Part shown: positions 1-64,000 of the stretch, in pieces
Position numbering within the stretch: position 1 is the stretch's first letter
How the letters are laid out: the number at the start of each line of letters is the position of its first letter
Source: Candidatus Hodarchaeota archaeon
Lineage (GTDB): Archaea > Asgardarchaeota > Lokiarchaeia > Sigyniarchaeales > SOKP01
DNA length: 64,000 nt
Reading direction: 5' to 3'
NCBI GenBank assembly: GCA_048886685.1
Contig: JBHLKM010000009.1
Span: forward strand, 107,229 to 171,228
Translations under genes and position numbers: made by a program
The notes under the pieces: model-generated
What the model was told of the DNA's origin: nothing
Database searches by the model: none
The model's input: the letters and a program-made list of their open reading frames with translations, nothing else

Positions 1-195
1 CTCCTTCGCTAACTCACTATTTTGAAATCTTAGATGGGGATTTTTGATCATACCATGCACAATACTCAGTTTTCCTCGAGCATAAGAGCTTTCCCAGCGT
101 CCATCGTCATCAAATGCAGGGCATTCAAGATCTTTAGGACAGAAACCACATAAGCTACATTTCCAGACTATCCCCATAATATCTTCTTCATTCAT
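1..195 (-). CDS. 5' part of a GlcF/HdrD-like (Fe-S)-binding oxidoreductase subunit (runs off window)
   Basis: Not in the ORF track. Manual translation MNEEDIMGIVWKCSLCGFCPKDLECPAFDD...SYARGK has a CxxCxxC-x5-CP cluster motif and ARGK; it starts 2 nt after the stop of the GlcD-like gene. Confidence 0.7.
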   Translation of the reverse strand, partial: MNEEDIMGIVWKCSLCGFCPKDLECPAFDDDGRWESSYARGKLSIVHGMIKNPHLRFQNSELAKE

Positions 196-197
196 CT

Positions 198-1685
198 TCA
201 AGCATCCTCCAAATTATCTAAAAAATTTAAAAGTTTTTTAGGGAATGAATACAACTTACCGGGATTTAAGATATTGTTTGGATCAAATATTTTTTTTATC
301 TTTCTCATAATATCAATGGCATCTGTTCCATGTTCTAGGGGTAAATAAGGAGCTTTCCACACTCCACAACCATGTTCAGCTGTCACCGAACCACCTAATG
401 AAATTGCAAATTTTACTAATTCATTTTGTATTGAACTTAGTTTCTTTATATCATCATTAGATGTAATAGGAATAGAACAGATTAAATGAACATTGCCATC
501 ACCTAAATGACCCATTCTAATACTTCCCAATTTATTCGCTTCCATAATCTTACCATATTTTTGCATTAATTCATTGATCTTGCTAAATGGGACTGAAAAG
601 TCTAAACTTGCGGGTAAATAAGTGCCTACATTTTGCACCGAAGGAGAAAGACGACCTATCGCAGGACCAGCACCGTTTCTGGCGTTCCATAGGTATTCAT
701 GTTTAACACCTTCAAAAATTTCAGTGTTCGATGAAGATTTATCTTGTAAAAGTAACTCACTAATTTTATTGGCTTGAGTAGAAGTTATTTCATTATTCCC
801 ATCAAGTCTGATAAGAAGTGTTGCCTCTGCGTTTTTTAATGAAATTTTAGGTGTCAATCTTGCTAAATATGCATTCATTCCCATGAGAGTTATTCGATCT
901 ACGAGTTCAAGGGACATAGGAGTTAATACTTCTTTAATTTTCTTGGCTGAGTTGACTGCCATTTCGATAGAATCAAAAGACCCAATTACAGTCTTGAAAC
1001 TCTCGGGAAGAGCTAGAAATTGAAGTGTAGCTTCGGTTATTATCCCTAAAGTTCCTTCAGACCCAACAAATAAGTTAAGTAAATCTAATCCAGAGACGGA
1101 TTTTTTTACTAGCGTTCCAAACTGAAGGCTTTGTCCTGTTCCTAAAATAGCTTTTAGATTTAAAACATAATCCTTTGTTGTTCCGTACTTTATAACAGAT
1201 TCACCAGAAGCATCATTTGCAATCATTCCTCCAATAGTACATACATCGGCAGATCCGGGATTACAAGGGATCCAATAACCTTTTTCAGTATTCTGTAACT
1301 TTTTACCAAGATCTATATAAAGTACTCCAGGTTCTACAACCGCATAATTATCGTCTGTATTTATTTCTAATATTTTATTCATTCGAGTAAAATCTAAGAT
1401 CAAACCGCCCTCTATTGGTAAGAATTGACCCCCAAAACTGGTTCCCGCACCACGTGGTATTATCTTTAGATGTTCTACATTGGCTAAATCTACTATTTCT
1501 TTAATTTGATCAGCATTTTGGGGTTTTATAACCATATCTGCCTTTAATTCATAATCTTCTTTAACCCAACTTAGAGCCCGGCTAAAACTATCATGAGAGT
1601 AACAATAAATTTCTACAGGATCATCTGTTATGTATTTTTCTCCAACAATACTTTTTAACTTTGATTTGACTGAATTATCTAACAT
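198..1685 (-). CDS. FAD-linked oxidase, GlcD / D-lactate dehydrogenase family
   Basis: PRGAGTS, GSEGTLGII, HLGDGNVH, AEHGCG and DPNNILNPGK motifs. Confidence 0.9.
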   Translation of the reverse strand: MLDNSVKSKLKSIVGEKYITDDPVEIYCYSHDSFSRALSWVKEDYELKADMVIKPQNADQIKEIVDLANVEHLKIIPRGAGTSFGGQFLPIEGGLILDFTRMNKILEINTDDNYAVVEPGVLYIDLGKKLQNTEKGYWIPCNPGSADVCTIGGMIANDASGESVIKYGTTKDYVLNLKAILGTGQSLQFGTLVKKSVSGLDLLNLFVGSEGTLGIITEATLQFLALPESFKTVIGSFDSIEMAVNSAKKIKEVLTPMSLELVDRITLMGMNAYLARLTPKISLKNAEATLLIRLDGNNEITSTQANKISELLLQDKSSSNTEIFEGVKHEYLWNARNGAGPAIGRLSPSVQNVGTYLPASLDFSVPFSKINELMQKYGKIMEANKLGSIRMGHLGDGNVHLICSIPITSNDDIKKLSSIQNELVKFAISLGGSVTAEHGCGVWKAPYLPLEHGTDAIDIMRKIKKIFDPNNILNPGKLYSFPKKLLNFLDNLEDA

Positions 1686-2063
1686 AAATCTTCAATTTGA
1701 GTTTTAATTCCAATTAATTTAAGTAAGAAAGTATTATAAAAAAAATCAAGTATTATTTTTACCTTTTTTTATCTCTTAATCTCCCCATTTATCATCACTA
1801 TCGTCAAAAGCTTTCTTTTAGCTTTCACTAAACCTCTTTTTCATGAAATCTTCTGAATGTTTTTGATACCACGCAAAAATTGCATTAAACCTGTTTAAAA
1901 CATTTTTAATACTTTTTAGTCAAATTAGTGGAAATACTTTATTAACAAAATAAAAAACTTTAATTTCATTAAACCTTAAACACAATTACTTAGTAGGTTT
2001 CGATTTAAAAACCTTAAATCACTGCAGATAAAATAAATTTAAGTAAATTTAGGGTAATAGAAT

Positions 2064-2516
2064 TTGCCAGTATTTAGAGCTGATTTATATCTGAGAATCA
2101 AAATTTCAGATTTTGATTTAGTAAATTCAAGTGAAAAATTCTTAGAGATTTTAGAAAAATCATCTTGGTTGCGCAATATTCAAATGACAAAAGTCAGACA
2201 AGACAAAGAATTGCATGGAAGAATGGCAATTAATGAATGGTATGAAATTTCCGGTTCTATAGATGTCCCTGAGGGGAGTAAATCTTTCTGGGTTCTTTCA
2301 AAACAATTCTCTCAAGATGAGCCCTATAATTTTTTTGTGAGAATAGATCGGAATATTGAAGCGGAGGATTATGATAGGGCTCAAAAAAAAGCTGCTGACT
2401 GGATAAAGGAGATATTAATTGAATCTATAAAAAAGGAATTTCTCGTTGATAATATTGAGGTTGAACCACCAATAAATTTAAGAAAACAAGTATATCTAAT
2501 GAGGGAATCAAAATGA
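2064..2516 (+). CDS. hypothetical protein, first gene of the tfrAB operon
   Basis: 150-aa ORF with an ATGA overlap into tfrA; no recognised motif. Confidence 0.6.
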   Translation: MPVFRADLYLRIKISDFDLVNSSEKFLEILEKSSWLRNIQMTKVRQDKELHGRMAINEWYEISGSIDVPEGSKSFWVLSKQFSQDEPYNFFVRIDRNIEAEDYDRAQKKAADWIKEILIESIKKEFLVDNIEVEPPINLRKQVYLMRESK

Positions 2517-4222
2517 ATTTTGAAATTATAGATACGGATGTTTTAATTGTAGGTGCAGGAGGTGCAGGATGTCGAGCAGCAATTGCAGCTTCAGAATTAA
2601 ATCAAGATGTTCTTATCATAACGAAAGATATTTTAGGTAAAGCCCATACAGTTATGGCGGAGGGTGGATACAATGCTGCTTTAGCAAACCTAGATCCTGA
2701 TGATTCATGGGAAATACATGTACGCGATACATTAAATGCAGGAGCTTTTCTTAATGATCAGGAACTTGTTGAAACTCTCGCAAAAAAGGCTCCAGATCGG
2801 GTCTTTGATCTTGAAAGTTTTGGAGGAATATTTTCTCGTACACCAGATGGATTAATTATGCAACGTCCTTTTGGACATCAAACTTATCGAAGAACTTGTT
2901 ATGCAGGAGATAGAACTGGTCATGAAATGTTAGGAACACTTACTGACGAATTAAGAAAAAGGGAAATCACGATAATAGATGAAGTTTATGCAACATCACT
3001 TCTATGGGATAATAACCATGTAGCAGGAGTCACAATTATAGATATTAAATCAGGGATTTTTAAAGTAATTAGAGCATCTTCTGTTGTTATGGCAGCAGGA
3101 GGTGCGGGTAGAATTTATGAAACTACAACTAATGCTCAAGCTGATGTAGGGAGCGGTTATTCAATTGCTTATAGAGCTGGTGTAGAGCTTATTGATATGG
3201 AACAGTTTCAATTCCATCCTACAGGAGTAGCTGTACCTCCCTCAGCCAGGGGTCGTCTTGTCACTGAAGGTGTTAGAGGTGAAGGAGGGATACTCTTAAA
3301 TAAAGATGGTGAGCGATTTATGAAAATATATAATCCTAAATCAATGGAATTGGCTGGTCGGGATGAAGTCGCCAGATCCATCGCAACCGAGATTCGAGAA
3401 GGACGTGGAACCGAGAATGGGGCTGTATATCTAGATATTTCATTTATACCGTCTAAAATTATAGAAGAAAGACTCCCTACAATGTTAGAGGATTTTCTCG
3501 ATATTGGTTTAGATATTAGAGATGAACCAATGGAGGTTACTCCCACTGCACACCATATGATGGGGGGAATTAAAATTAATAAAAATACAGAGACAAATCT
3601 TAAAGGATTATATGCTGCGGGTGAAGTTGTTGGTTGTGTACATGGAGGTAATCGTCTTGGGGGAAATGCTCTTGCCGATACCCAAGTATTTGGACAAATA
3701 GCAGGAAATGTTGCTTCGATACATGCTAAAAGTGTCTCACCACCCAAACTTAATAGAAAAATTATAGATCAAGAATATTCTCGAGTTATAGCTCCTTTAG
3801 ATCGAGAAGAGGGTATTGAAACTCCAAATGAAAAATCACAGCTCCAAAAATGCATGTGGGATAATGCAGGAATATTCAGAAATGAAAAAGATCTTAAAGA
3901 TGCTCTAAAATTCATAGAAAAACAACGAGAGCGAGTTATAACTCAGTTAATGGTGAAAAATAAAGCAACTAGATATAATACAGAATGGGTAAGTTCTTTA
4001 GAATTATATGATATGTTAGATGTATGCGAAATGCTTGTTCGTTCAGCAATTATGCGTAAAGAATCACGTGGGGCTCATTATCGAACTGATTATCCTACAG
4101 CAGATCATAAACAATGGCTCGCAAATATTATAATCAAAAATCAAAATCAACAGATGATATTAGAAAAGAGACCTGTTATAATAACAAAATGGAAACCACC
4201 ATGGATTGGCAATTCCATATGA
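2513..4222 (+). CDS. tfrA: thiol:fumarate reductase / succinate dehydrogenase-type flavoprotein subunit A
   Basis: GAGGAG FAD loop, AHTVMAEGG, QFHPT, HGGNRLGGN, RKESRGAH. Confidence 0.85.
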   Translation: MNFEIIDTDVLIVGAGGAGCRAAIAASELNQDVLIITKDILGKAHTVMAEGGYNAALANLDPDDSWEIHVRDTLNAGAFLNDQELVETLAKKAPDRVFDLESFGGIFSRTPDGLIMQRPFGHQTYRRTCYAGDRTGHEMLGTLTDELRKREITIIDEVYATSLLWDNNHVAGVTIIDIKSGIFKVIRASSVVMAAGGAGRIYETTTNAQADVGSGYSIAYRAGVELIDMEQFQFHPTGVAVPPSARGRLVTEGVRGEGGILLNKDGERFMKIYNPKSMELAGRDEVARSIATEIREGRGTENGAVYLDISFIPSKIIEERLPTMLEDFLDIGLDIRDEPMEVTPTAHHMMGGIKINKNTETNLKGLYAAGEVVGCVHGGNRLGGNALADTQVFGQIAGNVASIHAKSVSPPKLNRKIIDQEYSRVIAPLDREEGIETPNEKSQLQKCMWDNAGIFRNEKDLKDALKFIEKQRERVITQLMVKNKATRYNTEWVSSLELYDMLDVCEMLVRSAIMRKESRGAHYRTDYPTADHKQWLANIIIKNQNQQMILEKRPVIITKWKPPWIGNSI

Positions 4223-4225
4223 GGA

Positions 4226-5803
4226 GTGATAACAATGGTAGAAAAGCAAATTGTAAAGTTTAAAATTCTTCGGTATAATCCTGATGTTGACGATGAACCT
4301 TATTTCGTGAAATATGATATTCCCTATACTGGAACATTAGCTATTTTGGATGTCCTACAATATATATTTCACAATATCGATTCTACTTTAGCTTATCGTT
4401 GGAATTGTAGGACTGGACAATGCGGTTCATGTGCTATTAATATTAATGGGATTCCAGGACTTGCCTGTCGAACGGTTGTAAATCCCGCAACTAACTATGT
4501 TTTAGAACCTTTGTCTAACTTTCCAGTTATAAGGGATCTTGTTGTAGATCTCGGACCTGGTTTTAAACGTTTAGCAAAATTACGTCCATATTTAGAACGA
4601 ACATCAGTACCTGATCTTCCAGAAAAACTTACAAGAGAGCAGATTTCGACATCTATGGATCTCAGATCTTGTATTGAATGTTTTTCATGTTATGCTGCCT
4701 GTCCAGCGGTAGAATCTGCTAGACAAGAATTTTCAGGACCGATTTCCATGCGTGAATTGGCAAGTTTCGAATTTGATCCTCGTGATGAAGGTGATCGTGT
4801 CCAAATAGCTGTGAGCAGTGGGATTTATGATTGTACTAGTTGTGGTTTATGTAAAGAAGTGTGTATTCCAAAGCATATCGATACTCGAAGGAAGGCAATA
4901 GAAGGTCTACGAGCTCGAGCGGTAGAACGTGGTATGGGTCCATTACAGGGGCATCAGAATTTTATTGACCAGATTAAAAGCACAGGATATGCAATCGATG
5001 TAATTGATAAGCCTTTTACCGAACAAGTTCCAGATGTTATTAAGGTTGACAATCCTATTGATGAATTAATTTTTTTTCCAGGATGTTTAATAAACTTAAG
5101 ACTTCAGCAGATAGGCCATAATATTATAGAAGTTCTAAAACGAAATCATATTCAAGTACATATACCAAAAGATTTTGTTTGTTGCACTAGTGTAGCTTTT
5201 CGTACAGGTTCGCGAACTATAGCATATGATATGGTATTAAAGAATGTAGAATATTTTAGAAAGCTAGGAGTAACCAAACTTGTAGGGCTCTGTCCGGGCT
5301 GTATGTCGACTATAAAACAAGATTGGCCCATTGTTCTACATGAACAGGGCAAAAAAGAGTATCAATTTGAACCCTTTGATATTAATGAATATTTAATTAG
5401 AGAAATTGGTACTGAAAATTTAAATATCCAAGATTTGAAACCTCTTGAAATAAAAGTAACGTATCATGATCCATGTCATTTAAATCGACATCAAGAAATC
5501 ACTGAAGAGCCTCGTAAGTTATTGAGGTTAATCCCTGGAATTGAGTTTATAGACGTTGAGCAGAGTGATAGATGTTGTGGAGCAGGAGGAGGTGTACGGG
5601 CGGGTCGAAGAGAACTTTCAGAGGAAATTTCAAGGATTAAATTAGATATACTAACTGAACCAAATCCAGATATTATAGCAACTTCTTGTTCTTTTTGTTT
5701 CATTCAAATAGCAGATGCAATTAAACGCGCAGGCTCAAACACCAAGGTTATGAATGTTATAGACTTACTTGCTGCTTCTTATCGTGGTGAGAAATTGAAA
5801 TAA
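4226..5803 (+). CDS. tfrB: thiol:fumarate reductase subunit B (2Fe-2S + 2x4Fe-4S + CCG domains)
   Basis: SdhB-like N-terminus (CRTGQCGSC; CIECFSC; CTSCGLC) fused to HdrD-like CCG domains (HDPCH, CCGAGGG, CSFC). Confidence 0.8.
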   Translation: MITMVEKQIVKFKILRYNPDVDDEPYFVKYDIPYTGTLAILDVLQYIFHNIDSTLAYRWNCRTGQCGSCAININGIPGLACRTVVNPATNYVLEPLSNFPVIRDLVVDLGPGFKRLAKLRPYLERTSVPDLPEKLTREQISTSMDLRSCIECFSCYAACPAVESARQEFSGPISMRELASFEFDPRDEGDRVQIAVSSGIYDCTSCGLCKEVCIPKHIDTRRKAIEGLRARAVERGMGPLQGHQNFIDQIKSTGYAIDVIDKPFTEQVPDVIKVDNPIDELIFFPGCLINLRLQQIGHNIIEVLKRNHIQVHIPKDFVCCTSVAFRTGSRTIAYDMVLKNVEYFRKLGVTKLVGLCPGCMSTIKQDWPIVLHEQGKKEYQFEPFDINEYLIREIGTENLNIQDLKPLEIKVTYHDPCHLNRHQEITEEPRKLLRLIPGIEFIDVEQSDRCCGAGGGVRAGRRELSEEISRIKLDILTEPNPDIIATSCSFCFIQIADAIKRAGSNTKVMNVIDLLAASYRGEKLK

Positions 5804-5808
5804 AATTA

Positions 5809-6405
5809 TTAAATTCCTAATTTTTCATATATCTCTTTTTGGTTCTTTTCAACATCAATCTTCACTTGTTCATATAAATTAGAACCATGAGAATCTATTG
5901 CGATTATCAAAGGGCCAAAACGTTTAACTTCCATAATCCATAATGCTTCAGGCATACCAAGATCTAACCAAGAAACCTCTAAAATTTTGTGTACCGCTTT
6001 TGCAGCTAATACTGCGGCTCCACCAATATAGGCTCCGTAAACAGCACCAACCTTTTGCATAGTTGCAGTCGTCTTGGGACCCATTCCTCCTTTTCCAATA
6101 ATTACACGAGGTTTAAATGCTTCAAGAAACTCAGATTCAAACATTTCCATGCGAGTGCTTGTGGTTGGCCCTGCAGCGACAATTTCCCATATCCCCTCGA
6201 CCTTACGAACAATAGGACCACAATGAAAAACAGCTAAACCAGATGGGTCTATTGGTAATAATTTCCCTTCTTTAAACCATTTTAATGCTCTCTCGTGTGC
6301 TTCATCCCTAGCAGTAAAAATAGTACCAGTAATATAGAGGATATCATTTGTATGTAATTTGCGAATATCCTCTTCAGATATTGGTGTAGTTAATTCATAT
6401 TCCAT
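5809..6405 (-). CDS. class I fumarate hydratase beta subunit
   Basis: TARDEAH, GPTTSTRM, IGKGG, LGMPEA motifs. Confidence 0.9.
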   Translation of the reverse strand: MEYELTTPISEEDIRKLHTNDILYITGTIFTARDEAHERALKWFKEGKLLPIDPSGLAVFHCGPIVRKVEGIWEIVAAGPTTSTRMEMFESEFLEAFKPRVIIGKGGMGPKTTATMQKVGAVYGAYIGGAAVLAAKAVHKILEVSWLDLGMPEALWIMEVKRFGPLIIAIDSHGSNLYEQVKIDVEKNQKEIYEKLGI

Positions 6406-6408
6406 AAT

Positions 6409-7287
6409 TTAATTCACCTCATGAGATGTAATAATTGTTTTTCCCTCTTTTGTAATAGTTGCTGATGCCCTTCTTGCTGCCCAACATTGAATTGCAAGCC
6501 CTACTGGAAATGAAGCAGGATGTCTCATGGTAGTCTCAATGTGGACATCTAAAACGGTTGTATCTCCACCTAAGCCCATAGGTCCTATCCCAGTTTGATT
6601 TAAAGCATCTAATAATTCTACTTCAATTTCTGCTATCCTTTCATTCGGATTACGTTGACCGATAGGGCGGAAAAGTTGTTCTTTTGCAATTTTCATACAA
6701 ATATCAGCTCCACCACCAAGTCCTATCCCTATTATTGTAGGAGGACAAGGTTTTGCTCCTGCTTCAACAACTGCATCGATTACAAAACGCTTCATCCCTT
6801 TTATTCCTTGACCCGGTGTAAGCATTGTCAATTGAGACATGTTTTCAGATCCACCCCCCTTAGGAAAAACGGTAATTTCTAAATCAGTTCCATTATTAAC
6901 CTTCCAATTAATCCATGGGATGCTTAAACCATCATTATCTCCAGGATTCTCATTCGTTAATGGATTTACTGTATTAGGTCTTAAAGGAATCTCCTCTGTA
7001 GCTCTTCTAACTGAATTTCTAATAATTTCAGGTATTTGATCAATGAGAGGAAATTGTGCTCCAACGTTAACGTAAAAAATTTGAATTCCTGTATCCTGAC
7101 AGATTGGTATTAAATGATTTTTAGCAAGTTTTACATTTTTTAGAATTGCTTCTAATTGATTTTTAGCCGTTATGTTTCTTTCATTGTTAAAGGCTGTTTC
7201 AAGACTCTTAACAACATCATGAGGCAATTCTGTTACAGCTAGCCGCAAAAGTGATATTATTATTTCTTCTAATTTGATAGCTTTCAT
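6409..7287 (-). CDS. class I fumarate hydratase alpha subunit
   Basis: PICQDTG, KGGGSEN, CPP, GIGPMGLGG, CWAARR motifs. Confidence 0.9.
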   Translation of the reverse strand: MKAIKLEEIIISLLRLAVTELPHDVVKSLETAFNNERNITAKNQLEAILKNVKLAKNHLIPICQDTGIQIFYVNVGAQFPLIDQIPEIIRNSVRRATEEIPLRPNTVNPLTNENPGDNDGLSIPWINWKVNNGTDLEITVFPKGGGSENMSQLTMLTPGQGIKGMKRFVIDAVVEAGAKPCPPTIIGIGLGGGADICMKIAKEQLFRPIGQRNPNERIAEIEVELLDALNQTGIGPMGLGGDTTVLDVHIETTMRHPASFPVGLAIQCWAARRASATITKEGKTIITSHEVN

Positions 7288-7339
7288 CTCTATATTCTCC
7301 TTTTAAATTACTTAATTTAAATTAAAATATATAATAATT

Positions 7340-9016
7340 TTAAAATATTTGGGGAGATTGATATTCTCCAAATACTTCTCGTAGTACATCACAAATTTCT
7401 TGTATAGTAGCGTATGTTTTGACGGTTTCAATCATAATTGGCATAATATTTTCAGAGGAATAAGCAACTTTTTTTAGTTGATTCAACTTTTCTTTAACGA
7501 GACTTTCATTTCGATTTTTCTTTAAATCTTTAAGAGATTCAATTATTCTGTTCTCAAAATCTTTATCGTGTTTGAATGTTTCTATTTTATGTTCCTCATC
7601 AATACGAAAACTATTTACTCCGATTACTTTATCGATACCTTTATCGATTCTGATTTGTTCCAAATATGCGTTATTTAGAAGTTCTTGTTGAATGAATGCA
7701 TTTTCAATAGCTGCTGGCATACCACCCATTTTATCTATTTTTTCAATATATTCCATAGCTTTTTCTTCTAGTTTATTTGTTAAATATTCGAGATAATAAG
7801 AACCACCTAATGGATCAGCAACATCGGCTACACCTGTCTCATATGCAAGCACTTGTTGTGTTCTTATTGATAATCTAGCTGAATCCTCAGTTGGCAGTGA
7901 TAACGCTTCGTCTGCTCCACAGGTATGAAGAGATTGAGTACCTCCCAAAATTGCCGCTAAACCTTGGAGTGCAACTCGAACAATATTAACTTGAGGTTGT
8001 TGGACTGTAAGTGACATTCCTGCTGTGTGTACATGAAATCTTAATCTAAGAGAATTAGGTTTCTTAGCGCCAAACCGATTTTTCATAACTTTAGCCCATA
8101 TTCTCCTCGCAGCTCTTAATTTCGCAATTTCCTCAAAAAAGTTGTTATGCGTAGTGAAAAAGAATGATAATCTTGGAGCAAACTCATCAACATCTATCCC
8201 CCTTTTAAGAACCTCATCAACATAAGAAATACCATCAGCCATAGTAAACGCAATCTCTTGGATAGCATTACTTCCGGCTGCACGCATATGATAACCACAT
8301 ATACTGATTGTATTAAATAGTGGTAGATGCTTAGAACAATATTCTATTATATCTGCTACTAATCTTAAGGATGGTTTTGGAGGAAATATATAAGCACCCC
8401 TTGCTACAAATTCTTTCAAAATATCATTTTGAACTGTACCCATTAGCTTTTTTGAATCAATTCCCTGTTTTTCACCAACAGCAATATACATTGCTAAAAT
8501 AACAGCGGTTGGGGCATTTATAGTCATGCTAGTAGAGACTTCATCTAAAGGTATCCCGTCAAAAACTCTTTCAAAATCCTTTAAAGAATTTACAGTGACC
8601 CCAATTCTCCCTATTTCCCCAATACATATATTATTATCAGAATCATAGCCCATCTGCGTAGGAAGGTCAAATGCGACAGAGAGTCCCTTTTGTCCTTGAG
8701 ATATCAAAAATTTAAATCTATCATTTGTTTTCTCGGCATCAGCAAACCCTCCATACTGTCTCATTGTCCAAATTCTACCGCGATACATATTTGGATATAC
8801 TCCTCGAGTAAAGGGTGGAGTTCCTGGAAACCCTAAATCTTCAATGAAGTCTAAACTTTCAATATCCTCTGGACTATAAACTTGTTTTAAGGGTATTCCT
8901 GAGGGTGTTTCAAATTTGTCCTTACGTTCACCTCTATCTGTAAATTTAGATAAATTATTTTCTTCCCACTCCAATCTCTTGTTTTTTATTTTTTCAAGTT
9001 CTTTTCTAGAGAACAT
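7340..9016 (-). CDS. methylmalonyl-CoA mutase, substrate-binding (large) subunit
   Basis: PFTRG, WTMRQY (Tyr), QNDILKEFVARG (Arg) = MCM-type specificity residues; no B12-binding domain, so a split enzyme. Confidence 0.88.
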   Translation of the reverse strand: MFSRKELEKIKNKRLEWEENNLSKFTDRGERKDKFETPSGIPLKQVYSPEDIESLDFIEDLGFPGTPPFTRGVYPNMYRGRIWTMRQYGGFADAEKTNDRFKFLISQGQKGLSVAFDLPTQMGYDSDNNICIGEIGRIGVTVNSLKDFERVFDGIPLDEVSTSMTINAPTAVILAMYIAVGEKQGIDSKKLMGTVQNDILKEFVARGAYIFPPKPSLRLVADIIEYCSKHLPLFNTISICGYHMRAAGSNAIQEIAFTMADGISYVDEVLKRGIDVDEFAPRLSFFFTTHNNFFEEIAKLRAARRIWAKVMKNRFGAKKPNSLRLRFHVHTAGMSLTVQQPQVNIVRVALQGLAAILGGTQSLHTCGADEALSLPTEDSARLSIRTQQVLAYETGVADVADPLGGSYYLEYLTNKLEEKAMEYIEKIDKMGGMPAAIENAFIQQELLNNAYLEQIRIDKGIDKVIGVNSFRIDEEHKIETFKHDKDFENRIIESLKDLKKNRNESLVKEKLNQLKKVAYSSENIMPIMIETVKTYATIQEICDVLREVFGEYQSPQIF

Positions 9017-9041
9017 ATTCTCATTTCCTCCTTAAATTTAA

Positions 9042-9395
9042 TCAATTTGGTGAAAAAACATAATTATATATTTCTTTCCCATCTAGATCATCACAAATTT
9101 TAGTATAGATGGGTTTTAGTTCCATTCCAGTTTTTAAATTTTCTTGAATTGTCAATTGGCCAAGAGCTTTTACTCCGTTTTCAAATTCAACAACTCCTAA
9201 GGCATATGAAGAATTTTTCCTAAATTCAGCAGGAGGTGCTTTTAAGATTGTAAAAGTAAGGAGTTTACATGTTCCTGAAGCATTTATATTTTCAAATGTA
9301 CTATTTTTACATTTCAAACATCTTATATGAGATTTATGCTGTAAATACCCACAGTTTTTACATTTTATCCATGTTTCTTTTTCTACTTTTTCCAT
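9042..9395 (-). CDS. DUF35 Zn-ribbon/OB-fold protein
   Basis: CxxC...CxxC followed by an OB-fold (FT...PP.F....Y.LGVVEFENG). Confidence 0.85.
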   Translation of the reverse strand: MEKVEKETWIKCKNCGYLQHKSHIRCLKCKNSTFENINASGTCKLLTFTILKAPPAEFRKNSSYALGVVEFENGVKALGQLTIQENLKTGMELKPIYTKICDDLDGKEIYNYVFSPN

Positions 9396-9486
9396 TGTTG
9401 ATTCATCTTTTCAAAGAAAAATTATTGTAAAATTCTTATTAATAATAATATAAACTCAATAAAATTCATTTCGGAGAACTTAGTTT

Positions 9487-10038
9487 TTATAATTCTGCTG
9501 ATAGAGTTTTGAATTTTTTATACAAGGCCTCAATAATTGCGTTAAATGCCTCAATAACGCCATTCCCCGTTTTAGCTGACGTTATATAATACCCAAGAAA
9601 ATTATATTTACTTACTATTTCTTGGATATCAGAATCATCAATGTTATCTTCATCAACTAAATCTACTTTATTTGCGAACAATACAATAGGAATATTTCCA
9701 CAATATTTTAAAATTTCTTTATACCAATCAGGAATATGATTGAAACTCTCTTCACCAAGTTTGTTTTCTTCTAGACTATATACAATTATGGCTGCTTCAC
9801 TTCTCTTATAAAAAGAAGGTCGTAAGAAATGAAAGGTATCTTGTCCTGCTATATCCCAAAATTGTAATTTAATTTTGTCCCCATCTATTTCTTTAACATA
9901 CGTTGATAGTTGAGCCCCAATTGTCTTAATATATTCCTTTTCAAAGTAACTATGTGTAAATTTTTGAATTAATGAAGTTTTACCTACCTGCCCGTCACCA
10001 ATCACGGTGATTTTGAAAATAAAGCTTATATCATTCAT
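9487..10038 (-). CDS. Rab/Ras-like small GTPase
   Basis: G1 GDGQVGKT, G3 WDIAGQ, G4 NKVD, G5 SAK; no C-terminal prenylation motif. Confidence 0.92.
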   Translation of the reverse strand: MNDISFIFKITVIGDGQVGKTSLIQKFTHSYFEKEYIKTIGAQLSTYVKEIDGDKIKLQFWDIAGQDTFHFLRPSFYKRSEAAIIVYSLEENKLGEESFNHIPDWYKEILKYCGNIPIVLFANKVDLVDEDNIDDSDIQEIVSKYNFLGYYITSAKTGNGVIEAFNAIIEALYKKFKTLSAEL

Positions 10039-10217
10039 AGAATTTTGAATAAAGATCAGAATAATAAGTTAAATAAATCTTATATGATGTAAGATTAGAT
10101 TTATTATGTTATAAAATTTTTGAATATTCTCGTCAATAACCTAAAAGAATCTAGAACAATCAATAATTATCAAAGCTCAGTAATTCTTCTTTAAACTGAA
10201 TAATCAATCTTTTAATT

Positions 10218-10775
10218 CTACAGATTATCAGATAATGATTTAAACTTATCATATAACTCATCTATCAATGTATTAAATGCTGTAAGTACGCCCTTCCCTG
10301 TTTTTGCTGATGTTAAGTAGTACCCCATAAAATTATTCTCTTCAACTATTTTTTTGATAGCTGAATGGTCTATAGTATCTTCGTCAACCAGATCAACTTT
10401 ATTTGCAAATACAACTATCGGAACATCTCCACAATGTTTTACAATTTCCTCATGCCAAGTTGATATGGATTTAAAACTCTCGTCCCCAAGTTCAGTTTCC
10501 TCAAGACTATATACAATAATAGCAGCTTTACTGTTTTTAAAAAAAGAGGGACGTAAAAAGTGAAAAGTATCCTGCCCCGCTATGTCCCAAAATAATAGTC
10601 TGATTTTATCTCCTTTTATTTCCTTATTATACACTGAAAACTGTGCTCCTATTGTCTTAACATAATCCTTCTTAAATGATCCTTGAGTGAACTTCTTAAT
10701 AAGGGAAGTTTTTCCAACCATTCCATCACCGATAACCGTTACTTTGAATCGAAACCTACGTCCTTCCTCACTCAT
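10218..10775 (-). CDS. Rab/Ras-like small GTPase (tandem paralog)
   Basis: GDGMVGKT, WDIAGQ, NKVD, SAK. Confidence 0.92.
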   Translation of the reverse strand: MSEEGRRFRFKVTVIGDGMVGKTSLIKKFTQGSFKKDYVKTIGAQFSVYNKEIKGDKIRLLFWDIAGQDTFHFLRPSFFKNSKAAIIVYSLEETELGDESFKSISTWHEEIVKHCGDVPIVVFANKVDLVDEDTIDHSAIKKIVEENNFMGYYLTSAKTGKGVLTAFNTLIDELYDKFKSLSDNL

Positions 10776-10922
10776 AGAATCTTAAAAGAAATAATTTGTG
10801 TATTTATTCTAGTTAAAAAATTATATTTAAACTAAGATCAGTTATTTTTTAATATAAAATTTTGGTTTCTGATTAAAATAAACTGAAAAATAGACAATTT
10901 TATATTTAAATTAAAAAAAATT

Positions 10923-10964
10923 AAAAAAAAGTTTGGATTATTTGAGATCTTTTAATCCAAACTT
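10923..10964 (-). terminator. hairpin + T-run terminator
   Basis: Perfect 12-bp inverted repeat AAGTTTGGATTA (10929-10940) / TAATCCAAACTT (10953-10964), followed by a T-run on the minus strand. Confidence 0.55.
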
Positions 10965-11045
10965 GAATTTTTTTGGATTTAAAAGATAATCTCCTATCGA
11001 ATATTTCCAATCATCTTTTTTCTTCTTTTTCTTCGTTTTTTTCAA
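10938..11045 (-). CDS. putative basic micropeptide (LKKTKKKKKKDDWKYSIGDYLLNPKKFKFGLKDLK)
   Basis: Manual translation; GGAGG upstream but only a TTG or ACG start; LNPKKF and terminal KDLK resemble neighbouring micro-ORFs. Confidence 0.35.
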   Translation of the reverse strand: MKKTKKKKKKDDWKYSIGDYLLNPKKFKFGLKDLK

Positions 11046-11071
11046 CCTCCATTAAATTTTTTGATAACTAA

Positions 11072-11164
11072 TTATTTTATTATACGATTAATAAACTCCT
11101 TATGTTCTTCTAAACCGTTCTTTATCTTAATCCTCTCAATTCTCTCTAATTTTTTGTTTTTCAT
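11072..11164 (-). CDS. putative 30-aa micropeptide (MKNKKLERIERIKIKNGLEEHKEFINRIIK)
   Basis: Manual translation; ATG preceded by a GGGAGGG SD-like motif. Confidence 0.45.
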   Translation of the reverse strand: MKNKKLERIERIKIKNGLEEHKEFINRIIK

Positions 11165-11200
11165 TATTTTTCGCCCTCCCCTTATCATTTAGATATATAT

Positions 11201-11236
11201 CAAAAAAATGGAGGGGGAAAATTTAGGTCCCCCTCC
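11201..11236 (-). terminator. GC-rich hairpin + T-run (terminator/attenuator)
   Basis: 9-bp stem GGAGGGGGA (11210-11218) / TCCCCCTCC (11228-11236), followed by ATTTTTTTG on the minus strand. Confidence 0.55.
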
Positions 11237-11316
11237 CCCTGATTTTATTTCTCCCTGACTTTTCTACTTCGGTTTGTCGGATGAATTGAATCAGCGTGAA
11301 GATGACAGAATTAATT

Positions 11317-11580
11317 TTAATAATTTCCGAAATTCCTGTAATTTATACTTCTTCTGATGTTCTCTATAGGAATTTGTTCTTCTAAATACTTAGGATTATA
11401 TTTAGCTTTCTTCAATAATTTCAATAAAGCTTTTTTAACTGGTTTCTCCTCTGCTTTTACTCGAACTATTGTATAATCTTCTTCAATAGCAGGGAGCTCT
11501 TCTAATATAATTACATCTTCTAATACCTCTAGTTCCTTTTTCTTAATTAAAACTTGGACCATTTTATAAACCACCTCCAA
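11317..11580 (-). CDS. small hypothetical protein, NP[RK]Y[FL]EE family
   Basis: YNPKYLEEQIPI motif shared with two neighbours; GGAGGTGG SD suggests the true start is the second Met (MVQVL). Confidence 0.65.
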   Translation of the reverse strand: MEVVYKMVQVLIKKKELEVLEDVIILEELPAIEEDYTIVRVKAEEKPVKKALLKLLKKAKYNPKYLEEQIPIENIRRSINYRNFGNY

Positions 11581-11604
11581 TTCATGTTTCTAAACTATTG
11601 TAAA

Positions 11605-11868
11605 TTAAAAAACCCTAAAAATATTGAATTTGGAATTAGCAATTATATCTGAGGTATATAATTTTTCTTTTGTATCTTTTAGTGGAATTACTTCTTCGAA
11701 GTATCTAGGATTTTGATTCTTGAATAATTCAAATAGTTCAATTTGTTTTTTAATTTGCTCAATATCTTTTTGTTCTTCTTTAGAAGTTTTTCCCGAAAGA
11801 ACTATATATAGATCTTTAAGTTCAATAATGGTATCTTCATTTACTATTACTTGTCTCATTTTTTTCAC
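11605..11868 (-). CDS. small hypothetical protein, NP[RK]Y[FL]EE family
   Basis: QNPRYFEEVIPLKDTKEKL...SKFNIFRVF. Confidence 0.65.
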   Translation of the reverse strand: MKKMRQVIVNEDTIIELKDLYIVLSGKTSKEEQKDIEQIKKQIELFELFKNQNPRYFEEVIPLKDTKEKLYTSDIIANSKFNIFRVF

Positions 11869-11884
11869 ACTCTTTTTTTCCTAT

Positions 11885-11943
11885 AAGATTACTTAGATCA
11901 AGGTTTAATTAATAGTTTGATTTCGCAAAGTTCAAATGGAATT
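11885..11943 (-). promoter_or_regulatory. conserved promoter block + degenerate palindromic operator upstream of the small-ORF operon
   Basis: 11885-11918 matches 12759-12792 at 29/34 nt; AAGTT-CAAATG-GAATT at 11928-11943 lies at the same spacing as in the other copies. Confidence 0.55.
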
Positions 11944-12085
11944 TAAGACTTGTTTTAGACTTTTATCAACTTTTCTTAAAAAAAATCTCTGTTTAATATG
12001 AGTTTAAATCTAGGTAGTTGCTATAGATTTTAGAGCCTATGAGTAGAATGGTCTAGCAATCGGTAAAGGTTCAACTCATTAGGTT

Positions 12086-12502
12086 TTAAAAATTTCTTGA
12101 CCAATATTCCTCGTAAGTTAAATTGTTGGGTATATCTCTATTACCCCTATAAATTCGAGGAACAGCTTTAGAATCTATTAATATCTTGATGAATTTATAG
12201 TTAGCTAAATGATCGAGAGCATCCTTAAATTGATAATAAGACTTATAATCTTGTACTTTACCCGTGATATCTATCAAATCATAATCAAAGAGTAATTGAT
12301 CAATATTCGGAAATTGATCCTGAAGCCAATTGTCTCTACAATCTTCAATAATTTTTATAGCATATTCAAAGTTGCTAGAGTGAGTTTTTGAAGAAAAACT
12401 TGTCATATTCGCATAAATGATAAAATACTTTGTTTTTAAGGATTTCAAAAACAGAAAATTTTTATATGAATTAGTCGAATTACGAAAAGTAAATCTAATC
12501 AC
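12086..12502 (-). CDS. hypothetical protein (real start probably the internal Met, MTSFSS)
   Basis: ORF only; the C-terminal ~106 aa looks protein-like. Confidence 0.5.
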   Translation of the reverse strand: MIRFTFRNSTNSYKNFLFLKSLKTKYFIIYANMTSFSSKTHSSNFEYAIKIIEDCRDNWLQDQFPNIDQLLFDYDLIDITGKVQDYKSYYQFKDALDHLANYKFIKILIDSKAVPRIYRGNRDIPNNLTYEEYWSRNF

Positions 12503-12550
12503 TAAAATAAATACATAAAAATGAGAGATTAAAAAAATTATTTTATACTT

Positions 12551-12727
12551 CTAAAAAACACTAAAGAGATCATATTTAGATCCTACACAAGCATGAATTT
12601 GGTCTTTCGCTTCTTTTAGATGGATAGCTTCCTCAAAATATCTTGGGTTTAAATCTCCAAGAAGTGCTTGATTTTCTTCAACTTTAGGTCGTTTCATTAT
12701 CATTATTTTTTGATAAGTTTGGGTCAT
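12551..12727 (-). CDS. 58-aa small protein, NP[RK]Y[FL]EE family (below ORF-track cutoff)
   Basis: Manual translation MTQTYQKIMIMKRPKVEENQALLGDLNPRYFEEAIHLKEAKDQIHACVGSKYDLFSVF; clearly homologous to the C-terminus of 11605..11868. Confidence 0.7.
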   Translation of the reverse strand: MTQTYQKIMIMKRPKVEENQALLGDLNPRYFEEAIHLKEAKDQIHACVGSKYDLFSVF

Positions 12728-12758
12728 TTTTTATAAACACTTTTTCGGTTTTTTTATT

Positions 12759-12817
12759 AAGAATAATTAGAGCAAGGTTTAATATATAGTTTAATTCTAT
12801 GAACTCTGAGTGGAGTC
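12759..12817 (-). promoter_or_regulatory. TATA-like promoter block + operator AACTC-TGAGTG-GAGTC
   Basis: Minus-strand AAACTATATATTAAA; palindrome at 12802-12817. Confidence 0.6.
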
Positions 12818-12893
12818 TTAGATTCTATTTAGATCATCCCTTAATTCTCCAGAATTTTACATTTTATACGTCCAGATATAATGTTCATTTTTG

Positions 12894-12909
12894 AACTCTA
12901 ATTAGAGTT
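12894..12909. promoter_or_regulatory. perfect palindromic operator AACTC-TAATTA-GAGTT upstream of wHTH-TPR regulator 1
   Basis: Perfect 16-bp palindrome just upstream of the TATA-like AAAATATATAAA. Confidence 0.6.
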
Positions 12910-12982
12910 TGGATCAAAATATATAAATAAACCCTTTTCATATTATTATTATAAGTAATATTTATTGGTAATTGGATGAATT

Positions 12983-15505
12983 TTGGTTCCATCTTGTAAT
13001 TATCCCCCTGACGAGATTTTAAATCCTGTAATTGGTAAGCCTAATTATGAGTATATTATTCTGTGGATATTGAGTAATAATGAAATATGCTCATGGGCAG
13101 ATTTAAAAGAAAAAGTGAATAGATCAACGCTTTCTAATTATTTACGTGACCTTAAGCGTAATGGATATGTTTTAAAAAGTGATTTCAATCAATATAAAAT
13201 CACATCTAAAGGAAGGGAAAGATATTACGAATTAGGACAAGCCAAGAAGGGAGGAAGGAACTTAAGTTTTCCTCCTAAGGTAATTCTCGAAAAAAGGAAT
13301 TATGACCATACGATCCTTTGGATGACCTATAACAATAATTACTGTAAGTGGGCAGATTTTCTTGAAGAACCTCTTTCTATTAATCAATCTTCCTTATCAA
13401 AGAATATGAATAAATTAATGGAAAAAAATTTTGTAATAAAAGAAGAAAAGGAATATAGAATTACTCGATTGGGAAAATCGGAATATTCTAAAATGCTAAC
13501 CTATTATGATCTAGACAGACAGTCGATTTTAGAAGAAGAAAGCAAAAGAATTTCTGATTTAACACAAAAAACACTAAATTTCTTCGCAAAATTTGAAATT
13601 ATTGAAAGAGATATTCAATTTCGATTCCTAAATAGTGTTCTAAGGTTAGATTATGAAAAAATTAAAACCGTTTTAAGAGAGGAGGAGGATTTTCATAAAA
13701 TACTGCTGTTCCTTTCAATTAATCATCCAAATGATTATCCTAAATATGTATCACCTGAAGAATTCTCTGAAAAATATGGAATTAAAAAAACTACTCTTGA
13801 TTATTATATTGATGAAATTGTAGAGAATCAAATTTTTCCAATAAAATTTTTTAAATTGGTGGTGCTCCCAAATAAATTCTATTATTTCCAATCAGATGAA
13901 AAAGTCGAGATGATGCTTAGGATTATTACAGAGGAGCATATTACAAAGTTTACCTATCTAAATAAGCTTTTTGAGGGCAAATCAGATTTAATTCTCCCTC
14001 TGAATATGAGTTCTACGGTAAACGCTATTTTAGAAGAAGCTTGCCAAAATGTATTTGATGAAGGATTAAAAAATTCATTAAGAAAATTATTACCTGAATA
14101 TATCAATTACTTAGCATACAAAATCGAAAAAGAAAAGAAGTTGGTTGGTGTTTCTGATAAATTGGAAGGAATTATTTGGCAGAACATTCCTGAAATAATT
14201 CAATCAGACATTTACAAAACTTCTCAATATCAATTTATAAGTGAGAGTGAAATGAATTATTATTTAGATACCTCAATATTAGAAATATTACAGCCTTACC
14301 TAGCTTTCTGGTTTAAGCAGGAAGAGTTAAATTTAAAAATCCAAGAGTACTTAAAATCGAAAGAATATGATAAGGCTTTAAAATTGGATGAATTAGGTAA
14401 GGTTTTTACTTATTCTAAATCGAAGATAAAGAATTTGGATCTCATTATTGTTAAAGGGATTATTCTTTGCCATTTGAATAGAAATAGAGAATCGATAGAT
14501 TTTCTAATGGATAATGTAGATTTATCTATTATTAATAAAGAAGATGAGATATATGCACCATATCTTTTTGTGTTAGCTTTTTCATATATGACTCTTGGAG
14601 ATATTAAAAACGCTCTGAATATGGCATATAAAGCAATAGAAATATTTCCTAAAATACCTCTTTCTCATATTTTAAAGGGACTTGTACTTGGTTATAATAG
14701 TATTTATAATTTCGATGCAGAAAAGGCAGATAAAGAAAATGGGATAAGTGATATAGATAAAGCTATTAATTTAGAATCAAATAAATTCAACAAAGCAAGA
14801 TATTATCAGTTAAAGAGCCAAATCTTATTAGAATTGAATAACTATGAAAATGCTTTAGAATCGATTGATAACGCACTTGAATTAAATCCTAAAACTCTAG
14901 ATTTGTATAATTCTAAATTTAGGATTTTGAATTATTTTGATAAGTTCTATGAAATAATAGCTATATTGGATAAATTACTAATTGATTTTCCTGAGTGGGA
15001 AAAGAATCTTAAAATTAAAAAAATATACATGCTCAAAGAAATGAAAAATATTGAAGAAGGCCTAGAGATTATCAATGAATTAATCGAAAAATATCCTGAA
15101 GATAATAATCTTCTTCTTAATAAGATATATTGGTTACAATATTTAGATGAAAAAGAAGAGGTAATAACAACTATAGAGAAGCTTATACAAGAAAATCCCA
15201 AGGTAGGAATATACCGTGATACTTATGGAGAGATTTTAATGAATTTTGAGGAATATGAAAAAGCCATAAAGGAATTCTTAAAAACGATAGAATTAGCTAG
15301 TGATGATTGGTATATTAATCAAACCTATATAAAGTTGGGAATATGTTATAAGGAACTTGAAGACTATGATTTAGCAACTGAATATCTTATGAAAGGTCAA
15401 GAATATACAAACAAATGCTTTTGTGATCTTGAAACAAAAAGAAGATGGATGGCAATTGTTAGTCTCTATTTGGCAGAAATTGAACAACTAGAAGCCGATT
15501 TTTAA
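12983..15505 (+). CDS. tandem winged-HTH + C-terminal TPR protein (putative transcriptional regulator) 1
   Basis: Two internal repeats (ILW..NN..C.W.D...S.LS..L..L...G/N.V....Y.IT..G) of MarR/ArsR-like wHTH type; C-terminal TPR motifs (ALESIDNALELNPK, YRDTYGEIL, AIKEFLKTIEL). Confidence 0.75.
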   Translation: MVPSCNYPPDEILNPVIGKPNYEYIILWILSNNEICSWADLKEKVNRSTLSNYLRDLKRNGYVLKSDFNQYKITSKGRERYYELGQAKKGGRNLSFPPKVILEKRNYDHTILWMTYNNNYCKWADFLEEPLSINQSSLSKNMNKLMEKNFVIKEEKEYRITRLGKSEYSKMLTYYDLDRQSILEEESKRISDLTQKTLNFFAKFEIIERDIQFRFLNSVLRLDYEKIKTVLREEEDFHKILLFLSINHPNDYPKYVSPEEFSEKYGIKKTTLDYYIDEIVENQIFPIKFFKLVVLPNKFYYFQSDEKVEMMLRIITEEHITKFTYLNKLFEGKSDLILPLNMSSTVNAILEEACQNVFDEGLKNSLRKLLPEYINYLAYKIEKEKKLVGVSDKLEGIIWQNIPEIIQSDIYKTSQYQFISESEMNYYLDTSILEILQPYLAFWFKQEELNLKIQEYLKSKEYDKALKLDELGKVFTYSKSKIKNLDLIIVKGIILCHLNRNRESIDFLMDNVDLSIINKEDEIYAPYLFVLAFSYMTLGDIKNALNMAYKAIEIFPKIPLSHILKGLVLGYNSIYNFDAEKADKENGISDIDKAINLESNKFNKARYYQLKSQILLELNNYENALESIDNALELNPKTLDLYNSKFRILNYFDKFYEIIAILDKLLIDFPEWEKNLKIKKIYMLKEMKNIEEGLEIINELIEKYPEDNNLLLNKIYWLQYLDEKEEVITTIEKLIQENPKVGIYRDTYGEILMNFEEYEKAIKEFLKTIELASDDWYINQTYIKLGICYKELEDYDLATEYLMKGQEYTNKCFCDLETKRRWMAIVSLYLAEIEQLEADF

Positions 15506-15513
15506 AAAAACAC

Positions 15514-16056
15514 TTAGGTTAAAACCTTGGATTTATTATACAATTCATTAATAATAATATTAAAAGCCTCATGAACACCTTGCCCTGTTTTTGCTGAAGT
15601 TAAGTAATATCCTAAAAAACCTTGTTCTTCAACAATTTTTTGAATCGGAGTATCATCCAAATTATCTTCATCAATTAAGTCGACTTTATTAGCAAAAAGA
15701 ATTATTGGGATTTCTCCACAGAATTTTTTAATATTCTCATACCAATTGGTTATATGCTCAAAACTTCGTTTACCTAACTCATTTTCCTCAAGACTATAAA
15801 CAATAATTGCTGCTCCGCTTTCCTTATAAAATGAAGGTCGTAGAAATAGGAAATCATCTTGACCGGCTATATCCCAGAAGATCAATCGAATCTCATCTCC
15901 CTCTATTTCTTTTTCATATTTAGAGAATTGGGCACCTATGGTCTTAACATAATCTTTCTCAAATGAACTCTGAGTAAACTGTTTAATCAATGAAGTTTTA
16001 CCTACTTGTCCATCTCCTATGACGGAAATTTTAAATCGAAATTGTGCAGCAGTCAT
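15514..16056 (-). CDS. Rab/Ras-like small GTPase (third paralog)
   Basis: GDGQVGKT, WDIAGQ, NKVD, SAK; shares the YSLEExxLG insertion with the 9487 and 10218 genes. Confidence 0.92.
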   Translation of the reverse strand: MTAAQFRFKISVIGDGQVGKTSLIKQFTQSSFEKDYVKTIGAQFSKYEKEIEGDEIRLIFWDIAGQDDFLFLRPSFYKESGAAIIVYSLEENELGKRSFEHITNWYENIKKFCGEIPIILFANKVDLIDEDNLDDTPIQKIVEEQGFLGYYLTSAKTGQGVHEAFNIIINELYNKSKVLT

Positions 16057-16279
16057 TTACTTTTTTGGAGAAATCACTATTTCATGTTTTATTTAATAGT
16101 AGATTAGGTTTTTTGTAATTTAAAATTTTAGTTATTAAAAAAAACCTAGTTGATACAAATTTAGTGATTAAATATTAAAAGATTTGAATTTCATTTAATG
16201 AAATTAGTTAAATATCAACTAAAATACAATTAAAATTAAAGATTTGATAAAAATTAAAAAAGAAGAATAAAAAAAGAAT

Positions 16280-16360
16280 TTATTTACGTAAATCCTTAAA
16301 AGCCCAATTTTGGAAATGATTATTTATATTTATTAATCCTTTATTCGCATTTTTTCTCAT
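16280..16360 (-). CDS. putative 26-aa micropeptide (MRKNANKGLININNHFQNWAFKDLRK)
   Basis: Manual translation; GAGGG SD-like motif; divergent from regulator 2 and downstream of a copy of the operator. Confidence 0.45.
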   Translation of the reverse strand: MRKNANKGLININNHFQNWAFKDLRK

Positions 16361-16417
16361 TTTTTTTCCCTCAATAATAGGTTCTTATTAATTTTAATAT
16401 AGATTGACAACTATATT

Positions 16418-16448
16418 TAGTTTAACTTCGTAAACTCCATGTGAAGTT
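16418..16448 (-). promoter_or_regulatory. operator copy TAGTTT-N9-AACTC-CATGTG-AAGTT
   Basis: Same spacing as the 11913-11943 and 12787-12817 copies. Confidence 0.55.
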
Positions 16449-16613
16449 CGAATTTAACGCGAAGGGCTTCTCAGTTTTGTCAGAATTATTTAAAATGAAT
16501 ATGTATTAATATCTTAAAGCTCTTTAATTTTAATCTTGTTGAATGAAGTATCCATACCTTTTTCCCCAATTCATCCAATTCCTCTTCACTAAGTATTTAG
16601 TTTTTACTGCATG

Positions 16614-16629
16614 AACTTTAACCAAAGTT
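16614..16629. promoter_or_regulatory. operator copy AACTT-TAACCA-AAGTT upstream of regulator 2
   Basis: Inverted repeat with a 6-bp spacer, about 90 nt before the start, the same position as 12894-12909 relative to regulator 1. Confidence 0.55.
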
Positions 16630-16716
16630 ATATAGTATTAAAAACTATTATACTATAAGAAGACTATAAGAATTTAGTATGCTAAACATTAAGAAAACTC
16701 TTTCAAAAATGATATC

Positions 16717-18621
16717 ATGAGTCATATAAATTATCCACCTAAAGAAATTTATAATCCTCCCGTATTAGAGAAAAAAAATTTTGAGCTTATCATTCTTTGG
16801 ATGCTATATAATAATGAAGAATGCGAGTGGGCTAATTTTACTCAAGAACCCCTTGAACTTCGGTTATCTACTCTCTCAAAATATCTTTCATTATTAAAGG
16901 GGAAGGGATATGCAGAGAATATTTCAAGAGGGCTTTATAAAATTACTTCAGAAGGCAAAAAGAGATATCTTGAATTATCACAGGCAAAGGAAAAAGAAAG
17001 AACTCTAAGCTATCCCCCTGCTATCATTACAAGAAGAAGAAATTATGATCATTGGATTCTTTGGATGGTTTATAACAATAACTACTGCAAATGGTCGGAT
17101 TTTATTGAAGAAAATTCACCTGTAAGAATTAATCAATCATCCTTATCTAAAAATATGAATATATTAATCGATAAAGGATTTATAGAAAAAGAAGAGAAGA
17201 AATATAGAATCACCCGATCAGGTAAAGTGGAGTATTCTAGAGTATTACAAGAATATGATTTAGATAGACAATCAATTTTGGAGGAAGAAAGTAAGCGAAT
17301 TGAAGAGATTACAATGAAGACTATAAAATTTTTCAATAAATATGAAATTGAAAATAAGGACATACAATTTAGATTACTCAACAATATGCTGAAATTGGAT
17401 TATACCAGGGTTGAAGCAATGCTCACAGATGAACAAGATTTTAACAAAATCTTACTTTTTATCTCAATTAATCATCCAAGTCAATATCCTAATTATATTT
17501 CTGTAGATGGTTTCTCGAAAATTTATGGAATTAAAGATTCAAAATTGGATTATTATGTTGATGAAATTATTGAAAATGAGATTTTTCCCGTTAAATTTTT
17601 TAAAATAATTGTACAACCAGATGTCCATTATTATTTCCAAGAGAATGAAAGATTAGAAATAATGCTTCGAGCAATCACAGAAGATCATATCACCAAATTC
17701 ACATATTTAAATAAATTATTTTCGAGACCATTTGACATAAGAAGTACAGTGGATGATATATTAGAAGATATTTGTGAGGTATTATTTCACGAGGATTTAA
17801 AAGAATCCTTACACAAATTTTTACCAAAATATATTAATTATTTAGCCTATAAAATTGAAGCTAAAGTTGAGCTGAAAGAGACTTATGATAAATTAGAAGG
17901 AATTATTTGGCACAATATGATAGACATATTTGAAACAAGAAATATTGAAGAATTACAAGAAGATTACAGAGTAGAAATCAAGAAAATTGATAAAAAGATT
18001 GAGTCAAATCCAGAGGACCTTGATTTATATAACTTAAAGATAAGAATTTTGATTTATTACAATCAATTCGATGAGGTACTGAGCTTATTAGATGAAATGT
18101 TAGAAATTTTCCCGAAAGATGAATTAGATGTAAAGATGAAAAAGGCATCTGTATTGAGAAGGATGCAAGATGTAAGTAAGGGTTTAGAAATAATTAATGA
18201 GTTAATTGAAAAATACCCTAAAAACAATGACCTTGTGAGTTATAAAGCTTATTGGCTTCAATATTTAGATCGAAAGGAAGAATCTCTCAGCATAATTCAT
18301 GATCTTGTTGAACTTATTCCTGAAAATGGAATGTACCATGACACTTATGGAGAAATTCTAATGTATTTTGAGGAAAATGAAAAAGCTATAAATGAATTCC
18401 TTAAAGCGATAGAATTAGCGGGTGATGAATGGTATATTCATCAAACCTATATTAAGCTAGGAATCTGTTATAAAGAAGTTCAACAATTGGAACGTGCGCT
18501 TGAGTACCTAACTAAAGGGAAGAAATTAACAGAAAAGATTTCAATTGACGCCGAAACTAAACAAAAATGGATCACAATTGCGAATCTCTTTCTTTTAGAA
18601 TTAGAGCAATTAGAAGAATAA
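16717..18621 (+). CDS. tandem winged-HTH + TPR protein 2 (paralog of 12983..15505, shorter TPR array)
   Basis: Extensive identity with regulator 1 (NYDH.ILW, INQSSLSKNMN, YDLDRQSILEEESKRI, DTYGEILM, QTYIKLGICYKE). Confidence 0.75.
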   Translation: MSHINYPPKEIYNPPVLEKKNFELIILWMLYNNEECEWANFTQEPLELRLSTLSKYLSLLKGKGYAENISRGLYKITSEGKKRYLELSQAKEKERTLSYPPAIITRRRNYDHWILWMVYNNNYCKWSDFIEENSPVRINQSSLSKNMNILIDKGFIEKEEKKYRITRSGKVEYSRVLQEYDLDRQSILEEESKRIEEITMKTIKFFNKYEIENKDIQFRLLNNMLKLDYTRVEAMLTDEQDFNKILLFISINHPSQYPNYISVDGFSKIYGIKDSKLDYYVDEIIENEIFPVKFFKIIVQPDVHYYFQENERLEIMLRAITEDHITKFTYLNKLFSRPFDIRSTVDDILEDICEVLFHEDLKESLHKFLPKYINYLAYKIEAKVELKETYDKLEGIIWHNMIDIFETRNIEELQEDYRVEIKKIDKKIESNPEDLDLYNLKIRILIYYNQFDEVLSLLDEMLEIFPKDELDVKMKKASVLRRMQDVSKGLEIINELIEKYPKNNDLVSYKAYWLQYLDRKEESLSIIHDLVELIPENGMYHDTYGEILMYFEENEKAINEFLKAIELAGDEWYIHQTYIKLGICYKEVQQLERALEYLTKGKKLTEKISIDAETKQKWITIANLFLLELEQLEE

Positions 18622-18687
18622 AGCACAAGGATTTTTGGTAACTTAACAGTAAACTTATCAAAATAATATAAAAAAAGGATAGAGACC

Positions 18688-20478
18688 CTAACTTTTTTCT
18701 ACTAATTGTTCTAACTCTTCGATTTTGTCAGATAGATAATTAATTCCTTTTTGCCAGAATGAAGCATCCTTTAAGTTGATACCAATTTCAGATAATATTT
18801 CTTCAGGTGTTAATGAACCTCCAACAGAAAGGAGTTTAATAAATTTTGGGACAAATTTTTCTTTTTGCTCAAGATATAATTGATATATTGAGATTACCAA
18901 CAGATTAGACATGTTATATGCATACACATAGAAAGGTACTTGTAAAAAATGGTGCACAACAAAACAGTAATTGGCGTAATCTTCTCTAATGTTACTAATA
19001 GAGTTGCCAAACATTAATTCCATTTCTCTAACAAAAGTATCTTTAATTTCTTCTGTTGAGGGTAATTTCTCCTCCAGTAAATTATGAATACTTTTTTCAA
19101 ACCTATAGAAAGCATTTTGTCTATGGGAAGTACTGAACTTTGATTCAATGAAATTACTTAACAAAGAAATCTTTTCTTCTCTCGATAAATTTGTATTCAT
19201 TAAATGGTCAAAAATTAAAATTTCATTGAAAATTGAGGCAATTTCAGCCATAACCAAAGAAATTCCTATATTTATGAAGTTTTGATTTTTTAAATTATAA
19301 TATGCGTGAAATGCATGGCCAAGTTCATGAGATAATGTTCTTAATGAATCGATTGTACCAGTAAAATTTACAAATACGAACGGATAATGCTTCAGTTTCC
19401 CATTGGAACAAAAGGCACCACGATTTTTTCCAATTCTGGGAGTGACATCAATATGATTAGATAAAACCATTCTTTCTATTATCTCTTTAAATTCTGGAAA
19501 AAATCTTTCATCAGCATCTTTAATAAGTTCTAAATTTTCCTTATAGGAATAATTTTTTGTTATTTGACCAATCGGGACATAAATATCCGACATATGGAGT
19601 TCAGGGAGATTTAAGATTTTTTTCTTTAAGTTGTAATATTTCTCCACGATAGAATAACTTTTTGTGGTTACTTCTCCTAAAATTTCAACACTCTCATCAC
19701 TAACTTCATTTTCGAGATTTCTTCGTGATATCGGTGTATTGAAATTCTTTTTTTTGCATTCTAAATCCCAGCTTTTCAAGGTATTATTAAAAGTATGAGT
19801 GAAAATCATTTCATACTCCTTATATTTGGAAACAATTGCACTTAAGGCTCTAAATCGAAGATCTTTATCCTGGTGGTACATAAAAGAAAAGACCTCTGCT
19901 TCAGTTAACTTCCTCATTTTTCCTTCTACTTCAAAATCGAAAATAAAACTGCTTTTTAATTCATTATAAAGTTTTATGAATGCTTTAGCACCTGTAATAT
20001 CTTTCATTAAAACTATTTGTTCTTCTTCTTCCGAAAGTTGATGTTTTTTTTTCAATCTGTTAAATTTGAGAGCATGAGAATAATTGATAAGTTCTGGAGC
20101 ATTTTTTAACTCGTTAAATTTGTGTTCTGAAATCAAATTCAATTCTAAATTAAAAAACAATAATTTTTCCTGAAATTTAGCTTTATAATCTTCTATCTTT
20201 GAGCGAAATGATTTTACATCATCATTTAATGAGTTAATTGAATATTCCAAACTTGAATAACGATCTAAGTAATATATTTGTTCAGATATTTGTTCATATT
20301 CCTTATACCATTCTAATAATTGCTTTGGAGTAAGTAAAGGATCCCTTATCTTTCCTTTGACTTTCTTATAAAAATTTTCGACTGACTTTTCTAATTCTTT
20401 AAGATCCTTATCAATTGAAGGATCATCAATGCTTTCGTAGAAGTCGGTTAAATCCCATTTAATGATTTCTTCTGCCAT
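18688..20478 (-). CDS. pepF: oligoendopeptidase F (peptidase M3B)
   Basis: WDL N-terminus, GAFC, HELGHAFH zinc motif, AEIAS, PFYVYAY. Confidence 0.88.
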   Translation of the reverse strand: MAEEIIKWDLTDFYESIDDPSIDKDLKELEKSVENFYKKVKGKIRDPLLTPKQLLEWYKEYEQISEQIYYLDRYSSLEYSINSLNDDVKSFRSKIEDYKAKFQEKLLFFNLELNLISEHKFNELKNAPELINYSHALKFNRLKKKHQLSEEEEQIVLMKDITGAKAFIKLYNELKSSFIFDFEVEGKMRKLTEAEVFSFMYHQDKDLRFRALSAIVSKYKEYEMIFTHTFNNTLKSWDLECKKKNFNTPISRRNLENEVSDESVEILGEVTTKSYSIVEKYYNLKKKILNLPELHMSDIYVPIGQITKNYSYKENLELIKDADERFFPEFKEIIERMVLSNHIDVTPRIGKNRGAFCSNGKLKHYPFVFVNFTGTIDSLRTLSHELGHAFHAYYNLKNQNFINIGISLVMAEIASIFNEILIFDHLMNTNLSREEKISLLSNFIESKFSTSHRQNAFYRFEKSIHNLLEEKLPSTEEIKDTFVREMELMFGNSISNIREDYANYCFVVHHFLQVPFYVYAYNMSNLLVISIYQLYLEQKEKFVPKFIKLLSVGGSLTPEEILSEIGINLKDASFWQKGINYLSDKIEELEQLVEKS

Positions 20479-20584
20479 ATAACAGAAAATAAGAAATTAT
20501 TATATGAAGTTTTCTAATTACTTACTGAATCCTACTCTCGAGCAATACTGAAATATTAAAAAAAATTATACTTTTTAATAAAAC

Positions 20585-20598
20585 ACTTGTTTATTTAA
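20585..20598 (+). promoter_or_regulatory. 14-bp element ACTTGTTTATTTAA upstream of the biotin carboxylase
   Basis: Identical element in the same relative orientation upstream of the carboxyltransferase-megasynthase operon (35662-35675, minus strand). Confidence 0.4.
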
Positions 20599-20632
20599 TT
20601 AATAGCATAGTTATAATAATTAACTTTCATTA

Positions 20633-22123
20633 TTGCATTGTATGATCAAATCTGTCTTAATTGCAAATCGTGGAGAGATTGCAGTTAGGGTCATTCGAGC
20701 CTGCCGGTCAAAAGACATTCAATCAATTGCGGTTTTTTCTGACACAGACAAAAATTCTCTCCATGTAAAAATGGCAGATGAGGCTTACAACTTAGGGAAT
20801 GAATCGGTTCAGAGCACTTATCTTAACATTCCAAAGCTGATTGAAGTAATTGAACGATCTAAAGCTGACGCAGTTCACCCAGGATATGGTTTTTTAAGTG
20901 AAAATGCAGAATTTGTTAGAAGAGTTACTAACCTTGGCAAAATCTTTATTGGACCAAGCCCAAGTACCATTGATTTCCTCGGTAATAAGATTAAAGCAAA
21001 AATACTTGCAAAAAAGGTCAATTTGCCTGTTTTACCTGGTTCAGAAGGATTTATTAATAGTTTAGATGAAGCTAAATCAGTAGCAGATGAGATTGGATAT
21101 CCGATAATAATTAAGGCTGCTTTTGGAGGAGGTGGTCGAGGAATGGAAATTGTTGAATCTGAGGAAAATATGGGTACTGCGTTAGAGAGCTGCCAATCAA
21201 TGGGATTAAAGTTTTTTGGAAGAAAAGAAGTTTTTATTGAAAAGTCAATTACAGCACCTCGCCATGTAGAAATTCAATTTATAGGAGATAATTTTGGTAA
21301 TGTTGTCCATTTAGGAGATCGGGAATGCACTATTCAACGATCTCACCAAAAGCTTATTGAGGAAGCCCCTTCCTTCTTAACAAGAGATGAAATTACCAAT
21401 TTAGGTGAAAGAACTTGTTTTTTGGCTCGTGAATTAAATTACTCAAATGTTGGGACGGCAGAATTTCTTTGGAAGGATGGTAACATCTACTTTAATGAAG
21501 TAAATCCAAGAATCCAAGTGGAGCATGTCGTTACAGAAATGGTTACTGGAATAGATTTGGTTGAAGAACAAATAAACATTGCTTCGAACAAACTATTAAA
21601 CTTTACTCAAGAGGAGATTTCATTACATGGACATGCAATAGAGTATAGGATAAATGCTGAAGATCCCCATAACTCATTCTTTCCTCAACATGGAAAAATA
21701 ACAAATTTAATAATTCCGGGAGGCCCAAAAGTACGTTTTGATAGCTATTTATACCCTAATTACGTTGTCCCTCATGATTTTGATTCATTAATAGGAAAAC
21801 TAGTCGTATGGGGAAGGAATCGTAAAAGAGCAATCAACCTTTCTAAACATGCTCTTAAAGAATTAGTTATCTCAGGAATAAAGACGAATTTAGATATGCA
21901 TAAAGTAATAGTTGAGACTTATGAGTTTAAAAAAGGTGAATTATCAACTGATTTCTTAAACAAAACAAATATTACTCATAATTTAAAAGATTTAGAGAGA
22001 AAGAAATTAGCAGCAGTATTTCAATTGGTTAAACAATTTAATTTTTCAATTCAACCTGAAAAAAAACATAAGAAAAAATCTAATAAATGGCGAGATATCG
22101 CAAAAATAGAGCAATTAAGTTAA
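20633..22123 (+). CDS. accC: biotin carboxylase subunit of acetyl/propionyl-CoA carboxylase
   Basis: ANRGEIA, HPGYGFLSEN, GGGGRG, RECTIQR, EVNPRIQVEH, RINAED; likely start MIKSVL. Confidence 0.93.
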   Translation: MHCMIKSVLIANRGEIAVRVIRACRSKDIQSIAVFSDTDKNSLHVKMADEAYNLGNESVQSTYLNIPKLIEVIERSKADAVHPGYGFLSENAEFVRRVTNLGKIFIGPSPSTIDFLGNKIKAKILAKKVNLPVLPGSEGFINSLDEAKSVADEIGYPIIIKAAFGGGGRGMEIVESEENMGTALESCQSMGLKFFGRKEVFIEKSITAPRHVEIQFIGDNFGNVVHLGDRECTIQRSHQKLIEEAPSFLTRDEITNLGERTCFLARELNYSNVGTAEFLWKDGNIYFNEVNPRIQVEHVVTEMVTGIDLVEEQINIASNKLLNFTQEEISLHGHAIEYRINAEDPHNSFFPQHGKITNLIIPGGPKVRFDSYLYPNYVVPHDFDSLIGKLVVWGRNRKRAINLSKHALKELVISGIKTNLDMHKVIVETYEFKKGELSTDFLNKTNITHNLKDLERKKLAAVFQLVKQFNFSIQPEKKHKKKSNKWRDIAKIEQLS

Positions 22124-22159
22124 AAAGAGAAAAAATACCTAATAAAGAGATTGTTATCA

Positions 22160-22675
22160 TTATAAAACAACATAATTTTCTTTCCCTTTTACTGTGGATA
22201 CACTTTCAATTTTAACTAGCGGTTGATCTTGACCAACATCATCTTCTACATTTACAAAGATTTGCATTATTTTTCCTTTAATTGGGGATAATATCCGATT
22301 TTTCATTTTCATTGCCTCTAATATCAACAATAATTGATCCTTTTCAACAAATTCTTGTTCTTCAATATGGATTTCCAAAATCTTTCCAGGAATGGGAGCA
22401 TTTACGGTTTCTTCTTTAACTTGTGGATTTTCATTGTTACTATCTAAAGATTTTAAATAAGGTTTAATTTCAATATCGATTTCTTCACCCTCTAAATATA
22501 GTACTCCATTGATATATTCCAAATTAAACTGACAATCTTCAAATGTTACTCGAAATAAATTTTCTGTTTCCTGAATAACTAAAGGAGTATAGATGTGGTC
22601 ATCAACTTTTATTTTTCCATCATCTATCGGTCGAACAACATAAGTTCTTCCTCGGAATTTTACTTTTTTCAGCAT
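22160..22675 (-). CDS. accB: biotin carboxyl carrier protein
   Basis: APIPG...LEAMKM biotinylation motif. Confidence 0.9.
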   Translation of the reverse strand: MLKKVKFRGRTYVVRPIDDGKIKVDDHIYTPLVIQETENLFRVTFEDCQFNLEYINGVLYLEGEEIDIEIKPYLKSLDSNNENPQVKEETVNAPIPGKILEIHIEEQEFVEKDQLLLILEAMKMKNRILSPIKGKIMQIFVNVEDDVGQDQPLVKIESVSTVKGKENYVVL

Positions 22676-22688
22676 ACTTGTTATCTTT

Positions 22689-23492
22689 TTAACTTGTTCT
22701 TATTGTTTTTACTAGATGAGAATCAAAGAAATCAATAAGATTTTCACACATTTGTTGAAAATGATTTTCATCTGTAAAGTTATGGTTAGCTCCATCAATT
22801 ATATCAATTTTTTTATTTTCAGATTGAACCTTATTGAAAAGTTGGTGAAAACCATGTTCTGGAAATAAGACATCCTTATTACCAGCGATTAAATAAAATG
22901 GTTTTAATAACTTATCAGCTAATCTAACAGGATTATATTGTCTCGTTTGTTCAGCATACTTTATTTTAAGATCGCCATCTGGAAATCGCATTTCTTTATT
23001 GCGCGTTAAAGCTTTTATGAAAAACTTAAACAAGGGATTTTTTGGTATAATTTCAGTATTAAAAACAGGGGAACGTATCGCAAGACATTGAACTCTTTTA
23101 TCTCTTACAGCATGGCAAAAAGCCATTGCACCTCCAAAACTTTCACCTAACAAGCCAATTCTAAGAGGATCTATTTCGGGATGATAGACTAATTGATTTA
23201 TCACTTGTTCAATATTAGCTTGAGCATCATAATAAGTAAATATCCCCGTACTACCTCTAACACCTTGATGATCATAAGTAAAATATGCTATATTATTATT
23301 AACAAAATGACATGCAAATCTCAGTTCATCTTCTTTAGGTGATTTTCCTGGCATTCCATTAACACGTATTACTAATGGGAAACAAGTGTTTTTAGAGTTT
23401 TCAGGCTCTATAATATCAGGTAAATACAGGATACTCTGTAGGATTTCAGTACGAACCTCAATTTCTATCATTTCCTTTCTCATTAGTATCAC
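22689..23492 (-). CDS. alpha/beta hydrolase, candidate stand-alone thioesterase of the megasynthase
   Basis: GESFGG nucleophile elbow, Asp (GNKD) and His (GANH); GTGA overlap with the megasynthase stop. Confidence 0.75.
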   Translation of the reverse strand: MILMRKEMIEIEVRTEILQSILYLPDIIEPENSKNTCFPLVIRVNGMPGKSPKEDELRFACHFVNNNIAYFTYDHQGVRGSTGIFTYYDAQANIEQVINQLVYHPEIDPLRIGLLGESFGGAMAFCHAVRDKRVQCLAIRSPVFNTEIIPKNPLFKFFIKALTRNKEMRFPDGDLKIKYAEQTRQYNPVRLADKLLKPFYLIAGNKDVLFPEHGFHQLFNKVQSENKKIDIIDGANHNFTDENHFQQMCENLIDFFDSHLVKTIRTS

Positions 23493-26400
23493 TGGATTAT
23501 TGGTTTGTTTTTAAAAGGTTTAATCTCACAGTACGAAAGAACATATTTTTCAGAAAATTCAACCCGTAATTGTAGATCTTTAAGATTTCTATTGATGTCT
23601 AACAAGTCATTTTTGGATTTTAAGGTAAATTTATTGTATTTTTTATTATATTTCAATTCAATGTCTCGGAAATTAATATTAAAGCCTTCCCCTATTGCTT
23701 TTGAGAAGGCTTCTTTCGCTGTCCAGTAGATTGTTCCCAGATAGGCATCGTCTAAAATAGTTTTTCTTTCTGATTCAGTAAATACCTCCTTATAGAATGA
23801 TGGGGATCGGGATTCAATTATCTCTAAATCAATGCCAACCAAATTTTTACTTATCATTGCTACTGAAAAATCATTGGAATGACTTATAGAAAGATTAAGT
23901 GGAATTATTTTATTCTCTTTGTTTGAGTAGTAATATGGCTTACCTTTTTCATCCTTTTGAATTTCAAAGTCATGATATGAACCATCAACAGCAATAATCC
24001 TACGATAACATTCTTTTGCGGCAATAATGCCAGAAAAATATTCAATTTTTCTTTTTATATTCCTAAAGCGCTTTGAGTTTTCTATCTCTGTTTCAGTCAG
24101 ATAAGTTTCAAAAAATTTCGGATTTATTTGATATAGATCTTTTAGTTTTGCAATAGGTAGAACTTGAATTTCGTTTTTAATTTTATTATTCTTTAGGTGG
24201 TAATACTCTTTTAAGGTAGTTAGATAATCAGAGAGGTTATTTGAGAGGTTTACTGTAATTTGTGCATGGATGATTTCTAGGTTTTCAATTTTCGCTATAA
24301 TTTCTTGATCTTCATCTAAAATTACCGAGTTATAATAAGATCTCTCCTCGTCTTTTTTTAAGAATTTAGCTACTATGTATTTTGGTCTTTGGTTTGATTT
24401 TATTTGAATAGAGGAGGCTTTTGAGGGAAGAGAGAGATGGTTATTTATGATGTAATCAAATAACGCTGCGGTTTGAAATACACATTCCATGGATAAGGGT
24501 TCAAATTGAAAATGATCCTCTTCCTCATTATTAATAATAGGAACTGTTGGAAGATCGATCTTTGTTACTATTTTTCCTTTCTCTAATTGAATAACTTCTT
24601 CTAGAACTTGAAATTTCTTCCCATGAAAGAAAAGCTCATAAATTTCAGTTTTATCAAGTAAAGGAATTAATGGATTTAAAATTAGATCTTTTTCCCATCT
24701 CATTTCTTTTACTAAATCATCGAACTGAGCATCGAAATGGTTTTTTATTAGTGGTTTTCCTTTTAGAACTGTGGGAAAAGTCTTTGATTGAAGTGATATC
24801 TTATTATTGGATTTATTAAATGTTAGTTCTACTTCTACTGACTTACCTACTGAAATTTTCAGGGGCGTGTGAAAATTAATATTTGAAATAGAGGTTAACA
24901 CCTTATCGAACACTCGATGGTAGAATTCTGCGAATGTTTCTAGAGCCATTACACCAGGAAATACAGGTTTTTTTTGAATTTGATGATCAAGAAGATATGT
25001 GTCGAATTCAGAATTTATGGTGTTAAAACCAATTATATATTCAGATTGATAATTTATTTTTTCTAACATAGGATATTCTTTTTTATCAATAACTTCCTCA
25101 ATATCAAGCATTTCCTCAAAGATCCCTAACTTCCCCGCAATTATATATTCCCCAGTGAAGTTGTTTAATACTAAATTGGTAAATATCTTTATACCAGTTA
25201 TTGAAGGAACAGGTGAAACTCCTGCTTGAGTAAGGATTTGTAAAGTGGAACCTTGAGTAGCCATACCAATATCTGCCCAAGCTGTCCAATCAAAAGTTAA
25301 AAATGGGATATTGCGTTGGTTGAATTCCCAAGCCATACGCGATAAATACGCATTAGCAAATGCATAATCAATTTGACCCTGATTCCCATAACGTCCAGCA
25401 ATTGAGGAAAAAGTTACAAAATATTTGACGTCTTGAATCTTTATATATTTGAGAATTTTTGAAAACCCTCCAACTTTAACATCAACAATTTTATGAGCCA
25501 TATTTAAATTTTTCTTCAAGAAACTTTTTGATTCTTCTATCCCAGCACCATGGATAACAACTGTTATCTGATTTTTAGTTTCTTCATTAATTGTTTGGAA
25601 GATGTTCTTCATTTTTTCATCATTAGTAACGTCTACTGCATAATATTGAACTGAAAGACCTTTTTTCTTCAAATTTTCGATATTACGAAGAGTATCTAAT
25701 TTGTCGAGGAATTTCTTCCATTCTCTGTTAATCATAACAGGAGTTACTTTCTCTAGTGTAGATTTCAATGACTTAACCAATTCTTCCTTTTTCTCACTCA
25801 ACATGTCCGGGGTGTATTGTAAATATTCTAAAAATGAATCATCGTACGGGCTTAATCCTAAAAGAATTAGTTGTGGTTTAGTATGGTTTGTTAATTCATC
25901 AATACAAGCAAAAGTTATTCCTTGTGCTCCTCCTGTAACCAATAATACATCTTCTTCTGTTATCGAAGAATAATTCAATTTTGGGAGCTTTTCTACTTTT
26001 TTTCTTAATAATGTATAACGTACATTTTCCCTGTAGGCTATTTCCTCAAGTTTATCCCAACTCAAGAACTCTTGAGTAATCTGTCCTAAATTCATTGAAG
26101 AAATAAGCTTGATCGGAATCTGAAATTCGCGATTGATTGTTTTTATAAAAGCACCTATACTAGAAGCAAGGGGATTAGCTCCTTGTTTCCAACCGAAAGT
26201 AGTATCTGGAGAAATAACTAAGATTTTTTCTAATATTGATAAATTTAAAGATTGAAAAATGAGAAAAAGACTGTCGAAAATGTTTAAACTATCATTAATG
26301 GTATATTGACTATTATCTGGAATAACCAATATGAGTATCTTGAAATCTATATCAAATGGAAATTCACTATTATTATTATTTAGATCTTTAACTAAATTTT

Positions 26401-29400
26401 CATTAACATCAACATTGAAAATTTGAACATTTAATCCAAAATTTTCAAAATCTTTGCTTAAGTTTTTGTAATTTGATAATCCTGAGTTAATGTTAAGAAT
26501 TAATGTATTAATATCCTTGTATTTCAGATTTTCCTTCGAGGGGAGCAATTTAAAAACTCGGGAAGGAACTACTTTTGACACATAAATTTGGTCATCATTT
26601 TCATTTTCTGATTTTTCTTTTACCTCGCTGATATTTTTGACAGGTTCTAATTCCATATCAACTGATTGCGATTTTTTATTGATGAACTGGATTACAAATT
26701 CAGTGATCTCATTAGGCGTACGGATGTCAGCTATGTTAATTTCAACATTATCTTCTAGTTTGTAATATTCACGCAAGACTCCAAAGATTTCTGCTTGCTT
26801 TACTGTATCAATCCCCAAGTCTTCTTCCAAATCATAAGAATCATCGATATCAGTAAGGTCATAACCAGTTTTGTCAGCAATAATTTTTTTTACTAAATTT
26901 TTTACCTGATTTATATCATCAATTTCATTAGATTTTAATACAATACTTTGCTGTTTAATGCTAATATCTGTTTCCATATTCTGGTCATTTAAGAATTCTC
27001 GCATTTTAAGAATTATATTCTTAATACTGCCAAGTCCTACCAAATTTATTTCTGTGTCCTCTGAGATTTTCAAATCATTCCGAAGTTCTCCAAAAATCTC
27101 CGCTTGTTTGACAGTATCAATACCTAAATCCTCTTCTAAATCAAACTCAGGATCGATATCTTCAATATCGTATCCTGTCTTTTTAGAAATGATTTCAATT
27201 AACTTATTTTCAAGTGATTTATTATCTAAACCCGAGGAACTATTACTAGAAACAATATCATGACCTAAAGACTCATTGAGCATGTGAACGATATCATTTA
27301 TAGTGCGATAGTCTGCTATATTGAATGAATCATCAATTTCAATTTTCCATTTTTCTCGGATTTCTCCGAAAATCTCTGCTTGTTTGACAGTATCAATTCC
27401 AAGATCTTCCTCCAAATCATAGGTTTCTTCAATGTCTTCTGGATTATAACCGGTCTTTAAAGCGATGATTTTTTTGATCTCAACTATCATATCGATTTTA
27501 CCAACCGAAATTGATTGCTGAGGGATTTCTGTTTCTTTTGGTGATTGAATTGTAGTAATTATAGCAGAAATACGTTCTGTATTCATCTTTAAGACTCTAC
27601 CATCCATGAATACTTGTGTCCCGCTCCCACCTACATTTTGAAGCCATTGTTCATAGTTTGGTTTGGTAAAACGATTATCATATGATACTAAACGGAATAA
27701 GACAATGGCTAATTGTGAACCGAATCCAGCGGCAAAACGTAAAGCATATTTCTTTCGTTCTCTTACTCCTTTTGAAAAGTTGAAATTTGAATAGTTTGAA
27801 TCTATCTTATTAAAATTCGCTATCGGGGGAATTTTTCCTTTCTCCATTGATTTAATTGCCACAGCTTCTTCAATACCTGCACCCATCGCATGACCAGTAT
27901 ATCCCTTCGTATTAATTATAATCATATCATAAGCATTTTTACCAAATGTATTTTCTAATGCTCTTAATTCTGATTCCGCACTTCCACCTCGAGCAGGGGA
28001 ATAAGTTTCATGACTTACAAACATCCCTTCATTAGCCAATTCTCTTTTACTAATACCATGTACTTTTTCCATCTTTAAAATAAAATCGTTAAGTCTTTGG
28101 GAAATATCATCCTTATCTAATCGTGTACCATGATAAGCGCTATTCCCAAAATAAGAACCAAGAATTTCTACAATTGGTTTTACTCCTCGAGCTTCAGCTT
28201 CGGAATTTTGTTCAATAACAAATGCACTTGCTCCTGCACCTAATACAATTCCATTCCTTCCTTCTCCAAAGGGAAGTACTGCTTCCTCCCATCGAGATTT
28301 TGTTGTAGCGGCTCCACTTGCAATAAATCCTGCACCAATCCATTGAAAAAGGTTCTTACTTGTTACATTATCGGCAGTGATTACAACAACTCGTTTACAT
28401 CTCCCAGTTCGAATCCAGTCTTCTGCAATACCTATTGCTTGAGGTGCAGAAGCACAAGCTGCATTAATAGATGTATTTGGTCCTTTAGCTTTTATTAATT
28501 GAGCAAATTGAGAATGTCCCATAGATAAAACTCTAAATAAAAATGAGCGATTAAAATTTTCTACACTTTCCTCACTAGAATTTAATTGATTGAATTTAAA
28601 ATTAGAGCACTGTTGAGAATCTTCTGCAAAATTATCGTATCCTGGAAATGCAGATGCAAAAATGATACCTGTATCATCTTGTAATGATTCTGGTAAAGCC
28701 CAGTCACCAGATAATGTCTTACCCGTAGAGGTTTTAATAGTGCTACGAACTAATGGAATTCCCGCGTCTTTAAGTGCATCATATCCTGCACAAATTGCTA
28801 GTTGGAATGTAGTATCTAAAGCATTTAGGATTTTAGGATTAAGTTGATAATCCTCTGTCGGGTTAAAATCCCCCATCTGTCCTGCCAAGTGAATTACTTT
28901 AGAAATATCATCTATAGGCACAAATTTAGCATTACCATTAGGGGATTTTTCCAAACGAATTATATTTTTTTGATATAATTGTTCTTGAAATTCACTACTT
29001 ACCGATTCGATTAGATTAACTCCATCTAAAATATCATCGATATTTTTATCATCAAAAATTTTACGATTTTTGCCAGGAAGTCCAATACCTACACCAGTGA
29101 TTACGACAGGTGTAGAATTAAGCAGTGATCCTTTCTTATCATATTTATTTTCAATTGAAATATGATATTTCTTAAGATAATTATGAAATCCTTGAATCAT
29201 AACCGAAGACAAAAGTTCTTTTTGTTCTTCTAGAAATTCATTAAAAAATGGAAGTTGCTTTAATTTAGATAAGTCTTCATTCGAAATTAAAGAATTTTGA
29301 TTTTTTTCAAGTGTAGGGGATTTTTTCGATATTTTTGGTTTTTGATCTGGAATAGCTGGTGGTTGAGTTTTGATTTCATCAATGGGGCTAGCTGATTTTA

Positions 29401-32400
29401 TACTACTGAACTTCTCAAAAATCTTTTGAATATGCTCTTCTTCAGAAGATTTTGGTGAAAGTGTAAAATCAACCTCAATATCTTTATATTTTTTTAATAT
29501 ATCTTTTGTAAAAAAGAAGAGAGCCTTTTTTGGTCCGATTTCTATAAATTTTCGGCCCCCATTTTGATAAATATTCAAAATCTCATCAACCCATCTAACA
29601 GGGGATGTAATTTGCTTAAGAAGGATTGATTTTATTTTGTCAGGATTATCAGGATATATTTTGCCTGTTACATTACTAAATACAGGTATTCTAGGAGATT
29701 TAAATTCTATTGTTTTCAAAAAGCTTTCCAATTTTTCTTCAGCGTGAGTGACAAATTTAGAATGAAATGCATTTGACACGTTTAATTTTAGAGCTCGAAT
29801 TTCTTTTTCTGAAAATACTTTCACTACAGATTCAACTGCCGATAACTCTCCTGATATGACCGTTTGAGATGTAGAGTTATAATTTGATATTGAAACATCA
29901 TCAATTGATAGCTCATCTAAAGTTTTCTCAACAACTTCCGGTGATATAAATATCGCCGCCATAGAACATTGAACACCAAGAGGTAACTTTGACATTGCTT
30001 CTCCCCTTTTGATTACAATTTTTAACCCATCTTCAAAACTCAATACTCCTGCTGTAGTTAAAGCCACGAATTCCCCTAAGCTATGACCTCCAACAATTCC
30101 CGGAGTTAAATCTTTAGTTTTAAAAAGTTGCAATAGAGCCATTTCAACTGAATAAATAGCCGGTTGAGTGAACTCCGTTTGTTGTAATCTATTGGAATTT
30201 TCTTCTTGTGATAAATTTGGAGATCCAAAAATTACTTCTAGTAGGTCAAAACCACCAAAATCTTTACATATATCGTTTGCTTTATCAAGTGTATCTTTGA
30301 CGACTTGGAACTTTTCGTATAATTCCCTTGACATCCCTACATATTGACTTCCTTGACCACTAAAAAGAAAACATAAATCGGTTGAATACGGAGTACTCAA
30401 ATGATCAAGTTGAGGTTCAAAATGATCATACATATGTTCTTCACATAGAGGATACGATCTAGCTTTTTCTATCGATGATATCTCGTAGGATTGAGGTAAG
30501 AATTCTTCGAGGATTACATGATAATTTGCCCCTCCAAATCCGAATGATGAAACACCGGCTCTTCTTATTCCTGTTTTGGGAGTTAACCACTCAATTGGTT
30601 CCGTATTAACATAATAAGGAGCCGTATCCCAATTTATTGTGGGATTAAGAGTTGAAATGTTAATAGATGGAGGAATAATTTTATTATGTAATGCTAATAC
30701 TGTTTTAATAATACCAGCTATACCTGCAGCACTTTTGAGGTGTCCAATTTGACTTTTTATTGACCCAATTGCTAGTTTTTGCTTTTCATTTCTTTCAGAA
30801 AACACATCGTCTAGCACATTTAATTCAGTAGCATCTCCAACGACTGTAGATGTTCCATGGCATTCAAGATATTGAATGTCTGATGGGCTTATATTACTAT
30901 TCTTTAAAGCCCGTAATATGGCTAATTTTTGTCCATCTGGATTGGGTGCAGTAATGCCCTTACCTTTTCCATCTGAAGAACCCCCATACCCCATAATAAT
31001 CGCATAAATTTTGTTCTCATCACGTAATGCATCTTCAAGGCGTTTTAAAACTAAAAATCCAGCTCCTTCTCCCATAACAAACCCGTTAGCACGAGCATCA
31101 AAGGGATATGAGCCATCTTCAGACAAAGCACCAATTTTACAGAATTTAATGTATGTTTGAGGATCCATTGAACTATCGACCCCCCCTACAAGGACTGTAT
31201 CATAATCCTTAACTAGTAACCCATTAACAGCTGTATCAATTGCGGCTAAACTAGAAGCACAAGCAGCATCAATTGTCATGCTTTTACCAGTTAAATTAAA
31301 CACGTTTGCGACTCTACCAGCAATTATGTTTGACAATTCACCTGGCATAGTATCTTCGTTAATCACTGGAATTTGATTAATTATTTTATCTTCAAGGAAA
31401 TTTAGAAGATTATTTTTTTCTTCTTTCTTCAGAATCATCAGAGAGCTTGCTTCATTGATTCTATATTTGATTTCATTAAAAAGTATACGTTTATTGCTGA
31501 GACGTTGTTTATCTCCCCCTAAGGAGTTTCCAACGATAATTGCAATGGGCAAACGTTTTTTCCCGTCAAAAGGATACCCCGCATCAAGAAGTGCTTCTTT
31601 TGCTGTAATAATAGCCCATATCTGAACTAAGTCCATCCTTTCTGCCATTTTTGGAGGAATTCGATATTTAATAGATTTAAATTCAAATTTTTTCACAAAT
31701 CCACCAATTTTTGTATATGATTTATCGGGGGATGAATGATCTTTATCATAAAAGATTTCAGGTTCCCATCTGTCTATGGGAACTTCTGTAATCGAATAAT
31801 TTTTATTCACAATATTTTTCCAGAATTGTGGAATGTCCTCAGCATCTGGAAAGAGACCTCCTAAGCCAATGATGGCTATTTTATTTACTATGGACAACTT
31901 TTTTTGTGATTTTTTATCCTTTTCCATTATTACTTGACCTAAAGAATCTTTTATTGTTTGATTCGATATTTTTTTGATAAATTTGTAACCCCCTTCAATT
32001 ATATCATAATGTATTTGGGGGATTGTTCTAATTGTATTTTGTAAGGAAATAGAATCACCTGTCATAAATGCACCTTTAACTACTTGGTCTTTTACTGAGA
32101 TCGAAGTAAATTGGGACTTCTCGCTCCCTTCTATATGATTATCATTCCAAATCTCAGCTCTGGAAGCTATTCTTAGTGCACCTAAATTGTCTTTCTCATA
32201 CAATTCTTTTCTTTGCGAAATAGAAATACCTTGCGCTTTTCGCAAAAATTCTTGCTTAATAGTGTGATGGGAAAATTCGGTAGAGATTACCCTTGCTCGA
32301 GTATTTACAGTTGTGCCAATCACTTTTGTAGATGAATTATTAAGTAATAATTCTTGATAAACTGGGGATAAAGCTCTAGTTGTCACAATTTCTTCGCTTA

Positions 32401-34060
32401 AGAGGTAAGCAGTTCCCATTTGAATACCAGGATTTATAATATCTAAATGATTTCCAATCATACCTCCCAACATAGCTGAACTTACTTCATCAATAATCCC
32501 ACCAGCAAAAATAACATTTAATTTCTCGGTGAATATATCTTTTTCCTTATCCAAATATTCTAAAATACACTCCCAAAGAATGAAAGATGATAATGTTCCA
32601 AAATGACCTCCACACTCACTACCTTCTAATATCATATAATCGAGGTTACTTTTTATGGCTTTTTTAAACATAGAAAGCACAGGTGTGTGTATTAAGACCT
32701 TATTGCCTAAATTCTTAACTTGAACACCAAGATCAATAGTACCAGCGGCAATTAAGGTGATTTCGGGACCATACTTTTTAATACATCTAAGATGTTCATC
32801 CCTACGAGTCTTTACAGCTTCTAAACCTATAATACCACAACCGTATGGCTTCTTTGATAAATCTTTCACACTAATGTTTGATAAGAGTTCAACTGTTTCA
32901 GTTGATAATAATCCACCTAAAGCTAATATTGGAAGGGCACCATTATCTGCTACTTTTCTAGCAAATTCTAATTTATCAGAGATATTCGCCATTGGCCCTT
33001 GAATAATGGGATATGTAATGTTTAGTTGTTTCGCAAATTCAGAATTTTTGGCAAAAGGCCAATGTTCTATACTATTTTGAATCTGATTAGAGATTATTTT
33101 AACTAAATCATTTAGAAATTTTTTTAAATCGCCGAACTTGGCTAAAATATAGTTCGCAAAACAAATACCATGATCACTTGGTAAAAAAGAATGGTTGGGC
33201 TCTGTATCAGAATATATATGACAATGATTTTGAAATTTGGTAATTCTATGAAGAAATTCATGTTTGAGAGTAAAATAATCATTGTTAAATTCTTCATTTA
33301 ATTTTGAAAAATCTTTTTGCTCAACTTCCTTTATTGATCGAATTGATTTATTAGCCAATTTTCCAATCAAACGATAATTATATCGTAAAGTTTCATGTAC
33401 AAGATAAAAATCATTCTCTTCAATTGTCTTAATATAATTTTTAAATTTTTGATTTAAAGGACATTCAGGTAGCAAGAATAACTGACTTTCTAATACGATT
33501 CCTAAAGTCCCACCAATAAATGCTGAACATATGTTATATACCCCAAAACCTCCCTGAATTATGAATGGAAGACCTGCTTTTTGGAATTCTTGAATGAGTA
33601 TAAAAGTATTTTTAGTTCCGACTAAACCACCTGCTTCATTCCCTTTAACAAGAAAAAAGTCTGCCCATTCCGCGGTTTCATAAGCTTCTTCTAAGTATAA
33701 CACTTCGGAAAGAATTAATTTTGAATTTTTCTGCATTATAAGAATTTCCTTATAATTTGGAGAGAATGCACAGATGATAATTGGAATTAGTTCTTGAAAT
33801 TCGAGTGCATAAAGGACTTCTTGAGAAGAAATCCGGATACCCCATATGTGATCAGAAGATAAAGATGATTTTAATTTATTAAAAAGTATTTTACATTGAT
33901 CAATATTAAGTCCTTCAAAATCTACTAAACCAATTCCCCCGGTCTGGCATATTTGAACTGAAAGTGAAGGATCTGTTATACCTTTTGGTGAATAACCCCA
34001 AATAGGAATTCTGTTTTTTAAAATTTGCTGGATATTCTTTTTCTTTTTCATAAAAATCAA
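23489..34060 (-). CDS. type I iterative FAS/PKS megasynthase (PUFA-synthase-related): ER*-ER-KS-MAT-KS-ACPx3-KR-DH-PPTase
   Basis: FabK/PfaD-like barrels (~31980-34060; GPMANISD, EGSECGGH); KS1 ~30505-31885 (DAACASS, HGTS, KSQIGH); AT ~29530-30380 (GQGSQ, GHSLG, AFHS); KS2 ~27690-29115 (NAACAS, SHETYS, KGYTGH); three ACPs ~26680-27490 (DLGIDTVKQAE); KR ~25140-25950 (TGGAQGI, DYAFAN); DH ~24260-25070 (LLDHQIQKKPVFP); PPTase ~23520-24140 (ISHS, GIDLE, WTAKEAFSKA). Confidence 0.92.
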   Translation of the reverse strand: MIFMKKKKNIQQILKNRIPIWGYSPKGITDPSLSVQICQTGGIGLVDFEGLNIDQCKILFNKLKSSLSSDHIWGIRISSQEVLYALEFQELIPIIICAFSPNYKEILIMQKNSKLILSEVLYLEEAYETAEWADFFLVKGNEAGGLVGTKNTFILIQEFQKAGLPFIIQGGFGVYNICSAFIGGTLGIVLESQLFLLPECPLNQKFKNYIKTIEENDFYLVHETLRYNYRLIGKLANKSIRSIKEVEQKDFSKLNEEFNNDYFTLKHEFLHRITKFQNHCHIYSDTEPNHSFLPSDHGICFANYILAKFGDLKKFLNDLVKIISNQIQNSIEHWPFAKNSEFAKQLNITYPIIQGPMANISDKLEFARKVADNGALPILALGGLLSTETVELLSNISVKDLSKKPYGCGIIGLEAVKTRRDEHLRCIKKYGPEITLIAAGTIDLGVQVKNLGNKVLIHTPVLSMFKKAIKSNLDYMILEGSECGGHFGTLSSFILWECILEYLDKEKDIFTEKLNVIFAGGIIDEVSSAMLGGMIGNHLDIINPGIQMGTAYLLSEEIVTTRALSPVYQELLLNNSSTKVIGTTVNTRARVISTEFSHHTIKQEFLRKAQGISISQRKELYEKDNLGALRIASRAEIWNDNHIEGSEKSQFTSISVKDQVVKGAFMTGDSISLQNTIRTIPQIHYDIIEGGYKFIKKISNQTIKDSLGQVIMEKDKKSQKKLSIVNKIAIIGLGGLFPDAEDIPQFWKNIVNKNYSITEVPIDRWEPEIFYDKDHSSPDKSYTKIGGFVKKFEFKSIKYRIPPKMAERMDLVQIWAIITAKEALLDAGYPFDGKKRLPIAIIVGNSLGGDKQRLSNKRILFNEIKYRINEASSLMILKKEEKNNLLNFLEDKIINQIPVINEDTMPGELSNIIAGRVANVFNLTGKSMTIDAACASSLAAIDTAVNGLLVKDYDTVLVGGVDSSMDPQTYIKFCKIGALSEDGSYPFDARANGFVMGEGAGFLVLKRLEDALRDENKIYAIIMGYGGSSDGKGKGITAPNPDGQKLAILRALKNSNISPSDIQYLECHGTSTVVGDATELNVLDDVFSERNEKQKLAIGSIKSQIGHLKSAAGIAGIIKTVLALHNKIIPPSINISTLNPTINWDTAPYYVNTEPIEWLTPKTGIRRAGVSSFGFGGANYHVILEEFLPQSYEISSIEKARSYPLCEEHMYDHFEPQLDHLSTPYSTDLCFLFSGQGSQYVGMSRELYEKFQVVKDTLDKANDICKDFGGFDLLEVIFGSPNLSQEENSNRLQQTEFTQPAIYSVEMALLQLFKTKDLTPGIVGGHSLGEFVALTTAGVLSFEDGLKIVIKRGEAMSKLPLGVQCSMAAIFISPEVVEKTLDELSIDDVSISNYNSTSQTVISGELSAVESVVKVFSEKEIRALKLNVSNAFHSKFVTHAEEKLESFLKTIEFKSPRIPVFSNVTGKIYPDNPDKIKSILLKQITSPVRWVDEILNIYQNGGRKFIEIGPKKALFFFTKDILKKYKDIEVDFTLSPKSSEEEHIQKIFEKFSSIKSASPIDEIKTQPPAIPDQKPKISKKSPTLEKNQNSLISNEDLSKLKQLPFFNEFLEEQKELLSSVMIQGFHNYLKKYHISIENKYDKKGSLLNSTPVVITGVGIGLPGKNRKIFDDKNIDDILDGVNLIESVSSEFQEQLYQKNIIRLEKSPNGNAKFVPIDDISKVIHLAGQMGDFNPTEDYQLNPKILNALDTTFQLAICAGYDALKDAGIPLVRSTIKTSTGKTLSGDWALPESLQDDTGIIFASAFPGYDNFAEDSQQCSNFKFNQLNSSEESVENFNRSFLFRVLSMGHSQFAQLIKAKGPNTSINAACASAPQAIGIAEDWIRTGRCKRVVVITADNVTSKNLFQWIGAGFIASGAATTKSRWEEAVLPFGEGRNGIVLGAGASAFVIEQNSEAEARGVKPIVEILGSYFGNSAYHGTRLDKDDISQRLNDFILKMEKVHGISKRELANEGMFVSHETYSPARGGSAESELRALENTFGKNAYDMIIINTKGYTGHAMGAGIEEAVAIKSMEKGKIPPIANFNKIDSNYSNFNFSKGVRERKKYALRFAAGFGSQLAIVLFRLVSYDNRFTKPNYEQWLQNVGGSGTQVFMDGRVLKMNTERISAIITTIQSPKETEIPQQSISVGKIDMIVEIKKIIALKTGYNPEDIEETYDLEEDLGIDTVKQAEIFGEIREKWKIEIDDSFNIADYRTINDIVHMLNESLGHDIVSSNSSSGLDNKSLENKLIEIISKKTGYDIEDIDPEFDLEEDLGIDTVKQAEIFGELRNDLKISEDTEINLVGLGSIKNIILKMREFLNDQNMETDISIKQQSIVLKSNEIDDINQVKNLVKKIIADKTGYDLTDIDDSYDLEEDLGIDTVKQAEIFGVLREYYKLEDNVEINIADIRTPNEITEFVIQFINKKSQSVDMELEPVKNISEVKEKSENENDDQIYVSKVVPSRVFKLLPSKENLKYKDINTLILNINSGLSNYKNLSKDFENFGLNVQIFNVDVNENLVKDLNNNNSEFPFDIDFKILILVIPDNSQYTINDSLNIFDSLFLIFQSLNLSILEKILVISPDTTFGWKQGANPLASSIGAFIKTINREFQIPIKLISSMNLGQITQEFLSWDKLEEIAYRENVRYTLLRKKVEKLPKLNYSSITEEDVLLVTGGAQGITFACIDELTNHTKPQLILLGLSPYDDSFLEYLQYTPDMLSEKKEELVKSLKSTLEKVTPVMINREWKKFLDKLDTLRNIENLKKKGLSVQYYAVDVTNDEKMKNIFQTINEETKNQITVVIHGAGIEESKSFLKKNLNMAHKIVDVKVGGFSKILKYIKIQDVKYFVTFSSIAGRYGNQGQIDYAFANAYLSRMAWEFNQRNIPFLTFDWTAWADIGMATQGSTLQILTQAGVSPVPSITGIKIFTNLVLNNFTGEYIIAGKLGIFEEMLDIEEVIDKKEYPMLEKINYQSEYIIGFNTINSEFDTYLLDHQIQKKPVFPGVMALETFAEFYHRVFDKVLTSISNINFHTPLKISVGKSVEVELTFNKSNNKISLQSKTFPTVLKGKPLIKNHFDAQFDDLVKEMRWEKDLILNPLIPLLDKTEIYELFFHGKKFQVLEEVIQLEKGKIVTKIDLPTVPIINNEEEDHFQFEPLSMECVFQTAALFDYIINNHLSLPSKASSIQIKSNQRPKYIVAKFLKKDEERSYYNSVILDEDQEIIAKIENLEIIHAQITVNLSNNLSDYLTTLKEYYHLKNNKIKNEIQVLPIAKLKDLYQINPKFFETYLTETEIENSKRFRNIKRKIEYFSGIIAAKECYRRIIAVDGSYHDFEIQKDEKGKPYYYSNKENKIIPLNLSISHSNDFSVAMISKNLVGIDLEIIESRSPSFYKEVFTESERKTILDDAYLGTIYWTAKEAFSKAIGEGFNINFRDIELKYNKKYNKFTLKSKNDLLDINRNLKDLQLRVEFSEKYVLSYCEIKPFKNKPIIQ
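26680..27490 (-). repeat. three tandem acyl-carrier-protein repeats inside the megasynthase
   Basis: II..KTGY....I....DLEEDLGIDTVKQAEIFG.[IL]R repeated three times. Confidence 0.85.
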
Positions 34061-34072
34061 CCAGTTTTATAG

Positions 34073-35644
34073 TTATACCGGGGAGATCCCATGTTTTCTT
34101 CTAGGAGTCTGTTCACGTTTAGTTTCAAAAAAGTTCAGATATTTAATGATCTCGCTGCGAGTTTCATGTGGAAAGATTACTTTATCTATATGTCCTTTTT
34201 CAGCGACTTGATAAGGATTTGAAAATTCTTTTTTATAGCATTCAGTGAAATCCTTTAATATAGCATCGGGATCTTCTACATCCTTTAAATGATTTCGAAA
34301 CAGAATCTTACATGCACCTTCAGCACCCATCACGGCAATTTGGGCCGAATTCCATGCGATATTAACATCTGCTCCCAATTCTTTTGAATTCATGACAATA
34401 TAAGCACCGCCATAAGCTTTACGAATAATAACAGTAATTTTTACGATTGTAGCTTCTGAATATGCATATAACATTTTAGCACCATGCCTGATAATTCCAG
34501 AGTGTTCTTGTTTAACGCCAGGCATAAATCCCGGAACGTCTACTAGGGTCAAAAGAGGTATATTAAAAGCATCACAGAATCTAATAAATCTTGTCGCTTT
34601 ATCCGATGCATTGTAATCTAGAGCTCCACTAAGGAACATAGGTTGATTCGCAATTATACCCACAGTCTGATTTTCTATTTTCCCGAACCCAATTATTATA
34701 TTTTTTGCCCAATCTGGAAAAAGTTCTAAAAATGAATCTTGATCCACTATTACATTAATTACACTTTTCATGTTATATGGTTCATCTTCATTTTTTGGTA
34801 CTATTTGTTCTAATAAATAGGGATCTTCACCATAAATTTGCTTTAAAGAGTGAGGAATATCATCTAAATTATTTGACGGGATATATGATAATAGTTTCTT
34901 GGTGAATTCTAATGCTTCTTCTTCAGTATCTAAGGCTTTATGACATACCCCTGAAATAGTCGAATGAACTTCTGAACCTCCTAATTCTGAAAAAGAGGTA
35001 TTTTCTCCTGTTACTGCATTTACTACTTGAGGTCCTGTTATAAACATATAAGCGTTCTTTCCACCCATAATAATAAAATCTGTTAATGCTGGACTATAAA
35101 CTGCCCCTCCAGCAGAAGTGCCTAAGATAACAGAAATTTGAGGGATAATTCCTGAAGCTCGAACATTTCGATAAAAAATATCCCCTAACCCGTCAAGGGC
35201 ATCAACTCCTTCTTGAATACGAGCACCTCCCGAATCTATTAATCCAATTAAAGGACAACCCATTTTTAAGGCTAAATCCATGATTTTACAAATTTTCTGA
35301 GCATGAGCTTTCCCTATAGTCCCTCCCAATACTGTAAAATCTTGACTATAAATGAATACTCTTCGACCCTCTATTGTACCATAACCAGTTATTACCCCAT
35401 CTCCAAGAAATTTCTTTTTTTCCATACCAAATTTATTACACTGATGCTTAACAAATGAATCAATTTCTACAAAGGTTCCGAAATCTACCAGAAATTCGAG
35501 TCTTTCCCTAGCAGTTAATTTACCCTTTTTATGTTGAATATCAATATGATCTTGTCCACCCCCTAATTTGGACTCATTTCGTAACTCTTGTAGCTTCTCT
35601 GTCAATTCAAAGTTATCTTCTGATTTACCATCCTTTAAAATCAT
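34073..35644 (-). CDS. acyl-CoA carboxylase carboxyltransferase subunit (PccB/AccD single-chain type)
   Basis: GKLTARER, QDFTVLGG, DSGGARIQEG, DVPGFMPG, RKAYGGA, KHG.SP. Confidence 0.92.
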   Translation of the reverse strand: MILKDGKSEDNFELTEKLQELRNESKLGGGQDHIDIQHKKGKLTARERLEFLVDFGTFVEIDSFVKHQCNKFGMEKKKFLGDGVITGYGTIEGRRVFIYSQDFTVLGGTIGKAHAQKICKIMDLALKMGCPLIGLIDSGGARIQEGVDALDGLGDIFYRNVRASGIIPQISVILGTSAGGAVYSPALTDFIIMGGKNAYMFITGPQVVNAVTGENTSFSELGGSEVHSTISGVCHKALDTEEEALEFTKKLLSYIPSNNLDDIPHSLKQIYGEDPYLLEQIVPKNEDEPYNMKSVINVIVDQDSFLELFPDWAKNIIIGFGKIENQTVGIIANQPMFLSGALDYNASDKATRFIRFCDAFNIPLLTLVDVPGFMPGVKQEHSGIIRHGAKMLYAYSEATIVKITVIIRKAYGGAYIVMNSKELGADVNIAWNSAQIAVMGAEGACKILFRNHLKDVEDPDAILKDFTECYKKEFSNPYQVAEKGHIDKVIFPHETRSEIIKYLNFFETKREQTPRRKHGISPV

Positions 35645-35661
35645 AATAATCCCATATTTAT

Positions 35662-35675
35662 TTAAATAAACAAGT
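35662..35675 (-). promoter_or_regulatory. 14-bp element ACTTGTTTATTTAA upstream of the carboxyltransferase-megasynthase operon
   Basis: Exact match to 20585-20598; overlaps the palindrome TTTATTTAAATAAA (35657-35670). Confidence 0.4.
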
Positions 35676-36059
35676 AATTATTTTTATCAAAAGTTAATTT
35701 ATAAAATTATTACTTGAAGACACACTATTATTAGTATTACGGGTTTGACCATATATTATTAAAAATTCTTCTTTTTTTTAATAAACCTATAATCGAGATT
35801 TTTATGAGAAGATAATTAATAATTTATTGAATTAATAAACTAATTTCAGATTTTAATATAATTTAATTCAATTTCTAAATTTGAACGTTTATAAATTTTC
35901 AATTAACTTATATAGTAAGACTTTTTTCGAGAATTATCCATTTTTTTATTTTTTGAATTAATTTAATAAAAAATCAGACAATAAATTTGAAAACAATTTA
36001 TATTAACCCGTGTATTTATTTTATTAATCTCTCTTTTAAGCAGCAGATTAGAATAAAAT

Positions 36060-36815
36060 ATGTTCTTAAAAATAAAGATTGTTCACATTGACGAAACTAA
36101 ATCTACCCAAGACAGTATAACCGAATACCTTAAAAATGATTACTATTCGTCACTATTGTTAGTTGCGAAAACGCAAACAAAAGGTCGTGGAAGAAAACAA
36201 GATGACTGGCATTCTCCAGAGGGAGGATTTTGGGCAACTCTGGGATTAACCACTTCATTAACTTTGAATGAATCACAATTAGCTTTGTTCCACTATTTTA
36301 CAGCAACATTATTATCACGAATTATTAAGGAAGAATATGATTTACAAGTTCAAATTAAGTGGCCTAATGACATATTATATGAAAATAGAAAACTAGCAGG
36401 AATCTTAATCGATTATGTAATATGTTCCCAAGAAAATTATATACTGATTGGAACGGGAGTAAATTTAAATAATTCAAGTAATGAGATGCCGGAAAGTTTA
36501 AAATCATCAGCAATTTCAATAAAAGATATATTACATAAACCAGTATCAATTGATACTTTTGCTCTAAAAATTTGTTTTTATGCAAACGAATATTATTCAC
36601 CAATTATAGAATGTAATCAAAAAAAAATTCTAGATTTAATTCAAGAATATAATCAAAACTCTCGAATTTTCGGTAAAGATGCTATTCTTGATGATTTACA
36701 AAAATATTATTGCCATGGAATTAATAAAGAAGGATTATTGCAATTTTCGAATAAAAACTCAAAGTTAAATTTAAAAATTGATGATTTAACAAGGATAAAA
36801 AAGATAATTTTCTGA
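36060..36815 (+). CDS. birA: biotin-protein ligase (class I, no HTH)
   Basis: STQ, QTKGRGR, W.SP.GG, IKWPND, KLAGIL, GTGVN. Confidence 0.9.
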   Translation: MFLKIKIVHIDETKSTQDSITEYLKNDYYSSLLLVAKTQTKGRGRKQDDWHSPEGGFWATLGLTTSLTLNESQLALFHYFTATLLSRIIKEEYDLQVQIKWPNDILYENRKLAGILIDYVICSQENYILIGTGVNLNNSSNEMPESLKSSAISIKDILHKPVSIDTFALKICFYANEYYSPIIECNQKKILDLIQEYNQNSRIFGKDAILDDLQKYYCHGINKEGLLQFSNKNSKLNLKIDDLTRIKKIIF

Positions 36816-36821
36816 TAAGCA

Positions 36822-38051
36822 TCACATAGTCTCTACGAGTATGGAAATAATATTATTACCGAAACCTCCGAAGTTGCATGTAATTCCAGCTTCTGCACCT
36901 TCGACCTGTCGTTTCCCAGCTTCACCTCTTAATTGCCAAACTAACTCAACAATTTGAGCAACTCCTGTCGCACCTAAAGGATGTCCTCGTGCTTTTAATC
37001 CTCCTGAGGGATTTATAGGAATTTTTCCCCCAATTTCAGTTTGTCCGTTATGAGCTGCTTTTGCCCCTTCTCCTTTTTTGAAGAAGCCAATATCTTCTGA
37101 TTGGACTGCTTCAAGGATCTCAAATGCGTCATGCAGTTCAGCTACATCTATATCTTTGGGGGATTTTTTTGCCATTTTGTATGCTTGATCTGAACATAAT
37201 CTTAAAGCTTTTAGGGTAGTAAGGTCTTCGCGTTCAAATACGATGTGAGTATCTGTTGCTTGACCTATACCTGAAATCATAATAGGTGTATCAATAAAAT
37301 CCTTAGCTTTTTCAGCATTACATAAAACTAAAGCTGCTGCTCCATCTGAGATGGGACAAATATGAAAAAGTCTTAAAGGATCGGCGATTATTGGATTTAC
37401 TTCATCATCTTTTAGAAAATCATGAATGTTGTTCCAATTACCCCTTCCCTTTTGAGTGGCACTCTTCATAAAATCATCAATTGCCCTTTGAAAATGTGCA
37501 TTCGGGTTTAAAACTCCATTTTTATGGTTTTTAATCGCGATATCTGAGATCCATTCAATTTTAGCATTATATTTTTCAAGATATACTCGTGTTAATAAAC
37601 CCGCGAAAGAAGGAAGAGAAACACCATGAGGTTTTTCTGCTTCGGGATGTGTTAAAGTGGCAACATTGGAAGTAATATAGCCAGGAGTCGTAATATGAGT
37701 CATTTTTTCTCCACCAACCACTAATACTAAATCACTCATTCCTGAGGCAATTGCTTGAAAACCAGCTTTTATTGCTGATCCTCCACTAGCAGGTCCATTT
37801 TTAATATCATCTGCTGCTGCAGGAATCAAACTGATTCTATCTACTAAAGCACTCGCAATACCAGATAAATGATTGAGAATTTCTGGACTCATAACACCTA
37901 CATACACCGAATCAAAATCTTTATCCCCAGTGTTGGAATCTTCAATAGCTTCTAAAGATGCTTCACATAAGAGATCCATTAATCCTTTGTCTTGTAGTCT
38001 ACCGAATTTAGTATGCCCTACTCCAATAATTGCTACCTTGTTCATTATCAT
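36822..38051 (-). CDS. archaeal/SCP2-type thiolase-family protein (catalytic Cys absent)
   Basis: GGEKM, ISDGAAA, ELHDAF, NPSGGLKARGHPLGATG; NGPASG in place of NACASG. Confidence 0.85.
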   Translation of the reverse strand: MIMNKVAIIGVGHTKFGRLQDKGLMDLLCEASLEAIEDSNTGDKDFDSVYVGVMSPEILNHLSGIASALVDRISLIPAAADDIKNGPASGGSAIKAGFQAIASGMSDLVLVVGGEKMTHITTPGYITSNVATLTHPEAEKPHGVSLPSFAGLLTRVYLEKYNAKIEWISDIAIKNHKNGVLNPNAHFQRAIDDFMKSATQKGRGNWNNIHDFLKDDEVNPIIADPLRLFHICPISDGAAALVLCNAEKAKDFIDTPIMISGIGQATDTHIVFEREDLTTLKALRLCSDQAYKMAKKSPKDIDVAELHDAFEILEAVQSEDIGFFKKGEGAKAAHNGQTEIGGKIPINPSGGLKARGHPLGATGVAQIVELVWQLRGEAGKRQVEGAEAGITCNFGGFGNNIISILVETM

Positions 38052-38188
38052 AAAGAATTATAGGTATTTAAAAAATCTTCTTAGACTTTTTAAATTTTCT
38101 GATATTCAAATAACTTAAGATCTTTTCACACAATTTTATTTTCTAATAAACAAACCTAATTCAAAATGTAAAAAAAAGGGATAAACAA

Positions 38189-38590
38189 TTGAGATTTAAG
38201 TATATTTATCCTTTATTTGCTTTTTTAATTTCCATGTTTTTAGTTACGGTTTTTTTAATACAAGATTACATCTGGATAATAATCCCTTCTTTTGTTATAT
38301 TTTATCCGATGCCATATCTTTCTGCACTTAAAGAGACAGCACGGAACAAAAGCGTGGTTGTTAAAATTAAAAATAAGTCCCCATTCATGATTCCTATTAT
38401 ATTCTTCTCTTTACCTACAATAATTATCAATAGCATCTTTCTTTATAGAGATTTGATTGCTTTATTACTATTCTTTATGATCTTTTTTATCAGTTTGGTG
38501 TTTTACTTTTCAGGAATTTACCTTTTAATTGGGGATTTAAAAAAGCAATTTGAAATTACGATAGACCTATTGAAGTTGATGAAGAACTGA
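38189..38590 (+). CDS. small multi-pass membrane protein, hypothetical
   Basis: About four hydrophobic segments. Confidence 0.55.
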   Translation: MRFKYIYPLFAFLISMFLVTVFLIQDYIWIIIPSFVIFYPMPYLSALKETARNKSVVVKIKNKSPFMIPIIFFSLPTIIINSIFLYRDLIALLLFFMIFFISLVFYFSGIYLLIGDLKKQFEITIDLLKLMKN

Positions 38591-39906
38591 AAAAAAAGAA
38601 ACTTTTATTAATAAATCCTGTAAACAAAGATGTAGCAGGATTAACGATTAACCCATCCTCAACATTTCCACCTTTAGGGTTAGGAATAATAGCCGCTTTA
38701 ACTCCCGACACCTTTAAAATAAAGTTAATTGATGAGAATTTTGAAAATTTTGAGTATGAAGACGCCGACCTCGTTGGGATTACCGCATTTACGTCAGTGG
38801 CAAACCGTGCATATGAAATTGCTGCTCTTTATAGAAATAAAAATATCCCAGTTATTATGGGGGGAATCCATGCTTCAATGGTTCCTGAAGAAGCTTTAGA
38901 TTACGTTGATTCTGTTGTAATAGGTGAAGCAGAAAGTATTTGGCCTACAATTATAAAAGATTTTCTTAATAATAAATTAGAAAAGAAATATCAAGGTGTT
39001 CATTTAAATTTAGAGAATATTATTATCCCTAATAGAAAGATATTTAGTAATAGATATTTGTTTGGGACTTTACAAACTTCAAGAGGGTGCCCTATGGATT
39101 GTTATTTCTGTTCGGTAAGCGCATTCAATGGAAGAAAATACAGACAACGCCCCTACGAGGAAGTCCTAGATGAATTGGAAAAAATGCCTCAAAGAATGAT
39201 TTTCTTTGTGGACGATAATATTCTAGGATATGGTAAAAGTGCTGAAGAGCGAGCAATTAACCTTTTTAAAGGGATGGTGGAAAGGAAATTAAACAAAACT
39301 TGGTTCTGCCAAGCTTCATTAAACTTTGGGAGCAATGAGGAAGTCATAAAATGGGCAGCGAAAGCAGGATGTAAAATGGTATTTTTAGGATTAGAATCTG
39401 CTGATCCAGAGGAACTTAAAGCAATGGATAAAAAATTGAACCTTCAACTTGAATATGAAAGAGCTTTCAAAAATATTAATAAATATAAGATCGCAGTTTT
39501 AGGAGCATTTATTTTTGGCTCTGATTCTGAAACAAAAGAAAGTATGTATCGAAAGGTCAAATACATATTGAAAAATCGTATTGATGTTATCCAAACTACT
39601 ACTTTAACCCCGTTACCAGGAACAAGATTGTTTAAAGAATTACGACAAAACGAAAGACTTATACATGAGAATTTTCCTCAAGATTGGAAACTTTATGATA
39701 TGGGACATTTAACTTATAGTATTAAAAACATGGAAAATGAAGAATTTATGAGAAGACATAAAAAATGTATTAGAAGACTTTATTCCAAATTTTCATTGTA
39801 TAAAAAATTCTTTAAGACCTGGATTCATTCTAAAAGCTTTCAAACAGCGATGTGGGCATATAGTTCTAATAAAAACTATAGAAATGTTTCTTTATCGAAT
39901 ACTTAA
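38587..39906 (+). CDS. B12-binding radical SAM protein (start extended upstream of the ORF-track call)
   Basis: RGCPMDCYFC; the frame is open upstream of 38797 and encodes KKLLLINP...PPLGLGIIAALTP...IDEN (cobalamin-binding N-terminus); likely CTG start. Confidence 0.8.
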   Translation: MKKKKLLLINPVNKDVAGLTINPSSTFPPLGLGIIAALTPDTFKIKLIDENFENFEYEDADLVGITAFTSVANRAYEIAALYRNKNIPVIMGGIHASMVPEEALDYVDSVVIGEAESIWPTIIKDFLNNKLEKKYQGVHLNLENIIIPNRKIFSNRYLFGTLQTSRGCPMDCYFCSVSAFNGRKYRQRPYEEVLDELEKMPQRMIFFVDDNILGYGKSAEERAINLFKGMVERKLNKTWFCQASLNFGSNEEVIKWAAKAGCKMVFLGLESADPEELKAMDKKLNLQLEYERAFKNINKYKIAVLGAFIFGSDSETKESMYRKVKYILKNRIDVIQTTTLTPLPGTRLFKELRQNERLIHENFPQDWKLYDMGHLTYSIKNMENEEFMRRHKKCIRRLYSKFSLYKKFFKTWIHSKSFQTAMWAYSSNKNYRNVSLSNT

Positions 39907-40121
39907 AATATTTCTTTTAATCTTGAGTTAATCTTTCCTTTAATATTACTGTCAATAATGAGAAAACCACTTTGTTCATCTAATTGACTAAATAATAATA
40001 ATGTATTTTAGGATAAAATTTAATAAAAAATACTAATAATCTTGAATAATTATAAATTTAATATATATCAAGAACTTAATAAGCTCTGTATCTTAATGTT
40101 ATAATTTTAAACAGATTTTAT

Positions 40122-40355
40122 ATGATTATTGAAATTATCGAAGATTTATGCAAAGGCTGTGAATATTGTATAGAAATTTGTCCAGAAAAGATTTTTAATA
40201 AATCAAAAAAGCTAAATCAGAGAGGATACTCAATACCAGAAATTAAAAATTCTGATTCTTGCACATACTGTAAGAGATGTGAGTTAATATGTCCAGAAAT
40301 GGCAATAAATATTGAAAAGGAGGCAAATAATAATGCAGACTCCCACGGTAGATGA
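40122..40355 (+). CDS. korD: 2-oxoacid:ferredoxin oxidoreductase delta subunit (2x4Fe-4S ferredoxin)
   Basis: CKGCEYCIEICP and CTYCKRCELICP; first gene of the kor operon. Confidence 0.8.
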   Translation: MIIEIIEDLCKGCEYCIEICPEKIFNKSKKLNQRGYSIPEIKNSDSCTYCKRCELICPEMAINIEKEANNNADSHGR

Positions 40356-41529
40356 AATATTAGAACCCAAATTACAATTTGCGACTGGAAATGAAGCAAT
40401 TGTCTATGGTGCTTTGTTAGCTAATTGTCGTTTCTTTGCCGGATATCCTATTACTCCTGCTACAGAAATCTTAGAATTAATGATGAGATACTTACCTATT
40501 TTAGAAGATGGATACTGTATCCAAATGGAAGATGAAATTAGTTCATTAGCAGCTATTATAGGTGCCAGTTGGAATAATTTTAGAACTATGACCGCTACTT
40601 CTGGTCCTGGTTTTTCTCTTATGCAAGAAAATATAGGGTATGCTTGTATGACAGAAACTCCGTGCGTAATTGTAGATGTTCAAAGAAGTGGCCCATCTAC
40701 TGGTCAACCTACGAAAGCAGCTCAAGGGGATATAATGCAAGCGAGATGGGGGACCCATGGAGATCATTATATTATAGCTCTATATCCCAATAGTGCACAA
40801 GAAAATCTCTTGTTAACAATAAGAGCTTTCAATTTAGCAGATAAATATCGAGTTCCAGTAATTTTACTTTCAGATGCAGTTATCGCCCATACAAGAGAAA
40901 AACTAGTAATTCCCTTTCAAAAGGATATAGATATTACTAAAAGAGTACCAGTTACCATCGATAAGGAGAAGTATCATCCCTTTCGAACGGGTTATACTCA
41001 ACCAACTAAAGTCCCTGAAATGGACAAGTTTGGAGATGAATATTACACATATTTAACAGGTTTAACTCATGATATAACGGCATATCCTGCCACTGAGAGT
41101 GCTGAAATACATGAAAAGTTAGTAAAACGTTTCTATGAAAAGATTGCTGATAATAGACAGGAAATAATTAGATTTGAACAGAAATATATTGAGGATGCGG
41201 ATATAATTGTCATATCTTATGGAATTTCTTCTAGAACCTCTCTGATGGCTGTTGAAGAAGCACGAAAAAAAGGATATAAAGTAGGATATTTACGATTAAT
41301 AACTATATGGCCATTTCCTCATGATTTGATTCATGAATTATCACATAACATAAAAAAGTTCATAGTAGTTGAAATGAATTTAGGGCAGATTTATCATAAA
41401 ATAAAAGAACATTCTAGAGGAACTTGCGAAGTAGATAGATATAATAGTATAGGAGGAAAAATACCTCATCCAAAAGAAATAATGAAAAAAATAAAAGGGG
41501 GACCGATTAGTGATGAGATCATCGACTGA
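40312..41529 (+). CDS. korA: 2-oxoacid:ferredoxin oxidoreductase alpha subunit
   Basis: AGYPITPATE, MEDE, TSGPG, RSGPSTG.PT; likely start MQTP. Confidence 0.85.
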   Translation: MKRRQIIMQTPTVDEILEPKLQFATGNEAIVYGALLANCRFFAGYPITPATEILELMMRYLPILEDGYCIQMEDEISSLAAIIGASWNNFRTMTATSGPGFSLMQENIGYACMTETPCVIVDVQRSGPSTGQPTKAAQGDIMQARWGTHGDHYIIALYPNSAQENLLLTIRAFNLADKYRVPVILLSDAVIAHTREKLVIPFQKDIDITKRVPVTIDKEKYHPFRTGYTQPTKVPEMDKFGDEYYTYLTGLTHDITAYPATESAEIHEKLVKRFYEKIADNRQEIIRFEQKYIEDADIIVISYGISSRTSLMAVEEARKKGYKVGYLRLITIWPFPHDLIHELSHNIKKFIVVEMNLGQIYHKIKEHSRGTCEVDRYNSIGGKIPHPKEIMKKIKGGPISDEIID

Positions 41530-42388
41530 ATTAAGAAAAAAATATTTACGTGAAGAATTATTACCCACCCTTTTTTGTTCAGGATGCGGTAATGGACAGA
41601 TATTAAATTATACTATTAGAGCTATCGATGATTTAGATATCTCACAAGATAATTTAGTTTTTGTATCTGGTATTGGATGCTCCTCAAGATTACCTGCATA
41701 TATAGAAGCAGATGGTGTTCATACAACTCATGGTCGAGCTATTGCTTTCGCAACAGGAATAAAAATAACGAATCCTGATTTGAATGTTATTGTTTTTACT
41801 GGAGATGGTGATTTAGCTGCTATTGGATTAAATCATTTTCTTCAAGCTGTTAGAAGAAATATTGGGATTACAGTCATATGTGTGAATAATGAAACCTATG
41901 GTATGACTGGTGGTCAATTATCCCCTACTACTCCTGTTGGATATTCTACTATTACCTCGCCTTATCAAAATATAGAATTTGCGTTTAATCTTTCATTCTT
42001 AGCAAAAGCAGCAGGAGCTGCTTACGTAGCTCGTTGGACAACAGCTAATTCAATACAGGTAATTAACTCAATAAAAAAAGGTTTGCAAAAGAAAGGATTT
42101 GCTTTCATAGAAATCATTTCTCCTTGCCCTGTAGGTAAAAAGCAGTTCAAATATCCAAAAGATTATTTAAATTTTTTATTAAACGAAACAATTCGCTATT
42201 CCGCTAAAGTAAAAGATGAGACTTCTGCCCGAATATTTAAAGATTTAAATGAATGTTTTACAGGAGATTATCTTGGAAAGATTATTATAGGAGAGATTGC
42301 TGATCTTGAAAAACCCTCTTTTCATGAATTATATAAACAACTAAAGGAGAGAAGCTTAAATGAATTTTGGGAAAGAAGAGCAAAATGA
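41510..42388 (+). CDS. korB: 2-oxoacid:ferredoxin oxidoreductase beta subunit
   Basis: CSGCG, GIGCS, HGRA, GDGD...N TPP motif, YGMTGGQ. Confidence 0.85.
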   Translation: MMRSSTELRKKYLREELLPTLFCSGCGNGQILNYTIRAIDDLDISQDNLVFVSGIGCSSRLPAYIEADGVHTTHGRAIAFATGIKITNPDLNVIVFTGDGDLAAIGLNHFLQAVRRNIGITVICVNNETYGMTGGQLSPTTPVGYSTITSPYQNIEFAFNLSFLAKAAGAAYVARWTTANSIQVINSIKKGLQKKGFAFIEIISPCPVGKKQFKYPKDYLNFLLNETIRYSAKVKDETSARIFKDLNECFTGDYLGKIIIGEIADLEKPSFHELYKQLKERSLNEFWERRAK

Positions 42389-42905
42389 ATTTATAATTAA
42401 ATTTTGTGGTTTAGGCGGTATGGGAATAATATTAACAAGCATTATCTTAGGAAAAGCAGCCGTCTATGATAATAAAAATGCCATCCAAACTCAGTCATAT
42501 GGTCCAGAACAAAGGGGTACAACAGTAACAAGTGATGTCATTATTTCTGATGAAGAATTAATATCTTTTCCAGTAGAACAAAAGTTAGATTTTCTGGTTG
42601 CATTCAGTCAAGATGCCTATAACTCTTATAAGCAAATAGTTAAAGAAAATGGTTTAATTTTTGTAAATTCGGATTTGGCAAAAATAAATTCGGGGGAGAC
42701 TAATACCTTTAAGATACCAGCGAGTTCGATCGCAATGGAATTAAATAATGAAAAAGTGTTAAATGTGGCTATGTTAGGTGGTCTCGTCAAAATTACTAAT
42801 TTAGTCTCAAAAGAATCGATTATTAAATCTATTAACAATACTGTCCATTCTCGATTTGTTTCTCTTAATGTTAGTGCTTTTAATAGAGGATATAGTTATT
42901 TCTAA
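42360..42905 (+). CDS. korC: 2-oxoacid:ferredoxin oxidoreductase gamma subunit
   Basis: G.GG.G, QSYGPEQRG, N..MLG. Confidence 0.85.
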   Translation: MNFGKEEQNEFIIKFCGLGGMGIILTSIILGKAAVYDNKNAIQTQSYGPEQRGTTVTSDVIISDEELISFPVEQKLDFLVAFSQDAYNSYKQIVKENGLIFVNSDLAKINSGETNTFKIPASSIAMELNNEKVLNVAMLGGLVKITNLVSKESIIKSINNTVHSRFVSLNVSAFNRGYSYF

Positions 42906-42945
42906 TTAAGAGAATTGAGATCATAATAAAAATTATGTGTGTAAA

Positions 42946-43947
42946 TTAATCTTGAGATAATTTTTTCTTTAAGGCTTCTGTTAACATCGGGACAATTACT
43001 TTGTAATCACCTACTATGCCATAATCACACACATCAAATATAGGTGCATTAGGATCTTTATTTATAGCAATTATTTTTTTACTGCTTTTCATGCCAACTA
43101 AATGTTGTGTTGTGCCTGATATCCCGCATGCAATATATATGTTTGGGCATACAACAGTTCCACTTTGTCCTACTTGACATGATTTTGAGATCCATCCCGC
43201 ATCAACTGCGGCTCTACTCGCACCTACCGCAGCATTCAACACTCCTGCTAATTCTTCAATGATTTTAAAATTTTCTTTACTCCCTATTCCTCTACCACCT
43301 GATACGATGACATCTGCTTCATCTATGGGTTTAACATCGATTGTCGTTGTTTCAATCTTTTCAATTATTTTTGTTTTTAGTTGACTCAGTTCAATTTCTA
43401 CGGAATATTCTATAATTTCAGGATTATTCTTATCACCCGCTTCTGATTTTTCCATTACATTGGGTCTAACTGTTGCCATTTGAGGTCTTTTATCTGGACA
43501 TACTATATCAGCTAAATAATTTGCTCCGTATACAGTTCGAGTCTGAATTAAATTTCCTTCTTGAATATCTAAATCAATGCAATCTGCTGTCAAACCTGTT
43601 TCAAGAGTAGCTGCTATTCTAGGAGCTAAATCTCTGCCTATCTTAGTTGCTGGCATTAGTAAAATACTAGGCGTGTATTTCTTTACTAAATCAACTAATA
43701 TTGAAGAATATGTTTCTGTAAGATATTCCTGTAATGTCTCATTTTCACATAAATAAATTTTATCGATCCCATGGTTTGAAAGTTCCTCACAGAATTTTGA
43801 TAAATTATTACCAAGTAGAACAGCACATACTTTTTCATTTGATTGTTTTGATAATTGTTTTGCCTTTCCTAGTAGTTCAAAAGAAACTCCTCTAATTGAG
43901 TCTTTTTTGAGCTCAATAAATACCCAGATATCTTTATAATCCACCAT
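42946..43947 (-). CDS. etfA: electron transfer flavoprotein alpha subunit
   Basis: GLTAD, VSGGRG, SRAAVDAG, QVGQSG, GISG..QH..GM. Confidence 0.92.
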   Translation of the reverse strand: MVDYKDIWVFIELKKDSIRGVSFELLGKAKQLSKQSNEKVCAVLLGNNLSKFCEELSNHGIDKIYLCENETLQEYLTETYSSILVDLVKKYTPSILLMPATKIGRDLAPRIAATLETGLTADCIDLDIQEGNLIQTRTVYGANYLADIVCPDKRPQMATVRPNVMEKSEAGDKNNPEIIEYSVEIELSQLKTKIIEKIETTTIDVKPIDEADVIVSGGRGIGSKENFKIIEELAGVLNAAVGASRAAVDAGWISKSCQVGQSGTVVCPNIYIACGISGTTQHLVGMKSSKKIIAINKDPNAPIFDVCDYGIVGDYKVIVPMLTEALKKKLSQD

Positions 43948-43949
43948 GA

Positions 43950-44735
43950 TTAAATCACCTTATCTTTAGATAATAACTCAATTAACTTTACTACAGCAGC
44001 ACTTGGTTCCTCAGTAATGACTATTCCCTGTTCTCTTTTAGGAGGTTCATAGAGTTTTTTTACTTCTATTAAGGAACCCGCAGGCCCATATTTATTTTTA
44101 TCACCTTCAAGATCATCCGCATTCCAAACTTCATAAGGTTTTTTATTAGCGGCTAGTATTTTTGGTAGTGGTGGAATACTGGGTTGAAAAGATGAAGAGG
44201 GGATTCCCGCAATGACTAAAGGTATGGTTGATTCTATTATTCTATAGCCCTCATCTGTTTGAGCTTTTATTTTAATTGTTCCATCTACGACTACTTCAGT
44301 ACTTTCTGCATATGTTACTTGAGGAATATCCAGTATTGCAGCCAATTCAGGTCCTACTTGACTTAAACCGGTATCAAAAGAAGAATTTCCACAAAAAATT
44401 ATACTATAATCGCCGATTTTTTTTATAGCAGCAGCAAGGATATTAGATGTTGCAAATGTATCAGAATCTTTAAAATTGTCATCGTTTAGTAGTATAGCTT
44501 TATCAGCTCCTAAAGCTAAACATCTCATTAAGGTACTTTTTGTTTCAGAATCGCCTATTGAGATAGCGATGATCTCATCACCTTCTTTTCTTATCTTAAT
44601 AGCTTCTTCTAAAGCAAACTGATCGAAGGGATTAATTATTGTCGAGACTCCTTCTTTCATTACCTTATTTGTCTTTGAATCAATCTTAAGTTCATTTGTT
44701 TCAGGAACCTGTTTTACACATACGATAAATCTCAT
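43950..44735 (-). CDS. etfB: electron transfer flavoprotein beta subunit
   Basis: VCVKQVP, NPFD..ALE.A, ALGAD, DT.AT. Confidence 0.92.
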   Translation of the reverse strand: MRFIVCVKQVPETNELKIDSKTNKVMKEGVSTIINPFDQFALEEAIKIRKEGDEIIAISIGDSETKSTLMRCLALGADKAILLNDDNFKDSDTFATSNILAAAIKKIGDYSIIFCGNSSFDTGLSQVGPELAAILDIPQVTYAESTEVVVDGTIKIKAQTDEGYRIIESTIPLVIAGIPSSSFQPSIPPLPKILAANKKPYEVWNADDLEGDKNKYGPAGSLIEVKKLYEPPKREQGIVITEEPSAAVVKLIELLSKDKVI

Positions 44736-44831
44736 AATTGTGAAAAACCTTGATTAAAATTATAGATTTTATTTAATTCTCTTGCGAATTAATATAACTA
44801 CTATTAAAAATATAAAAAAAAGTTATTGGTA

Positions 44832-46022
44832 TTACTTATAAGACGTTAATTCCTTACCTAGAAGTTCCCTTGCTACAATCATCTTCATGACTTCGCGTGT
44901 TCCTTCTGCCAATGAAAATGATCTTATTGCTCGCCAGGCTGCTTGGTCTGGACATTCTCGAGAATATCCAAAGGCGCCTTGCCACTGTATAACATCGTTT
45001 ATTGCCTCGCAAGCCCAGTCAGAAGCAAACATTTTTGACATTGCTACAATTTTGCTTGTTTCAAATCGATTCCCTTTGCCTTCTTGCTCTAAATCAATCG
45101 CTCCTAATGCTTCATAACCTAATCGTCTCAACATTTCCAGCTTTGTATAGTGTTCAGCTAATCTAAAGTTGATTTCTTGAAATTTTCCTAAGGGTTTTCC
45201 AAACACTGTTCTTTCTTTGACATAATTCATACCATTTTCCAACGATTTTAAACCTGCTGCTGCACAAATTACAGCAATTAATGCTCTAGCATACTCATAA
45301 CCTTCATGAATGATGTAAAATCCTTTATTTTCTTCCCCGAGTATGTAATGTTTAGGAATTCTCACATTATCAATTGAAAATCCACCACAGGAAATTCCTT
45401 CTCGTCCTAAATCGTCTATGTAAGTGGGAGTTATCCCTTCAGCTGTCAATGGTAAGTAGAATACAGTCATACCTCTCGAACCTAACTCAGGTGATTGGTG
45501 AGCGATAGTAACGTGACCTCCTCCATTATTAGCTGCTTCACGTACACCACTTATATACATTTTCTCGCCATTAACTATAAATGAATCTCCATCTCTCTTA
45601 ATAGTCGTTTTTCCACCAACAACATCAGTTCCACCACCGCTTTCAGTTGTAGCAATTCCCAAAAACCATTCTCCCGAGCAGGTTTTTGGAAATATTTCTT
45701 TTTTTGCCTCTTCAGTTCCGTATTTGTTTAATAGAAAGCCCCATGCTGCTTGTACGAGATAGAATACACATGTTGATCCCGTGCAGTCTCCTTTAGCTAA
45801 TTCTTCAGCGATTACTCCTGCGGTAACAGCGTTTAATCCAGATCCACCATACTCTGGATCTGCTGTACATGTTAGCAAACCTAATTCTGCCATACCTTTA
45901 ATAACATCTTTAGGAATTTCTTTATTTTTCTCCATTTCAAGAGCAATCGGTGCTATTTTCTTTTGAGCAAATTCTTTTACACTTTCTCTGATTAAATCTT
46001 GCTCTTCAGTAAATTCAATCAT
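44832..46022 (-). CDS. acyl-CoA dehydrogenase
   Basis: EYGG, TE..GG.D, NG.K.YI, R..FG.P...FQ, GA.GY, EGT.EV. Confidence 0.9.
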   Translation of the reverse strand: MIEFTEEQDLIRESVKEFAQKKIAPIALEMEKNKEIPKDVIKGMAELGLLTCTADPEYGGSGLNAVTAGVIAEELAKGDCTGSTCVFYLVQAAWGFLLNKYGTEEAKKEIFPKTCSGEWFLGIATTESGGGTDVVGGKTTIKRDGDSFIVNGEKMYISGVREAANNGGGHVTIAHQSPELGSRGMTVFYLPLTAEGITPTYIDDLGREGISCGGFSIDNVRIPKHYILGEENKGFYIIHEGYEYARALIAVICAAAGLKSLENGMNYVKERTVFGKPLGKFQEINFRLAEHYTKLEMLRRLGYEALGAIDLEQEGKGNRFETSKIVAMSKMFASDWACEAINDVIQWQGAFGYSRECPDQAAWRAIRSFSLAEGTREVMKMIVARELLGKELTSYK

Positions 46023-46143
46023 TTGATTTATACCTTCAAATTCACTTTTTTAAATTTTTATAAGAATTAAAATTAAATCTTAGACTTTAAACTTATTCAA
46101 TTTAGAAAATTTAGAGGAAAAAAATAAAAATTAAATAGTGATC

Positions 46144-47490
46144 TTATTTTGGATGTTCATTTCGTATAATTGTGGCAGCACCCATACCTAGACCTACACA
46201 CATAGAAGATATTGCATATTCTTTGCCAGATTGTTCTAATTGATGAAGATTTGAACCTATTAAACGGGCTCCAGTCATCCCTGTTGGATGCCCTAATGCA
46301 ATTGCCCCACCCCAAGGGTTAAATCGTTCATCTTTCCAATCTAATCCTAAATCATAGCAACTAGCATATACAACTGGGCTAAAGGCTTCATTTATTTCTA
46401 TAAAAGCCATATCATCTAAAGTCATATTTGCACGTTTTAAAGCTTCTGGGATTGCTTTTATCGGTCCAGTTAGCATGAGAACGGGATCAGTGCCTACAAC
46501 TGCGAAATTGATTATACTTGCTCTTATTTTAAAACCATATTCTTCGGCTAGCGCTCTAGTCATCCATAACTGGGCAGCAGCACCATCAGTTGTGGGACAA
46601 CTATTTCCAGCAGTGAGAAAAGCCTTACTTTTTCTTCCAGCAATCGTTCGTAAGCTTGCTAATTTTTCCATTGATGTGGTAGGTCGAGGAGTTTCATCTT
46701 TTTCAGTGAGTACTGATGTACTTGGATCTTTTGCAATTTCTTTCTTTTCATTTAGCATAGGATTACCATTCTCATCAATTTTAGGGCACCAAATAGGTTC
46801 GATTTCTTTTCCTCTTTCATTCCATGTAGAGCATGCTTTTTTATGAGAATGCAAAGATAAACCATCTAATTCATTTCTAAATTCTTCTAATGATTTACCA
46901 GATTTCTCCATCCAATTTAATCCAAGATAATGAGCAGCAGTAATCTGATCTGCCATTTGGGCTTTATATTCTTTTGCTTTTTCTACAACTTCAGGATTAG
47001 ATTGTATCTTTTTATTGGGTGGTATCATTACAGCTTTATTTTGTTCTCTATCGAATATATATGCGTCTGACATTATTGGATATTTATTTTGCACTTCCAC
47101 CCCGCCGCATATTACACAATCATGTATTCCTGAGGCAATTGCCTGCCATGCTGAAATTACAGCTTGCGCACCACTCGCACATTGACGGTTTAAAGACATG
47201 CCCGGAACGCTTACAGGCAAATGAGCAGCCAATGCAGCAGTCCTTCCAATATCCAAAGCACAATCACCAATCTGACTATTACATGCAACTATTGAATCAC
47301 CAATTATACTTGGATCGAAATTATTTCGTTTTAAGATTGTTTGGTAACAATGAACAACGAGATCATCCCCTCTATGCCATACAATAGTACCTCTTCTTTT
47401 TCCCATAGGTGTTCTAACATAATCTACAAGTACTGGTTCTCGTTTAGGATCTTTAAAGTATTTTTCATACATACTTACGGGTTCAGCCAT
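46144..47490 (-). CDS. acetyl-CoA C-acyltransferase (degradative thiolase)
   Basis: NRQCASG (Cys), EINEAF, GGAIALGHP, MCVGLG. Confidence 0.9.
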   Translation of the reverse strand: MAEPVSMYEKYFKDPKREPVLVDYVRTPMGKRRGTIVWHRGDDLVVHCYQTILKRNNFDPSIIGDSIVACNSQIGDCALDIGRTAALAAHLPVSVPGMSLNRQCASGAQAVISAWQAIASGIHDCVICGGVEVQNKYPIMSDAYIFDREQNKAVMIPPNKKIQSNPEVVEKAKEYKAQMADQITAAHYLGLNWMEKSGKSLEEFRNELDGLSLHSHKKACSTWNERGKEIEPIWCPKIDENGNPMLNEKKEIAKDPSTSVLTEKDETPRPTTSMEKLASLRTIAGRKSKAFLTAGNSCPTTDGAAAQLWMTRALAEEYGFKIRASIINFAVVGTDPVLMLTGPIKAIPEALKRANMTLDDMAFIEINEAFSPVVYASCYDLGLDWKDERFNPWGGAIALGHPTGMTGARLIGSNLHQLEQSGKEYAISSMCVGLGMGAATIIRNEHPK

Positions 47491-47604
47491 GTTAATTCAC
47501 ACTTTTTAAAGTTTTATAGATTCTAATGTAGTTTAATTAATTAAATTTATTTATAGTTAAGAATTGTTTGACATGAAAATACATATTATTGAGGGAAGAA
47601 AAAA

Positions 47605-48495
47605 ATGCTGAGAGGTATCCATTTCTTATTAACTTATACATGTAATTATACATGTGATCACTGTTTTTTATATTGTAGCCCAAGTTCTCAGGGAACATTC
47701 ACTTTAACACAAATAAAAGAAGTCATAAATGAAGCGAAAAAAATTGGTACAGTTGAGTGGATTTATTTTGAAGGTGGTGAACCCTTTCTTTATTATCCAA
47801 TAATGGTTGAAGGAATTAAATTTGCTAAGGAGCAGGGATTTAAAGTTGGAATAGTCACAAACTCATATTGGGCAACAAGCATTACAGATGCAGAAATATG
47901 GCTAAAACCGTTCACTGTTTTAGGTGTTGATGATGTTAGTATTAGTGATGACGCTTTCCATTATGAAGATGAGAAACAAAATTTGTCAAAAGTAGCTAAA
48001 AAAGCTTCCGATAATCTAAATTTACCTTCAATGACAATTTGCATTGAGGAACCAACAGTTAAAAAGGAACAAGAAAAAGGAGAACCAGTTATAAGTGGTG
48101 GTGCTATGTTTAAAGGAAGAGCCGTTGAAACTTTGATTGAAGGCTTACCCAAAAGACCATGGGGAGAGTTGAATGAATGCCCATATGAGGATTTTAATGG
48201 TCTCGGAAGAATTCATGTTGATCCCTTTGGAAATGCACATATTTGTCAAGGATTAAGCATTGGGAACTTTTGGGAAACCCCATTATCGGAATTAGTTAAA
48301 AATTATGATGCCAACTCACACCCAATACTTGGGCCTTTAATTCGAGGAGGCCCTGCACAATTAGTTAAGGAATTTGATATTGAGCATGAAAATGAGTATG
48401 TGGATGAATGCCATCTTTGTTATCTAGCAAGATTGAGTTTAATTGATAATTTTCCAAAATATCTTGCACCAAGACAAGTTTATGGATTAGAATAA
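47605..48495 (+). CDS. radical SAM protein
   Basis: CNYTCDHC, GGEP; C-terminal C..C / CHLC auxiliary-cluster motifs. Confidence 0.85.
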   Translation: MLRGIHFLLTYTCNYTCDHCFLYCSPSSQGTFTLTQIKEVINEAKKIGTVEWIYFEGGEPFLYYPIMVEGIKFAKEQGFKVGIVTNSYWATSITDAEIWLKPFTVLGVDDVSISDDAFHYEDEKQNLSKVAKKASDNLNLPSMTICIEEPTVKKEQEKGEPVISGGAMFKGRAVETLIEGLPKRPWGELNECPYEDFNGLGRIHVDPFGNAHICQGLSIGNFWETPLSELVKNYDANSHPILGPLIRGGPAQLVKEFDIEHENEYVDECHLCYLARLSLIDNFPKYLAPRQVYGLE

Positions 48496-48619
48496 ACACC
48501 AAGAATGTTAATTTCATTTTTTTTACTTTTCTGTCGATATTTTTCTTTAGTCAAAGTGTTAAATATAACTTCTTTTGTAATTTTATGGTATGAATTAGAT
48601 TCATAATAATTTATTTCTC

Positions 48620-49066
48620 CTCTTTAAAATTGATTTAGATGGAAATCTTACTTATTTAAGCCCTCAAACCCTTCAAATGTTGGGATTTACCCCAAATGAA
48701 TTGGTAGGTCAAAATGGCTTTAGATTTATACATCCCGAAGATCAAGATAAAGTACTAATAAACCAAAATACTCCTAAATATGGCAAGATTACAATTAGAT
48801 CGGAAATTCAAAATGGAAATTATGTCATATCTGTTCAAGATACTGGTATTGGTTTAACAGAGGAAGAAAAAAAGAAGATTTTCAAAAAATTTGGAAAAGT
48901 AGAGCGTTATGGGCAGGGGTTAGATGTTGTTTCTGAAGGTTCTGGTCTAGGCCTCTACATTTCAAAAAAGATTATTGAACTTCATGAAGGTAATATCTGG
49001 GTCGAATCTGAGGGAAGAAAAAAAGGTTCTATTTTCTATTTCTCTTTACCAATAATAAAGAATTAA
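48620..49066 (+). pseudogene. internally deleted PAS histidine kinase (PAS fragment joined to the HATPase_c C-terminal half)
   Basis: FKIDLDGNLTYLSP...IHPED joins directly to NTP..G.I.I...QDTGIG...GSGLGL; HisKA and N-box are missing. Confidence 0.7.
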
Positions 49067-49211
49067 AAGAGAATTGCCTTTTTTTATCTTTTTTATTTTG
49101 TGTTTTAAGAGAATTCAAATAATCAAACACTATTATTTTATTATAATCACTAAAATGGAATAATTGTTTTAATAATTTTAATTTTTAACAAAAAAACATC
49201 ACTGATATATA

Positions 49212-50405
49212 ATGGTATATATAGATAAAAAGAAATTGCAGGCTTTATTTAAGTGGTACATGCAAGAAGTAGGCGAATCCTTGATATCAGTGCTTGTGGT
49301 AGGTCGTGATGGATTGGTAGTGGATATATCAACCCGAGATGTAGAAAATATAGATGAAAAAAAGTTTGTAGGAGCATTTAGCGCATTAGTAGAATTGGTT
49401 CTTAAGAAAATAACTCAAGACTTCGATATTGGCACTTTTGGTGCAGGTACTTTTGATACAGACAAATTTCGTTTCATTTTTTGCGAATCTGGAACAGATC
49501 ATGTATTAGTATCTATCCTCCATCCTAAAGCTTTTGTTGATGACATTTTTCCATATACTTATTTAGCAGCGGATAAAGTAGCGCGAATAATTGAAGGTGA
49601 GCTACCAGTTAGCCCGGTTATTCCTAAGATTAAGAGACAGACTGAGGTTGAAAAAATCAAGCACAAAATGGAATATTATCAAAAAGCACCTCTCTCTTCC
49701 AAATATGTTTATAAACTGAGTTTAATTGGCGATGGTGGTGTAGGAAAGACTAGTATGGTACAAAGATATGTTCACGGAATTTTTAAGGCTGATTATAAAG
49801 CTACAATTGGAACCTTTATATCTAAAAAAGAATGTCAATTCGATGAATTAAGCACTTCTGTAAGATTCATGATTTGGGATCTAGCGGGCCAGAGTCAATT
49901 TCAACGCCTTTGGCCAGATTACCTAACTGATTCACGTGCAGGTATTATTGTTTTTGATATAACAAACCGAGAGTCATTTGAGAACGTGAAAAAATGGTAT
50001 GACATTATTACAGAAGTAGCTTTTCAAAATATAGTGCTAATATTGGTAGGTAATAAAGTAGACTTAAATCAAACTAGAGAAATTACACCAGAAGAAAGCA
50101 TGGAATTGGCAAAAAATTTAGGAATCTCTTATATAGAGACCTCAGCAAAAACAAATGAAAATATTGATGATGTGTTCGAATGGATTGCACTTCAAATAAT
50201 TAATATGAATATCGAAGAAGTAAAGGATACTTTAATAGACAAACAAATTGAGGAGGGTAGCAAATTTATCATTTCAAGCCCTCAATTGAAAATCTTGAGC
50301 CAATTCTTTACTAAACAGCTAGATTATTGTATCGGTAAAAGTGATACTAAAGAAATCATAAAATACTTAGATATTTTAAAGACGATACAAAAAAATAAGT
50401 TATGA
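49212..50405 (+). CDS. Roadblock/longin-like domain fused to a Rab-like small GTPase
   Basis: N-terminal VLVVGRDGLVV roadblock-type pattern; C-terminal GDGGVGKT, WDLAGQ, NKVD, ETSAK. Confidence 0.8.
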   Translation: MVYIDKKKLQALFKWYMQEVGESLISVLVVGRDGLVVDISTRDVENIDEKKFVGAFSALVELVLKKITQDFDIGTFGAGTFDTDKFRFIFCESGTDHVLVSILHPKAFVDDIFPYTYLAADKVARIIEGELPVSPVIPKIKRQTEVEKIKHKMEYYQKAPLSSKYVYKLSLIGDGGVGKTSMVQRYVHGIFKADYKATIGTFISKKECQFDELSTSVRFMIWDLAGQSQFQRLWPDYLTDSRAGIIVFDITNRESFENVKKWYDIITEVAFQNIVLILVGNKVDLNQTREITPEESMELAKNLGISYIETSAKTNENIDDVFEWIALQIINMNIEEVKDTLIDKQIEEGSKFIISSPQLKILSQFFTKQLDYCIGKSDTKEIIKYLDILKTIQKNKL

Positions 50406-50422
50406 ATTTTCCCCGAAAAACT

Positions 50423-53311
50423 TCAAGCATCAATATATAGACCCGGTTTAAATGGTCTTGCTTTATTCAATCTATTTTTTGGATCGAATTCAGAGTTAAT
50501 CATCAGGGAAGACCTTATTCGTTTTTCGATATATGATTTATATTGCTGGAGTAAAAATACCTCGTCTATTTTAGGAAGTTTTTTTTCCCATATTCGGTCT
50601 TTTAATTGAGTTTTAATGAAGGAAACCAGTTGTTTATTATTCATTAAATCTCTATCTTTCTTCAGTTCAGAAATAATCCCATCGAAATTGTCTTTCTTTA
50701 AATTTATTTTATCCAAAGCTTTGTACATCCATCTAGGAGCAGTATATACATATACAATATTTGTTTTCTTAGTTTTCACAATTTTCTTTATGTTTAATAC
50801 ATCTTCAATTGTAGTGGTGATATATTCAAATTCAATTTCAAGATCATTATCGATGTACTCTTTGTTAAAGTCACCCCAAACTTCTGTTGATAGAAAACTT
50901 TTATTGCCAGCAATTTCCCACAATTCTTCACATACGTGTGGTATAGTTAAGGAGAGAATCTTTAACCAATCTGGATAAATAACCTTCAATATAAATAAAA
51001 AGTCGTCTTCAGTATCAGTATCTCTAGAAAAATCCTGTATTAAATTGAAAACTTCATAAAATGAAATTTGTAAGTATCTTCTTATGTTAAATTCTTCTAA
51101 AGCTTTTTCTGCTTCTATGAATTTTTTGTTAATTTTTGATAATACTACTTTTGAATACTTAGACTTAATATTTTCATATTTTACTTCGATATTTTTTGAT
51201 TGTTTAATTTTATCAGAAATAAATACGAAGAATTTTTGAATATGGTTTTTTACGGTCTGGATTTTTCTCTCCACCCAATCCACTTTTACATCAAAATCTG
51301 CACCGTGTGAAATATAAAATCTAAATAAATCAGCTCCATAATTTTTCTGAATATCTGCTAGAGGAATTACATTCCCTTTTGATTTACCCATTTTCTCTCC
51401 TTCAATTATCACTGGTTCAATTAGCGATATAATTTTTGGCCAATTTTTCTCTGGAAAAATTGCTACATGGTGAAAAATATAAAAACTTAAGTGGTTTGAA
51501 ATGTGCATTATTGCAGTATGACGATGATCAACCGGGTACCAATATAGAAATTCTTTTTGTAGGTCTTTAAGAATTTTTTCATCTATACTTATCTTGCTTG
51601 ATAGTTTTTTTACATCTCCTCTTTCTAAGAAGACATAATCAAAAAATTCTGGAATTAACTGCTCGGGTTTAATTCGATGTTGGTTTAATTTATGAAAAAT
51701 TGTATAAAATGCCATATAAATTGTAGAGTCACTTAAAGATTCTATAATCCATTTTTTATCAAAAGGTAATTTAGTGCCTAATCCCCGTTTTCGCGCACAT
51801 GGCCTCTTCTCTAACCAATTAAAGATGTTTTCAAAATTCAATCTATATTTATTAGGTATGATTTTCATATTATTCAAGCATTTAAATGCATTTTTCTTCC
51901 AATCCCCTGCTTTAAAATTTATAAACCATTGATCTTTAAGAACAGAAACGATTACATTCGCACCACATTTACATTTAAGGTTTTTGGTAGCTGGAATATA
52001 TAACTTATCTGCTCTATTCTCTTCAACTAAATCTTTAGAAACTTGTTTGGCAGCATCACTTACTTTCAATCCTTGATATTTACCACATTTTTCATTAAGC
52101 ACCCCATTATAAAATTCGTTCTTATAATTCTCACTTGTTGCTAAATCTAACATTTTAGCTTCAGATTGTGAATTTACATTATATTTTTCACAATAAATTT
52201 TAGCAGGAAAATCCTTATATCCCTTTAAATCAAGAATTTTGATAGGATAAATCAAATCAATTTCCGTCTCATCCAAATCAAAATTTTTAATTAGTTTTTT
52301 ATTTTTTTGTAAATCTATAAGAGCAATATAATCATAAGGAGCATGAGCGGGAACAGAATATACTACTCCAGTAGCAATAGATGTATCTACAAAATCTCCA
52401 GGTAGAATCGGAATTTCTTTTATTCCAAATACGCCTGAAGCTTTTTTGCCAATCAATGTTTCTCCCTTAAAAATCTCCAAAATCTTAATATCTTTATTTT
52501 GGTTCTTTAATAAAATAGTGGCTTCCTCAGAAATGAACCAAATTTCCCCATTTAAAGAGACTTTTATATAATTTCGATCTGGTCTAATCCATATATTTGT
52601 AACTCCATAAATAGTTTCAGGTCTTAATGTAGCTGCAACAAGAAAACCATCTTTAAAAGGGAACTTAATACAAATAAATTCATTTATATTTAGATCTAAC
52701 TCATCTCCACCTGAAATGTCGTCTTCTCCTACAGCATTTTTATCTTGAGGGCAATATAAAATAGGATATTCCCCTTTTTCAATGTACCCTTTGTCGTATA
52801 AACGAAAATATTGCCATTCTATAAATTTATTATATAGTTTATCTCCGGTTGTAAATTCCCTTCTCCAATCATTACTCATTCCAAATGATTTGAAATCAAA
52901 TTTAAATGTTGACGAAAAATAATTTACAATATTCCAAGGATCATTAAAGCCCTCTATAATATCTTGAATTTTTTTTTTATCTTTAGTATGTAGCGATACA
53001 TATTCTTTCATTCTTTCTATTGTTGCTTGTTCTTTTCTTTCTATAGAAGAAGATACTGCTAAAACAGGTGTGGCCGTAATATGAAATGCCATAGGATACA
53101 AGACATTATATCCTTTTGCTCGATAATACCTAGCAAATACATCAGCGTTTATAAAGCTCCTTCCATGACCTATATGTGATGGACCAGAGGTGTATGGATA
53201 TGGGCATGTTATAAAGATTTTCTTCTTGTTTGGATCTGGATTCGCTTCGAAAATTTTAGCTTGTTCCCACTTGTCTTGCCATTTCTTTTCTATTTCTTGA
53301 GGATTATACAT
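50423..53311 (-). CDS. leuS: leucyl-tRNA synthetase, archaeal/eukaryotic type
   Basis: PYPY..G..HIGH, ATLRPET, SVPAHAP.D, ESLSDSTIYMA, KMGKS (KMSKS variant). Confidence 0.95.
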   Translation of the reverse strand: MYNPQEIEKKWQDKWEQAKIFEANPDPNKKKIFITCPYPYTSGPSHIGHGRSFINADVFARYYRAKGYNVLYPMAFHITATPVLAVSSSIERKEQATIERMKEYVSLHTKDKKKIQDIIEGFNDPWNIVNYFSSTFKFDFKSFGMSNDWRREFTTGDKLYNKFIEWQYFRLYDKGYIEKGEYPILYCPQDKNAVGEDDISGGDELDLNINEFICIKFPFKDGFLVAATLRPETIYGVTNIWIRPDRNYIKVSLNGEIWFISEEATILLKNQNKDIKILEIFKGETLIGKKASGVFGIKEIPILPGDFVDTSIATGVVYSVPAHAPYDYIALIDLQKNKKLIKNFDLDETEIDLIYPIKILDLKGYKDFPAKIYCEKYNVNSQSEAKMLDLATSENYKNEFYNGVLNEKCGKYQGLKVSDAAKQVSKDLVEENRADKLYIPATKNLKCKCGANVIVSVLKDQWFINFKAGDWKKNAFKCLNNMKIIPNKYRLNFENIFNWLEKRPCARKRGLGTKLPFDKKWIIESLSDSTIYMAFYTIFHKLNQHRIKPEQLIPEFFDYVFLERGDVKKLSSKISIDEKILKDLQKEFLYWYPVDHRHTAIMHISNHLSFYIFHHVAIFPEKNWPKIISLIEPVIIEGEKMGKSKGNVIPLADIQKNYGADLFRFYISHGADFDVKVDWVERKIQTVKNHIQKFFVFISDKIKQSKNIEVKYENIKSKYSKVVLSKINKKFIEAEKALEEFNIRRYLQISFYEVFNLIQDFSRDTDTEDDFLFILKVIYPDWLKILSLTIPHVCEELWEIAGNKSFLSTEVWGDFNKEYIDNDLEIEFEYITTTIEDVLNIKKIVKTKKTNIVYVYTAPRWMYKALDKINLKKDNFDGIISELKKDRDLMNNKQLVSFIKTQLKDRIWEKKLPKIDEVFLLQQYKSYIEKRIRSSLMINSEFDPKNRLNKARPFKPGLYIDA

Positions 53312-53628
53312 TTTCTTTCGATTAATATTGTTTTTTTGTTTTCAATATTTCTTTCTAGATTAGTGAATAGAACCCTTATAATCTCTCTCAATTAAAAATA
53401 TAGCCCAAGCGATAAAATCTATGGAACGGTTAAAAGAAAAAGAGAATAAGGATTTTTTCGCTTATAGTAATAAAACTGCGAGTAAATCATCTAAGGACAA
53501 TTTTTTCTTTAAGAATATCTTTGAAGCAATTTTATTTGAGATCATTGATCTATAATTAATATATTTTTTAGTATTAAAAAATCTTAGGGATATTCATTTC
53601 TGGGCTAGTTTTCTTTTTTTAATTCATA

Positions 53629-56600
53629 GTGCAAATGGTTAAATACAATTTCTTATATCTAAAATTCACATGTGATTTAATTTTTAACATATTTGAATAT
53701 AAGATATATGGGGATAGGAATATCTTGAAGGATTTTATCGAAAAAATTGAATTGGGGCTAAAAAGTGACACGAAACTATGGCAAACAACTCTTGATGCTA
53801 TAAAGGAGTCTATTTTTCTTATTAATTTAGAGTATAATATTCTTCAATGCAATAGAGCGACTCTTGATATTTTTGGGAAAACTAATTATAATGAAATCAT
53901 TGGACAATATTGTTGGGAATTGGTACATGGTACATCAGGGCCTGTTGAGTGGTGCCCTGTGATGAGAATGTTGGAATCAGGTCACAGGGAAGCTACCATT
54001 AGAAAAATTAATGAAAGATGGGTTGAAATTGCCGCAGATCCTGTCTTTAATGATACAGGTGAAATATCTGGAGCAGTTCATATTATCACAGATATTACAT
54101 CATATAAAACTCTAAGTAATGAATTAGAAGCTATTTTAGATATGATTCCTGCCATAATTTTCCGTAAAAATAGAAAAGGTGAATATACTCAAGTGAACCA
54201 AGCTTTTGCAGATGCGTTAAATCTCAACAAAGAGGATATAGTTGGAAAAACACCAATCGATATATTCCCTTTAGATCAAGCAGAAATCCTTCATGAAGGT
54301 GATTTAAAAGTAATAAGAAGTGGTAAATCACAAATTAATAATGATATGTACGTTAATATCGATGGAGAACAAAGACGACTGGTTATAAATAAAATTCCCC
54401 AATTTGATGCTGATGGATATGTTATTGGTTTAATTGGAATTACACAAATTGCATATGAACAAGAACTAATTGAATCTGAGAATAAATACCGCCAATTAAT
54501 AGAAAATTCTTTAGAAGGTGTATGGGTTATCGATGAGGATGCTAATACAACATTAATAAATCCAAGCATGGCAAATATATTGGGATATGAAGTGAATGAG
54601 ATGAAAGGAAGAACCTTATTTGATTTTACTGCTTATGAAGATATAGAGGCTACAAAAAAGACCCTTGAAAGGAGGAGGGAAGGCATTAAAGAAGAAATCG
54701 AAAAAGAATTTATTCGAAAGGATGGTACCAAAGTTTTTACCCGATTAATGACATCTCCGATTTTTGATAATGATGGAAAATATAAAGGCGCGATTGCTTT
54801 CGTGTCAGATATCACTAACCGAAAAAAAACTGAAAATTTATTAAGAGAGTCAGAAGAAAAATTTAGAACCCTATTTGAAATCGTTCCAGCTTCGATTGTT
54901 GTTTTAGATTTAAATGGAAATATAGTTTTATACAATCGGAAATTTTGTGATCTTCATGGTGTGAAAAATCCAGAACTTCTAAAACACAAAAGTATTCGAA
55001 ATTTTTTTTCAGCAAAAGATTTACCAAAACTTAAGGAAAGTATGACTAAGTCGTTGAAAGGAATATCCAGAGGAATGAATCAATACACAATGCTTAAGGA
55101 GGATGGGACGGAATTTCAAGCAGAAGCAATTAGTATAGGAATTAAGGATAAAAACGGCGAGATTACAGGCTTAATAGGAGTTGCTCAGGATATCACAAAC
55201 CGCAAAAAGGCTGATCAAGAATTAAAAGAGTCTGAAGAAATCTATAGAACTCTTACAGAACAATCTTTCTTAGGCATTGCGATTTTGCAGGATGATAAAA
55301 TCCAATATGTAAATGAACAACTCGCTCACACCGTTGGCTATACCGTAGAAGAAATCTTAGCCTGGGAGAAAGGAGGTTTCCTTAATTTCATACATCCTGA
55401 TTATAGAAAATTCATTGCTAAGCAAGCCAGAAAAAAACAATTAGGAGAATCAGATGTTATTAACCAATATCAATTTAGAGGGATAAAGAAAAATGGTGAT
55501 ATAATTTGGTTAGAAGTATTCTCAAAAACTATTAATTATAGAGGAAAACCAGCGGATTTTGTCACAATTCACGATATAACTGATGGGAAAATATCCGAGC
55601 AGAAATTAAAAGAATCTGAAGAAAAATTTAGAACTATTTCTGAACAATCATTTATGGGTATTCTGATAACTGTGGATGATGAAATTGAATACGTCAATAA
55701 TATCCTCCTTCAAATTTTTGAGTATTCAAGGGAAGAAATTACTAATTGGACAAAGGATAATATAATAGAAATGATACATCCTGATGATTTACAGTTTTTA
55801 AGAGAATATCGAGAGAAACTACGAAGACGAGATCCTAATGTAAAACCTTATTATTCTTATCGAGTGTTCACTAAATCTGGTAATTTAAAATGGGTTGATC
55901 AATTCTCAACAGTTATCAATTATAAGGGAAAAACTGCAGAATTAGTAACTTTCATGGATATTACAGAGAAAAAAATAGCTGAACAGGAGTTAGTTAAATT
56001 AAATAGTTTAAAATCGGAACTTATGAGAAGAACATCACATGAATTGAAAACACCTTTAGTTTCAATTAAAGGTTATTCTGACCTCTTATTAAGTGTACAT
56101 AAAGAAAAGCTAGATAATTATGTTCTTGCGTCGATTGTTGAAATTAAGAAGGGATGTGAACGCCTTGAAAGTCTTATAAAAGATATCTTAAATACCGCTG
56201 AATTAGAGTCAGGGGCAGTTCAATTAAATAAAATTGTTGATGATTTATCTTTCTTTATAAAATTAAGTGTAATGGAATTGCAAGGTCTAGCTAAATTGAG
56301 AAACCAAACTATCAATTTAAACATTCCTGGTAAGTTAATAACGAGTTTTGAGCCAGAACAAATGCATCAAGTTATAAGTAATTTAATAAATAATGCAATA
56401 AAGTACACTCCTTCTAATGGTATTATAGAAATCAGTTCTGAAATTAAAGATCATCATATAATAGTTTCAATAAAAGACAGCGGAATTGGGTTAACTAAAG
56501 AAGAGAAAGAAAGATTATTTACTCAATTTGGAAAGATTGAGAGGTATGGTCAGGGACTTGATATAATATCTGATGGTTCCGGTCTTGGATTATATATCTC

Positions 56601-56712
56601 AAAAAAAATAGTAGAATTACATGGAGGAGAGATATGGGTGGAATCTGAAGGCAGAAATAAGGGTTCAACCTTTTATTTTAGTATACCTATAATCAATGAA
56701 AATCCCATATAG
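53629..56712 (+). CDS. cytoplasmic multi-PAS sensor histidine kinase (true start probably ~53725)
   Basis: About six PAS/PAC repeats (DIT.RK...ESEE); H-box SHELKTPL, N-box NAIKYTP, G-boxes DSGIG and GSGLGL. Confidence 0.9.
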   Translation: MQMVKYNFLYLKFTCDLIFNIFEYKIYGDRNILKDFIEKIELGLKSDTKLWQTTLDAIKESIFLINLEYNILQCNRATLDIFGKTNYNEIIGQYCWELVHGTSGPVEWCPVMRMLESGHREATIRKINERWVEIAADPVFNDTGEISGAVHIITDITSYKTLSNELEAILDMIPAIIFRKNRKGEYTQVNQAFADALNLNKEDIVGKTPIDIFPLDQAEILHEGDLKVIRSGKSQINNDMYVNIDGEQRRLVINKIPQFDADGYVIGLIGITQIAYEQELIESENKYRQLIENSLEGVWVIDEDANTTLINPSMANILGYEVNEMKGRTLFDFTAYEDIEATKKTLERRREGIKEEIEKEFIRKDGTKVFTRLMTSPIFDNDGKYKGAIAFVSDITNRKKTENLLRESEEKFRTLFEIVPASIVVLDLNGNIVLYNRKFCDLHGVKNPELLKHKSIRNFFSAKDLPKLKESMTKSLKGISRGMNQYTMLKEDGTEFQAEAISIGIKDKNGEITGLIGVAQDITNRKKADQELKESEEIYRTLTEQSFLGIAILQDDKIQYVNEQLAHTVGYTVEEILAWEKGGFLNFIHPDYRKFIAKQARKKQLGESDVINQYQFRGIKKNGDIIWLEVFSKTINYRGKPADFVTIHDITDGKISEQKLKESEEKFRTISEQSFMGILITVDDEIEYVNNILLQIFEYSREEITNWTKDNIIEMIHPDDLQFLREYREKLRRRDPNVKPYYSYRVFTKSGNLKWVDQFSTVINYKGKTAELVTFMDITEKKIAEQELVKLNSLKSELMRRTSHELKTPLVSIKGYSDLLLSVHKEKLDNYVLASIVEIKKGCERLESLIKDILNTAELESGAVQLNKIVDDLSFFIKLSVMELQGLAKLRNQTINLNIPGKLITSFEPEQMHQVISNLINNAIKYTPSNGIIEISSEIKDHHIIVSIKDSGIGLTKEEKERLFTQFGKIERYGQGLDIISDGSGLGLYISKKIVELHGGEIWVESEGRNKGSTFYFSIPIINENPI

Positions 56713-56766
56713 TAAAATAAAACCTTTTACTTTTTTTTTCATTGTTTAATTTAAAGAATAAATAAG

Positions 56767-57621
56767 ATGAAAAACATGAAATTTGCAATATATACTCCGA
56801 ATTTTGGAAAAGACTTCAGTCCACTCAACGTAGCTAAAATTGCGATGGAGGCAGAAATAGCGGGTTGGGATGGTTTTTTTCTATGGGATCATATGATTTT
56901 CATGGAGGGCTTAGATGTACCTATTCTCGACCCTTGGATCACTCTTTCTGCTATAGCAATGAAAACTAAAACCATAAAAATCGGGCCATTAATAACACCA
57001 ATCCCTAGAAGACGTCCTTGGAAACTAGCCCGTGAGATTCTTTCATTAGATCATCTTTCTAATGGGAGATTAATACTTGGGGTAGGATTGGGTGCTCCTG
57101 ATTACGATTTTGAATCTTTCGGAGAGGATGTTGATAATACAATACGTGCTAAAAAACTTGATGAGGGATTAGAAATATTACTGGGATTATTGTCTGGTGA
57201 TGTTTTTAATTTTGAAGGAGATTACTATCAAGTTAAAAATGTAAAATTTTCACCAAAACCAGTCAAAGGCCGGGTTCCAATTTGGGTTGCTGGAATGTGG
57301 CCTAATAAGCGTCCTTTTCTTCGTGCTGCTCAATATGAGGGAGTATTTCCGATCAGTGCCAACTGGCCTCAACAATTAACTCCTGTAGATGTAGAGCAGA
57401 TTTTAGAATTTATTTCACATAACCGAAAAATCACTGAAAATTATGATGTTATTATTTCAGGAGAAACACCTGGAGATTCTATTGAAGGAATAAATATCAT
57501 TAGGCCATATATAGAGGTGGGAGTAACATGGTGGTGCGAGAACATCTATGGATATCGCTTTTCGAATTCGTTAGAAAAAATGACTGAGAGAATTCGACAG
57601 GGACCGCCAAAAGAAGTCTAA
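56767..57621 (+). CDS. luciferase-like (LLM class) flavin/F420-dependent oxidoreductase
   Basis: AE.AGWDG.FLWDH, DPW..L.A.A, LD.LS.GR..LGVG.G. Confidence 0.85.
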   Translation: MKNMKFAIYTPNFGKDFSPLNVAKIAMEAEIAGWDGFFLWDHMIFMEGLDVPILDPWITLSAIAMKTKTIKIGPLITPIPRRRPWKLAREILSLDHLSNGRLILGVGLGAPDYDFESFGEDVDNTIRAKKLDEGLEILLGLLSGDVFNFEGDYYQVKNVKFSPKPVKGRVPIWVAGMWPNKRPFLRAAQYEGVFPISANWPQQLTPVDVEQILEFISHNRKITENYDVIISGETPGDSIEGINIIRPYIEVGVTWWCENIYGYRFSNSLEKMTERIRQGPPKEV

Positions 57622-57650
57622 TATTATATTTTAAGATTAGAAGACGTACA

Positions 57651-58604
57651 TTAATCTTTGTAATTGATAGTGAGATATTGAATAGTATTTGTCTTAAATG
57701 AAAATTCCTCGTTTTTGAAAGGAATCACCTTAATTAGAGGTAAAAATTTCGCTAAATAAAGGGAAATACCTCTAATCTCCTTATTATTAAGTAAAAATTT
57801 GACTGGCTTGAATTTAAATAACCCAAAATTCCCACTCTTTTCATCTAAAGTTCCTATTTTGTGAGAACCTAAACATATTGAACTGGAAACATCAAACTCA
57901 TGAATATTATTACAGAGAATAGTGCCAATTTTATAATGAGGAATACCACCATCTAATATACAATACCTTCTATCAACTTGTACCTTAACTCCATATATAG
58001 GAAATAATCTATAATAAAATTGTTTTGGAAATCGAGCGAGAATGAATTCATGAAAAATAGAATCGATCTCGATTGGGATATTAATAAATTCTTCATTTTC
58101 AGGGGATTCAATTTGATTATTCTTTGACTCAACTGCTAATGAGAATGTTTTTCCACCTCTAGCACGTATTGCATCATCATTGGTTCTTAGCTCTAAATGT
58201 AAATGTGGACTAGACCAGTAAGCAAAATATCCATTTCGGATTGTTTTTCCTAATACATCCCCTATTTCGATCTGATCTCCTACATTACAATATGGATTGA
58301 CGTGCATTAATTTCCATACTACATTAAGATTAGAGGGATTAGTTATCAGTATAAGGTAATCTTTATCAATTCCACCTTCAAATTTCGGTTTTGGGGCTAG
58401 TAAAGTCTTAATTTTTAATATTCTTCCAGAAACTGGGCTCAATACCTCGTAGTTTTCTAAAGATAAATCTTGGTAAATATCTATAGCAAGTCCATGCTGA
58501 TGTGCATAATAAGGTGATGTTCCTATGCTGAAATGGTTAGTTTTCAGTATTGATACTCGAAGATCATCCATTTTGACAATATCATAAAATTGACTTTTAG
58601 GCAT
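57651..58604 (-). CDS. M23 peptidase-like protein (archaeal conserved hypothetical)
   Basis: H....AID and HLHLE zinc motifs, SPVSG.I. Confidence 0.55.
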   Translation of the reverse strand: MPKSQFYDIVKMDDLRVSILKTNHFSIGTSPYYAHQHGLAIDIYQDLSLENYEVLSPVSGRILKIKTLLAPKPKFEGGIDKDYLILITNPSNLNVVWKLMHVNPYCNVGDQIEIGDVLGKTIRNGYFAYWSSPHLHLELRTNDDAIRARGGKTFSLAVESKNNQIESPENEEFINIPIEIDSIFHEFILARFPKQFYYRLFPIYGVKVQVDRRYCILDGGIPHYKIGTILCNNIHEFDVSSSICLGSHKIGTLDEKSGNFGLFKFKPVKFLLNNKEIRGISLYLAKFLPLIKVIPFKNEEFSFKTNTIQYLTINYKD

Positions 58605-58720
58605 GTGGTGACTTAAACTATATTAACTGTGGTCTAATTAAGGATAAATCAGATTAAAAAAATAACTTACCTTGTTTCAAAAAAATTATGAAAAATAAAA
58701 AAGTATTGATAGTTTTAAAC

Positions 58721-58895
58721 TTATACATTTTCATTATAGTTTAATTGCCAACCAATCCCTTCTGGATCTTCAAATCGAGCAAAATATGCACCCCAGAAGG
58801 TTTTTTCCAGTTCCATAAGTATTTTGTATCCTTTTTCTTTTACTTTATTATAGATTTTATCGATTTGGTCTTTACTGTCAAGATCTAAATACACT
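58721..58895 (-). pseudogene. 3' remnant of a VOC/glyoxalase-family gene
   Basis: VYLDLDSK..ID..Y..VK..G.KI.....TFWGA.F..FEDP.G..WQL; the 5' part of the 58721..59146 ORF is just the antisense of the kinase remnant. Confidence 0.7.
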
Positions 58896-59189
58896 CCACC
58901 AAATGGTACAATTGAGGTTAAATCTGAAGATAGAGATGATTTCATGGTAATTTCAATAAAGGAGAATGGAATTGGCTTCATAGAAGAAGAGAAATCCAGA
59001 ATATTTAAACAATTCGGTAAAATAGAGAGATATGGACAAGGTCTAGATATTATTGCTGAAGGGTCGGGTTTTGGGTTGTTCATTTCTAAAAAAATTATTG
59101 AATTACATGGTGGAGATATATGGGTAGAATCAGAAGGGAGAAACAAGGCTTCAACTTTTTATTTTTCACTTCCAATAATTCAAAATTAG
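58887..59189 (+). pseudogene. 3' remnant of a histidine kinase (HATPase_c C-terminal half)
   Basis: Frame reads KYTPPNGTIEVKS...ENGIG...GSGFGL...EGRNKAST; no upstream domains; G-box residues degenerate. Confidence 0.75.
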
Positions 59190-59344
59190 TTTAAATTAAT
59201 GATTTTCCGAAAAAAGTAAAAATTTTTTTAGATTTTTTAGTTTTTTTTCAAAATGTCTTAAAAAAGTCAAAGTTTATTACCTTTGGGTACTTTTTTTTAA
59301 TTAATACTTTTATACAATAAAGTATTCTTTTCAAAAAGTTAAAA

Positions 59345-59611
59345 TTGGTTTTAAAATTGGTAAAAGGAACAGTAAAATGGTTTAATAGCCGAAAAGGCTA
59401 TGGATTTATAAACTCTGAAGAGGGTGGAGATGTTTTTGTTCATTACACCGCTTTAGCTGGTAGAGATGACGAATATAAAACCTTAAACGAAAATGATAAG
59501 GTACAATTTGAAGTTGTGGAAGGTCAGAAAGGACCGCAAGCTAGCAATGTAGTAGTGACTGAAAAAGCTCCTCCTAGTCCATATGGTAGAAACAGAAACT
59601 TTCGATTTTAA
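59345..59611 (+). CDS. cold-shock domain protein
   Basis: [14 protein letters not shown] (RNP1), DVFVHY (RNP2), KGPQA.NV. Confidence 0.93.
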
Positions 59612-59802
59612 GTTATAAAGCTTTATAAATCAACAAAAAAGAAAATATAATATAAGAACTATATAATAATTAGTAAAAATTAGTTTTTGCGATTATTATC
59701 GAATCTTATCTTTTTTTTATTTATTTTAAGGTATAAAAATCTTATATATAGATATAATTTTTTAATTTAATCATGTAATTAAAGAATAATTAAGTGATGT
59801 AA

Positions 59803-60426
59803 GTGGATTTGGATAAAATTTATAGGGAGACACCACTAAGTAAGATTCCTTGGAATTATGAAACTCCTCCTGAATCTTTAGTAGATCTAATTAATAGAGG
59901 GCAAATAAAACCTTGTAAAACTATTGATTTTGGCTGTGGTATTGGTATTTACGCTATATATCTTGCCGTTAAGGGATTTGATGTTACAGGAATTGATATT
60001 TCTCCTTCAGCCATATCGATTGCTAAAAAAAGAGCAAATGAAAAAGGGATTAAGTGTAATTTTCTTGTTGCAGATATTGTGGGTAAATTAGAAGATTTGA
60101 AAGATAAATTTGATTTTGCATATGATTGGGAATTATTACATCATATTTTTCCTGAAAATAGGAAACAATATGTTGAAAATGTATATAAGCTATTGAATCC
60201 AAAAGCGAGATACCTTTCGGTTTGTTTCAGCGAAAAAGATCCTTGTTTTGGCGGTCAAGAGAAATATAGAGAAACACCATTAGGTACAGTTTTGTACTTT
60301 TCTTCAAAAGAGGAATTAGAAGACCTTTTTAAACCACGTTTTAGGATAATCGAGTTAAAAACGATAGAAATAAGAGGAAAACCAGTACCTCATATTGCTA
60401 ACTATGCGTTTATGGAGCGCATATGA
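59803..60426 (+). CDS. class I SAM-dependent methyltransferase (TPMT-like)
   Basis: IPW, DFGCG.G, GIDIS..AI. Confidence 0.85.
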   Translation: MDLDKIYRETPLSKIPWNYETPPESLVDLINRGQIKPCKTIDFGCGIGIYAIYLAVKGFDVTGIDISPSAISIAKKRANEKGIKCNFLVADIVGKLEDLKDKFDFAYDWELLHHIFPENRKQYVENVYKLLNPKARYLSVCFSEKDPCFGGQEKYRETPLGTVLYFSSKEELEDLFKPRFRIIELKTIEIRGKPVPHIANYAFMERI

Positions 60427-60446
60427 GAAGTAATAAACAATATAGA

Positions 60447-61064
60447 TTAGGTATTTTTTAATTCCTTCTGTTTTTTCACATTTTCTTTCAAAAGAATTAT
60501 AGACTCCTCTCTTGCTTTTAATAAACTTCTTTCTTTCACTCCTACCATTTCTGTTGATTGTAGAACTTGTTCTTTTAATACCTTTTTATAGAGTAAGTAC
60601 TCATCTTTTCTACTGATAAATGGATGGACTTTTTCTTCATGTATAAAACTCTCGATAGTTGTATTTTTTCCATTGCAATTACCTTCTGTGAGATCAAAGC
60701 GAAAATCTTTATACACTAAGAAGCAATGAGCCATAGGAACATAAGGAATATTATATTTTTTCAATATTTCATTTGCACCCGTAGAGATTTCTTCCGTGAA
60801 TTTATATATCCCTACATGCTTATAGAGTGGTATATTAAGCTCTTCTGCAAGACCGCCTATTACCGCATGTTTAGTCGTGCAGGTTCCCATTTGCTCTATG
60901 AAAAGGATCATTTTTTCTTTGTAAGTTGTATTATAGCCATATTCCATATTGTGTACGTATTTACAAGCTCCCTTAAACGATGTTATTCCGAGTTCCAAAA
61001 AATATTTTGATATTTCTCCATTGGGTTTAATTTCAGTATCTGGTAAATTATCATATGAATCCAT
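60447..61064 (-). CDS. hypothetical protein with a transglutaminase-like Cys-His-Asp triad
   Basis: GTCTTKH ... AHCFL ... FDLT. Confidence 0.55.
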   Translation of the reverse strand: MDSYDNLPDTEIKPNGEISKYFLELGITSFKGACKYVHNMEYGYNTTYKEKMILFIEQMGTCTTKHAVIGGLAEELNIPLYKHVGIYKFTEEISTGANEILKKYNIPYVPMAHCFLVYKDFRFDLTEGNCNGKNTTIESFIHEEKVHPFISRKDEYLLYKKVLKEQVLQSTEMVGVKERSLLKAREESIILLKENVKKQKELKNT

Positions 61065-61232
61065 ATTATTGATTTAAGTTGTTGATATTTAAACTGTTTT
61101 TCTATAGACTATAGAGATTTCGCTAAGTATCATTCAATTTTATAATTAAAAAGTTAGAAAAAGATGTTTTTTCATTGATTTCCATTTAGAAACTCAACAA
61201 AATTTAAAATATAATTTAATTTAGAGGAAGAT

Positions 61233-62066
61233 ATGAATTTTGAAAATTTATTATATGAAGAGAAGGATGAGACTGCGTTTATAACGCTCAATCGTCCAGA
61301 AGTTAACAATGCTTTGAACATGAAGCTCTCTGATGAGATAGTTTCCGCAATAGAAATCATTAGGCAATCTAAAAAACTTAAATTTTTGGTTATTAAAGGC
61401 GCGGGGAATAATTTCTGCGTTGGTGACGACATTAGTGAAATGCCGAGATGGGGTGATGCTAATGGTATAACCCGTCGTGTAAGATATTATCAAAATATGG
61501 CGAATCAACTTGAAGAATTAGATAAAATTACAATTGCTGCTGTAGATGGATATGCCGTTGGTGGTGGATTAGAAATAACTATGGCTTGTGATTTTGTTAT
61601 TGCTACTGAACGCTCAAGGTGGGGTATGCCTGAAGTAGATGTTGGAATAACACCTGGATGGGGAGGTACAACGCGATTGGCTAGGCTCATAGGTCGAAGG
61701 AGAGCTAAAGAAATAAATTTTCTTGGCGCGCTTCATACAGGTAAAAAAGCCGTTGAATGGAATCTGTGGAATAGATTAGTTCCTGATGACCAACTCGATA
61801 ATGAAGTTGAAAAGCTATTGAAAGTACTTAAATCTAAAAACCAACAAGGTTTGCGTCAATTGAAATTTATAATCAATCGAGGAGTAGAATGTGACTTATA
61901 TACTGCTCAGGGCTTTGAAGTGCTATCAGCTGGTTTAACTGGAGCTGTTAGTGGATTTTGGAAAATAAAAGATGCTGATCAAGGGAAGGGTATTATTGGT
62001 TTTAATCGAAAGGATGGATTATGGCAAACCAGAAGAGGATTAGCAAAAGATTTCTGGGTTGATTAA
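61233..62066 (+). CDS. enoyl-CoA hydratase/isomerase (crotonase family)
   Basis: LNRP...NAL, FCVG.D, GYAVGGGLE, PEV..G..PGWGG. Confidence 0.9.
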   Translation: MNFENLLYEEKDETAFITLNRPEVNNALNMKLSDEIVSAIEIIRQSKKLKFLVIKGAGNNFCVGDDISEMPRWGDANGITRRVRYYQNMANQLEELDKITIAAVDGYAVGGGLEITMACDFVIATERSRWGMPEVDVGITPGWGGTTRLARLIGRRRAKEINFLGALHTGKKAVEWNLWNRLVPDDQLDNEVEKLLKVLKSKNQQGLRQLKFIINRGVECDLYTAQGFEVLSAGLTGAVSGFWKIKDADQGKGIIGFNRKDGLWQTRRGLAKDFWVD

Positions 62067-62090
62067 GCTGAAAAAAGAATAGCTTCTAAA

Positions 62091-62474
62091 TTAAGTTCCA
62101 TCTAATTTTTTAGGTTTAATTAAGGAAATATGAACAGAAACTGCTATTGCAATGATTACTAATACAATTTGTACCCAAAATAATTTCATTAGAAACAAAA
62201 TTGAAATAATAATCGTTATCCATAAAAGTGATATTGTAATTAATTTTATTTTTAATGGGAGTCCTTTACCTTCTTGATAGTTCTTAATATATGCTCCAAG
62301 TATTTTATTATTCAATAACCATCTATGAAATCTTTCCGACGATTTAGCAAAAGCTGCGGATGCGAGTAGCAAAAAAGGTGTTGTAGGGAGAATTGGTAGA
62401 GCAATACCAATTATCCCTAAAATAAGTGATATAAAACCTCCAAGAAATATCAAATGGTTTTTAATCTTACTCAT
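62091..62474 (-). CDS. YbaN/DUF454 membrane protein
   Basis: G..LP.LPTTPF.LLA...F..SS.RF..WL. Confidence 0.85.
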   Translation of the reverse strand: MSKIKNHLIFLGGFISLILGIIGIALPILPTTPFLLLASAAFAKSSERFHRWLLNNKILGAYIKNYQEGKGLPLKIKLITISLLWITIIISILFLMKLFWVQIVLVIIAIAVSVHISLIKPKKLDGT

Positions 62475-62509
62475 CTTTAGATTTCCACTTAAAATCTTTA
62501 GATTATGTT

Positions 62510-62923
62510 TTATTTACATTTATCACATTCATAATATAAATCAATACGTTGTCCCATAGGCTTAACTCCAATATCATATATGATAACATTCCATAATTGT
62601 TTAACAGTATCGGCTTTATAATCATAAATTTGTCCACATTTTGAACAAACCATATTTATGTGTAGCTCCATATCAGGATCGTATCTAACACGATCTTCAT
62701 TAAATCTTAATTTTTGTAGTAGACCAAGCTTTTCTAATAAATCCAGTATTTTATAAACAGTTCCTAAACTTATTGTAGGATAATCATTCTTTAATGCTTG
62801 GTAAATCTGATCTGCAGATGGATGATCTTCTCTTGTTGATATGAATTTATAGATTGCTATACGCTGAGTAGTAACTTTATATCCATTTTTTCGAAAGAGA
62901 GCAAATAATTCGTGATCATCCAT
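62510..62923 (-). CDS. Fur/PerR-family transcriptional regulator
   Basis: T.QR, HPSA..IY, IS.GTVY, H...C..CG, C..C; adjacent to catalase-peroxidase. Confidence 0.88.
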   Translation of the reverse strand: MDDHELFALFRKNGYKVTTQRIAIYKFISTREDHPSADQIYQALKNDYPTISLGTVYKILDLLEKLGLLQKLRFNEDRVRYDPDMELHINMVCSKCGQIYDYKADTVKQLWNVIIYDIGVKPMGQRIDLYYECDKCK

Positions 62924-63030
62924 TAATAATCTATGTTATTTTTAATTTTGTAAAGAATAAATTTAGCAATTTTGGCTATAAAAAGTTAATCAATATTAAT
63001 ATACCTTACTACATAATAATTACTCCTTGT

Positions 63031-63045
63031 TGAGAATGATTATTA
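63031..63045. promoter_or_regulatory. possible Fur/Per box (7-1-7) upstream of the Fur/PerR gene
   Basis: TGAGAAT-G-ATTATTA, an imperfect match to TGATAAT-n-ATTATCA. Confidence 0.35.
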
Positions 63046-63142
63046 GTATTCAATTAGATTCTATAAAACCTTAAGGAAGAATGAATAAAATGGTGTAAAA
63101 AAAAAAGTAGAAAATTTAACCACCTCAGGGAATATTAAGCTA

Positions 63143-64000
<858 letters not shown>

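Follow-up and report, generated by a model that had tools for sequence, protein, structure and literature searches.

A winged-helix/TPR regulator family of Lokiarchaeia with a predicted operator and a probable microprotein regulon

Described systems and how the locus compares

RRNPP receptors carry one Xre-type HTH, and Ras-superfamily GTPases that act through TPR effectors are represented by MglA, which binds SgmX, and Rac, which binds p67phox. RRNPP(A) systems are recognised by a propeptide of 10-100 aa, a TPR-containing receptor of 250-500 aa, adjacency of the two genes, and export of the peptide through Sec or, as a short hydrophobic peptide, through PptAB (PMC10075063); leaderless RRNPPA peptides have also been mentioned (10.1101/2023.09.19.558401). 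Archaeal activators typically bind upstream of BRE (PMC5512572).

The locus described here resembles the RRNPP(A) systems found in Bacillota and in their phages (Rgg/SHP, ComR/ComS, PlcR/PapR, NprR/NprX, PrgX, AimR/AimP) in its regulators, with an N-terminal DNA-binding domain and a C-terminal TPR region, in the small ORF beside the regulator gene, in an operator upstream of the peptide promoter and in paralog expansion, and its conserved small ORFs (20-90 aa) fall inside the propeptide size range. It differs in having three MarR/PadR-like winged helices rather than one Xre-type HTH, regulators of 634-990 aa rather than 250-500 aa, peptides that lack a Sec- or SHP-type hydrophobic segment, a single operator shared by many unlike peptide families and by orphan copies, and a TPR region whose sequence does not change along with the peptide. 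Among the best 50 Foldseek matches and the best 60 profile matches listed there was no RRNPP chain. Membership of the RRNPP group, to which the earlier note drew an analogy, fails on the grounds of export signal, receptor size, winged-helix type and absent receptor-peptide pairing.

Compared with the archaeal activators Ptr2 and EarA (PMC5512572), the predicted site lies likewise immediately upstream of BRE/TATA at a fixed spacing and the DNA-binding domain is of the winged-helix class, but the protein is a much larger, multi-domain one with a TPR array, and its regulon is dominated by microproteins. Literature searches found no paper on Asgard RRNPP systems, on this regulator family or on such an Asgard regulon.

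The features, numbered within the window (the whole stretch of 64,000 nucleotides that was analysed), are these.

9487..10038, minus strand: Rab-like small GTPase G0 (183 aa), a tandem paralog just outside the locus; Pfam Ras 1.7e-42
10218..10775, minus strand: Rab-like small GTPase G1 (185 aa); Pfam Ras 5e-41
10938..11036, minus strand: 32-codon family-A microprotein, its ACG start codon preceded by a GGAGG-type ribosome site; homologs, pN/pS 0.38
11072..11164, minus strand: 30-aa basic microprotein; 24/30 identical in G017, pN/pS 0.23
11214..11233, minus strand: terminator-like G+C hairpin then T run, behind the 81-aa gene; pattern match only
11317..11562, minus strand: 81-aa microprotein resembling family C, with an NPxY motif; at least 8 relatives have an ortholog, pN/pS 0.35
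11605..11859, minus strand: family-C microprotein, 84 aa, NPRYFEE motif; pN/pS 0.57
11927..11944, minus strand: predicted operator palindrome of the 84-aa gene, whose BRE/TATA-like element lies 8 nt downstream; 21.9 bits, matrix from other genomes
12086..12406, minus strand: conserved 106-aa protein inserted into the cluster and not assigned to any known family; 14 homologs, most of them 106-108 aa long, pN/pS 0.20
12551..12727, minus strand: family-C microprotein, 58 aa, NPRYFEE motif; three operator-bearing orphan paralogs (C7, C10, C11)
12801..12818, minus strand: R1-type predicted operator palindrome of the 58-aa gene, upstream of its BRE/TATA; 30.6 bits
12893..12910, minus strand: predicted operator palindrome nearest R1, its own TATA degenerate; 22.1 bits
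12983..15505, plus strand: regulator R1 (840 aa), winged helices, helical core and extended TPR array; Pfam HTH_45, HTH_34 and TPR
15514..16056, minus strand: Rab-like small GTPase G2 (180 aa), convergent on R1; Pfam Ras 9.7e-41
16280..16360, minus strand: family-B microprotein, 26 aa; 31-member alignment, pN/pS 0.39
16432..16449, minus strand: R2-type predicted operator palindrome of the 26-aa gene, upstream of its BRE/TATA; 34.9 bits
16613..16630, minus strand: degenerate predicted operator nearest R2, spacer one base longer; from the palindrome sampler, at a conserved position, below threshold in the fixed-spacing scan
16717..18621, plus strand: regulator R2 (634 aa); AlphaFold model pLDDT 83, pTM 0.43
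18688..20478, minus strand: M3B oligoendopeptidase, PepF-like (596 aa), accessory, with no operator; Pfam M3 and M3_N

Two winged-helix/TPR paralogs, R1 and R2, are thus divergent from micro-ORFs and adjoin Rab-like GTPases and an M3B peptidase that is convergent on R2. The earlier note had described a repeated module of GTPase, micro-ORF and regulator with a convergent pepF, and all of these parts are located where it placed them, but the two modules are unequal. Module 1, with small ORFs at 10938-12727, holds five micro-ORFs (30, 32, 58, 81 and 84 codons) and the conserved 106-aa gene; module 2 holds a single micro-ORF. The ORF at 10921-11010, with which the claimed region began, is an overlapping frame, and the conserved ORF there is that at 10938-11036. 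An Rfam search of 10000-17000 gave no match (E up to 1), and a sigma-70 promoter scan was at chance level (13 observed, 13.0 expected).

The regulator family

In the AlphaFold model of R2, winged helices at residues 22-88, 110-179 and 263-308 alternate with helical regions at 183-251 and 312-405, and a TPR solenoid follows at 410-633; the arrangement of these domains is unsure because the pTM is only 0.43. Two tandem winged helices had been proposed for each regulator, and the model has three. The presence of TPRs is given both by Pfam matches and by the modelled solenoid. R1 and R2 are 45% identical across 646 aligned columns. The first winged helix of R2 resembles MarR/PadR folds (Z 11.2, rmsd 2.2 over 76 residues), a Foldseek search with the N-terminal 320 residues returned no match at E up to 0.001, and the ESM Atlas returned for R2 just generic TPR clusters, under 0.9. 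An ESCRT-II-like role without DNA binding was considered for the tandem winged helices and rejected, given that the best folds are MarR/PadR and that the operator covaries with the recognition helix. R1 and R2 probably represent a lineage-specific family of winged-helix transcription activators, which occurs in one family of Lokiarchaeia.

TPR-bearing paralogs measure 625-990 aa, and paralogs of about 450 aa stop before the TPR. Direct adjacency of regulator and micro-ORF was seen for R1, R2 and the 840-990-aa clades, whereas another large regulator clade faces secreted or membrane genes instead.

A predicted operator and its regulon

De novo discovery in 70 intergenic regions gave an 18-bp palindrome with the consensus GAACTT-N6-AAGTTC and clade-specific variants, its information being 14.9 and that of shuffles 7.1-7.5. 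Most copies lie 70-95 nt from the start of the regulator gene; the site at 12893-12910 occupies this family-wide conserved position, about 75-90 nt from the start. The palindrome with a TATA element, called solely from its sequence and its distance to the start codon, occurs in 22 of 23 other regulator-bearing congeners (1-15 copies each) and in none of 16 genomes of other families, a distribution that matches the spread of the regulator; the reversed pattern gave 4 matches across all congeners. The earlier note had called for a survey of homologs for divergent small ORFs and an operator. In held-out genera the site is present at 24 of 28 distinct regulators, as against 2 in the wrong orientation, and 16 face an ORF of about 100 codons or fewer. 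The 8-nt spacing to BRE/TATA is kept in 22/23 congeners and 24/28 held-out loci. The genomes compared are kin, and all such counts therefore overstate independence.

The operator variant shifts with the first recognition helix across five regulator clades. This covariation, together with the co-distribution, leads us to predict both binding and activation: the regulator in all likelihood binds the palindrome, and activation is the likely outcome rather than repression, with transcription stimulated from the bound site, we infer, via TBP/TFB. Operator type also sorts with peptide family, since R1-type operators head 12 family-C genes and 1 family-B gene, and R2-type operators 32 of family B and 7 of family A. 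Four small genes in the window (81, 30, 32 and 106 codons) have no operator of their own, and there is none in front of GTPase G1. Attenuation of the GTPase by a leader peptide was rejected: peptide copies occur as orphans with no GTPase, and a conserved upstream element of its own precedes the GTPase (10802-10868, just upstream of G1 and conserved in relatives).

Scanning this genome with a matrix trained without it (cut-off 20 bits or more) placed sites at 14 promoters, against 0-1 in block shuffles. Eleven of the 14 head ORFs of 87 codons or fewer, and 6 of these eleven lie away from any regulator. About a third of the extra sites head larger genes, many with a different spacer that may belong to another factor; we take the genes under these, from their N-termini, to be an aldehyde:ferredoxin oxidoreductase, an aldo-keto reductase or flavodoxin-like proteins. 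MFS transporters lie under the operator or behind peptides in some loci.

The micro-ORFs hold up as genuine genes: they are syntenic in relatives and under purifying selection, with pooled pN/pS of 0.23-0.57, 1 of 19 pairs above 1, and 51% of differences at third codon positions in 25 pairs picked on DNA identity alone. These values rule out chance frames, and the peptides are very probably translated. Among 12 aligned family-A homologs a P and the C-terminal GxKDL are invariant. The ACG start of the 32-codon ORF is ATG in the relative G017, and is not an assembly error, because contigs of sequencing runs X2 and X3, which belong to one study with the likely source sample, carry the same letters. 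Elsewhere than in the window, the 30-aa microprotein was seen solely in G017 among the other loci compared. Family B has a basic N-terminus, an aliphatic strand ending in N and a variable tail; the 26-aa protein has two orphan paralogs (on C2 and C5), and a Pfam search with 31 family-B peptides gave isolated weak matches and no family common to the members. Family C is by inspection acidic and polar. A homolog of the 81-aa microprotein is divergent from the C5 regulator paralog, and the ESM Atlas gave no credible match for this protein.

The absence of an obvious hydrophobic signal sequence, pointed out earlier, was upheld by a hydropathy proxy: none of 50 family-A and -B peptides has an 8-residue window above 2.5, and their mean GRAVY values are -0.87 and -0.52. 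Export, maturation and re-import of the peptides, as in RRNPP quorum sensing, would fit the basic N-termini and variable tails of family B, the transporters at some loci and the precedent of leaderless RRNPPA peptides. It is nevertheless very unlikely given these hydropathies, the lack of pherotype-like pairing with the TPR tree, and the acidic rather than signal-like extensions of the longer family-A forms, which are proteins of 75-94 aa from another genus that end in the family-A motif. Leaderless antimicrobial peptides, toxins or modified-peptide precursors under one activator are another reading, prompted by short, cationic (net +3 to +5), diversified products in tandem arrays, but a highly improbable one: the peptides are too hydrophilic to be membrane-active, the recurrent neighbours included no recognised modifying-enzyme or immunity gene, family C is acidic in part and family B lacks a common Pfam family.

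With operator-headed microprotein genes found genome-wide, the peptides are therefore best read as regulon outputs, a reading that is well supported; that they act inside the cell is reasonably likely. A parallel is the condition-induced microprotein sP26 of Methanosarcina mazei (10.1101/2020.05.06.080432), likewise of 23-30 aa and expressed from its own promoter, where activator sites may lie upstream of BRE. Intracellular action on a larger protein is established for sP26 and would be expected here; sP26 comes from one leaderless gene, in contrast to the many families with ribosome sites that share an operator here, and no homology is claimed.

Candidate inputs to the TPR domain

The explanation that we prefer (probability about 0.62) is an activator family that drives a microprotein regulon and uses its TPR as a protein-input domain. 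A regulator dimer would bind the 18-bp palindrome 8 nt upstream of BRE/TATA and switch on a regulon largely of 20-90-aa proteins, adjoining the regulator and scattered through the genome. The microproteins would stay in the cytoplasm, most likely as short docking modulators of other proteins. The TPR would take its input from a conserved protein partner rather than read variable peptides, with the neighbouring Rab-like GTPase clade as the best candidate, and the M3B peptidase, an accessory neighbour, may clear peptides.

Whether the small proteins are ligands or outputs of the regulators, as the earlier note had it, divides accordingly: the activator-position operators and the genome-wide set favour outputs, and three tests lean against one-to-one receptor-peptide pairing. 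First, among peptides counted under the R2 operator type in this genome, the sole R2-clade regulator found faces three dissimilar family-B peptides and family A. Second, a regulator's place in the TPR tree does not predict its peptide type. Third, peptide and non-peptide clades share the same conserved TPR motifs, and 20 paralogs that keep them face secreted or membrane genes. These observations, with the existence of TPR-less paralogs and the finding of family A in 9 of 21 genomes of genus g14 but in none of g13 or g15, both regulator-bearing, make intracellular peptide feedback rather unlikely. By that account a microprotein, most plausibly one with the family-A or -C motif, would bind the TPR groove and switch the activator, with its lifetime set by the peptidase, as in Rgg/SHP or ComR/ComS without export. 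The anatomy fits (an HTH and TPR protein, a divergent peptide gene, an operator between), family A is strongly conserved and docking-motif-like in ending longer proteins of another genus, and a conserved ligand would suit a conserved pocket.

The peptidase bears on the same account. It is a class M3B oligoendopeptidase by its domains, HExxH at residue 384 and a third zinc ligand near 412, yet scores below the curated cut-off of the pepF equivalog TIGR00181 (301.5 against 490.55 bits); the best model is TIGR02290 (485.6 against 561.7 bits). In the two peptide clades, 10/13 and 10/14 regulators have an ortholog no more than 5 kb away, largely at shared loci, against 0/33 of the others. The adjacency, suspected earlier to be chance, is conserved within the genus, but this reflects one inherited locus, and most regulator-bearing genomes of other genera yielded no ortholog. 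Of 21 g14 genomes 4 have it, 3 of these with no regulator within flanks of up to 1.5 kb, and none in g13 or g15 does; a core role was rejected on these counts.

The GTPases are Ras-superfamily, Asgard Rab-like proteins by their G1, G3, G4 and G5 motifs (intact also in G0, which is 70% identical to G1 and G2) and Pfam Ras matches, but not eukaryote-type Rabs, because the C-terminal prenylation cysteine is absent. On the linkage proposed earlier for checking, 11/13, 14/14 and 7/18 regulators of three TPR clades, both peptide and non-peptide, have a member of the GTPase clade no more than 5 kb away, and in two single-contig genomes 4 of 8 and 2 of 5 copies are near a regulator, against 0.21 and 0.08 expected. 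A separate TPR protein family often sits between peptides and GTPase.

On this evidence transcription could be gated by a GTP-state GTPase binding the regulator TPR and coupling a signal to the microprotein regulon, a tentative proposal that is compatible with the preferred explanation and would fill its missing TPR-partner step. The invariant C-terminal TPR motifs, the G2 clade's expansion (2-11 copies per congener, 0-2 in other families), the lack of a lipid-anchor cysteine and an operator that directly heads a GTPase in G003 all argue for it. Against it, half of the clade lies far from any regulator, none was seen near 10 regulators of 840-990 aa (8 with short flanks), 2 of 5 TPR-less regulators also have a GTPase nearby, family f2 has relatives but yielded no regulator, and the intervening TPR family could be the true partner. 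As TPR ligand, then, the GTPase is possible and a peptide somewhat less so. As in MglA-SgmX and Rac-p67phox, a Ras-superfamily GTPase goes with a TPR protein, here tied to it genomically; here the TPR protein is a probable transcription factor, and the GTPase its candidate partner.

The analysis yields a regulator family and a probable operator with clade-specific variants. Operator plus TATA serves as an objective caller for dozens of unannotated 20-90-aa genes in Lokiarchaeia, and one clade of the many Asgard small GTPases, proteins whose roles bear on eukaryote origins, gains a specific candidate partner. We put forward, tentatively, an Asgard-specific circuit whose input would be a Rab-like GTPase and/or a conserved microprotein motif, docking on the TPR of a multi-winged-helix activator and so switching a microprotein programme genome-wide; such a direct link from GTPase or peptide to transcription is not known to have been described in archaea. 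If a peptide or GTPase does gate the activator, the system would amount to a GTPase-to-transcription switch or to an archaeal analogue, arisen by convergence, of RRNPP sensing.

Regulators and their modules

Both modules described in the earlier note, each with a GTPase, micro-ORFs and a divergent regulator, were found in the window, together with the convergent M3B peptidase (the pepF of that note). The features referred to here are:

10938-11036 (-): family-A micro-ORF
12086-12406 (-): 106-aa protein, conserved (14 homologs) but not assignable to any known family; among the genomes examined, only two have it as an insert in the micro-ORF cluster
12801-12818 (-): operator palindrome of R1 type
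12983-15505 (+): R1, 840-aa winged-helix/TPR regulator of module 1
15514-16056 (-): G2, GTPase of module 2
16432-16449 (-): operator palindrome of R2 type, in front of the 26-codon ORF
16717-18621 (+): R2, 634-aa paralog of R1, module 2
18688-20478 (-): M3B peptidase
23489-34060 (-): 3523-aa multi-domain fatty-acid/polyketide-synthase-like protein adjoining acetyl-CoA carboxylase subunits (domains assigned by eye)

The small genes of module 1 are ORFs of 58, 84, 81, 30 and 32 codons plus the 106-aa orphan gene; module 2 has a single ORF of 26 codons. R1 and R2 share 45% identity. In the predicted structure of R2 (pLDDT 83, pTM 0.43), residues 410-633 form a TPR solenoid, and the rest comprises three winged helices and a helical core. 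MarR and PadR folds match the first winged helix (structure comparison, Z about 11), and among the matches listed in fold and profile searches the TPR part matched generic solenoids only.

The source genome of the window has 4.4 Mb and 31% G+C. An N-terminal query detected the regulator family in 43 of 53 genomes of one taxonomic family and gave no match in the other 196 genomes of the phylum searched; no regulator was found with the query in family f2, and a full-length query, which gave 2-13 matches per congener, added two in one genome of a further taxonomic family. Named homologs are labelled mostly Promethearchaeota or Lokiarchaeia. A profile search returned 201 representatives at 50% identity, and all ten that were scanned are TPR or LRR fusions. 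The two-winged-helix unit is also present in two leucine-rich-repeat proteins, P0319 and P0345, where it is C-terminal.

Microproteins and a dispersed operator

Sequence comparison indicates that the micro-ORFs are genes. Those of module 1 lie in synteny in a relative (G017), and further genomes hold homologs of most of them. Pooled pN/pS was 0.23-0.57, values biased downward by protein-guided alignment, with one pair above 1; third codon positions hold 51% of the differences in 25 equal-length pairs picked on DNA identity alone. Three groups recur: family A (24-32 aa; core N/H-P-x-x-Y/F, C-terminal GxKDL), family B (20-30 aa; basic start, aliphatic strand with terminal N, variable tail) and family C (57-87 aa; NPRYFEE-type motif). 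The window family-A gene has ACG in place of ATG at its start (11034-11036, -), in letter-for-letter agreement with contigs from sequencing runs of the same study; either the codon serves as a weak start or the gene has begun to decay. CxxC...CxxC zinc-finger microproteins of 31-46 aa follow peptides beside 985-aa regulators at L041, L056, L064 and L066.

A palindrome sampler run on 70 intergenic regions returned GAACTT-N6-AAGTTC, with an information of 14.9 vs about 7.3 in shuffles. Its distance from the regulator start is in most cases 70-95 nt, and a AAACTATATA element facing the small gene follows 8 nt downstream of it. Using a matrix trained without the window's genome and a threshold of at least 20 bits, 14 sites were found in that genome, against 0-1 in shuffles. 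Eleven head ORFs of at most 87 codons, one of which lacks a canonical start; six of these eleven lie apart from any regulator. Of the other three sites, two precede larger genes and one has no ORF of its own. The pattern recurs in 22 of 23 other congeners and in none of 16 genomes of other taxonomic families. The linked sORFs and operator for which the earlier note proposed to search also appeared in held-out genera, where 24 of 28 distinct regulators have the operator and for 16 the facing gene is a small ORF of one of these kinds.

Across five regulator clades the first recognition helix and the operator variant change together, while the second helix is nearly constant. R1-type sites head family C in 12/13 cases and R2-type sites family A or B in 39/39, in part because the promoter was duplicated together with the gene. 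Sites of archaeal activators are typically upstream of BRE (PMC5512572). We infer that the R1/R2-family regulators are activators and the microproteins their outputs; such an activator regulon, resembling the bacterial peptide-sensing RRNPP receptors in layout only, would best explain the data (probability roughly 0.6). Of the two roles that the earlier note suggested for the small proteins, ligands or outputs, the second is the better supported.

A further 91 sites include 45 that head ORFs of at most 100 codons and 28 in front of larger genes; in many of these 28 cases the spacer differs. The differing 8-nt spacer marks a second operator class (L077, L079, L082, L087, L090, L092, L094, L117, L122, L124, L129, L135, L142). 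The genes behind it we take to be aldehyde:ferredoxin oxidoreductase, aldo-keto reductase and flavodoxin-like genes, and their sites possibly belong to another factor.

In the window's genome (G000), an operator of 24 bits directly behind a TPR-less regulator paralog (contig C11, about 419-760, +) heads an ORF of 84 aa that is ubiquitin-like and has a terminal GG; this ORF is convergent on genes whose products resemble, by inspection, E2 (191 aa), E1/ThiF (297 aa) and JAB (182 aa) proteins. Several genomes have, behind the operator, a protein of 127-138 aa that contains two CxxC pairs (G000 C14:51029, +; L022, L097, L153), and in three genomes the protein at this place has 262-270 aa and an H box like that of histidine kinases, assigned by eye (L126, L130, L137).

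Candidate ligands and partners

RRNPP membership has been tested by five criteria: small peptide size, TPR, adjacency, export signal and receptor size (PMC10075063). Small peptides, a TPR receptor and gene adjacency are present here; receptor size differs, and the peptides lack a hydrophobic signal, as the earlier note had cautioned. In another genus (g14) the family-A motif ends acidic proteins of 75-94 aa, so short family A reads as the motif on its own, not as a precursor made up of signal and pheromone. An exported pheromone is very improbable.

Indirect tests also lean against one-to-one pairing of receptor and peptide, since under R2-type operators the window's genome has family A and three family-B peptides, with 27-42% identity to the copy in the window, but a single R2-clade regulator, since first-position peptide types are scattered over the TPR tree, and since 20 paralogs facing secreted or membrane genes keep the conserved TPR motifs unchanged but for one consensus difference. 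That an intracellular peptide switches the regulator is rather unlikely, although a ligand of conserved sequence, for example the family A/C motif, would be compatible with these results.

The GTPase linkage raised in the earlier note was examined clade by clade. A member of one GTPase clade was located no more than 5 kb from R2-clade (11/13), R1-clade (14/14), non-peptide (7/18) and TPR-less (2/5) regulators and from 0/10 long ones, many regulators having short flanks; by these counts the GTPase tracks the regulator family, not the peptides. Where the genome is a single contig (two genomes), 4 of 8 and 2 of 5 copies are that near to a regulator (expected 0.21 and 0.08). The clade is the best candidate for a conserved TPR partner. 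GTPase input to the regulator, compatible with the other readings, is favoured by proximity in peptide and non-peptide clades but not by the long regulators, and is a tentative proposal. A large TPR-like family (about 280-700 aa; L031, L051, L065, L017, L052, L033) often lies between operator-headed genes and the GTPase.

An M3B ortholog (68-78%) is present in 15 of the 24 congeners listed, and in 12 of these 15 it is convergent on a regulator 3' end, of the R1 clade in some and the R2 clade in others; the remaining neighbours in the window (mutase, carboxylase) are seldom conserved. Since this adjacency is one inherited locus, the scan of the window's genome (threshold 20 bits) placed no operator before the gene, another M3 paralog occurs widely, the window's genome included, and the ortholog was not found in most regulator-bearing genomes of other genera, a functional link is doubtful: the convergence seen in the earlier note holds, and pepF is probably accessory to the circuit.

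The regulator/microprotein system is real and conserved, and apparently undescribed in the literature. New here are the limits set on a pepF link, the covariation of helix and operator, the dispersed regulon, and the tests that lean against cognate pairing.

What the first reader, a model, noticed from the sequence alone, without database searches (positions are those of the whole stretch)
20633..36815. Complete ACP-dependent type I fatty-acid/polyketide synthase cluster in an apparently Asgard archaeal genome
Seen: a 10.6-kb gene encodes ER-KS-MAT-KS-3xACP-KR-DH-PPTase. It is co-transcribed with a carboxyltransferase, an alpha/beta hydrolase and BCCP, and flanked by biotin carboxylase and BirA. 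The locus therefore holds the predicted functions for making malonyl-CoA, activating carriers, elongating, fully reducing and releasing an acyl chain. Flanking genes are archaeal or Asgard-like (LeuRS type, Rab-like GTPases, TfrAB, DUF35), and by eye the cluster is as AT-rich as its flanks, unlike katG. Established: archaea make isoprenoid ether lipids and are generally regarded as lacking ACP-dependent FAS/PKS systems. Inference: this archaeon could make fatty acids or a lipid-like polyketide de novo, which bears on the lipid divide in eukaryogenesis.
Basis: partly seen in the sequence, partly recalled or inferred. Interest (0 to 1): 0.97.

Follow-up and report, generated by a model that had tools for sequence, protein, structure and literature searches.

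The report
Asgard archaeal fatty-acid-type megasynthase cassette
A Loki-type Asgard archaeon carries a real, intact six-gene cassette for building fatty-acyl chains on carrier domains, which archaea are said to lack; the cassette is near-universal in most Heimdall-group Asgards, and its carriers have threonine where known carriers have serine.

Summary
Confirmed and not a contaminant. A 3,523-aa ORF (23489-34060, minus) reads ER'-ER(FabK)-KS-AT-KS-ACP3-KR-DH-PPTase with every catalytic residue intact, inside a six-gene cassette with a biotin carboxylase set, BirA and a serine hydrolase. Contigs bridge both junctions at flat depth. The gene occurs in about 68 of 398 Asgard genomes: 52 of 59 in five Heimdall-group families, patchy in Lokiarchaeia, not found in the presumed Hodarchaeales. 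It is a fused variant of the bacterial 'Type R' secondary-lipid synthase (Shulse and Allen 2011), not a relative of animal or fungal FAS by architecture. Asgard copies form one clade; the Loki copy nests inside the Heimdall copies, implying transfer. Two results point to saturated acyl chains: the one family lacking the ER domain is the only Asgard family with a FabI-like gene (10/12 versus 0/386), and Heimdall carriers also hold FakA and PlsY, sometimes beside the cassette. All three carriers have Thr at the phosphopantetheine Ser (1,382 Thr versus 25 Ser family-wide). Product, expression and Thr modification are untested. This scan noted the same system before in other genomes; I found only a passing literature mention.

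The parts
20633..22123 (+). Biotin carboxylase subunit (496 aa), convergent on the operon
   Evidence: Pfam Biotin_carb_N/CPSase_L_D2/Biotin_carb_C; conserved in cassette
22160..22675 (-). Biotin carboxyl carrier protein (171 aa)
   Evidence: Pfam Biotin_lipoyl; AMKM motif
22689..23492 (-). Alpha/beta serine hydrolase (267 aa), candidate thioesterase
   Evidence: Hydrolase_4; GESFG nucleophile motif and HxF motif conserved across Loki and Heimdall cassettes; role inferred
23489..34060 (-). Type R-like megasynthase, 3523 aa (database protein starts 3 codons later, 3520 aa)
33077..34024 (-). ER' : degenerate first FabK-like repeat lacking the catalytic His
   Evidence: two NMO stretches; His position is L146 and variable
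31967..33064 (-). ER: FabK/PfaD-type FMN enoyl reductase, His486
   Evidence: best PDB hits are FabK enzymes; His invariant in 62 of 62 ER-bearing Asgard rows
30497..31885 (-). KS1, PfaA/PKS-type, C934-H1068-H1107
29468..30376 (-). AT, S1327, R1352, xAFH malonyl-type motif
27686..29119 (-). KS2, FabF-like, intact C1869-H2017-H2057 (not a chain-length factor)
   Evidence: PDB alignment to FabF; invariant in 78 Asgard and 21 non-Asgard rows
26681..27493 (-). Three ACP domains, each GIDTVKQ; Thr codons at 27389-27391, 27113-27115, 26804-26806
   Evidence: Thr aligns with the Ppant Ser of solved ACPs; only PP-binding domains in the genome
25256..25963 (-). KR, K2862-S2886-Y2899-N2903
24266..25078 (-). 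Double-hotdog DH, H3026 with Glu3192 at the usual Asp position
23525..24178 (-). Fused Sfp-type PPTase, D3411-E3413, WxxKE motif
34073..35644 (-). PccB-type carboxyltransferase (523 aa), the only one in the genome
   Evidence: found in exactly the same 10 of 60 relatives as the synthase
36060..36815 (+). Biotin-protein ligase (BirA, 251 aa), divergent
   Evidence: TIGR00121 above cut-off

Best explanation
An iterative, fully reducing, carrier-protein-dependent acyl-chain synthase. BirA biotinylates BCCP; BC/BCCP/CT make malonyl-CoA; the fused PPTase primes the three carriers, most likely on threonine; AT loads malonyl; the two active KS domains share initiation and elongation (most likely one primes or does short chains, the other elongates); KR, DH and the FabK-type ER reduce each round to a saturated chain; the hydrolase releases a free fatty acid. 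In Heimdall-group carriers the acid can enter glycerolipid through FakA/FakB and PlsY; in this Loki host, which lacks Fak and PlsX, it would need re-activation (probably as acyl-CoA) before the PlsY/PlsC-like enzymes act, and the cassette is an optional source of chains. Shown here: genes, domain order, catalytic residues, conservation, co-occurrence. Inferred: every chemical step, the product and its use.
For: All catalytic residues invariant in 78 Asgard sequences. The carboxyltransferase is the genome's only one and tracks the synthase exactly in 60 relatives. The family whose synthase lacks ER (f15) is the only one of the Asgard families with a FabI-like gene, 10 of 12 versus 0 of 386, directly after the synthase in G114 and G115. 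In the five Heimdall-group families with the synthase, PlsY is in 59 of 59 and a FakA-like domain in 49 of 59 genomes; plsY lies next to birA in both circular Heimdallarchaeum genomes, a DegV gene just upstream of the cassette in G141, and G141 has a fakA-fakB-plsY run. Tandem ACPs and Type R membership point to fatty acyl products (PMC3098273).
Against: No product, transcript or protein evidence. No Type R product is known. E. coli ACP S36T is not phosphopantetheinylated (PMC3340395), so Thr priming needs unproven chemistry. The cassette is in only 11 of 132 genomes of the host family while PlsY is in 75, so it is not the essential lipid source here; this genome has no FakA-like, DegV or PlsX match. 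The hydrolase is missing beside the f15 synthases. Kin are not independent: the FabI swap may be a single event.
Confidence: 0.6

Rival explanations
1. It makes a specialised long-chain lipid rather than ordinary membrane fatty acids: for example KS2 joins two chains head-to-head (Pks13/OleA-like logic) or the chain is very long, hydroxylated or methyl-branched (the PccB-type carboxylase could supply methylmalonyl-CoA).
For: A second, divergent but intact KS is invariant across the family; bacterial Type R hosts were classed as secondary-lipid producers; patchy in Lokiarchaeia; CT is PccB/MmdA-like and a methylmalonyl-CoA mutase lies 11.6 kb away.
Against: AT motif is xAFH, the malonyl type by established PKS rules; no tailoring genes are conserved beside the cassette; FabI substitution and PlsY/Fak linkage look like ordinary fatty-acid metabolism.
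Confidence: 0.3
2. The Thr carriers are not phosphopantetheinylated; the enzyme runs on CoA thioesters, on only Ser-bearing carriers, or uses the Thr domains structurally.
For: E. coli S36T cannot be modified; some homologs keep Ser in some or all carriers.
Against: No other PP-binding domain in the genome; PPTase motifs intact and fused; the residues around Thr are invariant; Thr and Ser interchange at this column in otherwise intact synthases.
Confidence: 0.07
3. Chimeric assembly or bacterial contamination of the MAG.
For: The genome is a MAG with 8.4% estimated contamination; the family is mostly bacterial.
Against: Single contigs bridge the left (X2, 18500-21292) and right (X1, 20647-38499) junctions at flat depth; orthologs at 67-80% identity in many independent Loki MAGs; present in single-contig genomes, beside exosome/ribosomal genes in Ca. 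Harpocratesius repetitus; composition typical; Asgard copies form one clade.
Confidence: 0.01

Closest known systems
Type R secondary-lipid (Pfa-like) synthase of Shulse and Allen 2011 (PMC3098273): Koribacter, Solibacter, Elusimicrobium, Roseiflexus
   Same: Core KS-AT-KS(CLF in that paper)-ACPn-KR; PPTase and acetyl-CoA carboxylase linked. A Korobacteraceae locus fetched here has the published gene order, the same Thr carriers and groups in the same family.
   Different: ER didomain and PPTase are fused into the chain; the 'CLF' has a full Cys-His-His; a three-subunit PccB-type carboxylase, BirA and hydrolase flank it; archaeal host. The ER...PPTase fusion also occurs in some Desulfobacterota-type bacteria, so the layout is not unique to Asgards.
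PfaA/PfaD of bacterial PUFA synthases (TIGR02813)
   Same: PfaA-like KS-AT-ACPn-KR-DH (907 bits, best NCBIfam hit) and FabK-type ER.
   Different: Below the 1010-bit cut-off; no PfaB AT, no KS-CLF pair, no FabA-type DH/isomerase domains found; Thr carriers.
Fungal/CMN FAS I and animal FAS I
   Same: One chain with a whole reductive cycle; fungal FAS also has an FMN barrel ER and a fused PPT (own knowledge).
   Different: Different domain order; neither appears among 56 PDB matches to KS1-AT at E<=1e-60; animal ER is MDR-type; fungal PPT is AcpS-type (own knowledge). No tree with eukaryotic FAS was built.
ACP-independent archaeal fatty-acid pathway of Sulfolobus (Schmerling et al., bioRxiv 10.1101/2024.07.05.601840)
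   Same: Archaeal de novo fatty-acid synthesis as the outcome.
   Different: [quoted passage not shown]
PKS cluster noted in a Shark Bay Heimdallarchaeota MAG (Chen et al. 2020, PMC7472256)
   Same: Probably the same gene family: Heimdall KS domains with PUFA as nearest NaPDoS class.
   Different: Only a passing mention; no architecture, distribution, carrier motif or lipid link; identity of their sequence not checked here.

Membership tests
Type R secondary-lipid synthase | Domain order KS-MAT-CLF/KS-ACP(3-6)-KR in one protein | tested here: met
   three ACPs; extra N-terminal ER and C-terminal DH-PPT
Type R secondary-lipid synthase | PPTase directly downstream | tested here: met
   present as a fused C-terminal domain rather than a separate gene
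Type R secondary-lipid synthase | KS homology with Type R members | tested here: met
   Korobacteraceae and Acidobacteriota proteins align over KS1, AT and KS2 and share Thr carriers; the five named reference proteins themselves were not fetched
Type R secondary-lipid synthase | Second KS is a catalytically dead chain-length factor (as annotated in 2011) | tested here: not met
   Cys-His-His intact here and in the Korobacteraceae/Acidobacteriota rows, so the 2011 label looks wrong for the family rather than for this member
PUFA synthase (PfaABCD) | TIGR02813 above cut-off | tested here: not met
   907 versus 1010 bits
PUFA synthase (PfaABCD) | PfaB/PfaC with KS-CLF and FabA-type DH/isomerase | tested here: not met
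   no such domains in the protein or cassette
Type I fatty acid synthase (functional) | KS, AT, KR, DH, ER and carrier in one chain with intact active sites | tested here: met
Type I fatty acid synthase (functional) | Serine phosphopantetheinylation site in ACP | tested here: not met
   Thr in all three carriers
Type I fatty acid synthase (functional) | Makes saturated fatty acyl chains from malonyl-CoA | not testable with these tools
   needs reconstitution
Animal or fungal FAS I lineage | Shared domain order and closest-homolog status | tested here: not met
   order differs; not among the PDB matches at E<=1e-60
Animal or fungal FAS I lineage | Phylogenetic grouping of KS with eukaryotic FAS | not tested
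   no eukaryotic sequences were available for the trees

The most novel reading that the evidence does not exclude
Most Heimdall-group Asgards, and some Lokiarchaeia by transfer, make fatty acids de novo with an anciently acquired single-chain synthase whose carriers are phosphopantetheinylated on threonine, and route them through FakAB and PlsY into ester glycerolipids, giving mixed membranes in close relatives of the eukaryotic host. This would be both a first ACP-dependent FAS pathway in Asgards and, to my knowledge, a first natural threonine-linked carrier.
Probability: 0.4. Interest if true: 0.95.

Novelty: new variant of a known kind. Interest (0 to 1): 0.8.

Why it matters
[quoted passage not shown] One gene, present in circular genomes from enrichment cultures (sizes match Ca. 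Heimdallarchaeum spp.; Ca. Harpocratesius repetitus by name) and in Lokiarchaeum GC14_75, makes the question 'can Asgards make bacterial-type lipid tails?' testable by expressing a single protein. Separately, a family of thousands of synthases with Thr at the carrier site challenges the rule that phosphopantetheine goes on serine. It does not explain the origin of eukaryotic FAS.

Tried and rejected
Contamination/chimera: rejected. A joint 20314-35943 in runs X3/X4 rests on a 21-base side at 90% likeness and was disregarded. No RNA holder listed for the stretch: no evidence on expression. The three weak phylum hits (G040, G116: 32-36% identity, 420-440 aa, FabF-like ORFs on 3.7-6 kb contigs) are not the synthase. 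A quick IQ-TREE on KS1+AT alone split the Asgard clade, but the constrained tree was 72.9 lnL better, the three-domain tree gave one clade, and KS2 alone was unresolved; the careful bootstrap run did not finish; models were LG+G4 without mixture. PlsX not found in five genomes. G1PDH-strength match not found in this genome, G043 or G141, but present in G074 and G114. Ten literature searches found no description of the cassette or of natural Thr carriers; the library lacks most subscription papers, so this does not prove novelty. No structure or complex prediction was run: a KS dimer or ACP-PPTase pair would pass by likeness to solved structures. Family names are inferred from source labels, genome sizes and marker distribution, and source labels are noisy.
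Full report
Observation. The 3,523-aa protein reads, N to C: two FabK/NMO-type repeats, KS1, AT, KS2, three ACPs, KR, double-hotdog DH and an Sfp-type PPTase. Upstream on the same strand is a PccB-type carboxyltransferase; downstream a serine hydrolase and BCCP; biotin carboxylase converges and BirA diverges. Spacing of 12, -4 and 13 nt suggests a four-gene operon; no RNA run was available.

It is resident archaeal DNA. The window lies on a 171-kb contig of a 4.4-Mb genome with archaeal LeuRS and four Ras-family GTPases nearby. GC and tetranucleotide use are ordinary for the genome. In two runs, single contigs cross the left or the right junction at flat depth, though these runs may be the source of the assembly. 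More telling, orthologs at 67-80% identity over the full length occur in many independent Promethearchaeota MAGs, including Lokiarchaeum GC14_75 (KKK41857.1), and at 53% in the one-contig genome of Ca. Harpocratesius repetitus, where the cassette sits just after exosome, proteasome and L37ae genes. Two further one-contig carriers are 3.08 and 3.33 Mb, the sizes of the circular Ca. Heimdallarchaeum genomes.

Distribution. KS1 matched 70 of 398 Asgard genomes, two of them false FabF-like hits. It is patchy in the host's group (9 of 51 in the genus, 11 of 132 in the family, 3 of 3 in the Harpocratesius genus) and near-universal in five families that I read as Heimdallarchaeaceae, Kariarchaeaceae, Gerdarchaeales and two small relatives (27/31, 11/12, 12/12, 2/3, 1/1). 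It was not found in f16/f17 (24 genomes), which I read as Hodarchaeales from source labels and sizes, nor in the remaining Asgard families. The same six genes travel together in Loki, Heimdallarchaeaceae and Gerd loci, with local inversions and changing neighbours. The carboxyltransferase is this genome's only one and occurs in exactly the same 10 of 60 relatives as the synthase, so it serves the synthase and not general metabolism.

Anatomy. In an alignment of 78 Asgard and 21 non-Asgard proteins, KS1 (C/H/H), AT (S, R, AFH), KS2 (C/H/H), KR (K/S/Y/N) and DH (H, E) are invariant, and the PPTase motifs are nearly so where the domain is present; the second ER repeat keeps its His and the first has lost it. 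KS2 is therefore not a chain-length factor; its best solved relatives are FabF enzymes. All three carriers read GIDTVKQ, and the Thr aligns with the phosphopantetheine Ser of solved ACPs. Across 470 homologs the site is Thr 1,382 times and Ser 25 times; a few synthases are mixed or all-Ser. These are the only PP-binding domains in the genome. E. coli ACP S36T is not modified (PMC3340395), so either the fused PPTase is adapted to Thr (my reading) or the carriers work otherwise. I was led to this by earlier scan notes and verified it here.

Family and origin. Shulse and Allen's Type R is KS-MAT-CLF-ACP(3-6)-KR with a PPTase gene and, in Koribacter, an acetyl-CoA carboxylase gene between them; no product is known. 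A Korobacteraceae locus fetched here has that order and Thr carriers. The family is large (3,935 clusters at E<=1e-30 in one search) and includes Desulfobacterota-type proteins with the same ER...PPTase fusion and two Thermoplasmatota-labelled proteins. On KS1+AT+KS2 the 31 Asgard rows form one clade (SH-aLRT 99), with Loki sister to Heimdallarchaeaceae (100). Holding the Heimdall-group rows together without Loki is rejected (AU p 7e-45). The simplest reading is one old gain in the Heimdall group outside Hodarchaeales and a later transfer into Lokiarchaeia; hidden paralogy with losses is not excluded, the donor is unresolved, and these are quick LG+G4 trees.

What it makes. Two comparative results favour saturated acyl chains. 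First, f15 synthases lack the ER domain, and a FabI-like gene is found in 10 of 12 f15 genomes and none of the other 386, directly after the synthase in two loci, with a FabH-like gene upstream. An enoyl reductase has been kept by replacement, though perhaps in one event. Second, the Heimdall-group carriers have PlsY (59 of 59) and a FakA-like domain (49 of 59); DegV/FakB reaches 9-11 copies in two genomes; plsY abuts birA in both Heimdallarchaeum genomes and G141 has fakA-fakB-plsY in a row. PlsX was not found in five genomes. By established bacterial biochemistry, free fatty acid to acyl-phosphate to lysophosphatidate is then complete, which also explains a releasing hydrolase. The link is looser in this Loki host: two PlsY-like and one double PlsC-like gene, GGGP synthase, no G1PDH-strength hit, no Fak, no PlsX, and PlsY is far commoner in the family than the synthase. 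Presumed Hodarchaeales often have FakA and PlsY without the synthase, which fits scavenging. So here the cassette looks like an optional de novo supply. A specialised product remains a real rival because of the second active KS and the PccB-type carboxylase.

Novelty. The family has been known since 2011, and one 2020 survey noted a PUFA-like PKS in a Heimdall MAG. I found no paper on the cassette, its spread in Asgards or Thr carriers, within a library that lacks most subscription journals. This scan has reported the same system in other Asgard and Poseidoniales genomes. It is a new variant of a known kind with high value for a standing question. It is not evidence for the ancestry of eukaryotic FAS: the domain order differs, and animal and fungal FAS are not among the close solved matches.

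Noticed in passing
L107:6425-25921 (Korobacteraceae MAG): The bacterial Type R synthase is followed by a single-chain 1,878-aa acetyl-CoA carboxylase with BC, BCCP, ACC_central and CT, the eukaryote-style layout, and preceded by ETF-beta, ETF-alpha and an acyl-CoA dehydrogenase that could stand in for the missing ER.
   Followed up: no
L062:7865-20000 and L063:1-8384 (G074, 3.08-Mb circular genome): The synthase is in two ORFs (1,506 and over 2,500 aa) with a repeated KS1 segment, and a second partial PPTase-hydrolase-BCCP copy follows; duplication or assembly artefact.
   Followed up: no
L060/L062, P0029, P0073, P0079: Heimdallarchaeum-type synthases carry one Thr carrier and two Ser carriers; P0079 has five Ser carriers. 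Natural controls for the Thr question.
   Followed up: partly
L088:6175-8710 (own genome, contig C13): Two tandem PlsY-like genes of about 400 aa, twice the usual length, with a C-terminal half that has no Pfam hit; this long form is typical of the host family.
   Followed up: no
L089:8331-10007 (own genome, contig C21): One 558-aa protein with two PlsC-type acyltransferase domains.
   Followed up: no
G074 and G141 whole genomes: DegV/FakB expanded to 9 and 11 copies, PlsY to 3 and 6 (up to 8 in that family), suggesting heavy fatty-acid handling.
   Followed up: partly
window 7340-9016: Methylmalonyl-CoA mutase 11.6 kb from the cassette; not conserved beside the cassette in other genomes.
   Followed up: partly
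window 18688-20478 and 36822-38051 versus L028: pepF and the thiolase flank the cassette here but are adjacent to each other, on one side of the cassette, in G024: local rearrangement around the cassette.
   Followed up: no
L009; P0049, P0054, P0064: Records labelled Thorarchaeota, Bathyarchaeia, Zixibacteria and Methanobacteriota carry copies that match Loki, Gerd or Kari copies; probably mislabelled or misbinned.
   Followed up: partly
P0285, P0295: Two non-Asgard family members are labelled Thermoplasmatota and fall outside the Asgard clade, so other archaea hold the family by a separate history.
   Followed up: no
window 63143-64000: C-terminal part of a catalase-peroxidase-like gene by eye, at about 37% GC in the last 2 kb, running off the window end.
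   Followed up: no

What the first reader, a model, noticed from the sequence alone, without database searches (positions are those of the whole stretch)
23489..34060. Unusual single-chain architecture combining PUFA-synthase and fungal-FAS-like design features
Seen: the ER is an N-terminal FMN TIM-barrel type (FabK/PfaD/nitronate-monooxygenase-like), not the MDR-type ER of animal FAS or modular PKS. A PPTase is fused at the C-terminus and there is no integrated TE. Established: TIM-barrel ERs occur in PfaD and fungal/CMN FAS, a C-terminal PPTase occurs in the fungal FAS alpha chain, and PUFA synthases spread these functions over several genes. Inference: a distinct self-activating megasynthase class, informative for type I FAS evolution either by convergence or by relationship.
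Basis: partly seen in the sequence, partly recalled or inferred. Interest (0 to 1): 0.75.

Follow-up and report, generated by a model that had tools for sequence, protein, structure and literature searches.

The report
Self-priming fatty-acid megasynthase in Asgard archaeon
One 3,523-residue protein in a Loki-type Asgard archaeon carries every activity needed to build a saturated fatty-acyl chain and to activate its own carrier domains; it is the only such machinery in a genome from a group usually said to lack it, but it belongs to a large, uncharacterised, mostly bacterial enzyme family and is not related to fungal fatty acid synthase.

Summary
It has no thioesterase domain.

- The enzyme is not a class of its own. 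It belongs to the Pfa-like "Type R/S" secondary-lipid synthases of Shulse & Allen (2011). More than 599 loci turned up across bacterial phyla, Thermoplasmatota and Asgard archaea.
- The identical fused order occurs in Desulfomonilaceae.
- The likeness to fungal FAS is convergent. The ER is FabK-like and the PPTase is a two-lobed Sfp type.

Four things are notable.
- The host is an Asgard archaeon, and the only KS, ACP and PPTase domains in its genome are in this protein.
- A six-gene cassette (carboxylase subunits, biotin ligase, synthase, α/β-hydrolase) is conserved from Loki- to Heimdall-type genomes. It is missing from the same site in a congener.
- KS2 keeps its Cys-His-His triad.
- Every ACP has Thr where carrier proteins have the phosphopantetheine Ser, and this holds family-wide.

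The product is most likely a saturated fatty acyl chain. Its cellular role is not established. This scan has already flagged the same family in at least 15 other genomes.

The parts
23489..34060 (-). Megasynthase ORF of 3,523 codons counted from the TTG. The probable ATG start is at 34051.
33056..34060 (-). ER1: divergent NMO/FabK-type TIM barrel (residues 1-335). It has GNEAGGL where ER2 has the catalytic His, so it is probably non-catalytic. The KGxEAGG motif is conserved family-wide.
31916..33055 (-). ER2: FabK-like FMN enoyl reductase (residues 336-715). His486 in GSECGGH is invariant.
30461..31915 (-). KS1 (residues 716-1200), PfaA/PKS-like. Cys934, His1068 and His1107 are invariant.
29456..30388 (-). 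Acyltransferase (residues 1225-1535) with GHSLGE Ser1327, Arg1352 and an xAFH motif. This is the malonyl-type signature.
27581..29140 (-). KS2 (residues 1641-2160): a divergent KS in the chain-length-factor position. Cys1869, His2017 (SHETYSP) and His2057 are invariant.
26693..27493 (-). Three tandem ACP domains (residues 2190-2456), each reading DLGIDTVKQAE. Thr2224, Thr2316 and Thr2419 sit where carrier proteins have the phosphopantetheine Ser. Their codons are at 27389-27391, 27113-27115 and 26804-26806.
25961..26623 (-). Stretch before the KR (residues 2480-2700) with no Pfam match. I infer from its position only that it is the structural KR subdomain.
   Evidence: inference
25181..25960 (-). 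Ketoreductase (residues 2701-2960) with GGxxGIT, Ser2886, Tyr2899 and Asn2903 invariant.
24191..25093 (-). PKS-type double-hotdog dehydratase (residues 2990-3290). His3026 is invariant, and the second motif reads ExxxQ.
23492..24190 (-). Two-lobed Sfp-type phosphopantetheinyl transferase (residues 3291-3523). The motifs KGKP, LSISHS, GIDLE and WTAKEAFSKAIG are intact.
22689..23492 (-). Alpha/beta-hydrolase of 267 aa with a GESFG nucleophile elbow. Its start overlaps the synthase stop codon. It is the candidate releasing thioesterase.
22160..22675 (-). Biotin carboxyl carrier protein.
20633..22123 (+). Biotin carboxylase, acetyl-CoA carboxylase type.
34073..35644 (-). Carboxyltransferase (12S, PccB/MmdA type). 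It is the first gene of the operon.
36060..36815 (+). Biotin-protein ligase BirA (TIGR00121, 126 bits against a cut-off of 83).
20585..20602 (+). 18-nt motif ACTTGTTTATTTAATTAA upstream of the biotin carboxylase gene. Its only other copy in the window lies upstream of the carboxyltransferase-synthase operon.
35658..35675 (-). Second copy of the 18-nt motif, 14-31 nt upstream of the carboxyltransferase start.

Best explanation
This is an iterative, fully reducing type I synthase of the Pfa-like 'Type R/S' family, and it works as a self-contained fatty-acid synthase.

Proposed sequence of events:
1. The adjacent biotin carboxylase, BCCP and carboxyltransferase, biotinylated by the adjacent BirA, make malonyl-CoA.
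2. The AT loads malonyl units onto the three tandem ACPs.
3. KS1 and KS2, both with full Cys-His-His triads, carry out the condensations, probably dividing the work by chain length.
4. KR, the PKS-type DH and the FabK-like ER2 reduce each beta-keto group fully. ER2 is packed against the non-catalytic ER1 barrel as an in-chain pseudo-dimer. With no FabA-type isomerase present, the product is a saturated acyl chain.
5. The C-terminal Sfp-type PPTase primes the ACPs in cis, apparently on Thr instead of Ser.
6. The translationally coupled alpha/beta-hydrolase releases the chain.

Shown here: the domain set, the conserved catalytic residues, the folds, the cassette, and that this is the only such machinery found in the genome.
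Inferred: activity, the division of labour between the two KS domains, Thr priming, release by the hydrolase, chain length, and the fate of the product (acyl lipids through the genome's PlsY/PlsC homologues, or a specialised lipid).
For: Domains are all above the Pfam cut-offs.

Catalytic residues are invariant across ten sequences at 32-50% identity: KS1 C934/H1068/H1107, AT S1327/R1352/H1433, KS2 C1869/H2017/H2057, KR S2886/Y2899/N2903, DH H3026 and ER2 H486.

Structure models:
- The ER didomain model has pLDDT 87 and pTM 0.91, and its best matches are FabK.
- The DH-PPTase model has pLDDT 85. The DH matches PKS dehydratases at Z about 26, and the PPTase matches two-lobed PPTases at Z 17.5-19.4.
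- PPTase motifs are intact.

In the whole genome (completeness 100) the only KS, PP-binding and ACPS domains found are in this ORF. No FabA/FabZ and no PlsX were found.

The cassette order BirA, CT, synthase, hydrolase, BCCP, BC is conserved in Loki- and Heimdall-type genomes. Bacterial family members also have a carboxylase gene directly downstream.

55 of 59 megasynthase-positive Asgard genomes have PlsY, against 60 of 241 negative ones.

Shulse & Allen suggested that the Type S enzyme may be the core FAS of Desulfobacterium autotrophicum, which lacks fabA and fabZ (PMC3098273).
Against: - There is no biochemical evidence for any family member that I could find.
- The ACPs lack the canonical Ser. 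From memory only, a Ser-to-Thr change blocks priming of E. coli ACP by AcpS.
- In the window's own family the synthase is rare (5 of 67 species) while PlsY (39/67) and PlsC (59/67) are common. PlsC was not found at E<=1e-10 in two families where the synthase is nearly universal (0/28 and 0/11). The link to those acyltransferases is therefore loose.
- PlsY normally needs acyl-phosphate from PlsX, which was not found.
- Per a 2026 paper's summary of Imachi et al. 2020, lipid analysis of the cultured Asgard archaeon found only archaeal lipids (PMC13400652). I do not know whether that strain has this gene.
- The carboxyltransferase is of the PccB/MmdA type, so a methylmalonyl-related role for the carboxylase is not excluded.
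Confidence: 0.6

Rival explanations
1. The chemistry is the same, but the enzyme is an accessory 'secondary lipid' synthase. It would make a specialised long-chain lipid, such as an envelope, storage or signalling lipid, and not bulk membrane fatty acids.
For: - Distribution is patchy in the window's own family (5 of 67 species; 4 of 21 in its genus).
- The whole six-gene cassette is missing between the same flanking genes in a congener, and sits on the other side of PepF in another.
- The genome has a GGGP synthase, so archaeal ether lipids are expected.
- Characterised relatives outside this family, such as HglE and ArsA, make specialised lipids (PMC3098273).
Against: - The synthase is nearly universal in several other Asgard families (26/28, 10/11, 11/11).
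- It is the only ACP-dependent machinery found in the genome.
- It co-occurs with PlsY.
- No tailoring genes such as glycosyltransferases, type III PKS or reductases lie in the conserved cassette.
Confidence: 0.3
2. The carrier domains cannot be primed because Thr replaces Ser. The protein would then be inactive, or would work on CoA-bound or otherwise non-covalently held substrates.
For: Thr aligns exactly with the modified Ser of solved ACPs. I found no paper describing Thr-linked phosphopantetheine.
Against: - DLGIDT is fixed in nearly all ACPs of 120 homologues at 28-79% identity, and serves as a signature across at least 599 loci.
- All catalytic residues and the PPTase motifs are conserved.
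- A PPTase is always fused or adjacent.
- A few orthologous ACPs read DLGIDS, so the position is evidently the functional one.
Confidence: 0.07
3. The architecture is related to fungal or CMN-type FAS by descent. That would make it an evolutionary intermediate of type I FAS.
For: Both have an FMN TIM-barrel ER and a PPTase at a C-terminus (established knowledge of fungal FAS).
Against: - The ER model matches FabK far better than yeast FAS (TMt 0.86 against rank 49).
- The PPTase is the two-lobed Sfp type. The fungal PPT domain 2was aligns to one lobe only.
- The best whole-protein family is PfaA (907 bits), and the DH is the PKS double-hotdog type.
- The tandem ACPs and the KS-AT-KS order have no fungal counterpart.
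Confidence: 0.03
4. The gene lies on a bacterial contig that was mis-binned into an archaeal genome.
For: Contamination is estimated at 8.4%. One near relative carries a 'Zixibacteria' label.
Against: - The contig is longer than 171 kb.
- The gene's G+C (31-35%) matches its flanks.
- The flanks are shared with congeners at 70-87% protein identity.
- Orthologues lie in closed Asgard genomes: Ca. Heimdallarchaeum aukensis CP084166 and Ca. Harpocratesius repetitus.
- The 'Zixibacteria' cluster also contains Heimdallarchaeota members.
Confidence: 0.02

Closest known systems
'Type R' (and S/T) Pfa-like secondary-lipid synthase clusters, Shulse & Allen 2011 (PMC3098273): Ca. Koribacter, Ca. Solibacter, Elusimicrobium, Roseiflexus; Type S in Desulfobacterium autotrophicum
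   Same: - The core order is KS-MAT-'CLF'-ACP(3-6)-KR with a linked PPTase.
- A carboxylase gene is linked to the synthase.
- Korobacteraceae, Elusimicrobiota, Chloroflexota and Desulfobacterales loci fall in the same family and tree.
- The product is unknown there too.
   Different: - Here two ER barrels are fused at the N-terminus and the PPTase at the C-terminus.
- The 'CLF' keeps a full Cys-His-His triad.
- The host is an archaeon without a type II FAS.
- The cassette also holds a conserved alpha/beta-hydrolase and BirA.
- That paper does not list archaea, and it does not mention the Thr carriers in the passages I read.
Bacterial single-chain homologues in Desulfomonile tiedjei, Desulfomonilaceae and other Thermodesulfobacteriota (P0119, P0104, P0121; L046, L047)
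   Same: The domain order is identical: ER1-ER2-KS1-AT-KS2-ACP(2-3)-KR-DH-PPTase, with Thr-ACPs.
   Different: They are only 30-37% identical to the window's protein. They sit inside the bacterial part of the tree and are not sister to the Asgard group. No adjacent alpha/beta-hydrolase was detected. They are uncharacterised.
PUFA synthase PfaA-E of marine gamma-proteobacteria (TIGR02813)
   Same: PfaA is the best whole-protein family match (907 bits). Shared features are tandem ACPs, KS-AT...KR-DH on one chain, an FMN-type ER (PfaD) and an Sfp-type PPTase (PfaE).
   Different: - The score is below the family cut-off of 1010.
- No FabA-type dehydratase/isomerase domains were found anywhere in the genome, so no cis double bonds are expected.
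- ER and PPTase are fused in rather than being separate genes.
- The ER resembles FabK more than PfaD.
- The carriers have Thr instead of Ser.
Fungal type I FAS (alpha chain with a C-terminal PPT; beta chain with a TIM-barrel ER)
   Same: Both have an FMN TIM-barrel ER and an in-chain PPTase that allows self-priming.
   Different: The fungal PPT is a single-lobe AcpS type, whereas this one is the two-lobed Sfp type. The ER fold match is remote (rank 49). Domain order, the DH type and the tandem ACPs are unrelated, so the resemblance is convergent.
Thraustochytrid PUFA synthase ERb-ERc heterodimer (PMC13311796)
   Same: Two different FMN-type ER domains pair with each other. This is a precedent for reading ER1-ER2 as an in-chain pseudo-dimer.
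   Different: There the two ERs lie on separate subunits and both bind FMN. Here ER1 lacks the catalytic His, and the pairing is only predicted (pTM 0.91).

Membership tests
Pfa-like secondary-lipid synthase, Type R/S (Shulse & Allen 2011) | pfaA homologue with the order KS-MAT-CLF(KS2)-tandem ACPs-KR | tested here: met
   the order is described in PMC3098273
Pfa-like secondary-lipid synthase, Type R/S (Shulse & Allen 2011) | A PPTase encoded with the synthase | tested here: met
   It is fused at the C-terminus here. It is adjacent or fused in relatives.
Pfa-like secondary-lipid synthase, Type R/S (Shulse & Allen 2011) | The KS groups phylogenetically with Type R/S organisms | tested here: inconclusive
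   Korobacteraceae, Elusimicrobiota, Chloroflexota and Desulfobacteraceae loci share the family signatures and one tree with the window's protein. However, the paper's own reference strains and an outgroup such as PfaA or HglE were not in my tree.
PUFA synthase PfaA (NCBIfam TIGR02813) | Whole-protein score at or above the curated cut-off (1010.1 bits) | tested here: not met
   907.3 bits
PUFA synthase (pfaABCDE system) | FabA-type dehydratase/isomerase domains (PfaC) that introduce cis double bonds | tested here: not met
   PF07977 was not found in the ORF or anywhere in the genome, which is rated 100% complete.
Fungal type I FAS | AcpS-type (single-lobe) PPT domain at the C-terminus of the chain | tested here: not met
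   Two ACPS-like halves are present. Both lobes align to PptT, AASDHPPT and Sfp (Z 17.5-19.4), while 2was aligns to one lobe only (Z 13.8).
Fungal type I FAS | ER domain closest to the fungal FAS ER | tested here: not met
   FabK gives TMt 0.86 and E 1e-18; yeast FAS 6ql9 ranks 49th with TMt 0.13.
FabK-type (FMN, TIM-barrel) enoyl-ACP reductase | TIM-barrel fold with the conserved GGH catalytic His | tested here: met
   ER2 has His486 invariant and the model matches FabK. ER1 has the fold but Leu at that position.
Sfp-type (group II) phosphopantetheinyl transferase | Two-lobed pseudo-dimer with the GxD...E and (W/F)xxKE(A/S)xxK motifs | tested here: met
Carrier protein (PP-binding, PF00550) | Conserved Ser of the DSL motif as the phosphopantetheine attachment site | tested here: not met
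   Thr is at that position in all three ACPs. The fold family itself is matched above cut-off.
Chain-length factor (KS-beta of PfaC and type II PKS) | Loss of the active-site Cys | tested here: not met
   KS2 keeps Cys1869, His2017 and His2057, invariant in the family.

The most novel reading that the evidence does not exclude
Asgard archaea, including the Heimdall-type lineages in which the gene is nearly universal, would carry an old, vertically maintained, ACP-dependent de novo fatty-acid synthase. It would prime its own carriers through a threonine-linked phosphopantetheine, a linkage I could not find described. It would also feed ester-lipid synthesis through PlsY-type acyltransferases. 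That would amount to a working bacterial/eukaryote-style fatty-acid pathway in the archaeal group nearest to eukaryotes.
Probability: 0.3. Interest if true: 0.9.

Novelty: new variant of a known kind. Interest (0 to 1): 0.68.

Why it matters
**Archaeal fatty-acid synthesis.** Recent literature still states that archaea lack type I and type II FAS, and that ACP and ACP synthase are absent from nearly all of them (bioRxiv 10.1101/2024.07.05.601840). Papers on Asgard lipids discuss PlsY and PlsC but not a source of acyl chains (PMC6737245, PMC13400652). A complete, self-priming synthase with its own malonyl-CoA supply makes the question directly testable: can Asgard archaea make fatty acids, and so bridge the 'lipid divide' that matters for eukaryogenesis? 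The synthase is conserved from Loki- to Heimdall-type genomes.

**Carrier chemistry.** The family-wide Thr carriers and the always-linked PPTase suggest an undescribed variant of carrier-protein priming.

**Megasynthase engineering.** The protein is a natural single-chain design holding an ER pseudo-dimer, two active KS domains and a PPTase.

Tried and rejected
- **Literature.** Eight full-text searches found no paper on the Asgard enzyme, on a characterised Type R/S member, or on Thr-linked phosphopantetheine. The library is incomplete, so this is not proof of absence.
- **rRNA and tRNA.** None were found in the window or genome to name the organism. Host identity rests on homologue labels and synteny.
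- **Direction of transfer.** FastTree gave one Asgard group (support 93). IQ-TREE with LG+C20 gave an Asgard grade between Desulfobacterales and the other bacteria. Under LG+G4 the AU test does not reject Asgard monophyly (delta lnL 1.25, p 0.47). With no outgroup in hand, neither the donor nor the root is resolved. The AU test under the mixture model did not finish.
- **PlsC as a partner.** Rejected as a consistent partner, because PlsC does not track the synthase.
- **LipB reading of the BPL_LplA_LipB gene.** Rejected: it is BirA.
- **Mobile-element boundaries.** No flanking repeats were found around the cassette.
- **The 18-nt promoter motif.** It is not conserved in a congener.
- **Sigma-70 promoter and terminator scan.** Uninformative, with counts at shuffle level and an archaeal host.
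- **PPTase in the Foldseek list.** DH matches filled the list for the DH-PPTase model. The PPTase assignment comes from the VIA-align run.
Full report
**1. What is there**

window:23489-34060(-) is a single open frame of 3,523 codons. The TTG at 34060 opens the frame. An ATG three codons further in (34051), 21 nt after the stop of the upstream gene, is the likelier start, and a database protein 100% identical to the window's is 3,520 aa long.

I mapped the domains with Pfam and NCBIfam and a BLAST domain map:

| Domain | Residues |
|---|---|
| ER1 | 1-335 |
| ER2 | 336-715 |
| KS1 | 716-1200 |
| AT | 1225-1535 |
| KS2 | 1641-2160 |
| ACP x3 | 2190-2456 |
| Unassigned, probably structural KR | 2480-2700 |
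| KR | 2701-2960 |
| DH | 2990-3290 |
| PPTase | 3291-3523 |

There is no thioesterase domain and no unassigned stretch large enough to hide one. It missed three things: the ER is a tandem pair, a second KS sits between the AT and the ACPs, and a hydrolase gene is coupled to the 3' end.

**2. Are the parts intact?**

I aligned ten family members at 32-50% identity to the query. The following residues are invariant:
- KS1: Cys934, His1068, His1107.
- AT: Ser1327, Arg1352, His1433. The motifs GHSLGE and xAFH are the malonyl-type signature, by established knowledge of AT motifs.
- KS2: Cys1869, His2017, His2057.
- KR: the GGxxGIT motif plus Ser2886, Tyr2899, Asn2903.
- DH: His3026.
- ER2: His486, in GSECGGH.

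KS2 is therefore not a Cys-less chain-length factor. ER1 has GNEAGGL at the corresponding place, but its own motif (KGxEAGG) is conserved across 19 sequences. It looks like a maintained, probably non-catalytic barrel. The PPTase keeps KGKP, LSISHS, GIDLE and WTAKEAFSKAIG.

**3. Folds**

- *ER didomain.* An AlphaFold2 model of residues 1-715 (19-sequence alignment) has pLDDT 87 and pTM 0.91. That pTM implies a confident fixed packing of the two barrels.
  - Foldseek's best matches are FabK enzymes (TM on target 0.86, E 1e-18).
  - PfaD (4z9r) comes at E 4e-9, and yeast FAS only at rank 49.
  - A precedent for two unlike ER domains pairing is the thraustochytrid ERb-ERc heterodimer (PMC13311796).
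- *DH and PPTase.* A model of residues 2990-3523 has pLDDT 85 and pTM 0.86.
  - The DH matches PKS double-hotdog dehydratases (Z about 26).
  - The last 230 residues align over both lobes to group II PPTases: 7ed2 at Z 19.4, PptT at 19.1, AASDHPPT at 19.1 and Sfp at 17.5.
  - AcpS and the fungal FAS PPT domain (2was, Z 13.8) align to one lobe only.
  - Sequence searches agree.

The two 'fungal-like' features are thus a FabK-type ER and an Sfp-type PPTase, the same kinds that PUFA synthases use as PfaD and PfaE. The likeness to fungal FAS is convergent.

**4. Carriers with threonine**

Each ACP reads DLGIDTVKQAE. The Thr aligns with the phosphopantetheinylated Ser of PigH, AcpM and Aquifex ACP. 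An earlier first-reader note of this scan pointed me to it.

I tested its spread. Nearly every ACP in 120 homologues at 28-79% identity has Thr, in bacteria as well as archaea, and a few orthologous copies have Ser. The peptide E[AE]DLGIDT[VI], together with the KS2 peptide F[MV]SHETY[TS]P, retrieved at least 599 loci from species-representative genomes.

So Thr is a fixed family trait and not decay. Priming on Thr by the always-linked PPTase is the simplest reading, but it is unproven, and I found no paper describing it.

**5. Host and genome context**

- Full-length homologues at 68-79% identity come from Promethearchaeota/Lokiarchaeum genomes. One is KKK41857 of Lokiarchaeum GC14_75, auto-annotated 'Pks15/1'.
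- Homologues at 45-53% identity come from Heimdallarchaeota and from Ca. Harpocratesius repetitus, which has a closed genome.
- Ca. Heimdallarchaeum aukensis (closed genome CP084166) has it too.
- The window's flanks are shared with congeners at 70-87% protein identity, and the gene's G+C matches its surroundings. Mis-binning is therefore unlikely.

In the window's genome (4.4 Mb, completeness 100, contamination 8.4):
- The only ketosynthase, PP-binding and ACPS domains found are in this ORF, apart from one weak hit (21.5 bits) inside a thiolase gene at window 46144-47490.
- FabA/FabZ and PlsX were not found.
- A GGGP synthase is present, so archaeal ether lipids are expected as well.

**6. 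The cassette**

Around the synthase lie a carboxyltransferase (34073-35644, same strand), an alpha/beta-hydrolase, BCCP, a biotin carboxylase and BirA. The hydrolase's GTG start overlaps the synthase's TGA stop.
- The order BirA, CT, synthase, hydrolase, BCCP(, BC) is kept in other Loki-type genomes (L004, L086) and in Heimdall-type genomes (L006, L028).
- Most bacterial relatives have BC, or CT plus BC, directly downstream, but no detectable hydrolase.
- The hydrolase has a GESFG elbow and resembles S33/Hydrolase_4 esterases. It is the obvious candidate for chain release.
- In a congener (G308) the same flanking genes, PepF and a thiolase, are 2.3 kb apart with unrelated genes between them. 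In the window they are 16.3 kb apart and enclose exactly the six cassette genes. In another congener (G206) the cassette lies on the other side of PepF.

The cassette therefore behaves as one gain-or-loss unit.

**7. Distribution and history**

Among 300 sampled Asgard species, 59 have the synthase. It is found in 5 of 67 species in the window's family (4 of 21 in its genus) but in 26/28, 10/11 and 11/11 in three other families. In large families with counts 0/76, 0/19 and 0/21 it was not found. One of the positive families has a version without the fused ER.

Three architectures exist:
- **A.** ER1-ER2-KS1-AT-KS2-ACPn-KR-DH-PPT, in Loki- and Heimdall-type Asgard genomes and in Desulfomonilaceae and other Thermodesulfobacteriota.
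- **B.** The same without the ER, in other Asgard lineages, Thermoplasmatota and most bacterial phyla.
- **C.** ER1-ER2-KS1-KS'-AT-KS2-ACPn-KR-DH without the PPTase, in Desulfobacterales and a few others.

Trees on KS1+AT+KS2:
- Loki sequences form a clade sister to one Heimdall clade, with full support.
- The Desulfomonilaceae fused forms fall among bacteria and not next to Asgard.
- Whether all Asgard sequences form one group depends on the model. The AU test under LG+G4 does not reject it (p 0.47).
- Without an outgroup, the donor and the root remain open.

This is not a recent transfer into this genome. It is an old Asgard gene set with patchy retention in Loki-type lineages.

**8. Fate of the product**

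The genome has two tandem PlsY-like genes of 400 and 404 aa, each a PlsY domain plus an unknown C-terminal half. It also has a 558-aa protein with two PlsC-type domains.
- 55 of 59 synthase-positive genomes have PlsY, against 60 of 241 negative ones. These genomes are related, so the contrast overstates independence.
- PlsY and PlsC are common in the window's family where the synthase is rare.
- PlsC was not found at E<=1e-10 in two families where the synthase is universal.

The link to ester-lipid synthesis is therefore suggestive and not established. A specialised-lipid role is a serious rival.

**9. Comparison with what is known**

The core matches the 'Type R' cluster (KS-MAT-CLF-ACP3-6-KR plus PPTase, sometimes with a carboxylase gene). 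The ER-bearing Desulfobacterales forms match 'Type S', which Shulse & Allen suggested might be the core FAS of D. autotrophicum (PMC3098273). A later review called these possible remnants (PMC4882568). I found no functional study.

Against PUFA synthase: the PfaA model scores below its cut-off (907 against 1010), and no FabA-type domains exist in the genome. Against fungal FAS: see section 3.

**10. Verdict**

The protein is a new variant (fused ER pseudo-dimer, fused PPTase, archaeal host) of a known but uncharacterised kind.

Its interest does not lie in kinship with fungal FAS. It lies in giving Asgard archaea an autonomous ACP-dependent fatty-acid machine, and in the threonine carriers. 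Earlier follow-ups of this scan reached the same reading on other genomes. I read those only after my own analysis, apart from the first-reader notes.

Noticed in passing
window 26804-26806, 27113-27115, 27389-27391 (-); homologues P0002-P0121: All three ACPs have Thr at the phosphopantetheine Ser position. This is fixed in nearly all ACPs of 120 homologues and in a signature found at 599 or more loci. A few Heimdall-type copies read DLGIDS.
   Followed up: yes
window 20585-20602 (+) and 35658-35675 (-): The 18-nt motif ACTTGTTTATTTAAWTAA occurs only twice in 64 kb (0.07 expected). Each copy lies upstream of a cassette transcription unit (BC, and CT-synthase), in the same orientation relative to the gene. 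It is not conserved in a congener.
   Followed up: partly
G000 C13:6176-8711 (L083:3176-5711, -): Two tandem PlsY-like genes of 400 and 404 aa. Each has a PlsY domain at residues 15-191 and a C-terminal half of about 200 aa with no Pfam match. Loki-type relatives share this long form, while the Heimdall-type ones are about 240 aa.
   Followed up: partly
G000 C21:60331-62889 (L084:3331-5890, +): A 558-aa protein with two PlsC-type acyltransferase domains is followed by an FAD_binding_4 ORF that is cut by the contig end. Alkyl-DHAP-synthase-like enzymes carry that domain.
   Followed up: no
L085 (G308 C43) 6140-8428 compared with window 20478-36822: A congener lacks the whole six-gene cassette between PepF and the thiolase. 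In its place it has a Pol-beta-type nucleotidyltransferase gene and a JAB-domain gene. In G206 (L086) the cassette lies on the other side of PepF.
   Followed up: partly
L006 (Ca. Heimdallarchaeum aukensis CP084166) 9992-26457: The synthase appears as two ORFs. A 1,510-aa ORF (ER1-ER2-KS1-part of AT) is followed by a 2,729-aa ORF that starts again inside KS1. The hydrolase-BCCP pair also occurs twice. This is either a tandem duplication or an assembly artefact.
   Followed up: no
window 42946-47490 (-) and 7340-9016 (-): Acyl-CoA dehydrogenase and thiolase genes lie at 44832-47490, with two unscanned ORFs just downstream (42946-44735). A methylmalonyl-CoA mutase lies at 7340-9016. Genes for acyl-CoA breakdown and propionate metabolism thus lie near the synthase cassette.
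   Followed up: no
P0074-P0118; L008, L011, L019, L022 and others: The Desulfobacterales (and one Spirochaetes-labelled) versions carry an extra KS-like domain between KS1 and the AT, and lack the fused PPTase.
   Followed up: partly
P0049 cluster: A protein labelled 'candidate division Zixibacteria' shares a 90% cluster with Heimdallarchaeota proteins and sits inside an Asgard clade. It is probably a mis-binned contig.
   Followed up: partly
window 12983-15505 and 16717-18621 (+): Two wHTH-TPR regulator paralogues lie just outside the cassette. The same pair flanks the locus in congeners.
   Followed up: no

What the first reader, a model, noticed from the sequence alone, without database searches (positions are those of the whole stretch)
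26680..27490. All three ACP domains have Thr (GIDT) instead of the phosphopantetheine-accepting Ser
Seen: DLGIDTVKQAE occurs three times, with Thr codons ACT, ACT and ACA, so a sequencing error is unlikely and the residue looks maintained. Established: PfaA-type ACPs read DLGIDS and the Ser is the attachment site. Inference: the cis-encoded PPTase may phosphopantetheinylate threonine, forming a dedicated orthogonal ACP/PPTase pair. Alternatively the domains are non-covalent and the enzyme works on CoA thioesters. I recall similar GIDT motifs in uncharacterised bacterial PKSs, but this is unverified.
Basis: partly seen in the sequence, partly recalled or inferred. Interest (0 to 1): 0.85.

Follow-up and report, generated by a model that had tools for sequence, protein, structure and literature searches.

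The report
Threonine-type acyl carrier domains
All three carrier domains of a giant fatty-acid-type synthase in an Asgard archaeon have threonine where studied carrier proteins have the serine that holds the cofactor arm. This is the norm in a large enzyme family whose rare exceptions revert only to serine, so the arm is probably attached to threonine, a linkage for which I found no report and which nobody has measured.

Summary
Confirmed. Thr2224/2316/2419 (ACT, ACT, ACA) of a 3523-aa ER-ER-KS-AT-KS-ACP3-KR-DH-PPTase protein in a Promethearchaeota genome occupy the phosphopantetheine-Ser position, the first residue of helix II.

This is a family trait ('Type R' clusters of Shulse & Allen 2011, who do not mention Thr). 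Among 790 distinct intact-motif carrier domains, 774 have Thr, 16 have Ser and none has anything else; only decayed copies carry other residues. Three independent lineages have switched every intact carrier back to Ser. Catalytic residues of KS, AT, KR, DH and PPTase are conserved. In this genome, and in a closed relative, these are the only carriers and the fused PPTase is the only PPTase found.

Best reading: Thr is the real attachment site (about 80%), unmeasured; E. coli ACP S36T cannot be modified. The 'dedicated orthogonal pair' idea is weakly supported. Desulfoluna has one detectable, unlinked PPTase for both Ser and Thr carriers, and PPTases of Ser revertants keep the family signature.

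The scan noted this on at least eight other genomes. New here are the independent reversions, the Thr-Gln(+3) coupling and the evidence against strict orthogonality.

The parts
23489..34060 (-). Iterative type I FAS/PKS-like megasynthase, 3523 aa: ER(degenerate?)-ER-KS1-AT-KS2-ACP x3-KR-DH-PPTase
   Evidence: TIGR02813 PfaA 907 bits, below its cut-off of 1010
27278..27481 (-). ACP1; Thr2224 (ACT, 27391-27389) at the phosphopantetheine site
27011..27214 (-). ACP2; Thr2316 (ACT, 27115-27113)
26693..26896 (-). ACP3; Thr2419 (ACA, 26806-26804), first residue of helix II in the model
23516..24184 (-). Fused Sfp-type PPTase; H3394, D3411, E3413, K3449, E3450, K3454 intact; only PPTase found in the genome
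30497..31885 (-). KS1, C934/H1068/H1107
29471..30376 (-). Acyltransferase, S1327/R1352/H1433 (malonyl-type by motif; inference)
27671..29098 (-). KS2 with C1869/H2017/H2057 invariant across the family, so probably an active KS rather than a chain-length factor (boundaries approximate)
25271..25945 (-). Ketoreductase, S2886/Y2899/N2903
24275..25021 (-). PKS-type dehydratase, H3026/E3192
31970..33040 (-). FabK/PfaD-like flavin enoyl reductase (H486 invariant); a second, more degenerate copy lies N-terminal to it
34073..35644 (-). Acyl-CoA carboxylase carboxyltransferase, single copy in the genome
22689..23492 (-). Alpha/beta hydrolase (GESFG), overlaps the synthase stop codon; candidate release thioesterase (inference)
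22160..22675 (-). Biotin carboxyl carrier protein
20633..22123 (+). Biotin carboxylase
36060..36815 (+). Biotin protein ligase

Best explanation
The threonine is the working attachment site. The fused Sfp-type PPTase uses Mg2+ and CoA to transfer 4'-phosphopantetheine onto the Thr hydroxyl, making a secondary phosphodiester instead of the usual Ser-linked one. The holo domains then shuttle malonyl and acyl groups among AT, two KS, KR, DH and ER in an iterative, probably fully reducing, fatty-acyl synthesis. The adjacent biotin carboxylase supplies extender units and the adjacent hydrolase probably releases product. Tolerance of Thr probably depends partly on the carrier's own helix II (Gln at +3) and not only on a special PPTase. 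Shown: position, fold, conservation, Thr/Ser-only substitution, intact active sites, and absence of other detectable carriers or PPTases. Inferred: the covalent modification, the role of Gln+3, the product and the release step.
For: (1) Register: the Thr aligns with the Ppant Ser and opens helix II; there is no alternative conserved Ser or Cys. (2) Hydroxyl-only spectrum: in 225 family proteins, intact-motif domains (defined without the site itself) have 774 Thr, 16 Ser and 0 other, while decayed copies carry D, E, A, P, G, K, N, I and Q. The fold therefore seems to tolerate other residues, but the intact motif does not. (3) Retrieval by KS2, independent of the ACP, found four all-Ser synthases. 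They are nested among Thr members, and well-supported branches force at least three separate origins. The two full-length Asgard ones keep all catalytic motifs and the PPTase. Ser arose by different codons (TCT, AGT, TCA). None of the 220 synthases with an intact-motif carrier lacks a hydroxyl there. (4) KS1, AT, KS2, KR and DH catalytic residues are 99-100% conserved (DH acid E or D); PPTase D, E, K, E, K are invariant in 43 fused or adjacent copies and align with Sfp. In four Asgard genomes lacking the synthase, the stand-alone PPTase sits within about 2 kb of a Ser carrier. (6) A PPTase gene lies within one or two genes in 8 of 10 bacterial loci without a fused one.
Against: There is no direct measurement. 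E. coli ACP S36T cannot be phosphopantetheinylated and is non-functional (PMC3340395). No paper reporting Thr-linked phosphopantetheine turned up (the library lacks most subscription journals). I found no PPTase feature specific to Thr. A secondary alcohol is a poorer nucleophile (own knowledge). Counts include many related sequences.
Confidence: 0.8

Rival explanations
1. Strictly orthogonal pair: Thr is modified only by the family's own PPTase, which ignores Ser carriers, insulating the pathway from the host's AcpS/Sfp.
For: The PPTase is fused or adjacent in most members, even in bacteria that have other PPTases. There is a shared signature GxDxExxExRxxxF (E 88%, R 98%, F 86%, versus rare in generic Sfp types). 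Thr is kept although Ser is one base away. E. coli cannot modify S36T.
Against: Desulfoluna butyratoxydans (draft genome) has one detectable PPTase, unlinked, beside eight Thr domains and many Ser carriers; it most resembles PPTases adjacent to other Thr synthases. Thr-associated PPTases are not an exclusive clade. All-Ser revertants keep the signature, and single proteins mix Thr and Ser domains. This archaeon has no second carrier.
Confidence: 0.2
2. The domains carry no cofactor; they are docking or structural modules and the synthase works on CoA thioesters.
For: S->T inactivates E. coli ACP. Archaea lack classical ACP-dependent FAS, and CoA-based elongation exists elsewhere (own knowledge).
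Against: It does not explain the invariant PPTase and AT active sites, the Thr/Ser-only spectrum with whole-protein reversion to Ser, or a PPTase with no other detectable substrate in closed genomes.
Confidence: 0.08
3. The Thr carries something else, such as a direct O-acyl ester, a different nucleotide-derived group or a regulatory phosphate, or it is conserved for helix capping or partner contacts while the arm sits elsewhere.
For: A Ser/Thr-only pattern also fits phosphorylation or capping. A second near-invariant Thr exists in KTGY (97%).
Against: KTGY is part of the tandem-ACP scaffold also seen (as TGY/SGY) in Ser-type PigH. Decayed copies accept P, E and D at the site. Deep KS active sites need a long arm (established). 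The only modifying enzyme linked to the gene is a PPTase.
Confidence: 0.08
4. The codon is recoded or edited to Ser, or the gene is a decaying relic.
For: Patchy distribution in the genus (8 of 51 other genomes).
Against: All four ACN codons are used, in organisms from many phyla; frames are open and active sites conserved.
Confidence: 0.02

Closest known systems
'Type R' secondary lipid synthase clusters (Shulse & Allen 2011, PMC3098273)
   Same: One PfaA homolog KS-MAT-(second KS-fold)-ACP(3-6)-KR with a linked PPTase and often acetyl-CoA carboxylase genes. Roseiflexus sp. proteins fall in this family and carry GVDT/GIDT.
   Different: Here two ER-like domains, DH and PPTase are fused, and the host is an archaeon. 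The 'CLF' keeps Cys-His-His in all members tested. The paper does not mention threonine or archaea (0 hits). No product is known.
PfaA tandem ACPs with PfaE (bacterial PUFA synthase, TIGR02813)
   Same: KTGY...DLGID scaffold, tandem ACPs, related KS1.
   Different: PfaA-like controls read DSIKR or DSVKR, this family DTVKQ. The score is below the TIGR02813 cut-off; there are no PfaB/PfaC subunits or FabA-type DH.
Sfp-type phosphopantetheinyl transferases (B. subtilis Sfp 1QR0/4MRT, human AASDHPPT)
   Same: Two-lobed fold by sequence; SH, GxDxE and WxxKExxxK motifs align.
   Different: Fused to the synthase; ExR..F signature after GxDxE; presumed acceptor is Thr.
E. coli ACP S36T mutant (PMC3340395)
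   Same: Same substitution at the same position.
   Different: Engineered, unmodifiable and non-functional, whereas here Thr is the natural, selected state with a different helix II.
Fungal FAS I and enediyne PKSE (own knowledge, not tested beyond)
   Same: Self-priming through a C-terminal PPTase.
   Different: Both use Ser; different domain order and ACP type.

Membership tests
Acyl carrier protein (PF00550) | Profile match above the curated cut-off | tested here: met
   three hits, 24.8-31.6 bits versus cut-off 20.8
Acyl carrier protein (PF00550) | Helical-bundle ACP fold with the site at the start of helix II | tested here: met
Acyl carrier protein (PF00550) | Serine at the attachment site | tested here: not met
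   Thr in all three
Acyl carrier protein (PF00550) | Covalent 4'-phosphopantetheine | not testable with these tools
   needs mass spectrometry
Type R secondary lipid synthase | Single PfaA homolog KS-MAT-CLF/KS-ACP(3-6)-KR | tested here: met
   extra ER, DH and PPTase fused; second domain keeps its catalytic triad
Type R secondary lipid synthase | Linked PPTase, often carboxylase genes | tested here: met
   (fused rather than a downstream gene)
Type R secondary lipid synthase | KS clade shared with the named Type R organisms | tested here: inconclusive
   Roseiflexus sp. proteins are in the KS2 family and tree; the five named strains themselves were not retrieved
PfaA PUFA synthase (TIGR02813) | Score above cut-off and pfaBCD partners | tested here: not met
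   907 versus 1010 bits; no pfaB/C among neighbouring genes
Sfp-type PPTase | Mg/CoA-binding residues H, D, E, K, E, K in two-lobed architecture | tested here: met
Sfp-type PPTase | Transfer activity | not testable with these tools
   needs an assay

The most novel reading that the evidence does not exclude
A widespread bacterial and archaeal family of fatty-acid-type megasynthases naturally uses threonine-linked phosphopantetheine, enabled by a DTVKQ helix II and loaded by its own PPTase but not by AcpS or Sfp. This gives a naturally insulated carrier system and an ACP-dependent fatty-acyl pathway in about one in six Asgard genomes.
Probability: 0.35. Interest if true: 0.88.

Novelty: new variant of a known kind. 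Interest (0 to 1): 0.72.

Why it matters
If true, it breaks the rule that carrier proteins are always modified on serine. It would mean that thousands of ACP domains which motif rules call inactive are active, and that Ppant-proteomics searches limited to Ser miss them. It would offer a natural starting point for carrier/PPTase pairs and peptide tags with altered selectivity. The test is a cheap, one-week MS experiment. Separately, it bears on whether Asgard archaea (62 of 398 genomes here) can make fatty-acyl chains with an ACP-dependent type I system, which is relevant to the archaeal-to-eukaryotic lipid transition.

Tried and rejected
Literature: ten searches found no report of Thr phosphopantetheinylation or of the GIDT/DTVKQ motif (one search gave the S36T paper). 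A Heimdallarchaeota PKS with PUFA-like KS was noted in PMC7472256 without carrier analysis.

The profile search with KS1-AT returned mostly unrelated multi-KS proteins. These served only as a control: 17 of 19 detected carriers had Ser and none had Thr.

The first homolog set (596 of 601 Thr) was biased by retrieval on the ACP itself; I repeated it on KS2, which exposed the Ser members.

A Thr-specific PPTase clade or residue was sought and not found. My own broad Ser-carrier profile was too blunt to be informative; a profile of Asgard WDS-type carriers found nothing in G000.

No RNA holder was listed for this DNA; this says nothing about expression.

Monophyly of the Thr family is only moderately supported (SH-aLRT 87). 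Asgard members form one clade on KS1 but are unresolved on KS2, so I make no claim on the donor or timing.

I did not run the complex prediction: a pass would reflect likeness to solved Sfp-carrier structures and cannot show Thr modification. Two calls (81, 82) failed on handle format.

Full report
Observation. The coordinates fall inside one minus-strand ORF, 34060->23489, 3523 aa. DLGIDTVKQAE occurs three times, with Thr codons ACT (27391-27389), ACT (27115-27113) and ACA (26806-26804). The three domains are 46-51% identical to the first. Each passes the PF00550 cut-off. Pairwise alignments put the Thr on the phosphopantetheine Ser of PigH and type II ACPs without a gap. An AlphaFold2 model from 86 sequences (pLDDT 89) places it at the first position of helix II, and the model matches solved ACPs. 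No other column in 552 distinct family domains has a conserved Ser or Cys.

Host and locus. The closest relatives are Promethearchaeota (Lokiarchaeia) proteins and contigs, and genomes of the same genus hold those contigs. The protein reads ER-like, ER, KS1, AT, KS2, ACP x3, KR, DH, PPTase. It is flanked by the genome's only carboxyltransferase, biotin carboxylase, BCCP and biotin ligase, and by an alpha/beta hydrolase overlapping its stop codon. These neighbours recur in most Asgard loci examined. Gene GC is 32% against 31% for the genome. The synthase's carrier domains occur in 62 of 398 genomes of the phylum: patchily in this genus (8 of 51 others) and in most genomes of three other families (27/31, 9/12, 10/12).

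Family survey. 3105 long proteins match the carrier region. In the best 120 (Asgard archaea, Thermoplasmatota, Desulfoluna, Bacteroidota, Chloroflexota, Spirochaetes, Woeseiaceae and others), 596 of 601 domains have Thr. Because that retrieval favours the motif, I repeated it with KS2. Of 102 new sequences, 82 are all-Thr, 15 have Thr plus decayed or Ser copies, 4 have Ser and no Thr, and one is truncated. Pooled over 225 proteins and 823 distinct domains, those with an intact motif (defined without the site or the +3 residue) have 774 Thr, 16 Ser and nothing else. The 33 decayed ones carry D, E, A, P, G, K, N, I, Q as well as S and T. All four Thr codons are in use. PfaA-like controls read DSIKR or DSVKR.

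Reversions. On a KS2 tree the all-Ser synthases sit inside Thr clades, and well-supported branches force at least three separate origins; mixed proteins need three more. The two full-length Asgard revertants keep every catalytic motif and the PPTase. Ser arose through TCT, AGT and TCA. So when the family gives up Thr in an intact carrier it takes the canonical acceptor, never a residue without a hydroxyl. This is the strongest comparative argument that the site is used chemically in both states. Gln at +3 accompanies 765 of 774 Thr domains but only 4 of 16 Ser domains. These are not independent counts: Gln is lost in about half of roughly six Ser lineages. I treat this as a lead that helix II itself helps Thr react.

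The rest of the machine is intact. KS1 Cys-His-His, AT Ser-Arg-His, KS2 Cys-His-His, KR Ser-Tyr-Asn, the DH His and the ER His are 99-100% conserved. PPTase Asp, Glu, Lys, Glu and Lys are invariant, and His nearly so, in 43 fused or adjacent copies. They align with Sfp residues that bind Mg2+ and CoA (roles from own knowledge). In G000 the three Thr domains are the only carriers found and the fused domain the only PPTase (the assembly is in 47 contigs). In four Asgard genomes without this synthase, the stand-alone PPTase lies beside a small Ser carrier, so in these genomes a PPTase goes with a carrier. Of ten bacterial loci lacking the fusion, eight have a PPTase within one or two genes. A cultured actinomycete, Nonomuraea gerenzanensis, also has a Thr carrier with a linked PPTase domain.

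Orthogonality is doubtful. Thr-associated PPTases share ExR...F after GxDxE, but revertants to Ser keep it, and a three-KS subfamily uses a different PPTase group without it. Some PPTases of Ser systems or of unknown context fall among the Thr-associated ones. Desulfoluna butyratoxydans has one detectable PPTase, far from its eight-Thr synthase, and many Ser carriers. Either that enzyme loads both, or a second one is missing from the draft.

Against. Nothing is measured. E. coli ACP S36T is not modified and does not support growth (PMC3340395), so a mechanism to accommodate the methyl group is required, and I could not identify it.

Comparison with what is known. The cluster type is Type R of Shulse and Allen 2011 (PMC3098273), of unknown product; that paper mentions neither threonine nor archaea and calls the second KS a chain-length factor. 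It works like PfaA/PfaE but misses the PfaA cut-off. I found no paper on Thr-linked phosphopantetheine, within a library that lacks most subscription journals. Earlier notes of this scan report the same motif on at least eight other genomes. They supplied the Type R and S36T leads, which I checked; they are not independent support.

Verdict. A real, strongly selected, family-wide feature. Thr-linked phosphopantetheine about 80%; strict two-way orthogonality about 20%. New variant of a known kind; interest 0.72, because it would overturn a textbook invariant and is cheap to test, but rests on comparative evidence only.

Noticed in passing
window 27671-29098 (-): The second KS keeps Cys-His-His in all 118-119 family members scored, although the Type R paper labels it a chain-length factor; a subfamily (Desulfoluna and others) has three KS domains.
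   Followed up: partly
L069-L071, L073-L075 (gene upstream of the synthase); window 31970-34018: Six bacterial members have an acyl-CoA dehydrogenase gene immediately upstream (two with ETF genes nearby), whereas Asgard members like this one have a fused FabK-like ER; this suggests two interchangeable enoyl-reduction solutions.
   Followed up: no
window 20633-36815: Complete self-contained kit (acyl-CoA carboxylase, biotin ligase, synthase, hydrolase) in an Asgard archaeon; carrier domains in 62 of 398 genomes of the phylum, near-fixed in three families.
   Followed up: partly
L096-L099 (G128, G067, G310, G317): Other Asgard families encode small stand-alone carriers with a WDS[IM] motif within about 2 kb of a stand-alone PPTase; about 50 genomes of two families have such PPTases. 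Pathway unknown.
   Followed up: partly
L049-L051, L063, P0379, P0385, P0397, P0420: Heimdall/Kariarchaeaceae-type synthases keep decayed pseudo-ACP domains flanking or between intact ones; positions recur, so they may be structural.
   Followed up: no
L009, L011, L012, L014: Some Myxococcota, Bdellovibrionales and deltaproteobacterial members have an extra Thr carrier upstream of KS2 (between KS1 and AT, or between AT and KS2).
   Followed up: no
L062 (G015:C1:482000-501000): In this closed genome the synthase is split over two frames and a second PPTase copy lies 2.7 kb downstream; possible assembly error or local duplication.
   Followed up: no
window 12983-18621 and 49212-50405: Two wHTH-TPR proteins and a Ras-family GTPase with an N-terminal extension; also methylmalonyl-CoA mutase at 7340-9016 and two thiolases (36822-38051, 46144-47490).
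   Followed up: no
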